Shown here one piece after another: positions 1 through 64,000 of a DNA stretch of 64,000 nt (its first letter is position 1; each line of letters begins with the position of its first letter). The stretch comes from Rebecca billardiae RCC1528. Its lineage: Eukaryota > Protista > Haptophyta. The translations under genes and the position numbers were made by a program. The notes under the pieces are model-generated. The model made no database searches. It had not been told where the DNA came from and was given only the letters and a program-made list of their open reading frames with translations. The stretch covers positions 186,001 to 250,000 of the forward strand of contig OZ251254.1 of assembly GCA_965240325.2 (NCBI GenBank). Reading direction: 5' to 3'.

Positions 1-2104
1 TCGAGATCGACGGCGGCCGAGTTGACGATGTCCTCGCGCTGCCGCACCGCGTCGTCGCGCTCGCGCTCGAGCTCGCCGTTGAAGTGCTCGAGCTCGGTCA
101 CACGTGTGCGCAGCGAGGTGAGCTCGAGCTCGGAAGGGACGCTGCGCGTGCTGTGCGAGCGCCGCAACTGCTGCTCGAGCTCGGCCACGTGCTGCAGCTC
201 GGCCATGCGCCTTCGACCCCGTGCTGTCTGCTCGTCCGCCTCTGCCTCGGGCGTCGGCGCCACGCTGCCAGCCGAGCGCGTGAGAGGCCGCTGGCGGGTG
301 GGCGCGGCCGAGAGCAGCACGGCAGGCGGCGGCGACATGAAGGCGGGCGAGGCGACGGCAGGTGACCTCGGCGGCAGCAGCTCTTCCGCCGACCCACCGA
401 CGAACGACTGCGCCGCCGCGCCAGCGAGGAGGAGTGGCGGCGCGGGCTGGCGGGAGGCGCTGCGCGTGACCGCGGGCGACGGCGCAGCGGCAGCAGGAAA
501 GCTCAAGGCGGAGGAGGCGTTGGTAGTGGCGGGCGAGAAGACGAGGTGGTCGGCGTGAGCGGGAAGAGACGAGAAGCGGGCAGCGACGACGGCGGGAGAC
601 AAATCGGCGGCGGCGGCGGCGGCTGATGCCGCCGCCTCGCCGCCATCAGCTCGAAGGAGAGCGAGCGCGCGCGCGGTCGGTGGACGGGCGGCATCATGCG
701 GCGAGGACAGCGGCTGCGGCTGCGGCCGCGGCCGCGGCCGCGGCCGCGGCTGCGGCGGCTGCACGAGCGGCGGAGGCAGGTGCGGAGGCGCCGACGGCAG
801 CTGCGGCGGTGGCGGAAGCGACGGCAGCGGCGGCGGCCCCAACGGAGGCAGCGGCTGGGTGTCCGCGACCGCGTAGGGCATCACGGCGGCGGACGATGGA
901 TCGGATGGCGCGTCGGCGCAGAGGCCGGGCGTGAGACCGAGGACTGGAACATGCGAGAGAGGCTGAGAATGAGAATGCAGATGGGCATGCGTGGGATCGA
1001 GGGCAGAGAGATCGAGGGGGGGATGCGGCGCGACCGCGCCGTCACCAGCTGGCGCGCGACGCCATCGGGCGCTGCTCGCTGCTCGGCGAGTGGCGGTCAG
1101 CTGCTCGCGCTGCGCGCGGCGCGCTCTCCAGTCCGCGCGCTTGCGCCGTGAGACGTCGGACTCGGGCGGCGCCGCCGGTGCCGCCGCGGCGGGCGCCGCG
1201 GCAGGCGCTGCCGGCGGCGCGCCCGTGAGCTCCGACGGGCCCTTCGTCACAGACGGCGTGCGCCGCCAGCCCCGCCTCCGCCGCGGCGCATCGAGACGCC
1301 CTGCGCGCACACCTTGAGCAGCTCGCCGCTCACGTCAGCGCGCCCCTTCTCCTTCTTGAAGCGCCATGGCTGCATCAGCGCGTAGCGCTCGGCGTCGACG
1401 CTCACGCCGCCCTGCGCGTCCTGTGGCGCGTGCAGGCCGCCCTGCGCGTTGAGCGAGATCACGCCCACGCGCACGTGCGCGAACTGCTGGTACGCGCCGT
1501 CCGGATCGAGCCGATGCATCTCGGTGTGCTCGATCGAGAGCGAGTGCACCGTGTTGATCGCCGAGAGGTGCCGGTCCGTGCGCGCGCCGCCGAGCGCGTT
1601 CGCCCGCAGCGGCTTCGGGACGCGGCGCATGCCCAGGTTGAGCCACGTCGAGATGCGCTCGGGCTGGTACGAGCTCACGGTGCGCCGCGTGCGGTCCTTC
1701 TCTCGCGTCTCGTGCACGACGCCCTGGTCGTCGAGCGAGGTGAACATCGGCGAGTAGAGGGCGTCACGCGGGAACAGCGCCAGCTTGGCCTTGCGCAGCA
1801 GGTTGCCCTTCTTCCGGCTGCCCTTGATGGCGACGAAGTTGTTGACCTTGCGCTTGACCTCCGCCAGGTAGTTCTCGTTCGGCATGATCGAGTGGTCCAC
1901 CTCGCTCGCCGCCTCGCGCGCGCGCAGCATGAGCGTCTCGTGCTCAGCCGCCTTCTCCGCGGCCGCCGCGGCCATGCGCCGCCGCACAGATGCGGCAGAG
2001 ACCTTGCGCCCGATGCCGTAGCCGCCCTTCCGCTGCACCTTGACATTCTTCGGCTTCGCGCAGGAACGCTTGCCCTTGCCCACGGTAAGCACAGCCGTCG
2101 TCAT
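1..2104 (-). CDS. Hypothetical protein, probably spliced, running off the left edge; basic N-terminal exon followed by a Pro/Ala-rich and coiled-coil region
   Basis: ATG at 2104 opens the 285-aa ORF, which has coding-like codon usage. A donor AAG|GTGTGC lies at 1313/1312. A second stop-free frame runs from ~1241 to base 1 (..ELELTSLRTRVTELEHFNGELERERDDAVRQREDIVN). Frame-compatible acceptors would start the next exon at 1241, 1109 or 1100; the exact junction is uncertain. Confidence 0.55.
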
Positions 2105-2773
2105 TGCTGCGCGCGGCGAGCGCGGTCCCGCGCGGCCGTGCCAGGCGCAGCCGCAGCAAGTTAGTCTGATGCAAATTCCCGGTCACCCATGCAAAAGTAA
2201 GCGTTCCCGCTGAGCATGTGCGTGGATCACGAGTAACCCGCCGCCTGAATACAAACTCCGCGCCCCTCCATACACTTCCTGCATCCCCGCGCGCGGCGGC
2301 GTGCAGGCGGGCGCAGATTCGCACCGTGTTACGAACAGACCTAGCAAAGTAGATCGGCGTGGCGGGTCGGGACGCGGAGCGGGTGCGGGGCAGGTGGGGG
2401 ATAGGTTGGGGAACACCCGCGATTAGAGCACCGGTGGCGCAGCGGCGACGTGGACGCCGCCACACGCGCACGCACGGCGCACGCGCGCACCGGGACTTTC
2501 AACTTCGCGTCGGAGCTCTGGACGACCGTCGGTTGGTCCGAGCGGCGCGAGGAGGCTCTCGGGATTGTGGCCGGACGCCCGGGTTGAGCCGTTAACGGCC
2601 GAAAATCAATTTGTTGGAGTTTCCTTAACGGCCGCTTTAAAAAAGAAATCGTTGCTGTGACGTACTACTCGCCTACGGCGCGCGAGTCCCCCGGCCGTCA
2701 GTCGCGTCTGGTAGTAGTCCGCCGATGACGACGATGACGATACTATTGATATATTGATATTACTCGGGCCTGG

Positions 2774-3901
2774 TCAGCGGACGGGCAGACTCTGCAGGAC
2801 GACGAGCGGCTGCGCGGGATACAGCCCATGCTCGGCGTGCTGCGAGTGCTGCTGCCCCGTGTACAGCCACGGGTGCGAGCGCACGCCGCCGACGACGTCG
2901 AGCACCTTGAAGTTGGCCGACGCGAGGGCTCGGCGCAGCGGGCCGTAGATCCGGTGCGCGTTCCACACGAGCGTGTCCTGGCGCGCGTCCATGGGCGCGC
3001 CAAAGTAGAAGATTCCGCCCGGCCTGAGCATGCAGTGCACCGTCTGCATAGACTCGAGGTCGGCGGCGGGGTTGAGGGGGTCGCCGTACCGCCCGAGCCC
3101 GTCGTGCTCGAGCGAGGAGTAGCTCGCGACGAAGTCGAGCTGCCCGAGGCTCCGCGTGCGCAGCGCGTGCACCATCCACTCGCGGGGCCCCACCGCGCCC
3201 AGCCTCGCGCACACCGAGGCAGGGGAGGCCGCGGAGCGCGAACGGGTGGCGGCCGGCTCGGGGCGCGGCACGCAGGTCGTCGGCGAGTACTCCACGGTCG
3301 TGAGCGACGTCACCTGCTGCCCGCCGAAGGCGAGGATGGCCGCCTCGAGCCACGGCGACTGAGAGCCGATCACCGCGCCCCTCCCCGCGGGCGGGTGGGC
3401 GCGCAACGCCTGGCACGGCTCGGGCACGTTGTAGGCGCTGGGGCAAGCTCCGTGCTGCATGGCCTTGACGAGCTTCAGAATGGCCTGCTCACGCCACGCG
3501 TGCGGCTTGCCGCCGTCAGCGTGCTCCTCCTCGCGCGCCCAGAACCAGTCGGCGACGAACGCTCGGCCTTGGATCGTGTAGTTGCGAACGAGCGCGTCGC
3601 TGAGGCGCTCGAACGGCACCGGCGGCCAGACGGACCGGTTGAGCGCCTTCTTGTACTCGAAGAGCGCGGCGCAGTCGCGCTCGAGCGTGAGCTCGTACGG
3701 CCAGCCATGCCTCGCGGCGACAGCGCTCGCCGGCCGAGCGGCGCTGAGCCGAAGCATCGGGCCCACAGACCGCGCAGACGCGAGGACGTCGCGCTGTGCG
3801 CTCGAGTCGAGCCGGTCGAGCCCGCGCGGCATCGGCTGCGCCATGAGCAGAAGCGGCGGCAGGACGCCGGCGGTGCAGAGCACGGCTCCCGCGAGTCCCA
3901 T
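2774..3901 (-). CDS. DUF268-family (SAM-dependent methyltransferase-like) protein with N-terminal signal/anchor
   Basis: Motifs GAVIGSQSPWLEA, SYSSLEHDGLGRYGDPLNP, MLRPGG and LVWNAHRIYGPLR are typical of DUF268. The hydrophobic N-terminus starts at ATG 3901. Confidence 0.8.
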   Translation of the reverse strand: MGLAGAVLCTAGVLPPLLLMAQPMPRGLDRLDSSAQRDVLASARSVGPMLRLSAARPASAVAARHGWPYELTLERDCAALFEYKKALNRSVWPPVPFERLSDALVRNYTIQGRAFVADWFWAREEEHADGGKPHAWREQAILKLVKAMQHGACPSAYNVPEPCQALRAHPPAGRGAVIGSQSPWLEAAILAFGGQQVTSLTTVEYSPTTCVPRPEPAATRSRSAASPASVCARLGAVGPREWMVHALRTRSLGQLDFVASYSSLEHDGLGRYGDPLNPAADLESMQTVHCMLRPGGIFYFGAPMDARQDTLVWNAHRIYGPLRRALASANFKVLDVVGGVRSHPWLYTGQQHSQHAEHGLYPAQPLVVLQSLPVR

Positions 3902-6900
3902 GGCGCGCGCTCGCGCGCCGGGGGCTCTGCCGTCCGCGTACACCGCGCGTTCGCGGCCGCGCGAGTCGTGAGATGCCCCGCCGACGAAGCCGGAAGCACG
4001 CGCCAACCAAATGTTATCACGAGGCGCGGGTCGCCAGTAGGGCTGGGACAATGGCTGGGAAGTGGGAATTCGTCGTACAGTTTACTAAGAATAAGAGACG
4101 CACACAGCTCAGGCAGGCGAGATTACAGTGACCATCACGTGTCGTCACGGCTGCCCAACAGGCGTGATCACGTGACATCACGTGACGAGTCCGGCCCACG
4201 GGGGGTCCGGGGGTTCCCCCCCCGGCCGGCCCCGCCGGCCCGAGCCCGACGAAATTTTTTGGGCCTATTAATTATTGGGAGTGAATAATGACGAAATCTA
4301 ACTACTATCAGTACTGACTACGCCAGTGAGTCGGAGTGACTCAAGAAGAGCGCTGATTAGACAGCTGCACTCCGACGACTAGTCGCGGTCAGCAGCCCCG
4401 TCTTTGTTTACCCGTGCATGAGGCTCGCCTGCCGAGCCATCAACTTGGCCAGCTCGCGCGCACTCACTGCTGCCGCGTGACCCGCCTTGGCTCGTCGAGG
4501 ACCCGGCGCCGAGTCGGCGCCGCCGCCCCGCGCAGGCGCGCACTCAGCACTGCCGGCCTCGCGGGCCCGGCCGGGGGCCTGTCCGGGTGCACACCATGAC
4601 TACCGGACCGTGCTGTCACGTGACGGACCCATAAATCTGTCCCATTGCCGACGTGACGCGTCACGTGATCACGTGTCACGTGATCACGCCGTGATATCAC
4701 GCTCACGTGATCACGAACTCCCAGCCCTGGACTCACTCGCCACGCGCGGCGGCGCGGCCGTCGCGAGGGGTCCCCGCGCTTGGCGGCGACGAGAAGCGTC
4801 CGGACTCTCCTTGATGTTGCACAAAGCCGCGGGGGCGGCACGTTAAATCCGGGCGTGCCCCCCCCGCGGAAAAAGCGCTTCCTCGGTTCCTCACTTCAGA
4901 CCTCCGCGTGCTTCCGGAGGAAGCACGCGGAAGCACAGGTCCACGCTGCAAGTGACAGCAAAGTCCACGCAAAGAACCCGCCCTCATAGTACCAAGGGTG
5001 GCGACCCGCGCCTCGTGATAACACGCGCATTTGGCGGGGCGCGGGCGGAGCGCGCCGCGCGCGGGCGCGTCGGCCCGTACGCTCGGAGCCCCGGGCGAGT
5101 CCACTCCGAGCGCGCCGCGCCGCGCCCGTCGCGCCGCGCTGCGGCGTGCGCCGTGCACGCGTTCAGTGCGGCTCGGGTGCCGCGCGCCGCCGCGGAGCGG
5201 AAAGAGAGCCGGGAGCGGGTGCGCTGGCGCGGGCGGGGTGTGGAGGCACGCTACGGGAGTCTACCTCTCGTGCCGCGCGCGCGCGCCCGCTCGGCGCCGT
5301 CGCTTGGCGCGGCCGTAGGCGTCCAAGCGTCGATGGTTGGCCTCGCTGTCGAGAACCAAGCTAAAGGGGGCCACCAGGGGGCCGATGCGGGTAACGCTTG
5401 ACGAGACCGAGCACGGTGCTCTGCGGCCGCGCACATCAGGCGGGGCGCGCACGGAGTCCGCCGCGCGTGGGGGCCTCAGCCAGTACGCTCAGGCCCCCGG
5501 GGGAAGCACATGCGACCTCGCCGCGCCGCGCCCGTCGCGCCGCGCCACGGCGTGAGCAGTGCGTCCCGGTTCGACCAGGGTCGCGGCCGCGCGCCGCTGC
5601 GCGCTACCACTCTGGGGCGGATGGTGCGCGCCGCGCGCGCGGGGGCGGCTTGTGGAGGCGGGCGGTGACGGCCCGGCTCGTCTGCCGCGCGCGCGCCGCC
5701 CTGCGTTGCGTCCTGAACTCTCCGTGCTCGCAGGGTGCGGATGCTGCACGAGAGCCAATGCTGTGACTGTCTGTGACGGGCTGGGCTGGGCTGCTAGGCG
5801 GCTGCGGGCCTCCCGTGTGGGTTGGATGGATGCCCGCTGCGACGCTGGCCGCAGGATTGCGTCCTTCCGCTTTGCCTTGCCCTTGGCAGCTGCGCCACCG
5901 TTGTGTGGCATGTGCTGCCAGCGCGGCAGAAGCTGTCCGCCTGCTCGTGCGAGGCTGGCTCCTCGGGCGGCTGGATGACCACAATCGCGGATGGCTTGGT
6001 GCGGACGAGGTGGTCTTGGTCCCCTGTCTCATCGCCAGCACGTTGCGGCTGCAGCAGCCGCAGGCGTGCCTGCTTGATGGGCTCCGGCCGGCAGCCCGGG
6101 CTCCATTACCTCGCACATCTGGGCGTTGGGGCAGTGAGCTGGTGTCAGGTGTGACGCCGGGCATCAAGTCTGAATCGGCAGGGAGGCGGAGGGAGCGCAC
6201 CACGTTAACGTGCGACTCGTGCGTCAGGTGCCTGGTGACGTCTCGCCGTATGGCCACTCGGTGGGCCAACCGGCCAGTGCACGGCGCGGTTGGCTCGCTC
6301 GCAGTGCGGCGCCTGGCCGGCACCAGGGCGAGTTCGTAATATTCGTCGTATAGTTTACCGCGTATCCTATCAGCAGACGTCAGAGCCGAATGATGCATGC
6401 GCGTCAGTCAGGTTAGCCAGCACGAGCACAGCCAAGGGGAAGCTATGATGCGCACGACCCAACACGGTCGTGCTGCACAGGTGGCGCCACACGAGGACGC
6501 CGGCTGGTCCGCTTGCATGGGCCACACACCCGACCTCGACTTTCTCCTAATCCTACAGTATGCCGGAACCAGAGATCTAGAAGTTGCCGGAACCTTGCGG
6601 ATGGCCACGGCACTCGCGCACGGCACTGCGGTGGACAGAGGGCTGCTGGCGAGGACATCGTTTGCGCAGCACGGCCGGACGGCCGCGGACCATTTCTTCT
6701 TTACTGTACGGTTATACTGTCGTACAATCCGCATGCAGATTCATCGACTCGATGACGTTTACTTCCGCGCGCTCTGCGCATGGGGGACCCATGCTCGCAG
6801 AGCGGCCGGGGCGGCCGGGGCGAATCTCAGGGGCTTGAGGCGGTCACGGACGCGCGCCCCGCGGCCATGTCTGAGGGTGCGGGCGGGCTCTTTGACCAGG

Positions 6901-7433
6901 TCGGTGAGCCTTCCGCCATCGGGGCGCGCTTCATTGCGCCGCCTCGCCTCGCGTACGGCGTTCCTGTCGTGCTCGCACTGACAAGGCTGCAGCAAGCAGA
7001 CTGCAGAGCGTAGAGGGCCATCATGATTGCGTTCGGTTCCAACTTGCTCGCTAGCCACTTCCAGCCAGGTGCGCGCGGCGTGAGAGTAGACGACTAGTTC
7101 CATGCGCCCGGGCTCGTCGTGACACAGGCATGCCGATCCCTCGCCAGCCGAGATGTCGGAGCGCGTGCGCACAGGCCAGTGACAGGCGGTGCGCACTGGT
7201 AGCCAAGTGGACGCGTGTGAGCCACCATGCAGACGGCCTGGACTGACGACCACCCGCCGCCTCTCTGCGGCACGCACCAACCAGAGCCAGCAAACGGACC
7301 GCAGTGGCCCAGCTGAGCGCGCCTCGCAGCCGAGCCGAGCGCGCACGAGTCGGCCACGCAGACTGATGCGCTAAAAGCGCCTCGGACTGACCCGCAGCCG
7401 GCGACTCGAACATAGGCCGCGCGCTTCTTATGA

Positions 7434-9571
7434 CTGCGTGTACCCAAGCAGGCCGGGGCGCACGCTGCCGGCCACTCTCGTCGGCGCGAGTCGCGCCTGT
7501 AGGCTGACGCGCCGCGGCTGCGACCGCCGTGACCCTCCTCCGGCTTCGGGCGCGCTGTCAGACTCGGAGTCTGGGCGCCGCGCGGCTCGCCACCCCCGCC
7601 CACCCCTGCGGCGGCATCGAGCCTACTTGGGCCGGCGGACGCGCGGCCCTCCGCGCCTACTCACGACATTCGCGGGTCGTGCGTGTACCCAAGCGGTCCG
7701 GGGCGCGCGCAGCCGGCGGCGCTCCCTGCCCACCGAGCAGGGGCTGAGCTGTGATGATCGACCGCCCGACTGGCGCTGACTGACGATCCGCCGCGTCAGC
7801 CGCGCCGCCTAACCCGAGCAGGCCAGCAGCCTTAGTCAGCCGGCCCTTCCTAAGCCGGCGCGGGCGCGGCCCTCCGAGCCGACTCTCGAAGCCGGTGTTG
7901 TGCGTGTACCCAAGCGGGCCGGGGCGCACCGCGCGATGCCGAGCCCGCCGGAGTAGCGACCGCCGGCCGGCCGCGGTCGGCGGTTCGGAATCGGACCTCG
8001 GAGTCGCGCGTCGGACTCGACTGTGACCGGCGGCTGTGGCCATGTCATCCGAGCAGGGCTGGGCTACAAGGGCGGGCGCGGGCGCCGCACTCCGAGCCGA
8101 CGTTATTCGTGTGTGTGCGTGTACCCAAGCGGGCCGGGGCGCACGCCGCGCCGCCGAGCCGGAGGGGCGATGGCGTGCGCCCGACTGCCCGGCCCCGGCC
8201 GCGCGCTGACGCTGACAGCTCGACTGGCCTCGGCGGCAGCCGTGTGACCATCAGCAGACTATCAGGCCCGGGCTACTTGTACGGGCGCGGGCGCGGCACC
8301 CCGAGCCGACTCTCGATCGGTGTTGTGCGTGTACCCAAGCGGGCCGGGGCGCACCGCGCGATGCCGAGCCCGCCGGAGTAGCGACCGCCGGCCGGCCGCG
8401 GTCGGCGGTTCGGAATCGGACCTCGGAGTCGCGCGTCGGACTCGACTGTGACCGGCGGCTGTGGCCATGTCATCCGAGCAGGGCTGGGCTACAAGGGCGG
8501 GCGCGGGCGCCGCACTCCGAGCCGACGTTATTCGTGTGTGTGCGTGTACCCAAGCGGGCCGGGGCGCACCGCGCGATGCCGAGCCCGCCGGAGTAGCGAC
8601 CGCCGGCCGGCCGCGGTCGGCGGTTCGGAATCGGAGTCGCGCGTGACTTGACTGTGACCGGCGGCTGTGGCCATGTCATCCGAGCAGGGCTGGGCTACAA
8701 GGGCGGGCGCGGGCGCCGCACTCCGAGCCGACGTTATTCGTGTGTGTGCGTGTACCCAAGCGGGCCGGGGCGCACCGCGCGATGCCGAGCCCGCCGGAGT
8801 AGCGACCGCCGGCCGGCCGCGGTCGGCGGTTCGGAATCGGAGTCGCGCGTGACTTGACGGTGACCGGCGGCTGTGGCCATGTCATCCGAGCAGGGCTGGG
8901 CTACAAGGGCGGGCGCGGGCGCGGCCCTCCGAGCCGACGTTTTCCGGTGTTGTGCGTGTACCCAAGCGGGCCGGGGCGCACCGCGCGATGCCGAGCCCGC
9001 CAGAGTAGCGACCGCCGGCCGGCCGCGGTCGGCGGTTCGGAATCGGAGTCGCGCGTGACTTGACTGTGACCGGCGGCTGTGGCCATGTCATCCGAGCAGG
9101 GCTGGGCTACAAGGGCGGGCGCGGGCGCGGCCCTCCGAGCCGACGTTTTCCCGGTGTTGTGCGTGTACCCAAGCGGGCCGGGGCGCACCGCGCGATGCCG
9201 AGCCCGCCAGAGTAGCGACCGCCGGCCGGCCGCGGTCGGCGGTTCGGAATCGGAGTCGCGCGTGACTTGACGGTGACCGGCGGCTGTGGCCATGTCATCC
9301 GAGCAGGGCTGGGCTACAAGGGCGGGCGCGGGCGCCGCACTCCGAGCCGACGTTATTCGTGTGTGTGCGTGTACCCAAGCGGGCCGGGGCGCACCGCGCG
9401 ATGCCGAGCCCGCCGGAGTAGCGACCGCCGGCCGGCCGCGGTCGGCGGTTCGGAATCGGAGTCGCGCGTGACTTGACGGTGACCGGCGGCTGTGGCCATG
9501 TCATCCGAGCAGGGCTGGGCTACAAGGGCGGGCGCGGGCGCGGCCCTCCGAGCCGACGTTTTCCCGGTGTT
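7434..9571 (+). repeat. Tandem array of ~10 units (206-245 bp), each starting with the 5' end of the adjacent tRNA-Ser
   Basis: GTGCGTGTACCCAAGC(GG) starts at ~7434 (partial), 7679, 7900, 8115, 8325, 8540, 8746, 8952, 9159 and 9365, then at 9572 as the true tRNA. Units from 8540 on are near-identical, with 206-207 bp spacing. Confidence 0.95.
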
Positions 9572-9653
9572 GTGCGTGTACCCAAGCGGTCACGGGGCTT
9601 GATTGCTAATCAAGTGTGCTCTGCACGCGTAGGTTCGAATCCTGCCACGCACG
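9572..9653 (+). tRNA. tRNA-Ser (anticodon GCT), 82 nt, long variable arm
   Basis: Acceptor stem GTGCGTG/CACGCAC with discriminator G. D-arm CCC..GGG. Anticodon arm CTTGA-TTGCTAA-TCAAG (GCT at 9605-9607). Variable arm GTGC-TCT-GCAC. T-arm GTAGG-TTCGAAT-CCTGC. Confidence 0.95.
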
Positions 9654-9679
9654 CTTTGCGCGCGCGGTGACTGCTGTGC

Positions 9680-9685
9680 TTTTTT
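9680..9685 (+). terminator. Pol III oligo(T) terminator of tRNA-Ser
   Basis: T6 run 27 nt after the tRNA, with a second T5 run at ~9705-9709. Confidence 0.6.
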
Positions 9686-9987
9686 GTGGCGCGCGCGTGC
9701 GTGCTTTTTGTGACGCGCGCGCGCGCCGCGCGCGCCGTCGTGCGCACGCCATCTTGCGGCGCCCGGGCGTGGCGCGCACGCCGCGCAGGCGCGAGACGCG
9801 TCGAGTGCACACGCCGGAGGAGCAGGCCGAGGAGCGCGGCGGAGGAGGCACGACGAACCTCGGACGTCGGAGGCCATGCAGCGGCACCGATCCGCGAGCA
9901 TCAGTCGAGCATCAGCAGCGCGTCGGCCCGAGCCCCACCGTGCGCCCCCGCGACCCACCGCCGTGGAGCGCGCGCATTGCGGCGGCG

Positions 9988-10560
9988 TCAGCCGAGCACG
10001 CCGCGCGCGAGCCGCAGCGCCTCGCGCAGCCGGCGCGCGGGCAGGTCGGCGACCACGTCGGCGTCGAGCCCCGCGGCGCGCAGCGCGTCGGCGGCGCGCG
10101 CGCACGCCTTCGCCGGCGCGCGCAGCACCGGCGCCACGCCGCGCGCCTCGACGGTCGCGACGGCGGCCGCCGCCTCGTCCGCGCCCACGCCGAGCGCGCG
10201 CGCGAGCGCGGCGCGCGCCGAGTCGGCCGTGTTGCGCGCGTCGTCGCGGAGCAGCACGACGGCGCGCTGCGCGGCCTCGGCGTGCGCGCCGCGCCGCTCC
10301 TCCACCTCCAGCCCGTACCGCCGCAGCTCCGCCGCCGCCGCGCGCGCGAGCGGCGCGGCGGCCTCGAGCACGACCGCCTCGCCGCGCGCGTCCGCCTCCG
10401 CCGCCGCGGCGGCCGCGTGGCGCGGCGCGAGGCCCGTCGCCGCGACGAGCGCGCCGAGGACGACGTCGATCGACGCTTCGCTGTTGTGCAGCACGACCGC
10501 CACCGGCTCCGCCGTCGCCGACGCCGCGCCGAGCGCGAGCGCGACGAGCACCACCGCCAT
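9988..10560 (-). CDS. Signal-peptide protein with two tandem ClpS-like domains
   Basis: Signal MAVVLVALALGAASA. Repeat 1: VVLHNSEASIDVVLGALVAATGL..AEADARGEAVV..LRRYGLEVEE. Repeat 2: VVLLRDDARNTADSARAALARALGV..ATVEARGVAPV..LRAAGLDADVV. Both follow the ClpS core pattern. Confidence 0.65.
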   Translation of the reverse strand: MAVVLVALALGAASATAEPVAVVLHNSEASIDVVLGALVAATGLAPRHAAAAAAEADARGEAVVLEAAAPLARAAAAELRRYGLEVEERRGAHAEAAQRAVVLLRDDARNTADSARAALARALGVGADEAAAAVATVEARGVAPVLRAPAKACARAADALRAAGLDADVVADLPARRLREALRLARGVLG

Positions 10561-11537
10561 CGTGATCGCCACGCGTCTCTTCGCGATGTCCGCCGCTCCA
10601 GGACTGCGGGAAAAGTCCGGCTGCCAAGCAGTGCCTCGGCCTGCCGGCCTGGCTCGGGGGACGGCTGCCGTGGCGGCGGTGGGTGCGTGCTCGCCGAGCG
10701 TCCTAGCGGTCGATTGCGGGGCGTTCCGTGGCGGCACGCTGGGCGGGGCGGGCCCCAAGACGTAGGGGAACGTCGACAAAGCAGCCCGCTGATGTCTCTC
10801 CTCGCTCGTCGCCCTTGCGGTTGGCGCGCGCAACCACTTGCGGGCTTGAGCTTGTGCCGAGCGGTCACTTCCTGCCAGCCGACTCGACATGTGGGGAGCC
10901 TGGGCGCGATGAGATGGCTCGGGGAGGTGGGGGTATGTAAGCACAATGTATACGTACACGCGCGCTGGACTTCCGACCCCGCACGCCGCCTGAAAGAGGT
11001 CACGTTAGGCACGCGTCGCGCTCTCGCGTTTCAAACGGTGTGTGCCGCACGACATTTCCAGAGTCACGGATCACTGATCGAGCTGCTTTCCTGGTCGCCC
11101 ATAGCACAGACAAGCCTACCCGACTAGCCCCATGCGTGACGGCCGGGTCTTGAGTGCTATGGCACCACTTGTAGCAGCTTCTTGCACGCTGGGCACTGCC
11201 ACAAGCGCCGCGAGCCAGCTTCGTGAGCATTTGAACGCAGACACAAGGTGCGGAGGCAGTCTTCAGGGCGTGGCAATGGCATGGGAGTCCGCGTCTGGTG
11301 TTGTACAAGCAAGGTGACGGCGCGCACACGCGCGACTACGTGCCACAAGGCCGGTGATACCCGCGAGCCGCCACGCTCACGCGCCCGTCGCTCCTCCAGC
11401 TGCCGCTTGGCGACGCCGCCCGGACTCAACGACGACACTGGTCGCGGCCTCCCGGACCCCCAGGGGGGGGGGACCTGGATTTACCCGTCCAGGGGTTTAG
11501 GAGATAAGCCGGTGCGGCAGCCCGGTGGCTCGCAAAG

Positions 11538-12272
11538 TGCAAACCATACGCCCGAAGGGGCGATGGCGAGCACTGGGCGACGCGAGGGCCCGCGTGCGCA
11601 GCGCTCCCAAGGCCGCATGCGGGCTTGACAGCCGTGCGCGGGCGCTTTGCGGGGGCGAGAACACCCGTAGGCAGCAATCGCGCCGCCTCGTCCACGCCCT
11701 GGCCGCCCTCTCCGCGCGCAGAGACCTGCCGGATGGCACGCGCAGTTCTCGAGAAGGCCTGTCCGACGAGCATGATGGGCGCGCGTGCGTCCCTGGGGCA
11801 TTCAAGGTCGGCTTTTTCGCGTCTGTGCGATGGGCATAAGGGTACTCAACATCACTGCGTCGTCGTCAGCCATGCCGACATCGGTCGGACCGCACGCGCG
11901 CACGTGACAGCTGGCAGGCCAGCAAGCGGTTGAAATGGCGGCGCGCGTGATCACAAGGCTGTCGACGAGGAGACCGCAGTGCGAGCAAAAGGAGGGCACG
12001 CCAGACATGCGCATCGGCCACGAGGCGTGCATGAAGCACGAGTGCGGGCACGACGGGCGCGACCAAAGCCGTCATGCGCCTCGACGCGCACGCGCCGCGG
12101 CGGACGACCGAGCAGGGCGCGCGCAGGCTGGCGGCGGCTGGCCTTCTTGGCGGCGGCTGTCCGGGAGTGCCCGCGCACGCGCAACGCGTGTTCAAAGAGC
12201 TCCCCGAAGGCAACGACTCCTAAGGGACGGTGCCTTTCGCCGTGCGAGGGCCCTTCGGGCGTATGGTTTGCA
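11538..12272. repeat. Perfect 22-bp inverted repeat pair ~735 bp apart (candidate MITE ends)
   Basis: TGCAAACCATACGCCCGAAGGG at 11538-11559 and its exact reverse complement at 12251-12272. AAG flanks both outer sides. Confidence 0.55.
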
Positions 12273-14799
12273 AAGCCGGTGGGCGGGGCTCGCGCTGCGG
12301 CGCGGCCGAGCTGGACGATGCACGGTCCTGCACGGTCCCCACTGGTCCCCACGCGCCCGCGCAAGACAGGGGCACGGCACGGCGAGTGCACGCCACGCGC
12401 GGCACCGCTCGTCTCCGAGCGCGTAGCTGGAGAGCGCTCGTCCTCGCCCGCCTCCGCCGGGGCCGGAGGAGCGTCGCCGCCGCGCCCGCCCAGCCTGGCT
12501 CATGCATCAACATGGCCGCACAGGTCGGCTGCAAAGCGCCGCCTGGGCGCGGCCCCAGGTGCTCCGGCTGCCGCTCCGTGTCCAATGCACCGCCCAACAC
12601 ACGTGTGTGCCAGACCGCCAGCAGCAGCAGCATTCCGCCTTCGCCCCACGATCGCGCTGCTGGGACGGACACCGGCGCCGGCGCCCCCGCGCACCACACC
12701 GCTGCGTCGCTCACTCGCGCGACGGGCGGCGCTGCGAGCTCGGCTCGGTGCGGTGCGCGCGCGCCAGGCGGCTGCTCCCCGTCGAACGGCTGTCGGGCTG
12801 CCGAGCAAACGGCTGTCGGGCTGCCGAGCAGCAGCGCCGACCTCGCGTTGGTGGCGCTGCGCGCACGGACGGCCCTGCGACCGTGGCGTTGATGCACGGC
12901 CGCTCAAGCGTCATCGTCAATGAATGATGATCCTTGGTCGGACCTCCGAAGGCACGTGCGCCGTGCGAGGGTGCAGGCAGCAGCAGGGCGCCCTCCTCCC
13001 CACACGAGGGGGCGCCCACGTGGTGCACGAGCCCGCATCGCCGCCTGTCTGCCGGCATGTGCAGCACCCGACGTTGGAGCGCGTGCACGCCGGATGGCAC
13101 CGCCGGCATGCAATCGTCGCGTGCAGGCGGCAAGCAGCGATAGACAACGAGCAGGCCGGGGCTGCGCGCCATCCATCCAGGACTGCCTCCGCCCCACGGC
13201 CAACGAACCTGTGAGGGGGGCCAACTGCATTCGCCCTCGACCTGCGCCGCCACAGCCGCACGCACCGCCCGTGCGCTGATTCCCGGCATGCGGCTGCTCG
13301 CTTGAACCACGCCCGCGCCGCGGGCCTTTGCAAATGACCGACCGCCTCTCGCGCCATGCACGCCGATCGGGCTGCGGCCACACACGCGCGCCGGACGGGG
13401 GACCAACGCCGCGCGCGCTTCGTCGACGCGCTATGCAGCGCGCGCCTTCGAGCGGGCATGGGCGGCGCTGAGCACGCGCCAGCTCGGACGGCGGCTCGGC
13501 GGCGCCAAGCCCTTGGCGGCGATGAGCGCGCGCGCCGAGTCCACACATACATGGGCGCGTGGTGGCGGCGTCGCCACGCGGCGGCAAGACGCCGTGGCCG
13601 CCGCGTGCGAGGGCGCCGTCCGTGCCGCAGCCCGTCGGGCTCCAGCGCGCATCGGAGGCGCATCAAGGCGCCGGCCGGCGCGCGAGTGCGCGCGGGCCCG
13701 CGCGGGCCGCGGCGTAGCAGCCGACAGATGCGCGCGGACGCAGGCGTCGACGTTCGCAGCATGCGCGCGCTGCCGCTCGGGGCGAGGCCAATCCGGTCGA
13801 CAGGCGGCGCGCGCGTCCGACCGACACCGACACGTCGCGGCGCCTGAGCGCGCACGGTCGCGCATCAGCGCCTCGTGGGCCGGAGGAGGTTGCCGGAATT
13901 GCACGACCCGCGAGCCCGAGCGGCGGCGTGCGCTCGCGCAATTCGGCGCGCGTGCGGCGGCCGTCGGGGCACTGCGCAAGGGGGCACCCGGCGGGCGTGG
14001 CCGCCTGCGAGCGCTCGGGCCAGCCCCGACACAGCGGTGGCATTGCCCGGACGCACGGCCGCGCCGCACGGAGTGCTGTTTTTCAGCGCGCTGCGGCGAC
14101 CACCCTCGCCGCGCTCGCTGGCGGCGCGAGGTTGATTGAGCAAGTTGGGCGCGCCTCGGGACGCCGCAGCCGTGGCCACGGCTTACGGGCAGGCGCTCGA
14201 CCGTCATCCACAGTCGCGTCGCAGTCGCGCAGACCCCAACCACGCCACGACGCTTGCGCAGCTCTCACCTAGGGCCGCTGCTCCGTGCGCGCACGCGCGT
14301 GGCGAGAGCCGCAATGCGGCGCGCACGATTGGCGGACGGGGTGCTGACGTTCGAGCTGCGCTCGCTGGCGCGCGCGCCTGCCACGCTCGCGTGGGTGCAC
14401 ACGCTTTTGGTACGCGGCGGTTTTGGCAGGCGGCCGAGCGGCCGGCGCTAGGCCCGGATGTCGGCGCCCAGAGGCTTGGCGCCGACATCCATTAAACACG
14501 CACCTTCGCCGTGTGTCTGTCTGCCGCGCGCGTGACAGGCCACGGCGGTGGGTATGATGAGGTGAACGGGGCGACCGCGACATACGTACTCGGCACCCGA
14601 CTGTGGACGCTATGCGGTTGCGCACTGGTAAGATGACGAAGCGTTTTACCGCTTCGTCATCTTACCACGCACGCGCTCGGGCGCACGGGGCCGCTCTGCA
14701 TAGCCGGCCCGCCGCCCGCTCCAGATGGCGTCGTGTATGTGCTCACCCGAACGCGCGCGTTTCAGAACACGGCTCCCGGCAATTCGCCTGGCATCGTCC

Positions 14800-16250
14800 G
14801 ACGTACACGCCACGGGCTCGCGCGTAGGGGCTTCAATATCAGCACGATCGACCTGAGGTGGTGCTATGACGCGTTGGGGCCACATGGTGATGGCGTCGCC
14901 ATGCCCGGTCGGCGGTTGAGCTGGGGATCGATCACTGGCTGGCTCTGCGGGCCCATTGCAGCGGGCCGTCAGCGGGCGTCGAGCCGAGCACGAACAGGCC
15001 TGTCGTCCATCCTCAAGCCTGCTCCTCGCAGCCACCACTAGCCCTTTGCCGCCACTCGGCATTGCGTCCAGGTATTGCCTCGGCCCGGCGGTCCGCGGTG
15101 CAACGCGGCGCCTCGTTTGGGGCCCTTCTCGGCACGGCTGGTGCCTAGATATGGGTTTCCATTCGGCCTGCTCGGAGCCCGCGCCGCCGCGATCGAGCGC
15201 TCACGCGCACGGCTGTGGTCGTGTGTGAATTCTGCCCAAGTTGCCCCTCGGCGCTGCCAAACGGGCGCACACGCACTCGCCCCGAGCATGTCACTTACGC
15301 CGATGTTGTGAGGTACTTCTTTCTCGGCAGGACGAGCTTGGCTAATTCCGATTGGAGTTCCACCGTAGGTACGCGGAGGAAATCACGATATCGAGCGTCG
15401 TGGCCCACGTTGCGCTGACGGCTGCGGCTGCCAGGCGTGCCCGGTCAACAGGGACGTCCGACCCGAGGCGCGGGTGCGTTGAACCCGCCGCTAGTCACTT
15501 GTTGACAACCGCTCGCAGCTTGCGCAGTGATTGGCTTGGCGGCTCCACACGGACCTGCCCGAGGGCGCCAGCACGTCGCGCCGATAACCGGTTGACGGCG
15601 TGCGCGCTACAGCCACGGCACGCACCCCGATGCGAGGCTACGTCGCAACGCTGGCCATCGGCGCCAGCCGTGCGCTCATCCCGAACGAAAGGGCGGCGAG
15701 CTGGTCGGCCAGCGGGCGGTTGACAGGACAGAAGATGCTCGCGATTTTCATGGCGTTGGCACGCCCGGCCGAGTTGGCAGTGGTGCGCGCGATCTGCCGC
15801 ACCGCTCTACTTTGGGCGGCGCTTCTCGTTGGCATTGCGTTCGAGCGCAGACCGATTGTCGCCCGCGGGCGGAGTCGCTGGCGGCGCCGAAATTGTCCAC
15901 GCGGATCTCTAGGCGGCCACGTTGGTCGCTGCATGCCCAACCAACCCGCAGGGGCGCGCGCCGCGATGGCTAGTCAACGATCCCCCCTTTGTGTCGCTTT
16001 GCACAGGCCCCAGAAGCTTGAGCCGTCGGTCAACGTTCACGGCACCCGAAGACCAAGCCCACGCACGGCGAGCGAGACGGCGGCGCTGCCACAACTCCAT
16101 GGCATCCTGCCGACGCGACAAAGCGGGTGCGCTGGCCGCCACATCTAACGTCTGTAGCGCGACGTGTCCGGCATGTGCGATGGTACTCCTCCTAGACCAG
16201 CCTGCCTGGAACGGATGGGTATCGAGCCTCGCTTGGCGCGAAGGCGTGCG
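14800..16250 (+). pseudogene. Possible decayed DIRS/tyrosine-recombinase retrotransposon pol (RT-RNaseH-MT) remnant
   Basis: Motif-like peptides occur in the right order across broken frames: STIDLRWCYDAL (~14840), YGFPFGLLGA (~15150), VTYADV (~15290), WLVNDPPF (~15970), LLLDQPAWNGWVSSL (~16190). Spacing is longer than canonical. Confidence 0.3.
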
Positions 16251-16968
16251 CTTGATACGTGATGGAGAGGTCTGTGGCGAGCGAACCGCTGCTCAGCGCG
16301 CCCAGGGGGACTGATTCGTCCGACGCGAGCATGAGCATGCCGCGGTCCTACGAAGACAAAGCGGGACTTGGCTTGATGGCGCGGGCGAAGCCGGTACACA
16401 TAGACATCCGGCACCAGCACGCGCGGCGCGTGTCGGGCGTGGCGCGGTGGCGATTTTTCTGCATTCCAGACGGCCAGCGTGCCAGCAGCCTCGTGCCGAG
16501 CCTCGTGCCGAGCTTGTCTCAGTGGGACACGGCGTCAAGCAGGGCTTTACGCGAGCCGGGCCAAGCACGCATGGCATAATGGCACGTGACGAGTGCAGCC
16601 GTGCACCGGAAGAGGGCACGGTGAGCTAGCGACGCGCAGGTACTGTACCCGGTCCCCACCCGCCTGTTCATCGAGCCGCACGCCGCACCGCTCGCACCGG
16701 CTCGTTGAGCACGGCGCGTCTAGGCGTTGCTGCGGCAGTCTGTGGCGGCAACCCATTCTACAGCAAGGCAGTATAGCATCGAGCGTCGGCCGGAAGAAAG
16801 CTGCCAGATCGGATATCTGCAGTCTGCTGAAGTGAATTAACTTGCTAGACGAAGACAGGCCCAGCCTCAGCGACGCCGGGGAAGCTGCATCATAGATCCC
16901 ATCATCCTATCTACGCAACGCCAACTCGTACAGTCACCACCCCTCACCGAATAATGCGCGGTTAGCTC

Positions 16969-19131
16969 TTAGACGCTTTGCGGCGGCAGCTCGAGCAGAA
17001 GCTGCCCGTCGGCGCCATCGCTCGCTTGCGACGCAGCCGAGCGAGCCGTGAGGGTGATGCGACCGTCGGCATGCAGGCAAAGGTTCGCAGCGAGCTTGTG
17101 TGCACCATTCGTCGCAGCCCCCTCGGCCGGGACGCGCACACTGGCGATCTCGTGTGCGTCGCGCAGATCGGTCGTCTCACACTCGTACAGCGCGAGTCGG
17201 CTCCCCGACGCGCTGAGGTCCAGCGCGCATGTGGCGGGAAGCCGCATGCCACGTGGGATCAGTTTTACGAGGGCCCCATCAGAGGCTGCGACGCAGATCG
17301 AGTGTGGGGCGAGGACGGCGCTGGAGATACGCGGCTGCGCAGGAGTGGGTGGGTCGCTTGCGCCCGGCTCCGCCATGGCAGCATATCGGGCACAGCCGAC
17401 GACGACCGCCTCGTCTGGCGCCGAGCAGTGAACAGACGCGTCGGGAAACGCAGCCGCAAGCAGCGCGAGCACGCGTGGCATGGCGCAGCCGCCTCCAGAC
17501 AATATGACGTCGTCCACGCCCGTGATCGCCCCACTTGCGGCGGCGGAGGCAAGCGTGTCCCGCGCGAGCGCGACCAGCCGGCCCAGCACGGGCCCAACGA
17601 TCTCTTCGACTCGAGGCCTGGTGCGAAGACAGGAAGGGCGCGAGGCGCGGTCAGAGTGCCGCCACGAGCGGCCGTCGCCACAGACGCGGGCCGCGCGAGC
17701 TACGCAGGCTGTGGCCTCTCGGCACCTGGGTCGTAGGCCGCCCGAGCCGTGCACACAGGCGGCCAGGGCCGGCCTTTACAGGTAGGCACGCGCACTGCGC
17801 GCTCGCACGTGGCGATGGCGCGCACCTTGAGAGCGACAGCGTGTAGTCGCGGTCGTCAGCGAGTGCCTCAAGCGTGAGCGCGTGCTGCTGCACGTTCGCC
17901 AGAGCCACGAGAGCTTCGTCCGCCGCGGCTGCTAGCTTTGCCAGCGCGCGCTTGTGCTCGCCGTCGTCGATGCGGACGCGCGTCCTGCGTGTGGAGTGCG
18001 GGCGGGTGGCGCCGCACGTGCCGCACGCGTGGGGAGGCGAGCGCGCCGGGTGCCGGACGGTGAGCGCGCGCGCCGGCGCTCAAGCGAGCGGGCGGGCCGG
18101 TGGGCGGTGCGTGCGACGGGCGCGCCTCGGGCGGTGCGCGCGCGCGCGCACTTGCGGTGCACGTCTTGCACGAGGTTCGCCAGCAGCAGCGCGGTGCACT
18201 CGCGCGTCGAGGCGGCCTCGTCCGCGGCCGAGTGCACGAGCGCCGCGCTGCCGTCCGGCCGGAGCTCGAGCACGGAGGCAGCGGCGTGCGACGCGCCGAA
18301 CTCGACGACGAGGCACGCGCGTGGTGTCGTCAACGCTCGCTCCGCTGGCGGCGCGTCCACCCCGTCCGCACCCACGGGCGGGGGCGCCACGGTCGGAAGG
18401 CCGAGCTGCCTGGCGTATGCGAGGGCGGCCGCGAGCGGCGTCGGCAGCAGGGTCGCGCGCAGCCCGGCGGCGAGGGCAGCGCGGCGAACGGCGTCGCACT
18501 CGGCGTGGGTGGCGCCGACGCCCACGCCAATCACCGCCTCCTTCACCTGCGCGTCCAGCGCGTCCTCCGCCGTCGAGCGCACCTGTCGCAGCAGCAGCGA
18601 CGCCACAAACTCCGGGGTGTACCGCTTGGGGGCGGCGCGCGCGGACACGCACAGCACGACGCCGAGCGAGGGCGCGGCGTCGGCGGCGTCGGGGGCCACG
18701 GCGACAGCCTCACGCACGTCCTTGGGCAGATCGTCTGGCGTCGCGTCGTCCAGCCCGAACGCCCACTGCGCGCGCCAGCGGGCGAGGCGCGCGTCGTCCG
18801 CGCGCGCGCCCAGCAGCCGCCGCACATCGGCGACGGTGTTGGCGGCGTTGCGGGCGCGCTGCGCGAAGGCGGGCTCGCCGACGAGGGTCTCATCGTCAGT
18901 GAACGCCACCACGGAAGGCGTCTTGTGCGACCCGGCCTCGTTCGCCACCACGTCCACCACGCCTGCCTTGGCGCGGCCCACGCGGCAGTGCGCCAGCCCA
19001 AAGTCGAGGCCAACGCTCACGCTCGGGCCGCTCGGGCCGCGCTTGGGGGTGTCGGAGGCAGCGGTGGCGCCACCAGCGTCTGCCGCCGACGCCTTGCCGC
19101 GCTCCTTGTTCCGCTTGCTCTGCTTGCCCAT
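16969..19131 (-). CDS. Atypical Hsp70 (HSPA14/Ssz1-like), 3 exons
   Basis: Motifs VGLDFG, VVANEAGSHKTPSVVAF, LVGEPA and VILSGGG. Exons 19131-18152, 17984-17826 and 17617-16969 join in frame via GT-AG introns. The C-terminus is short and lacks the lid/EEVD. Confidence 0.85.
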
Positions 19132-19728
19132 CGGGCAGGCGGGCGCGACGCGGTGCGCCGCGGTCTCGACACGTGCCGCTGGGGCGGAGCAGCCGGTTGG
19201 CTCGAGCCGGTATCTCAGGCAAGGCCTCGTCGGCGTCGCGCCCAGGCTGCGACGAATCCTCACGCGTGATGCTGTCGATGCAGCACGTTTTTTGTCCTTT
19301 CGAAACGATTTTCTCGGCTAAAACGTGGCCGCACCCGCACGGGCAAGGGCTGTTCAGATTGTCACTACCATACCGTCGTCACGCGGGCTCTCATCATGGC
19401 AGTATTCCGATCCCGCGACCCGACGGACCCGTCACGAGCCAGCGGTCAAGCGGGCTGCCGATCGCCCGCTGACGAACCGCGCGGCCTCCGCTGGACGCAA
19501 CAGGCTGCTGCTGAACCTGGCATCACCCAGGCTCCAGTGCGCCCACGATGGGCAGACTCGGCCGCCAGGGCGCCAAGGCCCGGCCACCCGGCGCGAGGGC
19601 CGGAGGCCAGCCCGCGACGCAGCGCCCGCGGCCGACCCCGCAGCAGCGGCCGACAGCAGCCGTCGGCAGCGGCCAGTGCGGCGAGCAGCGCGATGCCCCC
19701 GCGGCGCCCGGCGAGCGCGTGCGCGCGC

Positions 19729-20621
19729 TCAACCGGGCGAGTCGAACTCGGAGTCCGGGTCGTTCTTCTGCCGCTTGGGCCACTCGATCCACTCAGTCTG
19801 CTGCGCCGACCCCTCGGGCTGCGCGCGCGGCACGGCGCAACGCGCGCGCGCGGCGTGTGCGCGGGGGTGGAGAACTGAGCGCGCGCGCCGCCGCGTCGCC
19901 CCGCCCCGCGCCGCGCCCACGCGTGCCCGCTCGCGCCCACGCCCCGCCGCGCGCGCGCGTCGCGGCGCCGCGCGCGCCCCACCTTGTGCAGCTTGAAGCC
20001 AAAGACGCGCGGCACGTACTTGAACTTGTTCTTGGCCGGCTTCGTGTCCGGGAACGACTGCGTGAAGAGGTGCGGGAAGGTGGTGCCGAAGAAGGCGCCG
20101 TCGATGTACGTGTTGCCCGTGTCCGCCTCGTACACGTCCTCGCACAGCTGGCAGTACCGCTGCACCGGGTTGTCGCCCGACGCCGAGTACTGGTCGCCCA
20201 GCCCGACCGGCAGCAGCGGGTGCTTGTGGCAGAACGTGCGCGGGCACTGCCCAAACTCGCGCGCGTGGTACTTGGTCTTCATGTCCTGAAGGCCCTGCGC
20301 GGTGAGCACGTAGCGCGCGTGGATCAGCCCGTACAGCACGCGCGCGGTGTTCAGCACCTTGTGGATGCGCTGCGACGGGTCGGCGAGCTGCCGCTCGGTC
20401 GGCGCCGAGCCGAGGATCATCCCCATCGCCTCGCCGTACAGCGGGCCGATCTCCTCCTTCAGCCCGTACAGGTTGAAGCGGTCCTGCACGTACGCCGGGT
20501 CCACCTCGCAGAACAGCTCGTGGTGCCGCAGCAGGCAGAACCACGAGATCCACGACGGCTCGTCGAGCGACGAGCCGTCCTCGGACGACGAGTCGAGCGC
20601 GTCGTACCGGTCGACCTCCAT
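19729..20621 (-). CDS. CSNK2B: Casein kinase II regulatory beta subunit, 2 exons
   Basis: SWISWFC..HELFCEVD, DRFNLYGL, LYGLIHARY, CPRTFC..CQLC zinc finger, IDGAFFGTTFPHLF, YVPRVFGFKLH. Exons 20621-19983 and 19818-19729. Confidence 0.95.
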
Positions 20622-21432
20622 CGGAGGTGCCGCCGCGCGGAGGGTGCGGCCTCGCGCGCCTCCAGCTGGCGCGCCGGCGAGAGTCCCGGCTGGCACGAGC
20701 AGGCGCTGCGGCGACCCGACGGCAAGCGAGGTCGGCCGGCCCCGAGGCTTGCGCGGCAGTGGGCGAGTGGGCTCGCACCCGTCGGCCGCCCTGCTGAAGC
20801 CGGCTTGGCGCCGAGCCCCCGCGATGGTGCGATCTCGCGCGCCGCGAGATCGATGCAGACCTGGCCTGGCAAGTCCGAGTGGCCAAGCCTCGGTGTCGCT
20901 TTTTTCGGCCGGGGAAATTCGGCCACCGCCGCAGCAGCGTACTTTGCTACTTTCGATCGGGGATGGCGGCCGTCCACCCAAACGGCGGGCGTCCCGGGCA
21001 CGGCGTACTGAGCCCGCGTCCACTTGGTGTTGACCCTAGTCCGACCCTAGTCCATACGCATCAGTACCATAGCTAGGAACCATGCAACGCCAGCCCACTC
21101 CCCGGAGACCTCGACTCTCCATGGCATCCTTCTGGAGTCTCGGGCTGGCACGGCGCGGCCGCGGCCGCGGCCGGCGGCGAGCGCCACACGGCTGACTACG
21201 CGCAGACCGGGGCGCGGGGCTCCACCCAGGCGGCGCGGGCGGGCACGCTCGCCGGACCGCCGACGCTCCCGCGGTAGGAGACAGACGCGGTGCCAGACCA
21301 ACGCCACGCTGCCTCGCACTTGAGCACTGCGCAGCAAGTGCGAGGCAGGCCCCGCGCGTTGCTGCTGCCGGACTCTCCGCGCCTTGCTGCTCCCACTGGT
21401 CGTCTGGTGCGGGTGCGGCCTTCGGCCGTGCC

Positions 21433-22653
21433 TCATGGCCAGCTCGCCTCGATGGTGCGCATGATCTCCTCGAGGGAGCCGAAGGCGCGCGAGTAGGTGG
21501 CGACGGGCCGGCTGGCCCTGCGGTCGTGCGGGGGGCCGGCGATCTTCGAGGCGACCACCTCGAGCTGGCGCGCGCCGTTGTGGATCACCGCCCAGTGGAA
21601 CGTGGCGGGGTCGGCGAAGCGCGCGTGCGTCTTCGGGAAGCGCGCGGCAAAGTCGAAGCCGGCTGCGCGCAGCTCCGCGATCCGCGCGTCGCGCGCCGCG
21701 GGCTCCATGCGGCACGCGCGCTCCACCGGCCCGTGCAGCTCGAACTCCTCCTCCGCCGTCATGCGCATCGTGCGCCGCTCCGACTTGCTCGCGTTGAAGA
21801 GGCGGTCCATGCGCTCGCACTGCGCGCGGAACCTCGTCAGCTTGCCCTCCTCCTCGGGGCTCTGCGCGGCGGCGGGGAAGACGAAGAGGCTGACCCAGCC
21901 CTCGCTGATGCTCCCCGAGCTCCACGCGCAGCGCACGCCCCACGGGCCGGCCACCCACGCCGCCTCCGCCTCCACCAGGAAGTGCTCGAGGCACGGGAAG
22001 CGCAGCGGGCAGTAGAGCTGGTCGCCGTTGAGCGAGGGCCCGCCCTCGATCGCGCCGTGGAGCTGCTCCGCCGCACTGCCGAGGATGAGCTTCGAGAACT
22101 TGCGGCAGCGCGCGGCGGCGGCGAGGCCAGGGAAGAGAGCGTCGAGCGGCGGCGCGCCCTCGTCGGCACCGCCCGCCGGCACCGGCGCGGCGGGCCCGCC
22201 CGGCTGCTTCACGCGCGGGAAGGCGGCGGGCTCCTCGTCTGCGCCGACTGGGCGGACGTCGACGACGTCGACGCGCAGCGCGAGCGTCGTGCCGTAGTCG
22301 TACGTAAACTCGAGCTGCGAGCCGGCGCGCAGCCGCAGCTTGGCGAGCTTGGTCGACGCATCCTCGGTCTCCTCGACAACGGTGTCATCGCCCATGGAGA
22401 ACGGCCCCTGGTACTTCTTCTCGCGCCGCCCGCGCACCGTGTAGCTCCACAGGTGGTCGAGGATGCCCTCATCGCGCACCTGCTCGATGTACTCCGTGCA
22501 GAGGAGCTCGGTCACCTCCCACAGCGTGCTCGACCCCAGCGCCTCGACGGCGAGAACCTCGCTCCCGCGCCCACTCCGCTCCATGAAGTGCAGCAAGAAG
22601 ACCTCATCGGCGTGCGACTCCAAGGTCGCGCTCACCGCCTCGCTCGCCGCCAT
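21433..22653 (-). CDS. Intronless protein with an N-terminal pRiA4b ORF-3 / MM3350-like domain
   Basis: STLWEV..DHLWSY..TKLAKLRLRAGSQLEFTYDYGTTLALRVDV resembles the HL..F..L..G..f.Y.YDFGD motif of that family. Codon bias is strong. Confidence 0.6.
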   Translation of the reverse strand: MAASEAVSATLESHADEVFLLHFMERSGRGSEVLAVEALGSSTLWEVTELLCTEYIEQVRDEGILDHLWSYTVRGRREKKYQGPFSMGDDTVVEETEDASTKLAKLRLRAGSQLEFTYDYGTTLALRVDVVDVRPVGADEEPAAFPRVKQPGGPAAPVPAGGADEGAPPLDALFPGLAAAARCRKFSKLILGSAAEQLHGAIEGGPSLNGDQLYCPLRFPCLEHFLVEAEAAWVAGPWGVRCAWSSGSISEGWVSLFVFPAAAQSPEEEGKLTRFRAQCERMDRLFNASKSERRTMRMTAEEEFELHGPVERACRMEPAARDARIAELRAAGFDFAARFPKTHARFADPATFHWAVIHNGARQLEVVASKIAGPPHDRRASRPVATYSRAFGSLEEIMRTIEASWP

Positions 22654-22855
22654 CGGCACAGTGCCTCGTGTCCGACGCCGGGCGCCGGCGGCGAAAATGC
22701 TTCGCGAGCCGCGCGCCTGGGCCGCGCGCAGCCGCGCACTCGTTTGTAATTGCTAAATTTGCGCCCGCCTCAATCCCTCTTTATCTTTACTTTCAAACCC
22801 GCGCTCCGCCATCGTTGGGCGCGAACGCCCCCGCTCGCACGCCCGGGCGGTCGCG

Positions 22856-24380
22856 ATGCGGCCGCCGGTGCCGAGGGGCAGCCGGCAGCCGCTGTACAGC
22901 TCGCGGCGCGACGCGTGCATCGAGGGCCAGTCCGTCGCCGCCAAGCTCGCGCGCCGCGAGTGCTCGCGCCGCGCGGGCCTCACGTTCCGCAAGAACAGCA
23001 CGCGCGAGCGGTTTGCAAACTTTGCGCTGCGCGCCGAGGCGGACACGCACGACCCGGACGCGGCGAACCTGAAGCTGTCGTTCCTGCGCAAGCGCTCCAA
23101 GATCGTCGAGATCCTCGCGGCGAAGGACATGATCTTCGGCCTCACGCTCTCGGGCGTGTGCGCGGCGTTCTCGCGCGAGACGTGCGAGCGCATCTGCTTC
23201 CTCAACGTGACGTCGGACGAGGTGATCCGCTCGCTCTTCCACAACAAGCTGAGCGACTCGCTCATCACCGTCTCGGTCTACCGCGACGACAACTTCTCCT
23301 CGCTCAAGTGCCGCACCACGCCGCTCGAGTACGTGCGGCGCGGCCAGCCGGACGGCGGCTTTGCGCTCTTCGAGTCCGAGTCGCTCAAGTGGCCCGGCTT
23401 CGTCGAGTTCGACGACGTGAACGCGAAGGTGCTCACGTACTCGGCGCTCGACAAGGTGCGCCGCCGCCGCGCGCGCACGCGCGCGCGCGCACGCGCGCTG
23501 AGCGCGGCCGGCTCCTCGGCCGTCTCCGCGCGCGGCCGCACGCGCGCGTGCGCGTGCTCAGGTGTACAAGGTGTGGGGCATGACCAACTACGAGCTGCTG
23601 TACCGCATCGAGGAGCGCGACATCCAGGAGATCAAGATCTCGCCCGGGCTGCTGCTGCTCATCTACGCGCGCACCGCCTCGCACGTGCCGCTCAAGCTCC
23701 TCTCGATCGAGGACGGGCGCGAGCTGAGCGCGTTCCGCCACCTGCTGCACCGGCACCGCAAGGTCGACTTCATCGAGCAGTTCAACGAGAAGCTGCTGAT
23801 CAAGCAGGAGCACGAGAACCTGCAGATACTCGACGTGCGCACGGCGCAGCTCACCGAGGTCTCGCGCTCCGAGTTTCTCACGCCCTCCGCCTTCATCTTC
23901 CTGTACGAGAACCAGCTGTTCCTCGCGTTCAGGGGGCGGCAGGTGCACGTGTGGAACTTCAGGGGCGAGCTCGTCACGCGCTTCGAGGACCACGTGCTGT
24001 ACCACTCGGACTGCAACACGAACAACATCTACATCTCCGCGCAGCAGGACCTCATCCTCTCGTACTGCCGCTCAGTCGCCGCCGCCGCGGGCGGCGCCGC
24101 CGCGGGCGAGCCTGGCGGCGGCATGTCCGCGGGCGAGGAGGGCGCCATCCACATCTCCTCGATCGTCTCGGGCAAGTGCATCGCACGCGTGCAGAGCAGG
24201 CAGCACTTGAGAGACGTCACGGTGCGCGCGCGCGCCGCCGACGACGCCGACGCCGACGCCGACGCGCGCTCACACCCGCGCCGCCCGCGCCGCCCTGCGC
24301 AGGCGCTCTTCTTCAACGAGGCGCAGAACGAGATCTACACGGGCAACAAGCACGGCACCATCCAGGTCTGGGCCAACTAA
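22856..24380 (+). CDS. Conserved plant/algal WD40-like beta-propeller protein, 3 exons
   Basis: EVIRSLFHNK, ESESLKWPGFVEFDDVN, EIKISPG, FIEQFNEKLLIKQE, PSAFIFLYENQLFL, EIYTGN..GTIQVW. Exons 22856-23455, 23562-24221 and 24303-24380. Confidence 0.9.
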
Positions 24381-25041
24381 TGAGCGAGCGCGGGGCCCTG
24401 CGTGAGCACAGCCAGGGCGGAGGTGGTGGTCCGAGCCGCATGGCGACGCGAGGCTGACGACGCGCACGTGGCCGTGCTCACGATCGGCAGGGTCCCGGAC
24501 CGCGGCGATCATCGGGGCTTGCGTGCACGGGGCGACGGCCCCGCGGGACGGCGGTCAGTGCGGCCGCCAGCACGAGACGGACGGCAGCCGCGCATCGGAC
24601 GGTCCGACGCCGCCGACGCCGGGGCCGCGATGCGCGGCATCAGTTTCATGCAGGACGCGCGGATTCAGCAGGATGCTGATGAAAGCCTGATGATGATGCG
24701 GCGATGATGATATATGCTGACGATGCGCGATGACATCGCGTCAATACAACTACGAGTACGATCGACGCTCCCGGTCCCGGACTCGAGACGGGGCCGGCGC
24801 CGGCGCGGCCGCGACGGCCGAGCGCGTGTCCGCCGGTGTCCGGGACCGGATCAGTGTCCAGCACTCATCAGCAGCAATAATATATATAAACGCGCGCGGC
24901 GGCGCCGATGAGACGACTCGGCGGGCCACGCCGCACTTGCATCGTGACGACGACGTAATTTGCGCGCGCGCAGTCGCAGCGTCGTGACGTCGTGCTGGCG
25001 TGGCCGGTGGCCCCAGGCGGCCAGACGGCCGGCGGGCGCAC

Positions 25042-25789
25042 TCACTGGGTGAGGTCGTAAGGCGTCTGCCCATGCCAGCCGCGCGCACACACTTCGTGCG
25101 GTTTTCCTGGGTGCTTCATCGCCTCTGCGAAGGGCACGAGCATGGCGGCATTGCGCTTCGCGCCGTGGTGCTGATCGCAGTCCCCGGTGAGCTGGTATGT
25201 CGTGGAGAACACCCAGTCGGCGCGGCCGAGCCCGTTGTCGCAGCTCTTGGGCGGCGCGGCCGAGCCGACGGGCGCTTTGTCGTACCTGTCGCAGTTGAGC
25301 TCGTCCTTGCTGTAGCCCGTCTTGGACGAGAAGGCGGCGCACGCCGTGACCGTCACCAGCCCGATGTGCATCATGTTGTCCTCACGGTTCGCGATGCAGA
25401 CGCAGTCGTCGCCTTCGCACGCGATCTCGATCGTGCCGTCGCCCGTGGGCGACGAGCATACGCCGCCGCGGACGTGCGCGCAGCTGACTGAATGGGCGCC
25501 ACCGTCGTTCGGCAGCGAGCCGGAGTGGACGCACTTTCCCCTAGGCATGAGCAGGCCCGCGAGCAGGCCAACCACGAACACCTGCGCGCAGCCCCGAGAC
25601 GGGCGGCTCAGTCGGCCGCTGGCGGTGCGCAGATCTGGGGAAGGGCGCGCGGCCGCGCGCGCACGCGCGCACCCCGAGAAAGGCGACGACAAAGCCGACG
25701 CGCGAGGAGTTGTACGCTCGCTTGAAGTGGCCCGTCATAGACTCGAGCCGCGCCTTGTATTGCGGCGGCGGCTGCTCGATCACGCTCAT
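25042..25789 (-). CDS. Single-pass membrane protein with a Cys-rich C-terminal domain, 2 exons
   Basis: Exons 25789-25673 and 25581-25042. Splicing joins VGFVVAFLG|VFVVGLLAGLLM into one TM helix, followed by about 12 Cys. Confidence 0.75.
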
Positions 25790-25906
25790 GCCGCCCACTG
25801 CGTCGCCACCGTCGGCCGCAAGTCGAAAACACGACCGAGGTCCCGAGGCCGTGCCGGCCGGAGCGGGCTTCTCCAAAGATGAATCGTCGGGCGGCAACGG
25901 CCGACG

Positions 25907-27536
25907 ATGGAGTCGCTCGGCGCCGCCGTGCTCGCCACATGGTGTGCGCTCGCCGCGGCGCTGTGGTGGGGCCTCCCGCGGCTCGAGCGCGTCGTCGTGC
26001 CTCCGACGGCGAGCCGGGGCCGTCCGCTCGCCGCGTCCGCCGCCGCGTCCTCGCCGCCGCCGCCGCCCGGCGCGCGCACGCCACGCGGCGCGCGCGCGCC
26101 GCTGCCGCGCGGCGCCGCGCGCGAGTACGGCCGCGAGTGGCTGTTCGGCGTGCCGGCGCTGGCGGCGGGCGAGGTGGAGGCGCGCCCGCGCTTCATCTGC
26201 ACCTCCGCGCCGCTCGACGGCTGCGCCGCGCCGCTCGTCCTCCCCCTCGCCGACGGCGACGGCCCGGCCGAGCTCGACGCGGCCGCGGCGGGCGCTTCCG
26301 CCGAGGGCGCCGCGTTCAACCCGTCGCTGCTGCCGCTCGGCCGCGCGGAGGCGGCGGCGCTGCACGCGCCGGAGGCGGTGTACCTGGCGAGCGTGCGGCT
26401 CGACGGCAAGCACCAGTGCCCCCGCCGCGCCGACGCCGCCCCCGCCGCCGCCGAGCGCGCGCGGCTGTCCAAGGGCAGCGCGCTGCTGCTGCTCGACGGC
26501 CGGCTGCGCGTGCTCGCGCGCGCACGGCTCGGCCGCGCGGCGCGGGGGTGCCACCCGGGCGGCGCGGGGTTCGAGGACTGCCGCCTCTTCCGCGGCGCGG
26601 GCGCGCAGCCCTGGGCCGCCTGCCAGTGCTACCCCGGGCCCGCGGGCGCGGGCGCGCGCGGCGCCCCGTTCGTGGCGCCCCTCCTGCTCCAGCGCGCAGC
26701 GCCGGACACGCCGCTGCGCGCGTCCCTGGGCGGCGGCGCGCACGGCGGCGCGCGCGGCGGCTTCCTGCTCGCGCCGGATGGGGCGGGCGGTGGCGGGCTC
26801 CGCGCGAACGGCTCGTCCGCGCGCGGCGCGTCGCTCGGCGTGCGCGGCGGCGGCGGGCAGCGCAACCAGCTGCCGTTCCTGCTGCCGGCAGCGGCGGCGG
26901 GTGCGGCGGCAACGGCGGCGGCGGGCTCGGCGCGCCACCGGCCTTCGGCGCAGCAGCTGCAGCCGCAGCCGCAGCCGCAGCCGCAGCTCTACTTCCTGTG
27001 GCAGCTCGCGCCCGTGCCCGTGGTGCTCGCGGCGGGCGCCGCGGGTGCGGGCGCCGCCGGCGCGCGCGGCGCGTGCTGCGAGCCGCTGCGCGCGCTGCCC
27101 GCCGCGGCCTATTCCGCGAGCGCCGCGGCCGCGGCCGCGCTCGGCGCGCTCGGCGGCGGCGGCGCGTGGGCGCGCATGCACCTCTCCGCCGGGCCGGTGC
27201 GGCTGCGCGCGCGGCGGGAGCTGCTCTTCGTCGCGCACGCGCACCGCGCACGCCTGCTGCCCCCCGGCGCCGCGCCCGCCGCTCGGTTCGGCTCGCACTA
27301 CACGCACGCCTTCTTCACGCTCGCAGACAGCCCGCCGTTTGCGCCCAGCGCGGTCGGGCCGGAGTGGTGCGCGCCCGCGCCGGGCGGCGGCGGCGCCGAG
27401 TGCGACCTCGTGCAGTTCGTGCTCTCCCTCGCGCGCGAGGGTGACGCGCTGCTGCTCGGGTACGGGCGGAACGACTGCTCCGCCGCCGTCGCGCGCGTGC
27501 CGCTCGCGTGGGCGCTCGAAGGGCTGCGCCCGCTGC

Positions 27537-27572
<36 letters not shown>

Positions 27573-28891
27573 GGCCGGCGGCGGCGGCGCTGCCGCCGCC
27601 CGCGCCGGGCGGCGCCAAGGCGGCGCGCGCCGCGCCGCCCGCGCCGCGCGCCAACGGCACGGCGGCGGCGTGCGCGCCGCTCGGCGCGTCCGGCGCTTCC
27701 ACGCCGTTGCTCGCCTCGCTCGTCATCTCGCACTGCACCGAGCGCCTCGACTGGCTCCGCTCGCCCGCGCTGCGCCAGCTGCGCGCGGCGCTCGCCGCGG
27801 TGGACGCGGCGCGGCGCGGCGGCGGCGGCGGCGGGCGCGCCGAGCGCGTGCGCGTGCACGTCTACTCCAAGTGCGGCGCGCCGCTGCCGGCGGAGCTCGT
27901 GGCGGCGTGCGCGGCGGGGCGCGTGCTCGAGCTCGGCGGCGGCGTCGACGCCACCGCCACCGCCATGCCCAACCTCGGCTACGAGGGCGGCGCGTACCTG
28001 CAGCACATTGTACAGGCCACGGGCGCGGGCGGTGCCGAGGGCGCGCGCGGGCTCGCGCCGCGGCTGCTGTTCGCGCAGGGCGAGCCCAGCGTGCACGGCG
28101 GGCGGCGCGTGTGGGCGCGCGCGGCCGCCGCTCTCGCGCGGCTGCGCGTGCCCCCGCACCCCTCGGGCGGCAACACCTCGGGCGGCAGCGGCAGCAGCGG
28201 CGGCAGCGCCAGCGCCAGCGCCAGCGCCAGCGCCAGCGCCAGCGGCAGCGGCAGCCTGTTTGAGGACCTGGGCACCAAGTTCTGCACGGACAACGCGCAC
28301 GGCTGCCCGTGCATGTGCGGCAAGCCGCTCGCCAAGATCTGGCGGTTTGCGCACGGCGGCGGGCGGCGCGGTGGCGGCGCGGTGCCTGCGATGCCGCCCA
28401 CGCTCACGTACGGCCATGGCGCGCAGTTCGTCGCCGCCGCGGCCGCCGTGCGCGCGCGGCCGGCTGCGCTCTGGGCGCGTCTGCGCGCTCTCTCGTTCGC
28501 GTGCGCCACCCTGCGCCCCGTGCAGAAGTTCGTCGCCTCGTCGCTCGAGGCGCTCTGGCCGACGCTGCTGGGGAACCACTCGGGCGTGCCGCCGGACGTG
28601 GCGTGCACGTGCTGCAGGCGGCCGGTGCCGCGCGTGCCCGAGGGCGCCGAGCTCGGGCCGGGCGGCGAGTGGCGCACGCCCGCAGACGCGTGCGACGTGG
28701 CCGCGCTCGGCGCGCGCCGCCGCGAGCGGCCGAGCTGCAGGCCAGGCCCGCGCCGCGCGCGCCGGTCCCAGCGCGCTCGCGGCCGGGCAGCGCCGGTGGG
28801 CGCCGCCGCCGCCGCCGATGGTGCCGACAGACGCGCCGCGCGCGCCGATGACGACAGCGGCGGCGACGACGCGTCGCCAAACGGCTGGTGA
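25907..28891 (+). CDS. Type II membrane glyco-enzyme: GH130/GT91-like beta-propeller plus DUF3431-like domain
   Basis: N-terminal anchor. Propeller motifs FNPSLL, FEDCRLF, NQLPF, YTHAFFTL..PPF and VQFVLSL..LLLGYGRNDC. C-terminal LVISHCTERLDWL, VHVYSK, PNLGYEGGAYLQHIV, LFAQGEP and GAQFV. Confidence 0.7.
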
Positions 28892-29358
28892 TGCGCCGCA
28901 CCAGCTGACTGAGCCAGCCGATGGCGATCGGACGACGATGGACCGCGCGACGACCGACTGAGTTCGGCTGCGGCTCGTTCACGCCGCGGGCCGCTCGAGT
29001 CAGGCCGCCCGCGCCCGCGCTCGTCCGCTCGGCCTCGGGCCGGCAGCTGGCGCGCGGTCCGTCCCGCTGAGTCGTCTCCGGTCCGATTGGCCGAGACGAC
29101 AGTGCAACGCCCGCGCCGCGGCCGCCGGATCGACTGCTGATGTAATCGATGCGGCTGCTTTGCTGACGACTACTGAAGCAGCATCGACATCAGGCGGCGG
29201 CACTCTGACTCAGAAGGCGACGTGCTGAGCCGTAGCTTATAAGTATAGGCTAATTATAAGTACGTAGCACTCAAAGCAGCATTGATCGCGCGCCAGTCGC
29301 GTCGTAGCTAGACGCCGTAGTAATCCGAATCGTCAACTAACACTCAATAAATAGTATA

Positions 29359-30176
29359 CAGGCGGGGTCGTCTCATCAACAATAAGCTGACGATGTATAT
29401 ATATATGTATCTCTGTTTGTGCCACTGGACAGGCAGCATGTGAGCACTTGATTGCCTGGCTAGATGTGGTCTAGCACAGCCCACTCCCTGGCCATTCTGA
29501 CGAGTGGGTGGCTGCTTGGCCAGCTCTCCATGCTGGGCTGTGGTCACATCCAGAGTGCGCATGTGCAGCAGCCCAGGTGGGTGCAGCGAGGGGTGCGGCA
29601 GGCAGCAGTGGGTGGTCAGCTTGAAAAGCCATGCAGGCCAGCCACCAGCAGCTAGGCTGCACCGGAGCTCTTGGCTGCACCAGCCCCACTCCAGCCCCCT
29701 CAAGTCGGGTGGCTGGCCACCCTCGGGGTGTGTCAGCGGGTGCTGCTGCTGCGGCCTCCCAGTGCAGGGGAGCTGACCCGACAGGTCCTTGATGCGCAGG
29801 TGGGGGTGCGGGATTGGGCACTGTGCCACAGCAGCTGCATCCCATGAGCTCCCCCCCAGGTGGCATGCAGCCCACCCTAGGGGGTACCAGATCCACTGCC
29901 AAGCACAATTTAGGCCTGGTCTGTGTGGGCACACGGCCCGCGACCAGTGACGACAAGCCTGCGGCAGGATCTGGCCAGCTGCGACAGGCTGTACGCCTGC
30001 AGCCGTGTGACCTGCTGGTGTGCCCAACTCCAGCCCACGCGCGCTGGGGCTGACGCGCTGGGTCGAAACCGTCGTGCACGGGCCGTGGGGGCCGCCTGGG
30101 TCAGCCCAGGGGGGCAGGGTGAGCAGTGGCGTGCAGCTCAGTCAGAATGTGACGTTTTAAATTGTTGAGACCCCTG
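29359..30176. mobile_element. Old non-autonomous TIR element (~820 bp) with TA flanks and a CpG-poor interior
   Basis: The right end read inward is TA|CAGGGGTCTCAACAAT. The left end TA|CAGGCGGGGTCGTCTCATCAACAAT is the same sequence plus three 3-nt insertions. The interior is visibly rich in TG/CA compared with the flanking genes. Confidence 0.55.
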
Positions 30177-30757
30177 TAGTAGTAATAACTGCTATCAGCA
30201 CGACGATCGATACTAACGTACTACTTATTAGCTGACGATATGCTGCGCGCTATATTATTAGATGCTGCGACCTGCGTCGTTCGGCGCGACGATCGATCGG
30301 CTATATATAGTCCGCCCGGACGGCCCGGATCAGTCGAACGCGTCGCGGGCGCCGGAGCCGCCGGATATGTCATATGACTGATGCATGCTATTAGAGCAGT
30401 AGCGCGCCGGAGTGACGCGCGGCCCGGCCGGCAGGACTGACGATATAGTAGTATATGACGAGTACTTGACGACTGTCTGAGTGACGACGACGCGACGGAA
30501 GTAGCTAGTACAGGCCGCCGCCCGCGTATTTACTGCTCGCACTACTCACGACACTCGGGCCCGGCGCGGCATCGACTCAGACTGCTCGGCATCGTCCGCA
30601 TCGGCGGCGGCGCATCGTGACGACCCGTCTCGGGCGTGACGTCGACCCGCGGTGGCATAAGTGATCGTAATGATCGTCGTGCGGGACGTGGCGAGTAATC
30701 GATCGCATGCGCCGCAATGGCGGCCAATGGTCCCAATGCGGCGGATTATTAGATAAA

Positions 30758-30761
<4 letters not shown>

Positions 30762-30792
<31 letters not shown>
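30762..30792. repeat. (AG)n microsatellite
   Basis: Direct reading. Confidence 0.95.
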
Positions 30793-30796
<4 letters not shown>

Positions 30797-31442
30797 ATAA
30801 TAATGCCCGTCACTGCTGCTGCACTGCTGCGCCTGACGAGCAGTCGGATGACGGGCTCGGTACCGCCGAGTCACGGGCGCGGTCCTGGAGTCAATAACAC
30901 TGCTACTAATCGAGGCGGGCGCGTCGGCGCCGCCGAGTGCCCGCCGACTGCTGCACTCGGTTGCCGACTGGCGCGGTTGCGCGACGCCGGGACGGTTGGT
31001 CGTCCGGCGGCGAGTTGGCACCGACTAATATTATATTATTAAGTGATGTAGTAATCAGTATTATTCGCTAAATATAAATTTCACACAGTCGCGCCTGGCG
31101 GACTACTCGTATACATACGTGGGTCGTCGCCGCGCGCGTCTCAGTCGGGGTCAGAGTGGCAGCCGCACCTGCTGATTGATTGGCGGCGCCCGAAGAGCGC
31201 CGGGGCTTCGTCATTAAGCGGGCACGCGGGCGGCGGTCCGGTCTCCGGAACCCGGCCCGGACCCGGTTATCACTCGCCCGCGGGCCCGGCGCGGAGCCGC
31301 TGGCGAGGCGCGCCGCGCTGCTGCGCGGCGGGTGGCCGGCGCCACGCCGCGCTCCGCCGCGTGGCGTGCCGGGTGCTGCGCCGGCGCCGCCCGGCGCGCG
31401 CCGTCGTCGCTAGGTGTGTTGCGCGCGCGGAGGCCGTCTCTC

Positions 31443-32272
31443 TCAGTTTGAGGGCGCGCTCGCCTTCTTGGTGTGCCACTCCGGGATGAGCTTCTTGCGG
31501 ATGGCGGGCGGGTACTCGAAGAGCTCCTGCGGCTTGAAGTCGAAGAGCGGCGGGGAGGGCTTGCCGTTGGGCATCTTGAGGCTCTCCTCGCGCACCTCGT
31601 CGAACAGCGGGTGCGCGCACGCCTCGAGCGGCTTCAATCGCACCTCCGGCGAGTAGCGCAGCAGCCTGGAGACGAGGTCGATGGCCTCGGGCGGCGTGCG
31701 CGGCCTGAACACCTTGGCCCACGGGTACGCCTTGACCTGCGGGAACTTGTACTCGGTGTAGTTGGGGTTCATCGACTGGATCTCGTCGAGCGTCGGCGTG
31801 CCGAGCACCTTGATGATCTCCACCAGCTGGTCCACGCCCGACTCGCCCGGGAAGAGCGGCGTGCCGAGCAGCAGCTCCGCGACCACGCAGCCGACCGACC
31901 ACACGTCTATGGACACCGAGTACGCGGTCGCGCCGAAGATGAGCTCGGGCGCGCGGTAGTAGCGCGAGCAGATGTACGCGACGTTGGGCTCGCCGCGCAC
32001 GAGGATCTTCGCCGAGCCGAAGTCGCACAGCTTGAGGATGTGCGTCTCCGGGTCGACGAGCAGGTTCTGCGGCTTGATGTCGCGGTGGCAGATGCCGAGC
32101 GAGTGGATGTACGCGAGCGCGCGGAAGAGCTGGTACGCGTACAGCTTGACGGAGAGCATGGGCAGCGACTTCTTCTGCTTGGTGTGCTGGCGGAGCACGC
32201 TGTACACCGTGTGCGGGATGTAGTCCATCACCAGGTTCAGGTACGTCTCGTCCGGCTGCGCGCGAGCACGGC

Positions 32273-32308
<36 letters not shown>

Positions 32309-32891
32309 GCGGTCGCGGTGAGCGCGCGCTGGCGGAGGAGCGGCGCCGGGCCAGATGGCGCGGCGCGCGCGCGCGCGCGGCGCCACGAGCGCACGCCAGC
32401 ACGCCATGCCCCACTGCCCCACTGGCCCCACTGCCTCGCGCCCTGCCGCTGCACGCGCCGCGCGCCGCCCGCTGCCCGCGTTCGGCGTGGTGCGCGCGGC
32501 GTGGCGGGGCGCACCTTGTCGCCCTCCGAGTAGAAGTTGTGGTGCAGCACGGTCACGTTGATGTGGTCGAGCATCTTCATGATCTGCAGCTCACGGTTCT
32601 TGAAGCGCTTGTCCTGCAGCACCTTCTTCACCGCCACTTGCTGCGAGCGGCCGAGCAGCGCGAACGCGCGCGCGTGCTCAGGCGTGAGCGGTGGGCAGCG
32701 CACGGCACCGCGCGCGCGCGCGGGGGGGGCGTGCGCTGCGCGGGGCGCACCTTGCCCGTCTCGGCGACGACGGCCATGTACACCGTCCCAAACGAGCCCG
32801 AGCCGATCGCCTTGTCGTTCACAAACGTCCAGTCCGAGCCCTTGGACGGGCCGGCGCCATCCTTCCCCCCTTCCGCTGACGACGACGCCAT
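31443..32891 (-). CDS. GSK3: Glycogen synthase kinase 3 / shaggy-like kinase, 3 exons
   Basis: [75 protein letters not shown]. Exons 32891-32751, 32640-32515 and 32255-31443. Confidence 0.97.
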
Positions 32892-34204
32892 GGCGGCGCT
32901 GGGGTGCGCTGCGCGGGGTGCGAGCGAAGCGGAGCTCGGCGGGAGCTGGTGGCGGGTGGCTCGAGCGACCGAGTCGTCCACGCGCCCGCTTGCGCTCGCG
33001 GCGGCACGCGCCCCGGCCTGCAGACACGCGCGCTGAGTGCTGCCCCCCGATTCGACGGAGGACCTCCTCGCTTGTGCTTGCGGGCGAGATTTTGACGCTG
33101 CCGCCGTGGGTCGCTGGCGTAGTGAATAGGAAAAGTGGTTTGGGTCATCAACCACCTGTATGGCTAATCAGGCTGCCGCATACGCAGCCGGGTACCGAGT
33201 AACGTTGCAATGGCTGCGATGAGCGGCAACCTTATTATATTAAAACAGTCCTGCTGCATCGACGCGTCGTTGGGAGAGTCCGGTGGCTCCGCCGCTTTCC
33301 CGACGAGAGTTTACCCGCGCGCGCGCGGGTAATAAAATCGAAGTCGAAAGACCGAAATCACTGCAATGGCACCACGCGGCGCGCGCCCGTCGCACGCGCG
33401 AGCTGCGCGAGCGTGCCCCGAGTGCACGCCGACGGCGCACAGCGCCACGCCAGTGGAACCCAACGGGCTCTAGTGCGCACAGCCTGCGTCGCCCGGCCCT
33501 TGCTCCGCGCCCGCCCCCCCACGCGGCGGCTCGGCACTGAACCGGGCGCGGGCCGAAAAAGGCGTGACGCAGGCAGCGGAGGCCGAGTAGGGCTGGACAG
33601 CCGCGCAGCATGGCGCGGCCTGGACGCGCACGCTTCAGCTCCCCGCGCGCCGGGCGCGGATGCACTCTTCCCAGAGAGGCCCTTGTCCACACACGCGCGC
33701 GCGAGGCGGCGGCACACGCGACGTGAGCGCGGAGCCGCACGCGCGCGACGCAAGCTGTGCCCCGTGCGCACGGGCACGGGGCTGGCGAAGGGCTAGCGCG
33801 GTGCGCGGGGCTACACGCGCACATTCCGCTCCGTGCTGCTTTGACGGCTGCCTCCTCGCCCCGCATGCGTGCACCTGACCGCGACCGCCGTCGGACGCGG
33901 CCGGCCTCCGCGCCGGCCCGTCCGGCCAGAGCCAATGGCGGCCGGCTCGGCGTGCCGTGTCTCCAGGGCGTGTGAGGGCAGCGCGCTGCGCAGTCCGGGG
34001 TGCGCGGCAGCGCGCAGTGCCCCTCGGTGGGCCTGCAGGGGCGAGCTCGTGCGCACGCACGTGCGCGGCGGCGCCACTGTCTGTGGGTCGGCCCTCGCCG
34101 AGCGCGGCAGCGCGCGCGAAGCTTCCGAGTCCGGGCGGTCGTGACTCGTGCGGGCGGCCGGCCGCGGCGGCGGCTTCTCGCTTTCGACGACGCGCGCGTG
34201 CTGA

Positions 34205-36531
34205 ATGGCTCGCAGGCTGCCCCGGATGGCGACGGCGGCGCGCGCGCTCGTCGCGCTCGCCGTGGCGCTCTCGGCGCGCGGCGGCCCGTCTGGCGTCGGC
34301 GGCGGCGTGTCGGCGGCGGCCGTGCTCGGCGCGCGCCGCGCCGCGCCCACGCCCGCCCTCCGCGCCGGCGCGCGCGGCGGCGCGCGCGCGCCGCTCCGGC
34401 GGCGCTCGGCGCCGACGCTGCTCGCCGAGCGCACCGAGCTGCGCTCGCGCGCGGAGGCGCTGTCCGCGGATGCGGCCAAGGCCCAGCTCGAGGCCGAGCG
34501 CGCCTCGCTCGAGCTCGAGCGCCTCAAGCTCTCGCGCTCCAAGCGGCGCGCGCAGCTGGAGGCGGAGCGGCTCGGGCTCACCACGCAGCAGGCCATCGAC
34601 GCGGCGCGCGAGCGCGCGGCGGAGCAGGCGGCGGCGGACGCGGCGGCGAAGGCGGCGGCGGACGCGGCGAAGGCCGCCGCCGCCGCCGCCGCCGCCGACA
34701 CCGCCGACGCGCCCGACGCCGACGCGCCGCTGAGCGAGGCCGAGCGCAAGCGCGCGCTGCGCTCGCTGTTTGCGCGCGGCACCGAGCGGCTGCGCGACGA
34801 GGAGGAGGAGGAGGCGGAGGGCGGGGCGCGGCTGCCGCTGCTCGGGAACGGGAGCAGCGCCGCGGAGGGGCCGATCTCCCCCTTCGCCCTCGACCCCTCC
34901 CTCGACGAGCCCACCGCGCGCGCCGTCCGCGCCGCCATCGACGGCTCGGGCGCGTTCCGAGTGTCCTCGGTCGAGCGCGGCTCGGCGCTGGGGTGCGTGG
35001 TGCGCGGCACGGTGCGGCGCGGGGAGACGGCGGGGCTGCTGGACGAGCTGGAGGGCGCGCTGCGCGCCGCGTCGCCCGAGCTCGCGCAGCGCGTCCGCCT
35101 CTTCGTCACCCTCGAGCCCGACCCCTTCGCCGCCGCCGCCGCGTCCGGCGGCGGCGGCGGCGGGCTGGAGCCGTTCTCAGAGGGCGGCCTCGACTCGCTG
35201 GGGGAGGAGCGCCAGCCGGTGGTGGTGGCGGTGGGCGCGGAGCAGGCGGAGGCGCTGTTCGAGTCGGGGCCGGTGCGCCTCGCCCTCGTCCTCGCCGGCG
35301 GCGCCGCCTCCTCCTTCACCGCCCTCTCCTTCGCCCTCTCCTCCTACCTGCTGCGCCCCGGCTTTGCCGAGAAGCTCGCAGCGGCGGCGGACGCGGCCGC
35401 GGCGGGCGCGGCCGACGGCGCGGCCGACCCGGGGCCGCTGCTCGACGCGGCGACGCCGATCGCGGTGGCGGTGCTCGCGCTGCAGCTCGCGCACGACCTC
35501 GCCCACTCGCTCGCCGCCGCGCGCTCGGGCGTGAAGCTGGACGTGCCGCTGCTCGTCCCGAGGTGGGGCGCGCGCGCACACCGCGCGCGCACACCGCACG
35601 CGCCAAGCGCACGCGCCGCGCCGCCGCCGCCGCCCCCGCGCCGCGCCGCCGCCTCGCGCGATTGATGGGATCCGCGCCGCTCGCGCACGCGGCCTGCCCT
35701 GTGTGCGTCGCAGCCTGCAGACGGGGCTGTTCGGCTCGATCACGCCGATCCGCTCGCACCCGCGCACGCGCGACGCGCTCTTCGACGTGGCCTTGGCCGG
35801 GCCCGCGCTCGGCGCGCTCGGCTCGGTCGGGCTGCTGGCGGTGGGCTGCGGCCTCACCGCCGCCGGCCCGCCGGCCGAGACGGCGGCGGCCGCGGCCGCG
35901 TCGGCGTTCGCCGGCTGGCCTGTGCTGCCCGCGGCCCTGCTCAAGTCGTCCTCCCTGGTGGGGTGCCTGTGCCTCGCCCTCTGCCCGGACTCCCTGGGGG
36001 GCCTCTCCTCGGCGGTGCACCCGCTGGTGGTGGCCGGGTACGTGGGCGTCACGGTGAACGCGCTCAACCTGCTGCCGATTGGCCGGCTGGACGGCGGCCG
36101 GTGCGCGCGCCCACGCGCGCCCACGCGCGACGACCCCCCGGCAGCAGCCCACCCCCCGAGCTCCGCTGAGCGCACGTGTCGCCCCCACCCCACCCCCCAC
36201 CCCACCCCCCACCCCCCCGCCTGCCCTCCTCAGCATGAGCCAGGCGCTGTTCGGGCCCTCGGGCGGCGCGCGGCTGCTCTCCGCGGGCTGCCTGCTCGCC
36301 CTGGGCCTCTCCTCCCTCGCGGCAGACTCGGACATCTACTTCTTCTTCGGGCTGTACGCGGCGCTGGTGCAGGGCAGGCCCGAGGTGGCCTGCCGGGACG
36401 AGCTCACGCCGCTCAGCGGCGCGCGCCGCACCGCCGCGTACGCCGCGGCGGTGTTCGTGCTGCTCGCGCTGCTGCCGCTGCCGGCCGCGCTCGACCCGTT
36501 CCCCTCGCCCTTCAGCGCGGCGCTCGGCTGA
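34205..36531 (+). CDS. EGY-like M50 (site-2) membrane metalloprotease homolog, probably plastid-targeted, 3 exons
   Basis: Signal/transit-like N-terminus. Motifs HDLAH, LLVPSLQTGLFG, FDVALAGP, HPLVVAG and NALNLLPIGRLDGGR. Introns 35563-35713 and 36101-36233. The start may be 34226. Confidence 0.85.
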
Positions 36532-36944
36532 GGCGCGGCCGTTGGGGCGGCGCCGAGCCGCGGGGAGTCTTGACTCAGTCTGAGTGAGCGGCGGCGGTGG
36601 CAGCGCGCGTGCGGCGTGCGCACTCCTGCGGCGCCCGCTCCTGCGTGGCGCCAGTGTCCCACTCCGCGAGGGCGCGCTGCTCCTGCCCACCGCAGAGGGC
36701 GATCGCCGACCGTGACCGTACATCTGGCAGGCCCGGCCCAGGGGAGAGAGGGAGATCAGAGCCAGACGGAGAGGTGTGCCGAGCGCACAGTCATGCAGCA
36801 GAGCGACGATGATGACGAGCCCGGACGAAAACGCGCGGGTCTAAAAATGGCACGACTGTTACGGCCATTCTTCGCCTGGAGCCGGCAGCTGGGGTCGCGA
36901 CGGCTGGCTCGGCGACCCCTGCCGCTCCGCTCCAGGCGTTGGCC

Positions 36945-37250
36945 ATGCGCGCCGCCCTGCTGCTCGTGCTCGCAGCCGCCGCCGCCGTGCGCGGCGCGGC
37001 GCCGTGCACCGTCTGCCCGCCCGAGCTCAGCATGTTCGAGACCTGCCGCAGCGCCGCCTCCGACGCCGACTGCGCCGCCCTCGACGCGTGCGAGCTGTGC
37101 GCGCCCGGCAAGTGCCGCGCCAAGTGCTCATGCGGCGACGACGACGCGGCGGACGGACACTCGCTGTACGGCGAGTGCTACTTTGCACAACGGGCGCCGA
37201 ACACGTACGTCGCCTCCTACCGCGACGTGTGCTCCTGCCTGCACGGCTGA
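36945..37250 (+). CDS. Small secreted Cys-rich protein (101 aa)
   Basis: Signal peptide MRAALLLVLAAAAAVRG, 11 Cys, strong codon bias. Confidence 0.7.
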   Translation: MRAALLLVLAAAAAVRGAAPCTVCPPELSMFETCRSAASDADCAALDACELCAPGKCRAKCSCGDDDAADGHSLYGECYFAQRAPNTYVASYRDVCSCLHG

Positions 37251-38233
37251 GCCCTGCCCTCTCTGCCCGGTGGGAGGCGGGGTGAGGCGCAACGGGAGCT
37301 GCGCGGAGGGAGGGGAGCTGAGTCGACTCATCGTCACCAGCGACGTCGTCAGGTCCGCGCCGTGCTCAGCTGGAGTGCACCGGCGGCCGGGGTGCTCACA
37401 GCACAGCCTCGAATTGGGCCTGACAGAATTTGCCCGCCGGGCGGTCGCATTTATCTCGTGGCGAGCCTCTGTCGGAGTGGGCCGCCCTCGCTCGAATTGA
37501 GCCTGCCCCGAGCGCGGGCGGACCGCCGCGGACGGCGGAGCCCGGACCGTCGGACCGGGGCCGGCCGGGCCGGGCACCGGCCGCACCGGCACTCCGCCAC
37601 CGGGCCGCCCGCCGGCGGCCGCCGCCACACGTCAGTCCCGCGGTTGAGTCGGAGTTACGCGGAGTCGGAGACTCACGACTCACTCACTCTGTCTGTGAGA
37701 CCGTACGGTACGGAGTACGGCGGCACTCATCGTCATAGTCTTACTCGTCTTATAGTCCGCTGACGGCATCAGGCGGGTACAGGCGGCGGTGATGCAAGGC
37801 CCTTGGGTGATGGCGCGCGACTACTCTATAGGAGTATAAGTCTGAATACCGCTCGTCCGCCGGGCGGCCGGGCGGCGTCCGGAGTCCGTCCCGGACTCGG
37901 ACGGGACACGGGTCACGCACTGCTACGATGATTCTATAGTGCTGGTGATTAGCCGATGTGATCGCGACGACGACTAGTATCTGCTGCTGATGTAAGGAGT
38001 TGCAGCGTGCCACTGCCTGGCACCGCGTGGCAGGTGGCTGCCGTGATGCCTCGCCCTCGGCCCGCTCCGGGCCCGGCCTCGCAGCGCGTCGTGGCGCCCT
38101 CGGAGACGGGGTCGGACACCCGACTGCCCCCGCCCCGGCGAGACCTCGGCTGCTCGGGTGCGGGTGGCAATGGCCACCGACGGGCCCAGGACGGCTCACG
38201 CGGCTGGTGCTCAGCGGCGGCTCGCGGTGCGCG

Positions 38234-38657
38234 TCACAGCCGCAGGCCGAGTGAGACGGACAGCCCCGCCCACTGCGACACCCCGCGCTCGGCCGAGGCG
38301 GCAGCGGCGGCGCCCGCCGGGCCGGGCGGCGGGGGCAGCGCCTCGGTGTGGTGGGACCAGCCGGCGGGGAAGAAGATCGCGTCGCCGTCGCGCAGCTCCA
38401 CCTCCAGCGCGCCACGCTCCACCTCCTCGCGCACGCGCGCGTCGGGCGGCGCCCCGGTGAGCGGCAGTCGCAGCCTGCGCTCGCACGCGTGGCCCGCCGG
38501 CCACGGCCGCAGGAGCGGCGTGGCGCTCGGCGGCCAGAGGAGCATGCGCTTCGCGCCGACGAGCTGGCACAGGAGCGAGTCGACGCCGTCGTAGTGCAGC
38601 GGCGAGTACACGCCGCCCGCGCACACCCACAGCCGCCCCACGCCCGCCGCCGCCGCC

Positions 38658-38697
<40 letters not shown>

Positions 38698-39511
38698 GCC
38701 GTGCTCGCGCGCCGCCGAGCAGCGGCGCCACGGCCGCCTGTGCCATCAGCGCTGGCGGCGCGAGGGCCTGGAGGTAGAGCGCCTCGGCGCCGTCGCCCGC
38801 GGGCGGCGCGTCGCACTGCCCCTCGCGCAGCAGCGGCGGCAGCCCGCCCCGCCCCCGCCGCAGCCGGCGCACGAAGCGCCGGCCGGGCATGGCGAGCACG
38901 CGCGAGGGCGGCCGCAGCTTGCCTGAGGCCACGTCCGCGTGAGATTCTCTGCAGAAGGAGACGGCGGGGCCGGGGGCGACGCGGACCATGGCGAGCGGGA
39001 GGTGCGCGGCGAGGAAGGAAGGGTCCGCCCACGCGCGCCGCGCCTCCCACGCGGCGCCCGCGCCGCGGAACACCACGGGCGCGCCCGTCTCGGCCGCGAG
39101 CCGCCAGCCGGCCGCCTCTTCGCCCGCGCCCACCTCCGCGACCGCGCCCGCCGCGCGCACCCAGACGTCGGGCGGTGCGAAGTTGTGCAGCGGCGCGGCG
39201 GCGTCGGGCTCGGCGCCCTCGCCACCCATCGCCTCGAGCTCCACCTCGGGCGGCAGCAGCCCCTCCAGCTGCGAGCGCACCGCCGCCGGCAGCGCCGCCT
39301 GCGAGATTGCGTCGTGATACATTGTCTCGCACGCGGCGTACAGCGCGGGGTGGCGCTCGGCGGCGAGCTGGGAGAGCAGCTGCGCGTGCGCGCGGAGCAC
39401 GGGCGCGGGCGCGGCGGGCGGGCGCGGGAACGCCTGCAGCGCGCGCGCGGCCGGCCACGCCGCGAGCGCGAGCGCGAGCGCGAGCGTCGTAGTTGTTCTG
39501 CGAGCGGCCAT
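38234..39511 (-). CDS. JmjC/Cupin_8 2-oxoglutarate-Fe(II) oxygenase with a signal peptide
   Basis: PVVFRG, LWV..GG..SPLHYD, LLCQLVGAKRMLLW and LRDGDAIFFPAGWSHH show the HxD..H triad intact. Confidence 0.85.
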
Positions 39512-39617
39512 CGTCATCCTGGCGCAAAGCGCGCGAGGCCGCCATCGTGCGCAGCTGCGTGAACCCCTCGTCAGGTGCGTCCGGCGGGCGGGGCACGGCC
39601 CTCCCCGCGCCGCGGCC

Positions 39618-39851
39618 ATGCAGCTCCTGCTCAAGCCCAAGGCCGGTGCCATCGTGCCCGTCGACGTCGAGCCCGCAGCCCCGATCGAGGCCGTCAAGGC
39701 GAAGGCGCGCGAGGCGCTCGGCATCGGCGCGGACGAGAAGTGCTTCCTGCTGTTCGGCGGCTCGCACCTCGAGGAGGGGAGGACGCTGGCGGACTACCAC
39801 ATCCAGGAGGGCTTCACGATGCACGTGCACGACAACATCTGCGGCTGCTGA
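39618..39851 (+). CDS. Ubiquitin-like protein (77 aa) ending in CGC instead of GG
   Basis: MQLLLKPKAG..IEAVKAK..LLFGGSHLEEGRTLADYHIQEGFTMHV matches the ubiquitin fold. Confidence 0.85.
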   Translation: MQLLLKPKAGAIVPVDVEPAAPIEAVKAKAREALGIGADEKCFLLFGGSHLEEGRTLADYHIQEGFTMHVHDNICGC

Positions 39852-40221
39852 GAGGCACCTGGCGCAGGTCCGTGCGCCTGCACTTCGACGATGAGCGAGC
39901 TTTCCGCGCCCCGCGGTGCCGCGGAGTCTTAACTCTAAGGCGCGCGCCCGAAACTGCTCAGAAACTGCGCTCGCTGGCCACACGCGGCACGCGCGACGAC
40001 GGTGCAAACGTGGGCGGCGGCCTGCCTGGCACTACTGCCGCCGCCAGTATAGCAGTACTTATGCGTAGCGAGAGAGCTGATGGAGTAGTCTGTCGCGTCG
40101 TGATTCTGATGATAAGTACATGTATAGCAGTAGTGTGCAATAATATCTGCGTGCGGGTCACTGTGTCTGTGAAGTGTGAGTCACTGTCCGAGCAGTCGCA
40201 CTCGCATACAGACGATTAAGG

Positions 40222-41430
40222 CTACGCGCGCGCCAGCTCGTAGATGGCAAGCGCGCCGTCGCCCACGTCCGCCACGCAGAACGCGGCCGGCGCGCGGCCG
40301 GCGAGCGCGCACACGGCGTTGGGCTTGCGCGGCAGCCGCACGCGCAGCGTCGGCCGCAGCAGCGCGCCGCCGCCGCCGCCGCCCGCCGCGCCGCCGCCGC
40401 CGCCCGCCGCCGCGCCCGGCGGTGTTGGCGGCGGCTGCAGCGCCCACAGCCGGAGCTCGCGGTCGTTGCCCGCGGACCAGAGCGCGAGCGCGGCGGCGTC
40501 GGGCGGAGCGCCGGGCAGCGCGCCCTCGCCCTCGACGAAGCCCACGCAGCTCGCCCCCCCGCCGTGCCCCTCCGCCGCGCCGCTCTCGCCCAGCGCGCCG
40601 CCCGTGCGCGCATCGAGCAGGTGCACGCAGCCGTCGCCCAGCGCGAGCGCCGCGCGCCCGCCTCGCGCGTCGTGCGCGAGGGCGTGGATGTAGCGCGGGT
40701 TGACGAGCTGCGCGGGCGGCGCGGCGGGGCTCGGCCCGGCCGAGGCGGGCGTCTCGAGCCCCGAGCCGCCGAGCAGCTCGCGCTCGAACAGCGGCCGCAC
40801 CCGCCCGCCCTTGCCGCCGCCGGCGCGCGCCGCCTGCCGCCGCCCGTGGCCGGCACGCGCGAGTGCGCCGAGGTCGTGCAGCAGGACGCGGCCGTCGAGG
40901 CCGGCGGAGAGCGCGCGGAGGACGTGGGTGGGGTGGCACGCCACGCACGCCACCGCGCCGTGCGCCCCCTCCAGCCGCGCCTCCAGCTCGCCCGTCCGCG
41001 CGCTCCACAGCGACACGCCGCCGTCGTCGTCGCCCGCGACCAGCCTCGCGCCGTCCGCGCTCACGCCGAGGGAGGAGACGACGGCGTCGGCGCCGTCGCA
41101 CGCGCGGGCGGGCTCGCGGTGGAGGACGGTGCCCATCCGCAGGTCGAACGCGAGCACGCGCTCCGCCCACGCCGCGTACAGCGCGTGCTCGTCGCGCGCG
41201 CTGTGGCAGACGACCTCGGCGGCGGGCGGCGGCGGCGCGCCTGCCGCCGCCGGCGGCGCGAGCGCGCGCACCGAGCGCGCGGCGCGCACGTCCCACAGCC
41301 GGACCCAGCCGTCCTCGGAGCACGAGGCCACGTCGTGCTGCCCGCCGCCGCCGCCGCGCGGGCTCGCCGCCACGTAGCTGCACGCCGCCGCGTGGCCCGC
41401 GAGCTGCGCCGAGTGCCGCAGGGACGCCAT
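40222..41430 (-). CDS. WD40-repeat protein (WDR53-like)
   Basis: LAGH..VASCSEDGWVRLWDVR, LVAGDDDGGVSLWS, GAH..LSAGLDGRVLLHD, LVNPRYIH, WSAGNDRELRLW. Confidence 0.85.
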   Translation of the reverse strand: MASLRHSAQLAGHAAACSYVAASPRGGGGGQHDVASCSEDGWVRLWDVRAARSVRALAPPAAAGAPPPPAAEVVCHSARDEHALYAAWAERVLAFDLRMGTVLHREPARACDGADAVVSSLGVSADGARLVAGDDDGGVSLWSARTGELEARLEGAHGAVACVACHPTHVLRALSAGLDGRVLLHDLGALARAGHGRRQAARAGGGKGGRVRPLFERELLGGSGLETPASAGPSPAAPPAQLVNPRYIHALAHDARGGRAALALGDGCVHLLDARTGGALGESGAAEGHGGGASCVGFVEGEGALPGAPPDAAALALWSAGNDRELRLWALQPPPTPPGAAAGGGGGAAGGGGGGALLRPTLRVRLPRKPNAVCALAGRAPAAFCVADVGDGALAIYELARA

Positions 41431-42096
41431 CGCCCGCGTTCTAGTCGCTGTCACAGTGGCAGCCGCGTGAAGACTGAACAGGTCCAAGTCTGTCCAACTC
41501 GTGGGCGGACCGCGCGAGCCGCGAACGACGCCATTCGACGATGGCGGCCGTCTGAGTCTGATGATCGACGAGCAACATGTCGTCAGACGAGGCGCGCAGT
41601 TCAGCACTGCCGCAAGAACAGGAACTGCTGACACTGCTGAGAATGCGTAGCCTGTCGTGGCAGCAGTCTAAGCTTGTTGGCTCACCAGCAGGCGTGTGGC
41701 CTGCCAGACGAGAGCGCCAATACATTACTCTGGCACGGCAGCCGCGGGGCCCGTCAGTCGCGCGCGTCTCAGGTCGGTCGTCCTGCTGCAGCGCAGCTGC
41801 AGTCTGCTGCACTCGTACTCATAGGTCAGAAGATGAGGTCTACGACTACGCCTGCCACGTGGCACTGCTGAGTGCGGATCTCCGACCGTCCGTTCCGGAC
41901 GCCGGTGCCAACCGCCGCCGTCGGCCCGTGGCGCGGCGCCGCCCAGGTTGTCCGATGCACCGACCCGTGGTCTGCGCCGTCGTCAGACCATCAGTGCTGA
42001 AATTTTGGGCACGGACTCGGCGGTCGCCGGGCGTGCCGCCACGCACTACGCAGCCGGCTGCGACCCCGCCCACGCCCCAGGCCCCAGGAGACAGTC

Positions 42097-43101
42097 TCAA
42101 GGGGGCGCGTGCGACGACACGCGCAGCGCCGCGAGCGCCGCGCCGCCCACCGCTGCGGCGAGCACCGCGCCCGCCGTGGCGATCTCAGTGGGCGTGCGCC
42201 CCACCGCGTCAAGCTCGGCCAGGCTGGTGCCGCGCGGCTCGAGCGAGCCCAGCCAGCGGCGGTACGGCGCGCTCAGCGCGCGCGCCTCCGCGCCCTCGCG
42301 GATGCGCGCCAGGTAGCGTGCGGACGGGCGCGCGTCCGCGCGCAGACAGTGCCAGCGCGAGCCGAGGAACGCGTACGCGCGCGCGCGCACGGGCACGCAC
42401 GGCGCGTCCGGCCGCGCGCGCTGCGCCGCGCCGACGGCGGCGAGCAGCTCGCACGACACGAGCGGCGGCGGCTGCGCGCCCGGCTGGGCGCCGCCGGCCG
42501 CGCCGTCGCCGCGCGCAAGCGGCAGGGGTGCGGGCGGCGCGGCGGCGGCGGTGCTGGGTGCTGCGGCCGCCCCGCCGCCCACCCCCTGCCGCCCCGCCGG
42601 CTGCTCGCGCGGCGGCCGCGCCCCCTCCGCCCCCTGCGCACTCTCGCACCCCGCCGGCAGCGCCAGCTCCACCTCCACCTCCGCCAGCCGGTAGCCGCCC
42701 TCCGCGCGGCACAGCGCGCGCAGCTCGGCCGCGCTCACGCACAGCACGTAGCCCTCGGCGGCCGGGCGGGCGGCGGGCGGCGGCGCGGGCGGGGCGGCGG
42801 CGGCGGGCGGCGGCGCGGGCAGCAGCGTGGCGAAGGCGGCGCGGCGCACGCGGAACGCGAGCTCGCGCGTCGGGAAGCGGCAGCGCGCGCCGCGCGCCGC
42901 CGCCTCCGCCCGCACCCCGCGCCGCCGCAGCACCGCAGGCGCCAGCATCGCCCCGTAGCACGCCACGGGCACCTCCTCAGCGGCGCGCGCGGAGGGGCGG
43001 GCGTGCGACGGGCGGCGGCGCGCGCACTCGCCGCCGGCGCCAAACCCGCCGCGCAGCCGCCGCGCGGCGGCGGCCGTGCCGTTGGCCGCGCGGGCGGCGG
43101 C

Positions 43102-43137
<36 letters not shown>

Positions 43138-43251
43138 CGGCGGCAGCAGCGGCGTGCGCATCTGCGCCGCGGCCGCGCCGCCGTCGCGCGGCGCGGCCGC
43201 GTCCGAGGCGTCCTCGCCGCCACCGCCGCCGCTCGCCTCGGGCGCGTCGGG

Positions 43252-43282
<31 letters not shown>

Positions 43283-44343
43283 CCGCCGCCACCGGGCGGC
43301 GGCGGCGGCGGCAGTGGCTCGAGCCCGGCCGCCGCCGCCGCCGCCTCCTCCGCCGCCGCGCGGCCGGGCGCCAGAGGGCCGGTGGCAGCGAAGCGCACAG
43401 CGAACGCGCCGAGGCGCACCGCCTGCACGAGGCACAGCGCGCGCCACGCCGCCCACAGCGCCGCGTCCGGCCCCCACCCCGCGCCCTCGGCCACGCCCCA
43501 CGGCCACCCCGCCGCCGGCCGCAGCCATCCTTCCTGCGCCGCCAGCGCGCCCAGCCCCGCGGCCGCGGCCACGCCCATCGCGCCCGCCTCAAACCCGAAG
43601 TCGAGCGAGCCCTGCAGGATGCCGTCGGCGGCGAAGACGCACGCGGAGAGCGGCTGCACGGGCGCGAGCACGCCGCGCAGGATCGCCGTCGCCGACGCGG
43701 CGACCGGCGGCGACGCGGCGAGCGCGGACGCGACGAGCGGCGCCGCGCCCTCCAGCGCAGCGCCCGACACGAGCCCGGCGCACAGCGCCCAGCACAGCAC
43801 GCGCGCGGCGAGCGCGCGCTTCTGGCGCACGCCGCGCGCGCCGGCCACGAGTGCCTGCGCCGACACCGCCAGCGCGTCCGTCGCGAACGAGAGCACCATG
43901 TACACCGCCATCGCCAGCCCGTGCGCGCCCAGGGCGACGGCGACGGCGTCCGCGGCGGCAGCGGCGGCCGCCGGGTCGGGCGGCGCGCTCGGCGCGGCGG
44001 AGAGGGCGGCGCGCGGCACGGACGCGGCGGCGGCGGTGAGGAAGGCGTGCAGCGCGAGCGTGCGCCCCGCGTTCGCGCCCGCGCCGCGGAGGAACGGGCC
44101 GAGCGCCGCCCACGCGCCGCGGTCCGACGCCCACGCCCAGCACGAGATTGCAATCTCGCCAACCTCGGCGCGCGGCCGCGCCGCCGGCGCGCCGCCGGAC
44201 GGGGGGAGCGGCGCGGGTGCGGGCGTGGCGGCCTCCGCGTCCGCCGCGCCGGCACCCGGCCCGCCCTCCGCCTCGGCGCGCGGCGCAGCGCCGGGCGCGC
44301 CGACGCCGCCGTCCGCCTCCGCCTCCGCCTCGGCGGCGGCGGG

Positions 44344-44387
<44 letters not shown>

Positions 44388-45162
44388 CGGCGGAGGCGCG
44401 CGCGACGGCGGCGAGCAGCATGGCTGCCGCGCACCACTCGGCGGCGGCGGTGGCGGCGGCGGCGCCCTCGACGCCGGTGCGCAGGCCGAAGAGCAGCAGC
44501 ACGTCCAGCCCCACGTTCACCGCCCCCGCCGCCGCCGCCGCGTAGAACCCCGTCCGCGCGTCGCCGAGCGCGCGCAGCAGAGCGTTGGCGCTCACGCCGA
44601 GCGCGAGCGCGGGCGCGGAGAGCGCGCGCACGCGCACGAAGGAGAGGGCGGAGGCGCGCAGCGCGGCGGAGGCGGAGGCGGGCGCGAGGAACTCCGGCGC
44701 GCCGCCCGCCGCGTCGCGCGCGTGCCCCGCCGCCACCGCCTCCACCAGCGCGGGCGCGCCCAGCTCGAGCGCGAGCAGCGCCGCGCCGCCGAGCGCGCCG
44801 CCGAGCGCGACCACGCGCAGCCCGGCGGCGCACGCGGCGGCGCGGCCGTCGGAGGCGGCGGTCGCGGCGACGAGCGGCGTGCCCGCCGCGCCGAGCGCGC
44901 CGAGCCCCGCGCCGATCGGCCCGAAGATCGCCGCCGACAGCGCCATCGCGCCGAGCGGCTCCGCGCCCGGCAGCGCGTGCCCGACCAGCGCCGTGTCGAC
45001 GGCGGCGAGGACGGGGTCGAGGGCGAGCGCGGCGAGGGCGGGGAGCGCGAGGGCGAAGATCTGCTGGTCCAGCGCGCCGCCCAGCCGCTCGGGCCCCGCC
45101 GCCGCGCGAGCCGCCGCTGCGCCGCGCCGCCGCGCGAGCGATCGCGCCCTGCCGATGCGCAT
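42097..45162 (-). CDS. MATE (DinF/DTX-like) transporter fused to a C-terminal gamma-glutamylcyclotransferase-like domain
   Basis: MATE motifs: IFALALPALAALALDP..VDTALVGH, LRALGDART, VNVGLD..GVEGAAAAT, DALAVSAQALV, QPLSACVFAADGILQG. GGCT-like motifs: CYGAML, LRALCRAEGGY, PSARYLARIREGA..LSAPYRRWL. C-terminal TM helix. Confidence 0.8.
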
Positions 45163-45436
45163 GATGGTCGTGGCGCTTTTGACGACCTGAGTCCTTCGCG
45201 GGTTTCGTCGATGGGCAACGGGAACGGGATCGCGGTCCCTCGCCGGGCCTCGCGGAATCTCAAATCACTTGGAACGGGCGGATGAACAGCGCCGCCGCCG
45301 CCCGCTGCCAGCGATGTAGCAGCGCCAGACCACCCCGGCCCCGGCGAGGCCCCGGCCCCGCGGGAGCGGCCCCACCCCGTCCGCACGTCGGCACGACCGA
45401 GCCCAACGGCCGCGCCTCGGCCCGCCCGCGCGCCCC

Positions 45437-47872
45437 TCAGTGCAGCGGCGTGGGCAGCAGCACGCGCTCGCCCGCGTGCGGCTGTATCGTCTGCAGCGCG
45501 CCGCACAGCACGTCGCCCATCGCGCGGATCGTGAGCTCGAGCGCGGCGGCCGTCACCTCGTGCGCGCCCCAGCCGGGCGCAGCGGGGCAGGCGGGGGCGG
45601 CGCCGCGCAGGCTGGGCGCCGGACGGGGCTGCGCGCGCGGTCGCGCCTTGCCCGCCGCGGCGGGCGGCCCGCAGCCCGGCGCCCACGCGCGCGCCCACGC
45701 CCCCGGCCGCACCGCCGCGTGCAGCCGGAAGAGCGCCACGCCGTACCGCGCCGACACGACCGCCGCCGCCGTGCCCTCCGCCGACGGCGCCGCGGGCGCA
45801 GGCCCCGGGTAGGTGTGCGCGAGCAGCAGCGCCGCGTGCGGGTGCGCGGCGCGCACGTGTCGGACGATCGCCTCGAGGCGGCGCGCGAGCGGCAGCCAGC
45901 ACGGCCGGCCTGGGGGCGTCGGCTCGGAGCAGTTGGCACCGCCGGCGGCGGCGCCGTCGCCCGCGCCGCCCGCTGCGCCGGGCGGCGCGAGCGCCGCGGC
46001 GCTCGCGTCGACGAGGACGAGGGTGGGCATGGCGCGCGCCTCCCGCCCGTACCGCTCGAGCTGTGGCCGCACGGCGCGCAGCGCCACGTCCGCGCCGTCC
46101 GCGCCGTGCGCGCCGCCGGCGCCGAGCGGCTCGCGCGTGGCCAGGTTGGCCACGCGCACGCGCGGCGCGGGCGCGGCGGCGCGCGGCGCGCGCGGCCGCG
46201 GCGCGGCGCTCCGCGCGTTGAGCAGGCGGGCGAGGCGCGCGGGGTAGGCGCACGCGCTGCCGTTGCTCGGCGGCGCGCCGGCGCCGCCGGGGTCCGCGCA
46301 GCCCACGCCCGCCACCATCGGCCCGCCGAGCGCGACGAGCCGCAACGCCGCCCTCGCCGCGTCCCGCGCGGCCCCGCCCGCGCCCGCCGCCGCGGCGGCG
46401 CCCGCGCCGCCGCCGCCCTCGCCCGGCGCCAGAGGCGGGTGCGGCGGGTGCGGCGGCGCGCCGCCGTGCGCTCGGAGCCAGCGCAGCCACGCCAGCCGCA
46501 CCGGGCTGTTCATGCACTTGGCGCCCGGCGGGCCGGCGGGGAGCAGGGCGGCGAGGCGGTTGAGCCGCTCGGGCAGCAGCACGGCCTGCACCTCCGCGCC
46601 GCCCGGCAGCGGCCGCGGCCGCGCCGCCTCGAGCCCCGGCGGCGGCCGCTGGCCGCAGCCGCCCGCGCGCATGGGCGCGCCGCACGGGCACGGCGAGACT
46701 CCCGTGGTGGCCTCGATGTTGCGCAGGGCGCACGGCGGCGTGCGCAGCCGCTGCGGCGTGGCGCAGTCGAGCGCGGCGCCGCGCCCGCGCGCGTACGCCG
46801 CGCAGCTCCGGTGCGTCGCCCCGGGGCACGGCTCATGCGCCAGCGCCGGCAGGCACTCCGGCCAGCACGCCGGGCAGGCGGTCGCGCGCACGTTGGCGCG
46901 CACCTGGCTCGAGGGCGGCGCAAGTCTGAACAGCATGTGCCGGTTGATCTGGCGCGCGACGAGGCCGTTGGCGACGAGCCACTTGGAGAGCGGCACCTCG
47001 CCCTGGCACCGCGTCGACGCGGGCACGTGCATGTCGCCGAGGTTCGACCCCGCGCCGGCGAAGCACGTGTTGGAGCAGTTGAACGGCGCCCACACGCGCC
47101 ACGCGCCGTAGTACACCGCCGCCGCCTCCGCGCCCATCGCCGCGTACACGTCGTTGACGTACGTGGCGTTGGGCGCGTGGTACCGCCGGCCCCACTTGAC
47201 GACGAGCGTGCGCGGCGTGCCGCGCGCCGGGTCCGGCGCGCACATGTGCGCGTCCATCCGCGCGCGCACGAACAGCGACGTTTCCGGGAAGCTTCGCGCC
47301 GCCCACTCGTGCGCGCGCGCGGCCGCGAGCGTCTGCACGAGCGCGCGCGGGCTGTTGTCGCCGACGGGCGCGCAGGCGGGCGGCGCGGCCTCCTCGAACC
47401 ACGCGCGGCCGAGCACGAGCGCGCAGCGCGTGCCGTTCACCGCCGCGAGCAGCGCCGCCGCGCACGACTCGAACGAGAAGGGCAGGCGCTCGTTGCGCGC
47501 GCCGCCCGCCCAGAAGAAGTGGTCGGCGGGGAAGCGCCCCTTGGGGTAGTGCTGCAGCAGCGCGAGGAGCGAGCCGTGGCCGCGCACGCACTCCTCCACC
47601 GCGAGGCGCACGATCCGCGGCTCGCTGCACCCGCGCGGCAGCCCGGACATCACGAACGTCGCGCGCGAGCTCGGCGCGCCGTGCGTCAGGATGGCCGCCT
47701 CGCGCATGCGCAGGCCGGCGGCGTCGAGGACGCGCTGCATCGCGGCGGAGACGGGCGGGATGGGCGTGCGCTCCGCGGCGGGGAGCGCCCACGCGCCGCG
47801 CGGGCCGCCGCGCGCCGCCGCGCCGCAGGCGAGCAGCATCAGCCGCGCGAGCGCGCGCGGCCCAGGCGCCAT
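45437..47872 (-). CDS. Secreted protein with a GT-like N-terminal domain and a degenerate SGNH-like domain (paralog A)
   Basis: Signal peptide; FVRARMD; RLVALGGPMVAG..CAYPARL..VANLA. Homologous to the gene at 47980-51267. Confidence 0.7.
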   Translation of the reverse strand: MAPGPRALARLMLLACGAAARGGPRGAWALPAAERTPIPPVSAAMQRVLDAAGLRMREAAILTHGAPSSRATFVMSGLPRGCSEPRIVRLAVEECVRGHGSLLALLQHYPKGRFPADHFFWAGGARNERLPFSFESCAAALLAAVNGTRCALVLGRAWFEEAAPPACAPVGDNSPRALVQTLAAARAHEWAARSFPETSLFVRARMDAHMCAPDPARGTPRTLVVKWGRRYHAPNATYVNDVYAAMGAEAAAVYYGAWRVWAPFNCSNTCFAGAGSNLGDMHVPASTRCQGEVPLSKWLVANGLVARQINRHMLFRLAPPSSQVRANVRATACPACWPECLPALAHEPCPGATHRSCAAYARGRGAALDCATPQRLRTPPCALRNIEATTGVSPCPCGAPMRAGGCGQRPPPGLEAARPRPLPGGAEVQAVLLPERLNRLAALLPAGPPGAKCMNSPVRLAWLRWLRAHGGAPPHPPHPPLAPGEGGGGAGAAAAAGAGGAARDAARAALRLVALGGPMVAGVGCADPGGAGAPPSNGSACAYPARLARLLNARSAAPRPRAPRAAAPAPRVRVANLATREPLGAGGAHGADGADVALRAVRPQLERYGREARAMPTLVLVDASAAALAPPGAAGGAGDGAAAGGANCSEPTPPGRPCWLPLARRLEAIVRHVRAAHPHAALLLAHTYPGPAPAAPSAEGTAAAVVSARYGVALFRLHAAVRPGAWARAWAPGCGPPAAAGKARPRAQPRPAPSLRGAAPACPAAPGWGAHEVTAAALELTIRAMGDVLCGALQTIQPHAGERVLLPTPLH

Positions 47873-47979
47873 CGTTGCTGCTCGCGCCGCGCCAGAGGCC
47901 GCGCCGCGACCTTTGAATTTTGATGCGGGCCGGGCCGTGTTCCACGCGCGTGGATGAGAACTGGAGAGGCGTCGTCAGC

Positions 47980-50900
47980 ATGGCGGTGATGGCGGTGGCG
48001 CGCGCTGCGCTCGCGGCATCCCTCCTGGCCGCGGCGGCGAGCCAGCCGGACGCGCCGCCCACCCTGCCGCCCACCGTCGTGCCGGAGATGCTCGCCGTGC
48101 TGCGCGACGCCGGCCTCACGCTGCGCGAGCGCGTCGTCCTGCGCACCGCGCCGGGCGGCGGCGGCGACGGCGCCGTGCGCGCCGTGCGCGTCGTGTCCGG
48201 CCTGACGACGGGATGCGAGCGGCGCGTGGTGGCGTCGCTCGCGATGCAGCAGTGCGCCGCCGACCCGTCCGTCGGCGTCGTCGCGCTCCTGCAGCACTAC
48301 GAGCACGGGCGCGCGCCGTGGCCGGCGCGCGGCGCGCCGCCCAAGCGCTCGCCGCCGCCCGTCGCGGCGTGCGCCGGCGCGCTGGCGGCGGCGGCGAACG
48401 GCTCGTCGTGCGCGCTGCTCGTCGTGCACGCGAGCTTCGCGAACAGCTCGAGCCCGCCGCTGTGCGACGACCGCGGCCGCTCCTCCACGCGCGAGACGAT
48501 GGTGTCGACGCTCGCGGCCGCGCGCGCGCACGCGTGGGCGGCGCGCGCCTTCCCGCGCGCGGCGCTGTTCGTGCGCGCCGCGCTGGACGCGCACGCGTGC
48601 GTGCCGGACGCGGCGCGCGTGCGGCCGGGGACGCTGGTGCCCGAGCGGCTCGTCCGCTTCCCCGCGCGCGCCGCCGCGTTCACCACCGCGTACGCGGCGA
48701 TGGGCGCGGAGGCGGCGGCGGTGTACTACGGCGCGTGGCGCGTGTGGGCGCCGTTCAACTGCTCCAACACGTGCTTCGCCGGCGCGGGGTCGAACCTCGG
48801 CGACTTCGCGGTGGGGCCGGCGGCGGTGTGCGCGGAGGGCGTGCCGCTCTCCAAGTGGCTCCTCAGCCACCCCGCCATCCGCGCCACCCGCCACGTCGGC
48901 CGCGACCTCACCTTCAGAGCCAGCGCGCCCACGCCGGCCGCTGCCGCCGAGATCGCCCATCTCGCGTGCCCCGCGTGCTGGCCGGCCTGCCTCGCGCGCC
49001 CGCCGTCGGCGTGCCCGCGGCACCCGCTGTGCCGCGCGTACGCGCGGATCTCGGCGCGGCGCGCGCGCTGCGACAGCCCCTTCCGCGCCGGCTGCGTCCT
49101 GCTCAACCTCGAGGCCACCACCGGGCTCTCGCAGTGCGCGCTGTGCGCGCGCAACCTCACGGCCGCGCGGCTGCGCGCGCACGCGGACGCGGCGCGCGGC
49201 GAGGCGGGTTCGGCGGTGCCGCTGCGCGCGGAGGCGCCGGCGGGCGCGAGGCGCGGCGCGTGCGAGCTCGCGCCCAGCCCGCTCTTCGCGCGCCGCCCCG
49301 CGCTCCCCGCCGCCTTCGCCCAGACCGACGCCCTCGACCTCGGCCGGCTGGCGGCGGGCGCGGCGCTCAGCGCGCCGGCGGCCATGCTGGCGCCCGCGCA
49401 GCGGCGCGCGTGGACGGCCTTCCTCGCCGGCCTCGCGCGCGGCCGCGCGGCCGGCGCCGAGCCCGGGTTCGACGCGCGCCTCGTCGTGCTCGGCGGCTCG
49501 ATGCTCGCGGGCTCCGAGTGCGACGACGGCGTCTTCCCCAAGGGCAGCCCCAGCTGCGCGTACCCGCGCAGGCTGGCGGACGGGCTGGCGCTCAGCTTTG
49601 GGGCGGCGCGCGCGGCGGACGGCGCGGCGGCGGGCGGCGGCGGCGGCGGGCGGGTCGGCGGCGGCGGCGTGCGCGCGGCGGAGGGCGGCGGTGACGGCGG
49701 CGGCGTCGACGCTGCCGCCGCGCGCGGCGCCGTGCAGCTCGACGTGCTCAACCTCGCGGCGGGCGGCACCGCCACCACCTCCGTCCTCCCCTCCCTGCCC
49801 TCCCTGCTCGCACAGGCGAGCGACGACGCCGCCGCGGGCCTGCCCACTGCGGTACTGCTGGACTATTCGGTCAACGACGCAAACCTCGGCGCGGGCTCGG
49901 CGGAGGAGGGCGACCTGGGCCCGGCGGTGGAGGCGCTGCTCCGCTACCTGCTGCGCGCCCACCCGCACCTCGCGCTGCTCCTCTCCGAGACCTACCCCGC
50001 GCGCCACCCATGGATCTCAAACCCAGCGCCGGCCGCGTACAAGCGCGCGGCGGCGCACTACGGCGTGGCGCACTCGGTCTATGGGCGCGGCGTGCGCGCG
50101 TGGGGGCGCGCGTGGGGCGCGGGGTGCGGCGCGGTGCGGCCCGACGCGCACGCGCCGCGCACGCCCGCGGAGAACGCGCCGGGCGGCGACTGCCGCCACC
50201 ACCCCGCCTGGACCACCGAGCAGATGATCGCAGACACGCTCGTCCTCAGCCTGCTCGCGCTCGGCGATCAGCTCTGCGCTGGGGCGGCCGGCGGGGCGGC
50301 AGCGGCCGCGGCGGGGGCCGCGGGCGCGCAGCAGCCTGCCGCCGCCCAGCACAGCGCCCAGCCGGGCGCCGAGCACGCCGGCGCGCAGCGTGCGGCCCGG
50401 CCGGCCGCCGCCGCGTCGCCCGCCGCCGCGCCCGCCCCGGCCAGCAGCGCCGCGCCGCGCGAGCCCTCCGGCGCGCTGCCGCCGCCGCTGCACACGGCCG
50501 CGCAGCTCGCGCGCGTGCGCGTGTGCGAGCGGCCGACGACGCAGCACATCGCGCGCGCGGCGCACGCCGCGGCGGGGGGCGCGCCGCGCGCCGCCCCCGT
50601 GCCGCTGCTCCCAGCCGCCAGCCCCGCCCCCTCCGCCCCCACCGCCGCACCCGCCGTCACCGCCGTGCACGCGCGCGCCGGCCGCTGGGCGCTGTTCGAG
50701 GACCGCGCGGGAAAGCCGGGCTGGATCACATCGGGGCCCCTCGGCTCGCAGCTGGCCGTGCCCGTGCGCTTCGGCGCGCACCCGCGGCTGACGCTGTCCT
50801 ACCTGCAGGGGTACGACGAGGGCCTCGGCTTCGTCGAGCTCGCCTTCACGGACGTGCGCGCGCCCAGTCTCGACGCCGCGCGCCGCCGCGCGCCGGGCCG

Positions 50901-51267
50901 CGAGCCGCCCGCGCCGTGGGCGCGCAAGCGCGCACGCTTCTCCGCGCGCCGCGCTGACGGGCTGCGCGTGTCGCAGACGGCGGTGCTCTCGGTCGACGCC
51001 GCCGACCGCCGGCTGCAGAACTACGCGCACTCGCCCATCTGGTCGCCGCACTTCCACGGCGTGCTCGGCTTCGACATCCCGCCGCACGCCAACGCCACGC
51101 TGACAATCACGCTCGTGTGTGAGCCCGACCCGTCCGCGTGCGCGTGCGGCGGCGACGCGCAGGCCGGCGCGGGGTCGGCCGGGGGCGGGGGCGTGGAGGG
51201 GGCTGGGGCGGCGCCGCCTGTCGGGCGCGGCTGCAAGTTCAAGCTGATCGCGGTGGTCGCGTGCTAG
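47980..51267 (+). CDS. Secreted protein with a GT-like N-terminal domain and an SGNH hydrolase/acyltransferase domain (paralog B)
   Basis: Signal peptide. SGNH blocks LVVLGGSMLAG (I), NLAAGGT (II), LLDYSVND (III) and DCRHHP (V). C-terminal W..FEDRAGKPGWI..LSYLQGY..G..FKL beta-domain. Confidence 0.75.
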   Translation: MAVMAVARAALAASLLAAAASQPDAPPTLPPTVVPEMLAVLRDAGLTLRERVVLRTAPGGGGDGAVRAVRVVSGLTTGCERRVVASLAMQQCAADPSVGVVALLQHYEHGRAPWPARGAPPKRSPPPVAACAGALAAAANGSSCALLVVHASFANSSSPPLCDDRGRSSTRETMVSTLAAARAHAWAARAFPRAALFVRAALDAHACVPDAARVRPGTLVPERLVRFPARAAAFTTAYAAMGAEAAAVYYGAWRVWAPFNCSNTCFAGAGSNLGDFAVGPAAVCAEGVPLSKWLLSHPAIRATRHVGRDLTFRASAPTPAAAAEIAHLACPACWPACLARPPSACPRHPLCRAYARISARRARCDSPFRAGCVLLNLEATTGLSQCALCARNLTAARLRAHADAARGEAGSAVPLRAEAPAGARRGACELAPSPLFARRPALPAAFAQTDALDLGRLAAGAALSAPAAMLAPAQRRAWTAFLAGLARGRAAGAEPGFDARLVVLGGSMLAGSECDDGVFPKGSPSCAYPRRLADGLALSFGAARAADGAAAGGGGGGRVGGGGVRAAEGGGDGGGVDAAAARGAVQLDVLNLAAGGTATTSVLPSLPSLLAQASDDAAAGLPTAVLLDYSVNDANLGAGSAEEGDLGPAVEALLRYLLRAHPHLALLLSETYPARHPWISNPAPAAYKRAAAHYGVAHSVYGRGVRAWGRAWGAGCGAVRPDAHAPRTPAENAPGGDCRHHPAWTTEQMIADTLVLSLLALGDQLCAGAAGGAAAAAAGAAGAQQPAAAQHSAQPGAEHAGAQRAARPAAAASPAAAPAPASSAAPREPSGALPPPLHTAAQLARVRVCERPTTQHIARAAHAAAGGAPRAAPVPLLPAASPAPSAPTAAPAVTAVHARAGRWALFEDRAGKPGWITSGPLGSQLAVPVRFGAHPRLTLSYLQGYDEGLGFVELAFTDVRAPSLDAARRRAPGREPPAPWARKRARFSARRADGLRVSQTAVLSVDAADRRLQNYAHSPIWSPHFHGVLGFDIPPHANATLTITLVCEPDPSACACGGDAQAGAGSAGGGGVEGAGAAPPVGRGCKFKLIAVVAC

Positions 51268-51444
51268 CGCCGATGGCCGTCTCCGGCCCGGGCGCCACGG
51301 GGCGACGCGAGCGCATCAGCGCCCATCTGCCGCGCGGCCGCGCCAGCCGCCATGCTGCATGCCAGCAGCAGCAGCATTGATATATGGCGGCAAAATAATA
51401 TAATGATGATGCGCGACTGCTCGTCTGACGACGACTACTGTACT

Positions 51445-51480
<36 letters not shown>
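51445..51480. repeat. (AG)n microsatellite
   Basis: Direct reading, one interruption. Confidence 0.9.
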
Positions 51481-51650
51481 CGCTGCTAACGACGCGTATG
51501 CCGCCGTGCGCCGCCTGATGGATTCAGTGCGGTTCCGGCTGACGACGACCCGGGTAATGCGCCGCTCCGACGCGCGGCGCCGCGGCGCCGATCCCGTTTA
51601 GCGCACATATATTCTAGCCATTTTGGGCTGGCCGCGCAGCCGCAACCCGG

Positions 51651-52121
51651 CTATGCCGACGGCGGTGTCGGCGTAACCGATCCGCCCGCCTCCGCAGGCG
51701 CAGCGTCGGCCGCCTCCCCCGAGACTGGCGGCTGTGATGCCGTCGCCGTCATGGAGGACGCAGACGCGGCCGTCGCCGACGCGGCCATGCTCGCGAGCTT
51801 GAGGGTGCTCGCCGAGGCGGGCGTGCGCGGGGGGGCGGCGTCCGCGGCGAGGTTGTACGGCATGAACGCGATCCGGCCGAGCACGTCCAGCAGGACGCCC
51901 TGCCGCGTCTTCTTGATCACGCGCGCGTACACCTCCTGTTGCTCGTCCATGGCGGTCTTGAGCAGCCGCCACGTCGCCTGCTCCTGGGACTCGTCGTCGC
52001 TGTCGACGAGGCGGCCCAGCGGCGTGCGCGGGAGGCCCTCGGCGTCGAGGAGCCTGAACTTCACCACCCGCCGGCCCCCCGTGGAGAGCCACCGCGACGG
52101 CGCGCCGATGAGCCGCATCAT
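51651..52121 (-). CDS. Small protein with a partial S1/OB-fold (ribosomal protein S1-like), possibly mitochondrial
   Basis: Arg-rich presequence MMRLIGAPSRWLST. TWRLLKTAMDEQQEVYARVIKKTRQGVLLDVLGRIAFMPYN resembles an rS1 S1 repeat. Confidence 0.55.
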   Translation of the reverse strand: MMRLIGAPSRWLSTGGRRVVKFRLLDAEGLPRTPLGRLVDSDDESQEQATWRLLKTAMDEQQEVYARVIKKTRQGVLLDVLGRIAFMPYNLAADAAPPRTPASASTLKLASMAASATAASASSMTATASQPPVSGEAADAAPAEAGGSVTPTPPSA

Positions 52122-52209
52122 CCGCGGCACGCGACGACGATGGCGGCTCTGGCCAGCCAAGCTCAAAGCTCCCTGCCTCGACGCCCGCCGTCACAACGAG
52201 GCGCGCAAG

Positions 52210-53034
52210 ATGGCGTGCCTCTCGCGGGCGCCGATCGTGAGATGGGCGCTGCTGGCGCTGGCCGCCGCGCTGGCGGCGCGCACCGCGGCGGACGGGCAGT
52301 GCCCGGCGCTCACCGCGCCGTCGAGCACGCCCATCCTCGAGATCCTCGAGCCGATCTGCGCCACGGGCGAGGGCTGCTCGGACGACGGCGGCGAGGTCGA
52401 CGAGAGCTGCTACGACTGCTCTCTCGTGCCGTACATGATCGACGAGCTGATCACCGACCGCGCCGAGTCGGGCGAGGACACGAGCGTGCTGCGCAACGCG
52501 CAGAAGGTCCTCGCCTTCATGTGCAACCCGTGCATCCAGCCCATCTTCCCGCAGCTCATCCGGATGGACCTGCCCGACGCGCCGCCCATCCCGCCCGCCG
52601 CCGCCTACGAATCGGCGTGCCAGTCGCCAAAGTGCCTGAACGAGTACCACGTGGTCGCCGCGGCGTTCAACGCGTCGTCGCGCGGGCGGACGCTCTCCGA
52701 CTTCCACCGCCTCCACGCCGCGTGCGAGGCGCACAAGCTCGACAAGCTCGCGGTCGCGCGCGCGGTGACCACTCTGCTGCAGTCGGTGGGCACGGGGGAG
52801 CAGCTCGGCGGGATGCTGGCGGCGGAGGGCGCGGCGAGGGCGGCGGCGGGGCGGGCGCGGCGGGGCGGGGCGGGGCGCGCGGCGCGCGTAGGCCTCGCGT
52901 GCGCCGCGCTGGCCCTCGCCGCCGCCGTGCTGAGCGCCGTGCGACCGCGGCGGCGCCCGCCGGCGACCGCGGCGGGCGCCGCCTGCGCGCCAGCGGGCGG
53001 CGGCTGGCGGCCCGCAGTCGCCGCCCTCGAATGA
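52210..53034 (+). CDS. Secreted or surface-anchored Cys-rich protein
   Basis: Signal peptide WALLALAAALAART, a Cys-rich body, and a hydrophobic C-terminal segment VGLACAALALAAAVLSAV. Confidence 0.7.
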   Translation: MACLSRAPIVRWALLALAAALAARTAADGQCPALTAPSSTPILEILEPICATGEGCSDDGGEVDESCYDCSLVPYMIDELITDRAESGEDTSVLRNAQKVLAFMCNPCIQPIFPQLIRMDLPDAPPIPPAAAYESACQSPKCLNEYHVVAAAFNASSRGRTLSDFHRLHAACEAHKLDKLAVARAVTTLLQSVGTGEQLGGMLAAEGAARAAAGRARRGGAGRAARVGLACAALALAAAVLSAVRPRRRPPATAAGAACAPAGGGWRPAVAALE

Positions 53035-53879
53035 CGCGGGGACGCGGCGTTGAGGCGTGGCGGCGTATGCGCGCGCCACGCTCTGCGGCTGCGCGCCGCC
53101 CACGACCGACGAGCCCTTGGCGCCGCCAGGGCGCTCGCGCGGCGGCGGCGCGCCGCGCTCTCAGACTGAGACCGGCAGCGGCGGCATCCGCAGCTGGGCA
53201 AGGCCCTGGGCAAGGCCCAAGGCCAGGGCTCCGCGTGAACGCCAACCCGACTGCCGTGCTCTCGACGGCGGTCGCGGGGCGCCGGCCGCCTCCAGGCAAG
53301 TGGCGATCTGCCCGCGTACGGCACACGGCGCGGCCGGCGCAGGCACCGCGGAGTAGCCCCCGGACAGCGCGCGACTCGCCGCGATCCGAGGCACGCCGCC
53401 GCCGCCGCCGCAGCGCCCGGCCGCCGGCGCGTCCCAGCTCCCTCCCACTCGATATCCGCTACTCGCTAGACAGCACCTGCGCCCTCTGCCTGCCCGCCGA
53501 CACGCTCACGCCCCGCTCTCGATCCGGATATTCGCATCGATCGGAGACTGCTTGCAATAGGATTCACCCCGGAGGTGCATCGTCTTAGAATAATCGCGCC
53601 CGTTACGTACGCGGCTTAGTTTAGCTAGCAGTCGCGCCGCTCGTCGTCGTTACCGCGAATATTTGGTTATGCTGATGACGACGACGACTATGGGGCCAAT
53701 GGGGGTACGACTACGATGAATAATTACTATACGGCAATTACAAAAGTGCTGATGAAACGACATTGCATGTCACATTACGACTATACTTTACTAGCGACGA
53801 GTTGCGTTCATCAATCGCCCGATCGTCGGCCCGTCCAAATCAAATCGCCCGCGCGCGGCGCTGCCGGCCTCTAGCCGTC

Positions 53880-54781
53880 GGGGATGGAGTGGTCGCCAAG
53901 CGCGCGCTCACCGGCTTCATTGCGCTGGTCGTCGGCGTCGCAGCGCTCTATGCCGTCGCCGTGGGGATGTGCACGCGTCACTCACCGCCCTGTCGCCGGG
54001 CGCGCGAGGCCGACGAGGCGTTGGCGGGCGGAGTGGAGGGCGGCAAGGTGCTCTTGAGCTCTCCCACGCTTGGCGCCGGCGAAAGGACCCGGATGGCGTC
54101 CGAGAACGAATGCGCGCAGCGCTGCGGCTCGGAGCGCGGTTTCGAGCGCGTGACTGGCTTCGTGTACTACACCGACGAGATCGGTCGAGATTTCGACGAG
54201 TACAAGCGCGTGGTCCATCGCGTGTGCAAGAAGCCGCAGAGCATCGCGATGCTCGCGGTCTCAGAGCATGACGAGTTTGAGACGGTTGGCGTCTGTTGTT
54301 GCGCAAGCCCGGTCAAAGAGATCGGCGAGCACCCGCACTATCCAATTGTCCCGCCCAAGATCAGCTGCGACGACTTCTGCGCTGCTGGCGGCCACGGGCG
54401 GGGCGTCATCATCGGCACCGCGCCCGCGTGCGAGGGCTCGTGCCACGACGACTGCCGCCCACGGGCACTGCTTCTGCGTGGGGGCGGGCGACGGCACTAG
54501 TTTGGGCTCAAGGACTTTGGCAGCGAGTGCACCAGTGGCGACAAGGTCTGCTGCTGTGCGCACCACGGGTCGCGAGAGCCGGACTACTCGGCGCGCCACG
54601 GGCTCACGTGCGCCTCCTTCTGCAAGAGCGCGGGGTACCCGCGCTCCAAGCTCGACGGCACGGCCCCGGCCGGTGCGAGGGCGAGTGCTACAAGCACGCC
54701 AAGCAGTGCGTCACAGCCAACGACCACTTTACGGACCTTGGCGAGCAGTGCTGGAGCGGCGACAAGATCTGCAACTGCTAG
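53880..54781 (+). pseudogene. Disrupted membrane-anchored Cys-rich gene with two GTAP-C-x-G-x-C...C-x-SGDK-x-C-x-C modules
   Basis: TM ALTGFIALVVGVAALYAVAVG has no nearby in-frame ATG. Module 1 GTAPACEGSC..CTSGDKVCCC is interrupted by an in-frame TAG at 54498-54500. Module 2 GTAP/CEGEC..CWSGDKICNC needs a frameshift at ~54670. Confidence 0.6.
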
Positions 54782-54962
54782 TCGTGAAGACGGACGTCGG
54801 CACGGGCCGCGCGCACTGACAGGGCGCCCGGGCGGCGGCACGCCGGGGCCGCGGGCCGCAGACTGGCCGCCGAGTCGGCCGAGCCTGCGTAGGGCTCCGT
54901 GATCGGCCTGTGGCAGCTGAGTGGCATCGAGTGGCCGTCGGTGATCGGCATGTGCGCACCTA

Positions 54963-56038
54963 CAGGTGGATACGGGCTAACTGGACACAGGGGCTATCTG
55001 GAGTCTGGACACTCAGCGGGCGGCGGGCCTCGTGGCGAGGGCTCGTGGGCGAACGAGCACGAGCGCCCACTGGCGGGTCGCCACGACGGCGCACGATGTT
55101 CGCTGAACTCACCTGGTCGTCAGACGTCGTCTGCGCACGCGCCAGGTCGCGCTTCTCGCCGCCTTCGCCTTGTTTCGTGAGTCCCGCGCACAAGGGCGAA
55201 CGCCAGCGTTTCAAGCCGCAAGGCGCGTGCGCGGACTCAGGAAGGGCGGACTCCGAGGCAAGGCGCGGTTGCGCTGGCGTGGGTAGGTCCCAGAGCAACC
55301 GTCCGAGCCGCTGCACACGCTTTTCCTCCGCGCGCGCGTCTCTGAGCTCGATTCCCATGCCTCAGCCAGTGCCAGGGGCTAATTGGACAGTGCCTGATTG
55401 CGGGCCGCCACGCGCGGAGACGCCAGACGGGCCCGCAGCGCAGAAAGCCGAAGCTAGTGGGGTCAGAGCTCCGACCGTTACACTCTCGGGTGCCACAATC
55501 TCCCGAAATCTCTTAGCATGAACTATCGTCACACGGGTATATTTACTTGGACGAACTAGTTAGTAGGCGTTAAGGCTTAATTCCAGGGTGTAGAATCCGC
55601 CTGTGCCAATTTCAGACTGCCATTGTGAAATGTGATGATCTAGACGGTGCGATTCTGGTGCAAATAGCGAGATCACCTTGGAGATCGTGTATCTCCCCTA
55701 CTAATGTTGCCGAGATCGCGTCGAGATTGAGGTCGTATATCTCCAGTATGTGACATTTTTTCGCAAAACTTGTCAGCGTGACCCCAGCTCATTTCAGGCG
55801 AATATTGACATCCCGAAGTTTGAGAGCCTCATCTTACAAGACGACAGGTGAGTTGGATTTTGGGCAACGCACCCCCCAGTGGGGCTCTGACCCCGCTCTA
55901 AGCCGAAGCGCGCTGCGGCGGAACTCCAGGGACCCCCTGAAGTCCATCCCTGGCGCCCCTTCCGGACCCCAATGCTCCTGCAGGGAGGCCTCCGCGTGAG
56001 TTGGGTCGGCCACTGTCCAGATCACCCGTATCCACCTG
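54963..56038. mobile_element. Non-autonomous Tc1/mariner-type element (1076 bp) with TIRs and TA target duplication
   Basis: TA|CAGGTGGATACGGGctaaCTGGACA ... TGTCCAGatcaCCCGTATCCACCTG|TA. No transposase ORF. Interior is more AT-rich. Confidence 0.8.
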
Positions 56039-56781
56039 TAGGGCACCCTGGTACTACATTGTCAGTCAGTGAGCGTGCCCTTGTAAGCAGCTCGATCGAC
56101 GTGCTACGACGCAAGTTCAAATATTAATAAGTCGGCGAGAAATCCAATGGCTTCTACGAGAATGTGCATGCGGTCGGTCAGCCCGGCGGAAGCCTCAAAA
56201 TTCGTCACGTGGACATGTTCTCGCATGGCGGCATAATATATATGGAGCCCTGGATCACACGGCAATTGGGAAGCTTCCGATGGAGGTTTTGCAGTGGCAG
56301 GGGTAGCTTGGTTAGATTCGTTGGGAGTGGGGTTAATCGTTGATTACAGTGTGGTGAAAGATGCGCGCGGGCTTTGACGCAACGGCGGCACCTCTCACCT
56401 ACAGCGATGGCCTATTTCCGACGCTTCTATGTCGTCATTGTAATATTGGATAAGTGTAATGCGAATATGCGATGACATGATTTGAGTTGGCGCTACATAG
56501 AACTTGCGTTGCATCCGTTTTGGGTCGGTGGGAATATTTCATGTATCGTCAGATCACAATCTGCGCGGGTAGAAGGATCCAACCTATGAGATCAATCCAG
56601 CCTGGCCGAAGCGTCGCACTTACGTCCGCTACCCCGCATACTGCGGCCGTTTGACGAGCGGAAGCACAAAAACACGCCGGTCGGCATTCGCACCATCCTT
56701 CGCCCACAGCGCCAGGCAACCAGCCTGGCCTTTCCACGATCGAAAGCCTTTCGCGGCCTCGACATCCCCCACACGAACACA

Positions 56782-57875
56782 ATGCCCCGCGGCGTGGTGG
56801 CCGTCAGCCCGGCGCCGCGTGCCTGGGAAGAGGAGGAGCCGGCATGCTTCATCTGCTTCGACAAGGACCCCCGCCACACCGGCACCGGCCGCCCGGACAC
56901 GTTGCGCACCGGGTTGTGCAGCTGCACGAATCTGGCCGTGCACATCTCGTGCCTTGAGTCGTTCGTGAACACGTCCGCGCTCTCCGACCTGCCGATCCCC
57001 TCGCGGCTCAAGTGCCGCGTGTGCGCGACGCCGTACAGACTGACGCACCACGTCCTCCCCGTCGCGGCGGATGAGCCTTTCCGCTCGGGCAACGCGTGCG
57101 TGGAGCGCGTGCTCCGGAGGTGCATCCATGACGAGGAGCGCCTCGCCCGCACGGCCTCTGCGCTCCGGATCGCGATGCTGCTGCTCGTGATGCTCCACGT
57201 GCCGCTCATCGCCCTCGCAGCGCTCTTCTCCTGGGGCGAGAGCATCGTCCGGTGCGCGCCCCGCGCGCTGCGCCGGCGGCTGCGTGGCCGCGCTCCCATT
57301 CTCACGTGCGCGCGCGCCCGACCCACCGCCTGCTCCCAACCAGGCTGGGCATTTGGGGTCTGATGGTGCCGCTCGGCCTGTTCGTGCTGTGGTTCGCCAC
57401 CTGCGCGCCGTCGGAGTGGTTCAACCTCACAAAGTACCGGCTGCAGCACCAGCAGCAGCAGGACCACCGGCTGTCGCACCTGCTGCCCACCTCGCAGCCG
57501 CGCCCGGTGCGCCCCTCGATGGAGCGGCGCTTCTCGGAGAACGTCTCGCCTGTCGGCTCGCCGCAGCGGCGGGTGCAGCTGTACCCGCCGCCCTTCTCCA
57601 TCTCGGTCGGCACCCCCGTCCTGCCCATCTCGCGGGCGTCGAGCACGACCGACTCTGTCGCGCCCGCTGAGTGCGGCGAGCGGCGGCAGCGCCTCTCGCG
57701 CCTGCAGGTCTCTGAGCCTCAGACCAAACCGGCCGAGGCGGTGGTCCTCGCCGTCGAGTGCGCCGACCTGCCTCCGCACCCTGCGCACACGCTCCAGCCG
57801 CAGCCGCAGCCGCCGCAGCCGCCGAGCCACCACCCGTACGTGCACTCGCTCACCGTCTCAGACTTGGACGTCTGA
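56782..57875 (+). CDS. RINGv (MARCH-like) membrane E3 ubiquitin ligase, 2 exons
   Basis: CFIC..CSC..VHISCL..CRVCATPY (C4HC3) followed by two TM helices. Intron 57252-57343. Confidence 0.85.
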
Positions 57876-58109
57876 GCTGGCCCGAGCCGCCAGCTTGGGC
57901 GCGGCCCACCGCCTGCGGCTGCTGCTTCCGACGAGCCTCCAATCGTCTGACCTGCATGCGCTGTCGTGCACAGTGCGCTGACCGCCACCGAAAATTAAAT
58001 TGCCGAGTCCGCCGTGATCGTCAGGGACAGTTCACCGTGACCGGGCACGGCGGTACACTCGCGCCGGCGAGTGAGCGTTCCGGGAATCCGGCGCCGCGCG
58101 CGCGCGCGC

Positions 58110-60172
<2,063 letters not shown>

Positions 60173-60337
60173 TGTACGTACTAATTAATATATGGCGGGC
60201 CGTAGGTCCGCCCCTTGTAGTGCCCGGGAAAACGATAAGAAAAAGAAAAATAAAAAGAAAATCGCCTCGCTGGCTCGCTCACTACCGGGCGCCCTCGCAG
60301 CTCCCACTGGGGACGCTCGGCAGAAAACAACAGACGG

Positions 60338-61541
60338 ATGGCGCGGAGCGCATGGGCCGCGCGCGCCAAATCCAACGCCGGCGCGGACATCGCGCGAGGA
60401 TTCCCGAGACGTGTTTTCGCCCGATTCGCGATTGCTGCCCTCGTCGTCTCGCGTGCAGGTCGAACGGGGGCTAAATCGACGCGTTTGGAGCGGTACGCTC
60501 GGCGCGTCGACACGATCGTGCGACCTGGGGCGATCCTCGCCCGACGTGCACGTCGAAAGCTCGCACGGGCCATAGCATCATGCGCTGCGCACGATGACCG
60601 CCTCGCGCGATCCACCGTCGCGCGTCGGGCTCGGTGCGAGAAAGCCCTCATCACGAGGCGTCTCGCGGGCGGGAAGCGCCATCGCACGCGACGCAAGATT
60701 TGGTGCGGCCTTCTGAACTCGATCGCCGGAATCCGCGCACCGGACTCAATCATTGCTCGCGGTCCGGTCCCTCAGCCGAAGCCCACGTCCGGCCTGCATG
60801 GCGTCGACGGTGACCAATGCGACGGAAGCGCAGCGCCAACGGCGTACGACGCGCAGCGGACGCACCTCCCGGGTCCTGGTCGCCGTGGCAGCAACCGCGT
60901 CATCGCGAGTTGGCGACCCTCGCCGCAGCGCGACACAGACAAGCCCGTGATGCCATCCGCAGAGAGATGAAAGGTCGAGCATGCAACATCGCCGCGCCAT
61001 CCTCGTCCATGGCGCAGGCGCTGCGGGACGAGGCGGAAGTCGTCACGCCAGTGACGGATGCGCTGCGGTTCGTGTGCCCGCGTGAGCAGCGCTTGCCTAC
61101 TCTCGATCGCGAGGCACACGCTGTCGCTGTGCGCGCGCGCGCGCACAACCAACAGCTCCTCGTGCCGCCGAGCACGCGGGCGCCAGACCTGTCGAAGATG
61201 CGAAGAGCGACGACCGCGTGAACGTCAACGCGCTCGTGCTCAGCGTGGCGGCCGTGTACGACGTCAACGCGACCTGCGCCGAGCCCATCGTGCCTGGAGC
61301 GGACATCGGCAAGCATCCTCGCGGCGACCGCTCTCCGTCTCGGCTGGCGGCAGGAGGACATGCACATAATGCCATCTACTCTGGCGGCTTCGTCGGCGGC
61401 GCGGCGCTCGATTACGCCATCGCGGTCGAGATGCGGCACATACAGCGCGTACCCGCGCTCGCGCGGAGCAACGGGCTACCCCGCGTCCCGCCCCGCGTGC
61501 TGCACATTCCCTCGTGGGTGTGGGCCTCGCTTGACGCTTGA
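60338..61541 (+). pseudogene. Possible fragmented or spliced hypothetical gene
   Basis: Coding-like patches in different frames (MAQALRDEAEVVTPVTDALRFVC; VNVNALVLSVAAVYDVN..IPSWVWASLDA*). No recognisable family and no clean gene model. Confidence 0.25.
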
Positions 61542-62192
61542 TGCGCATACTAGAGTATTCAGACTTATAAATAGAGACAATTGTACATACACGTTCAGGG
61601 GAGCCAACTTCACGTGTCACTGGTCCTTGCACTCGACTGTCCGTCACCCACGGCCACGAGCGAATGTGGAAAGACGCGAACCCGCAGAGGATACATTGCG
61701 ACAGCACTGGCACGGCCCGCCGACCCCCCCGCCCGCCAGGGCAGAGTTTATATATATATATATATACATTAGCAAACAATGATGGCTGCAATTATTAACA
61801 ATATGGCTGCAGCGCCATCATATATAAATAATAGCATGCGGTGTTAAGCTGCGCATGCGGTCTAGCTCCGTGATGCGGTCCAGCTCCGTCCGCGCACAAT
61901 CGATGCCGCTTACGCGCGCCCGACCGCGTCGGCTGCGTGGCAGTCAGCGTGGCGAGACTGTGCCCGCCCAGTGGCGAGTCAGAATGCGCAGCGTCGGGCC
62001 ACCCCGAATGCAGCAGCTCAACACTGGCTGGTCCACGAGGTCTAACATCATCGACAGCAGTCATCCACTCTGCAAGACTCTCGTCTCATGATGGCCGGCT
62101 CAGCGTGTGGTCTGGTCGACGCTGAGCTGATTCGGGCCCGCCACACGCGGGCAGGCATGCGCGCCCATGGGGTCTGTTACCAGTCTCAGCTC

Positions 62193-63692
62193 TCACGGGG
62201 CAAACGCGGGGCGAGGGCACACACGTGGCAAAAGCGTAATGCGCTGCAGCTGTGCCGCTGAGCCGGCGTCCTGGAGCATGCTCGCGCCGCAGCCCAGCGC
62301 GGCGGACGCCTTGCCGCACGCGTGCACCCCGCCGTCGGCCGTGACAAACAGCGAGTGAGTGAGGCCGAGGGAGCAGCTCAGCACGCGCTCACGCTCGAGG
62401 ACCTGCGTAGGCACGGATGAAGCAAGGGAGCGCTCGGTGCTCTCAGCCCCGGCATCGTGCCCAAGATTCCCAGTCAAGTTGTCGCCGAGCGTGTGGACGC
62501 TGCCATCCGAGCCGACCACCGCGCTGGTATCAAATCCGGCGCTGGTGCGCACGGCGTGCACGTGTGCGAGCGCCTCGATGCGCTCACACCGAAAACCGGT
62601 AGGCTCGTCGTCATCGAGGCTGCTGGACTGGCTCAAGCGAAACAGGTGTACGGCGCCCATGCTGTCGACGGCCAGGTTGTGCGCCCATCCAGCGCTGACG
62701 TGCACGATCCGCGCGTGTGCGAGTGCCTTGATGTGCTGCGGCGTAGGCCCGTATCCAAGGCCACACGCGTAGACGCGGCCGCGCGTATCGAGGAGCAGCG
62801 TGTGCACGGGGCCCTGTGCGACGCCGCCCATGCAAATACAGGCGGGCGTGTTGATGCGTGCTGGGGCGAGCCGATTTATGAAGCCGCCGTGGCCGAGCTT
62901 GCCGTGGCTGTTGTCGCCCCAGCTGTAGGCGATGCCCGCAGCTGTGAGCGCGATGCTGCTCTCGCCTCCGCTGGCGATGCAAACGACAAACTCGCCTGTC
63001 AGCGCGTGCACCGCCTTGAACGAGCGGCTCGTCAGGGTGTCAGAAGACCCGAGCTGGCCGTACGCATTGCAGCCGCATGCGTACACTGTGCCGCCTTCGC
63101 CCAGCACAAGCAGATGCTCGGACCCTGCAGCCACGGCGCACACGCGCACCGCGGACAGGGACTTGGCGAGCGTGGGGATCACAACCGGCGCGTCGAGCAA
63201 GTCCTGCTGGTCAAGCGCAGCGGGTGCGCCGTGGGTGAGGCCCATCGACAAAATGATGCCAGCTTGCCCGAACACGACGTTCAACTCCTCGCCGAAGGTG
63301 TGCAGCCTTCCGGTGGCATCGACACAGGCGCTCAGGCAAGTTTTGCGGCTGAGTGAGACGTGCCCGGAGGAAATGGCCACGTGCGAGTGCGCACGTGCGA
63401 GCTCGAGCACGGCCTCGCGGGTGAGCAGCGCGTCCACACTCGCCATATTGACCTCGGGGTTGGACGCTTGGTACGCGAGGCGGAAGTGCCCACGCCGCAC
63501 CGCGCGCTCGCGGAGCACGTTCTTGACAGGCGAGCTGCCGCCGGGCTCGCCACGGAAGAGGCGCGAGACGGCGTTGACGGCGGCGAAATCACGTGGGTCG
63601 TCGAGCGTCGAGATGATGCGCTCGATCAACTCCTTTGGCAGCTCGGTCAGCGGCGAAGGCGCCGAGGACGTGCTCGCGGTGCGTCGTGACAT
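62193..63692 (-). CDS. F-box plus RCC1-repeat protein
   Basis: F-box LTELPKELIERIISTLDDPRDFAAVNAVSRLF. RCC1 repeats VAAGSEHLLVL..VYACGCNAYGQLG and IASGGESSIAL..YSWGDNSHGKLGHG. Confidence 0.9.
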   Translation of the reverse strand: MSRRTASTSSAPSPLTELPKELIERIISTLDDPRDFAAVNAVSRLFRGEPGGSSPVKNVLRERAVRRGHFRLAYQASNPEVNMASVDALLTREAVLELARAHSHVAISSGHVSLSRKTCLSACVDATGRLHTFGEELNVVFGQAGIILSMGLTHGAPAALDQQDLLDAPVVIPTLAKSLSAVRVCAVAAGSEHLLVLGEGGTVYACGCNAYGQLGSSDTLTSRSFKAVHALTGEFVVCIASGGESSIALTAAGIAYSWGDNSHGKLGHGGFINRLAPARINTPACICMGGVAQGPVHTLLLDTRGRVYACGLGYGPTPQHIKALAHARIVHVSAGWAHNLAVDSMGAVHLFRLSQSSSLDDDEPTGFRCERIEALAHVHAVRTSAGFDTSAVVGSDGSVHTLGDNLTGNLGHDAGAESTERSLASSVPTQVLERERVLSCSLGLTHSLFVTADGGVHACGKASAALGCGASMLQDAGSAAQLQRITLLPRVCPRPAFAP

Positions 63693-64000
63693 GGGTGTCG
63701 CTGGTCGTCGGAGGGCGCGGTTGTTCGTTGACGTTGGCGGACGACCGAGGCCGCTCGCGGTCGGAGACCCCTTCAGGGAAATCGTGCTCGGCTGGGGTCG
63801 CGGTGGGTTGGCGGCTGAGGTCGGACCTCAGCCGAGCCGAGGCCGGCTGAGGTCGATCTCCACATACGGGGAATAAAGCGCGAGATAGTAGGCGCCGCGC
63901 GCGCCGAGGCGCCTTGCGCCTCCTCGCACGTCGCACCGACGCGTGGCACGCGACTCACGCGGCTGCGCATCGGCGCTGAGGTACGATGGTCCATCCGCGC

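Follow-up and report, generated by a model that had tools for sequence, protein, structure and literature searches.

The tRNA-Ser(GCT) gene and its upstream array

The window analysed here (i.e. the whole 64-kb stretch of Rebecca billardiae DNA) carries an intact tRNA-Ser(GCT) gene, identified by both ARAGORN and Rfam (RF00005, 56.8 bits), and ten head-to-tail units that abut this gene at their downstream end (7434-9571; Table 1). The array is real. The first 15 nt of the tRNA were found 11 times, spanning 7434-9586 and always on the forward strand, against a chance expectation of 1.7 (0/100 shuffles); one occurrence stands at the first position of each unit and the 11th is the start of the whole tRNA gene. 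The 15-mer count and the ARAGORN and Rfam assignments confirm the preliminary description of ten upstream copies of the tRNA 5' end, the 11th being the complete tRNA.

Table 1 Features of the tRNA-Ser(GCT) locus (positions in the window)
Feature	Coordinates	Strand	Remarks
Lone A-box-like 11-mer, possible decayed unit 0 (uncertain)	7200-7210	+	241 nt before the u1 A-box, i.e. one unit length
Unit 1 (type 1)	7434-7678	+	245 bp; oldest-looking; two changes in head nt 1-18
Unit 2 (type 2)	7679-7899	+	221 bp; head exact to tRNA nt 1-20
Unit 3 (type A with a 9-bp insertion)	7900-8114	+	215 bp; identical to unit 5
Unit 4 (type B)	8115-8324	+	210 bp; 71 % identity to neighbouring units
Unit 5 (type A)	8325-8539	+	215 bp; identical to unit 3
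Units 6-10 (type A)	8540-9571	+	206, 206, 207, 206 and 207 bp; starts 8540, 8746, 8952, 9159 and 9365; 96-99 % identical, recombinant mosaics
Conserved upstream motif of the intact tRNA (-40..-16)	9532-9556	+	
Intact tRNA-Ser(GCT)	9572-9654	+	A-box 9579-9589; B-box 9633-9641 (tRNA nt 62-70)
T6 Pol III terminator	9680-9685	+	second T5 at 9705-9709
ClpS-like host gene	9988-10560	-	tail to tail with the tRNA; synteny anchor outside the array

Four types of units were distinguished, i.e. u1, u2, u4 and type A (u3 and u5 to u10; 206-215 bp), with 59-72 % identity between types and 92-100 % within type A. The divergence of the units increases with distance from the tRNA, and the two identical units u3 and u5 enclose u4 in an A-B-A order. 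Nucleotides 1-18 of the tRNA are exact in nine of the ten units (u2 to u10). The likeness does not stop there, at the GG of the D-loop, as had been proposed, but reaches nt 27 (i.e. the whole D arm), with A21 deleted in 10/10 units and T19 changed to G in 9/10 (u2 keeps T19). Likewise, the view of a unit as the 5' flank plus the first ~18 nt of the tRNA, reiterated, holds for the copied 5' end of the tRNA, but not for the uniformity of the units, given the four types. Since the same one-base deletion is common to all ten units, all of them descend from one event. Within type A, which comprises the seven youngest units, all four combinations occur for three of the six marker pairs (i.e. the four-gamete test fails); these units are recombinant mosaics, and crossover or conversion is therefore at work among them. 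Units were also considered as decayed copies of the whole tRNA, and this was rejected as no match to tRNA nt 28-83 or to the 3' trailer was found in their bodies; the continuation of u1 has a 7-nt match to tRNA nt 78-84 (p ~0.02).

Genomic neighbourhood, distal edge and search for a mobile element

In a distant relative, the transcript of the ClpS-like orthologue carries a tRNA-Ser(GCT) in the same tail-to-tail orientation, 357 nt from the ClpS-like stop compared with 334 nt here, and the position of the tRNA is therefore old, i.e. ancestral. The ClpS-like transcriptome contigs of this relative run with their 3' part antisense through the whole tRNA-Ser gene (1145-1230; 1118-1203 in two contigs). 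Between the tRNA-Ser at 9572-9654 and its counterpart in the relative (contig positions 1118-1203), the 3' half is 81 % identical over 64 nt, and the acceptor stem and D arm differ almost wholly with base pairing preserved (C10-G25 in Rebecca and G10-C25 in its relative), an unusually fast turnover in precisely that part of the tRNA which the array copies. Upstream of the tRNA, the comparison covers the 25 nt at which the relative's transcripts end. This flank weakly resembles the unit tail (p 0.03-0.04; p 0.016 for same-position 5-mers) and shows no likeness to the DNA before the first head (p ~1), which weakly suggests that the unit tail represents the tRNA flank of the host itself rather than the end of a foreign element.

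At the orthologous site of Diacronema lutheri, there is no tRNA and a foldback element is present instead, so that this site is unusable as an empty-site control. The foldback element (~3.1 kb, 10730-13880 of its own contig) lies behind the ClpS-like gene and has long inverted arms and a 413-bp internal duplication; the arms hold a broken reading frame that is, by eye, IS630/Tc1-type helix-turn-helix-like. The casein kinase II beta gene, located 10 kb from the array, is 92 % identical to that of D. lutheri and has one apparent intron (19727-20621, reverse strand), where the D. lutheri gene (10018-12093) has about seven longer introns.

The casein kinase II beta protein is identical to one from Logan run ERR14847151, whose contig corresponds to window 14627-23497 at 99.99 %, and two further Logan contigs match window 2631-4098 fully. 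These matches, together with the likeness to D. lutheri, place the host among the Pavlovales haptophytes, close to Diacronema. Exact protein look-ups near the array returned flanking genes only and no Logan contig across it. An assembly artefact is extremely improbable, as assemblers do not invent four unlike unit types and recombinant haplotypes, and as the flanking DNA matches independent contigs of the same species at 99.99-100 %.

Several other features were observed in the window. A non-coding element of ~1 kb (4012-5023) is bounded by perfect terminal inverted repeats of 25 bp; it apparently contains a second inverted-repeat element (about 4040-4730) and is directly followed by two 170-bp copies (5024-5194 and 5430-5601) that are 76 % identical and 406 bp apart. 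A 285-aa open reading frame (1247-2104, reverse strand) without Pfam or Atlas match is separated from the array by 5.3 kb that include a host gene, and no link between the two was seen. Further away are a (TA)87 microsatellite (58113-58287), then an exact 108-bp tandem duplication (58475-58693), and a gene with an F-box-like domain and an RCC1 propeller (62193-63692, reverse strand).

At the distal edge of the array, the match of a junction HMM to the 7434 head does not begin before tRNA +1, and the conserved upstream motif is missing there. There are thus 11 heads for 10 bodies, as an insertion with target duplication would give, at a boundary resolved only to ~15 nt. One unit length further out, the lone 11-mer at 7200 is intermediate in sequence between the A-box of the relative and that of the present tRNA; the body of this candidate unit gave no HMM alignment, and its local alignment to u2 and u4 reached p ~0.03. 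Given this 11-mer, the array may simply fade at its far end.

This edge bears on a rival explanation, namely that a recombinase encoded elsewhere inserted small non-autonomous elements or cassettes one after another at a specific site, the tRNA 5' end, each of them bringing a replacement flank and 5' end that regenerated the tRNA. In addition to the 11 heads, an exact stretch (nt 1-18) followed by a damaged one (nt 19-27) is reminiscent of an att identity block, the conserved ends of the units enclose unrelated middles, units show the A-B-A order, unit nt 1-6 can pair with nt 25-32 in a small hairpin, and the oldest-looking unit is the farthest from the tRNA. Such insertion would predict the opposite of the weak resemblance between unit tail and ancestral host flank, and the boundary, resolved to ~15 nt, may be followed further out by a decayed unit 0. 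Moreover, no copy of any unit body was detected elsewhere in the 64 kb, in the fetched loci or in viral or metagenome contigs, and Pfam revealed no transposase or integrase domain in the long open reading frames scanned across the window. Viral contigs gave 0 matches for three array patterns, and the pattern scan of metagenomes gave one match, a chance one inside a bacterial small heat-shock-like gene. Overall, we consider serial insertion unlikely.

The preliminary description had likened this scenario to Dada transposons. These are DDE elements of 4.7-11 kb, with deletion derivatives, which split the gene, have sub-terminal inverted repeats and generate 6-7 bp target duplications at tRNA nt 8-13 (PMC3706591, PMC8869645). 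The array shares with them the tie to the A-box region of a tRNA and the tandem arrangement, tandem insertions being known for Dada. In contrast, a 27-nt head plus flank is repeated here, without a short target duplication, and the gene is whole; the 25 longest inverted pairs inside units included no sub-terminal inverted repeats, a search that a 7-9 bp pair could escape. As no inverted ends or short target duplication were found, nor a transposase in the long open reading frames scanned, Dada is not supported, and only the recombinase-driven version was retained as a rival.

Two other types of mobile DNA were compared with the array. We know of no tRNA-targeting integrative elements at eukaryotic nuclear tRNA genes. 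Prokaryotic ones usually target the 3' end and are kilobase elements with an integrase gene; they resemble the array in that a block of them is identical to the tRNA end, a damaged fragment is displaced, the gene is regenerated and tandem arrays occur, but here the 5' end is concerned and no integrase gene was found in the long open reading frames scanned. tRNA-derived SINEs consist of a tRNA-derived head from +1, an unrelated middle and a conserved 3' part, an organisation also seen in the Rebecca units. The latter differ by having no B-box, tail or target duplication and by occurring only head to tail beside the source gene, with no dispersed copies in the 64 kb. A eukaryotic cassette system is quite improbable. 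In such a system, a recombinase encoded elsewhere in the genome would move ~200-bp units in and out at the 5' end of tRNA genes present in single copy, and a replacement promoter on each unit would let the essential gene survive; if true, nuclear tRNA genes would possess an array of an integron-like or integrase-like nature, of which no description was found in a partial literature search.

Conserved and diverged parts of the units

Between the four types, the middles of the units are 53-58 % identical, compared with 53 +/- 3 % for unrelated GC-matched DNA, whereas the heads are 100 % identical at nt 1-18 (89 % for u1) and mostly 83-100 % at nt 19-30, and the last 45 nt 65-83 % (p 4e-5 to 5e-3 for head versus middle conservation). 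Common ancestry of the middles found no support: their collinear alignment is no better than that of shuffles, and the short words they have in common are in marginal excess over genomic controls (p 0.03-0.15). When units are anchored at +1, conservation shows two peaks, i.e. the head and an upstream block, identity amounting to 33 % at -75..-56, 60 % at -55..-41, 86 % at -40..-16, 43 % at -15..-7 and 75 % at -6..-1. Invariant columns make up 18/25 of the -40..-16 motif versus 1/13 in the gap (p 4e-4, for bins picked post hoc); like several p-values of the array analysis, this one comes from few, related sequences and from patterns picked post hoc. A copy of the motif lies 31-36 nt before each head except the first (7434).

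The binding site of TFIIIB lies in the ~50 nt before the start of a tRNA gene, and the A- and B-boxes are recognised by TFIIIC (PMC13578239). The two-peak pattern matches a TFIIIB zone plus an A-box and would point to selection on a Pol III promoter module. Two conserved blocks with a free linker between them argue for selection on protein-binding sites; a conversion gradient from the head would drop steadily, and conversion alone is disfavoured by the dip to 43 % at -15..-7, below the 86 % at -40..-16. Selection may be the cause of the conservation, and any function of the units is putative. The upstream motif is GC-rich and not TATA-like, which counts against a promoter module. Furthermore, no B-box was found within one mismatch at a fitting place in any unit (0/10), and the unit A-box nearest to the tRNA B-box is 261 nt away from it (54 within the tRNA), those of other units being further; the loading of TFIIIC on the units is therefore doubtful.

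The same profile bears on a functionless minisatellite, in which the Pol III complex would block replication forks, breaks would seed duplication, short conversion tracts would keep the junctions alike and the middles would decay. TFIIIB acts as an asymmetric replication fork block at yeast tRNA genes (10.1101/2020.01.29.925644), which favours this explanation, as do the recombination among type A units, the greater divergence of units further from the tRNA, the richness of the host genome in minisatellites, and the lack of a B-box and of a conserved RNA fold in the units. The gradient that it predicts should fall steadily from the head and does not, exact heads lie beside saturated middles, and the A-box may persist one unit further out (7200), where everything else is lost. 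We regard this explanation as somewhat unlikely.

It had also been proposed that the locus produces 5'-tRNA-fragment RNAs, and we extended this proposal to unit-length (~200 nt) leaders cut from Pol III read-through transcripts. Some E. coli tRNA-linked repeats (TLRs), the rRNA-linked ones, are transcribed and processed at their repeated end (PMC8144298), the heads can form an acceptor-like mini-hairpin, and a T4 is present at nt 195 of u7, u8 and u10. This T4 is absent from the other seven units, and no T-run that could act as terminator occurs near +18..+30. A structured RNA in the units was rejected on the basis of a whole-unit fold z of 0.11 and the lack of an Rfam family, no conserved fold being found; as the middles are not conserved, the units have no conserved RNA body. 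Production of small RNAs is very improbable.

Relation to known repeats and interpretation of the array

TLRs of E. coli have been a puzzle since 1978. The 22 TLRs are spread over ten loci; the tRNA or rRNA gene upstream of each has a 3' end that is repeated exactly in the last 18-19 bp of the TLR, and their function is largely obscure (PMC8144298). We checked the tyrT-tyrV locus, which has three units of 178 bp. The final 19 nt recur unchanged in each of the six places, and body identity is 94-95 % inside the array and 67-71 % against the tyrT-linked copy. TLRs and the Rebecca array are alike in their tandem non-coding units of ~180-240 bp beside one intact tRNA gene and in the combination of an exact gene end of 18-19 nt per unit (here nt 1-18, in 9/10 units) with diverged bodies. 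In contrast, TLRs are downstream, inside an operon, and copy the 3' end (a processing signal), whereas the Rebecca units are upstream and copy the 5' end and the upstream promoter zone; the latter array is also eukaryotic, concerns Pol III, and comprises ten units with four types of bodies. Because it copies the 5' end, and does so upstream, it is a mirror-image analogue of TLRs rather than a member of the group. The statement that no standard feature type exists for such an arrangement was thus overstated, as TLRs represent the equivalent design on the 3' side. A literature search of partial coverage found no description of 5'-side tRNA-linked arrays, a weak sign of novelty.

The rDNA spacer promoters of Pol I (Xenopus, Drosophila, mammals; PMC12326227) are also tandem, same-orientation copies of a promoter upstream of the true one, with a conserved promoter part and a variable spacer. 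In the Rebecca array, the upstream zone and the A-box are likewise kept over the spacer, but the gene concerned belongs to Pol III and its promoter is internal. The units copy just the A-box half of this promoter, so that none of the ten has a complete one; the tRNA-Ser is also a single gene and not a gene array, and any promoter activity of the units is putative. To our knowledge, spacer promoters are known only for Pol I. Among the origins suggested in the preliminary description, duplication of a Pol III promoter in the manner of spacer promoters fits best, with conservation confined to -40..-16 and to the A-box and D arm, with the reservation that the B-box was not copied.

We tentatively interpret the locus, at slightly less than even confidence, as a tRNA-linked repeat array on the 5' side of the gene, built from duplicates of a Pol III promoter module, in which selection would keep the TFIIIB zone and the A-box. 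The array would have originated from one tandem duplication of the ~190-bp 5' flank and tRNA nt 1-27, ending at the D arm. Its growth and reshuffling by unequal crossover or conversion between conserved junctions, seen in type A units, may extend to the others. Polarity and A-B-A order would both be explained, as one intact tRNA remains downstream after any crossover within nt 1-18; two such crossovers could yield the A-B-A order. The units would then be maintained by purifying selection on the -40..-16 TFIIIB zone and the A-box, with the intervening 110-145 bp drifting to saturation. In a weaker form, the tail would be selected only while crossover has it adjoining the tRNA. Units could act as B-box-less spacer promoters or as landing pads for factors, setting the output of the tRNA gene or its chromatin state, in a lineage with few tRNA genes (D. 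lutheri has fewer than 60 nuclear ones).

What is new here is an array with units of four types, whose middles are like unrelated DNA and in which nt 1-18 and the -40..-16 block are kept with a variable gap between them. It represents a eukaryotic, promoter-side version of TLRs in which the TFIIIB zone and the A-box seem to be the only parts preserved by selection, and its old, diverged units expose the parts of the module that are kept. If the promoter-module reading is true, upstream promoter arrays can arise at a single-copy Pol III gene, perhaps instead of added gene copies, and the array would map the Pol III upstream element of haptophytes by natural mutagenesis.
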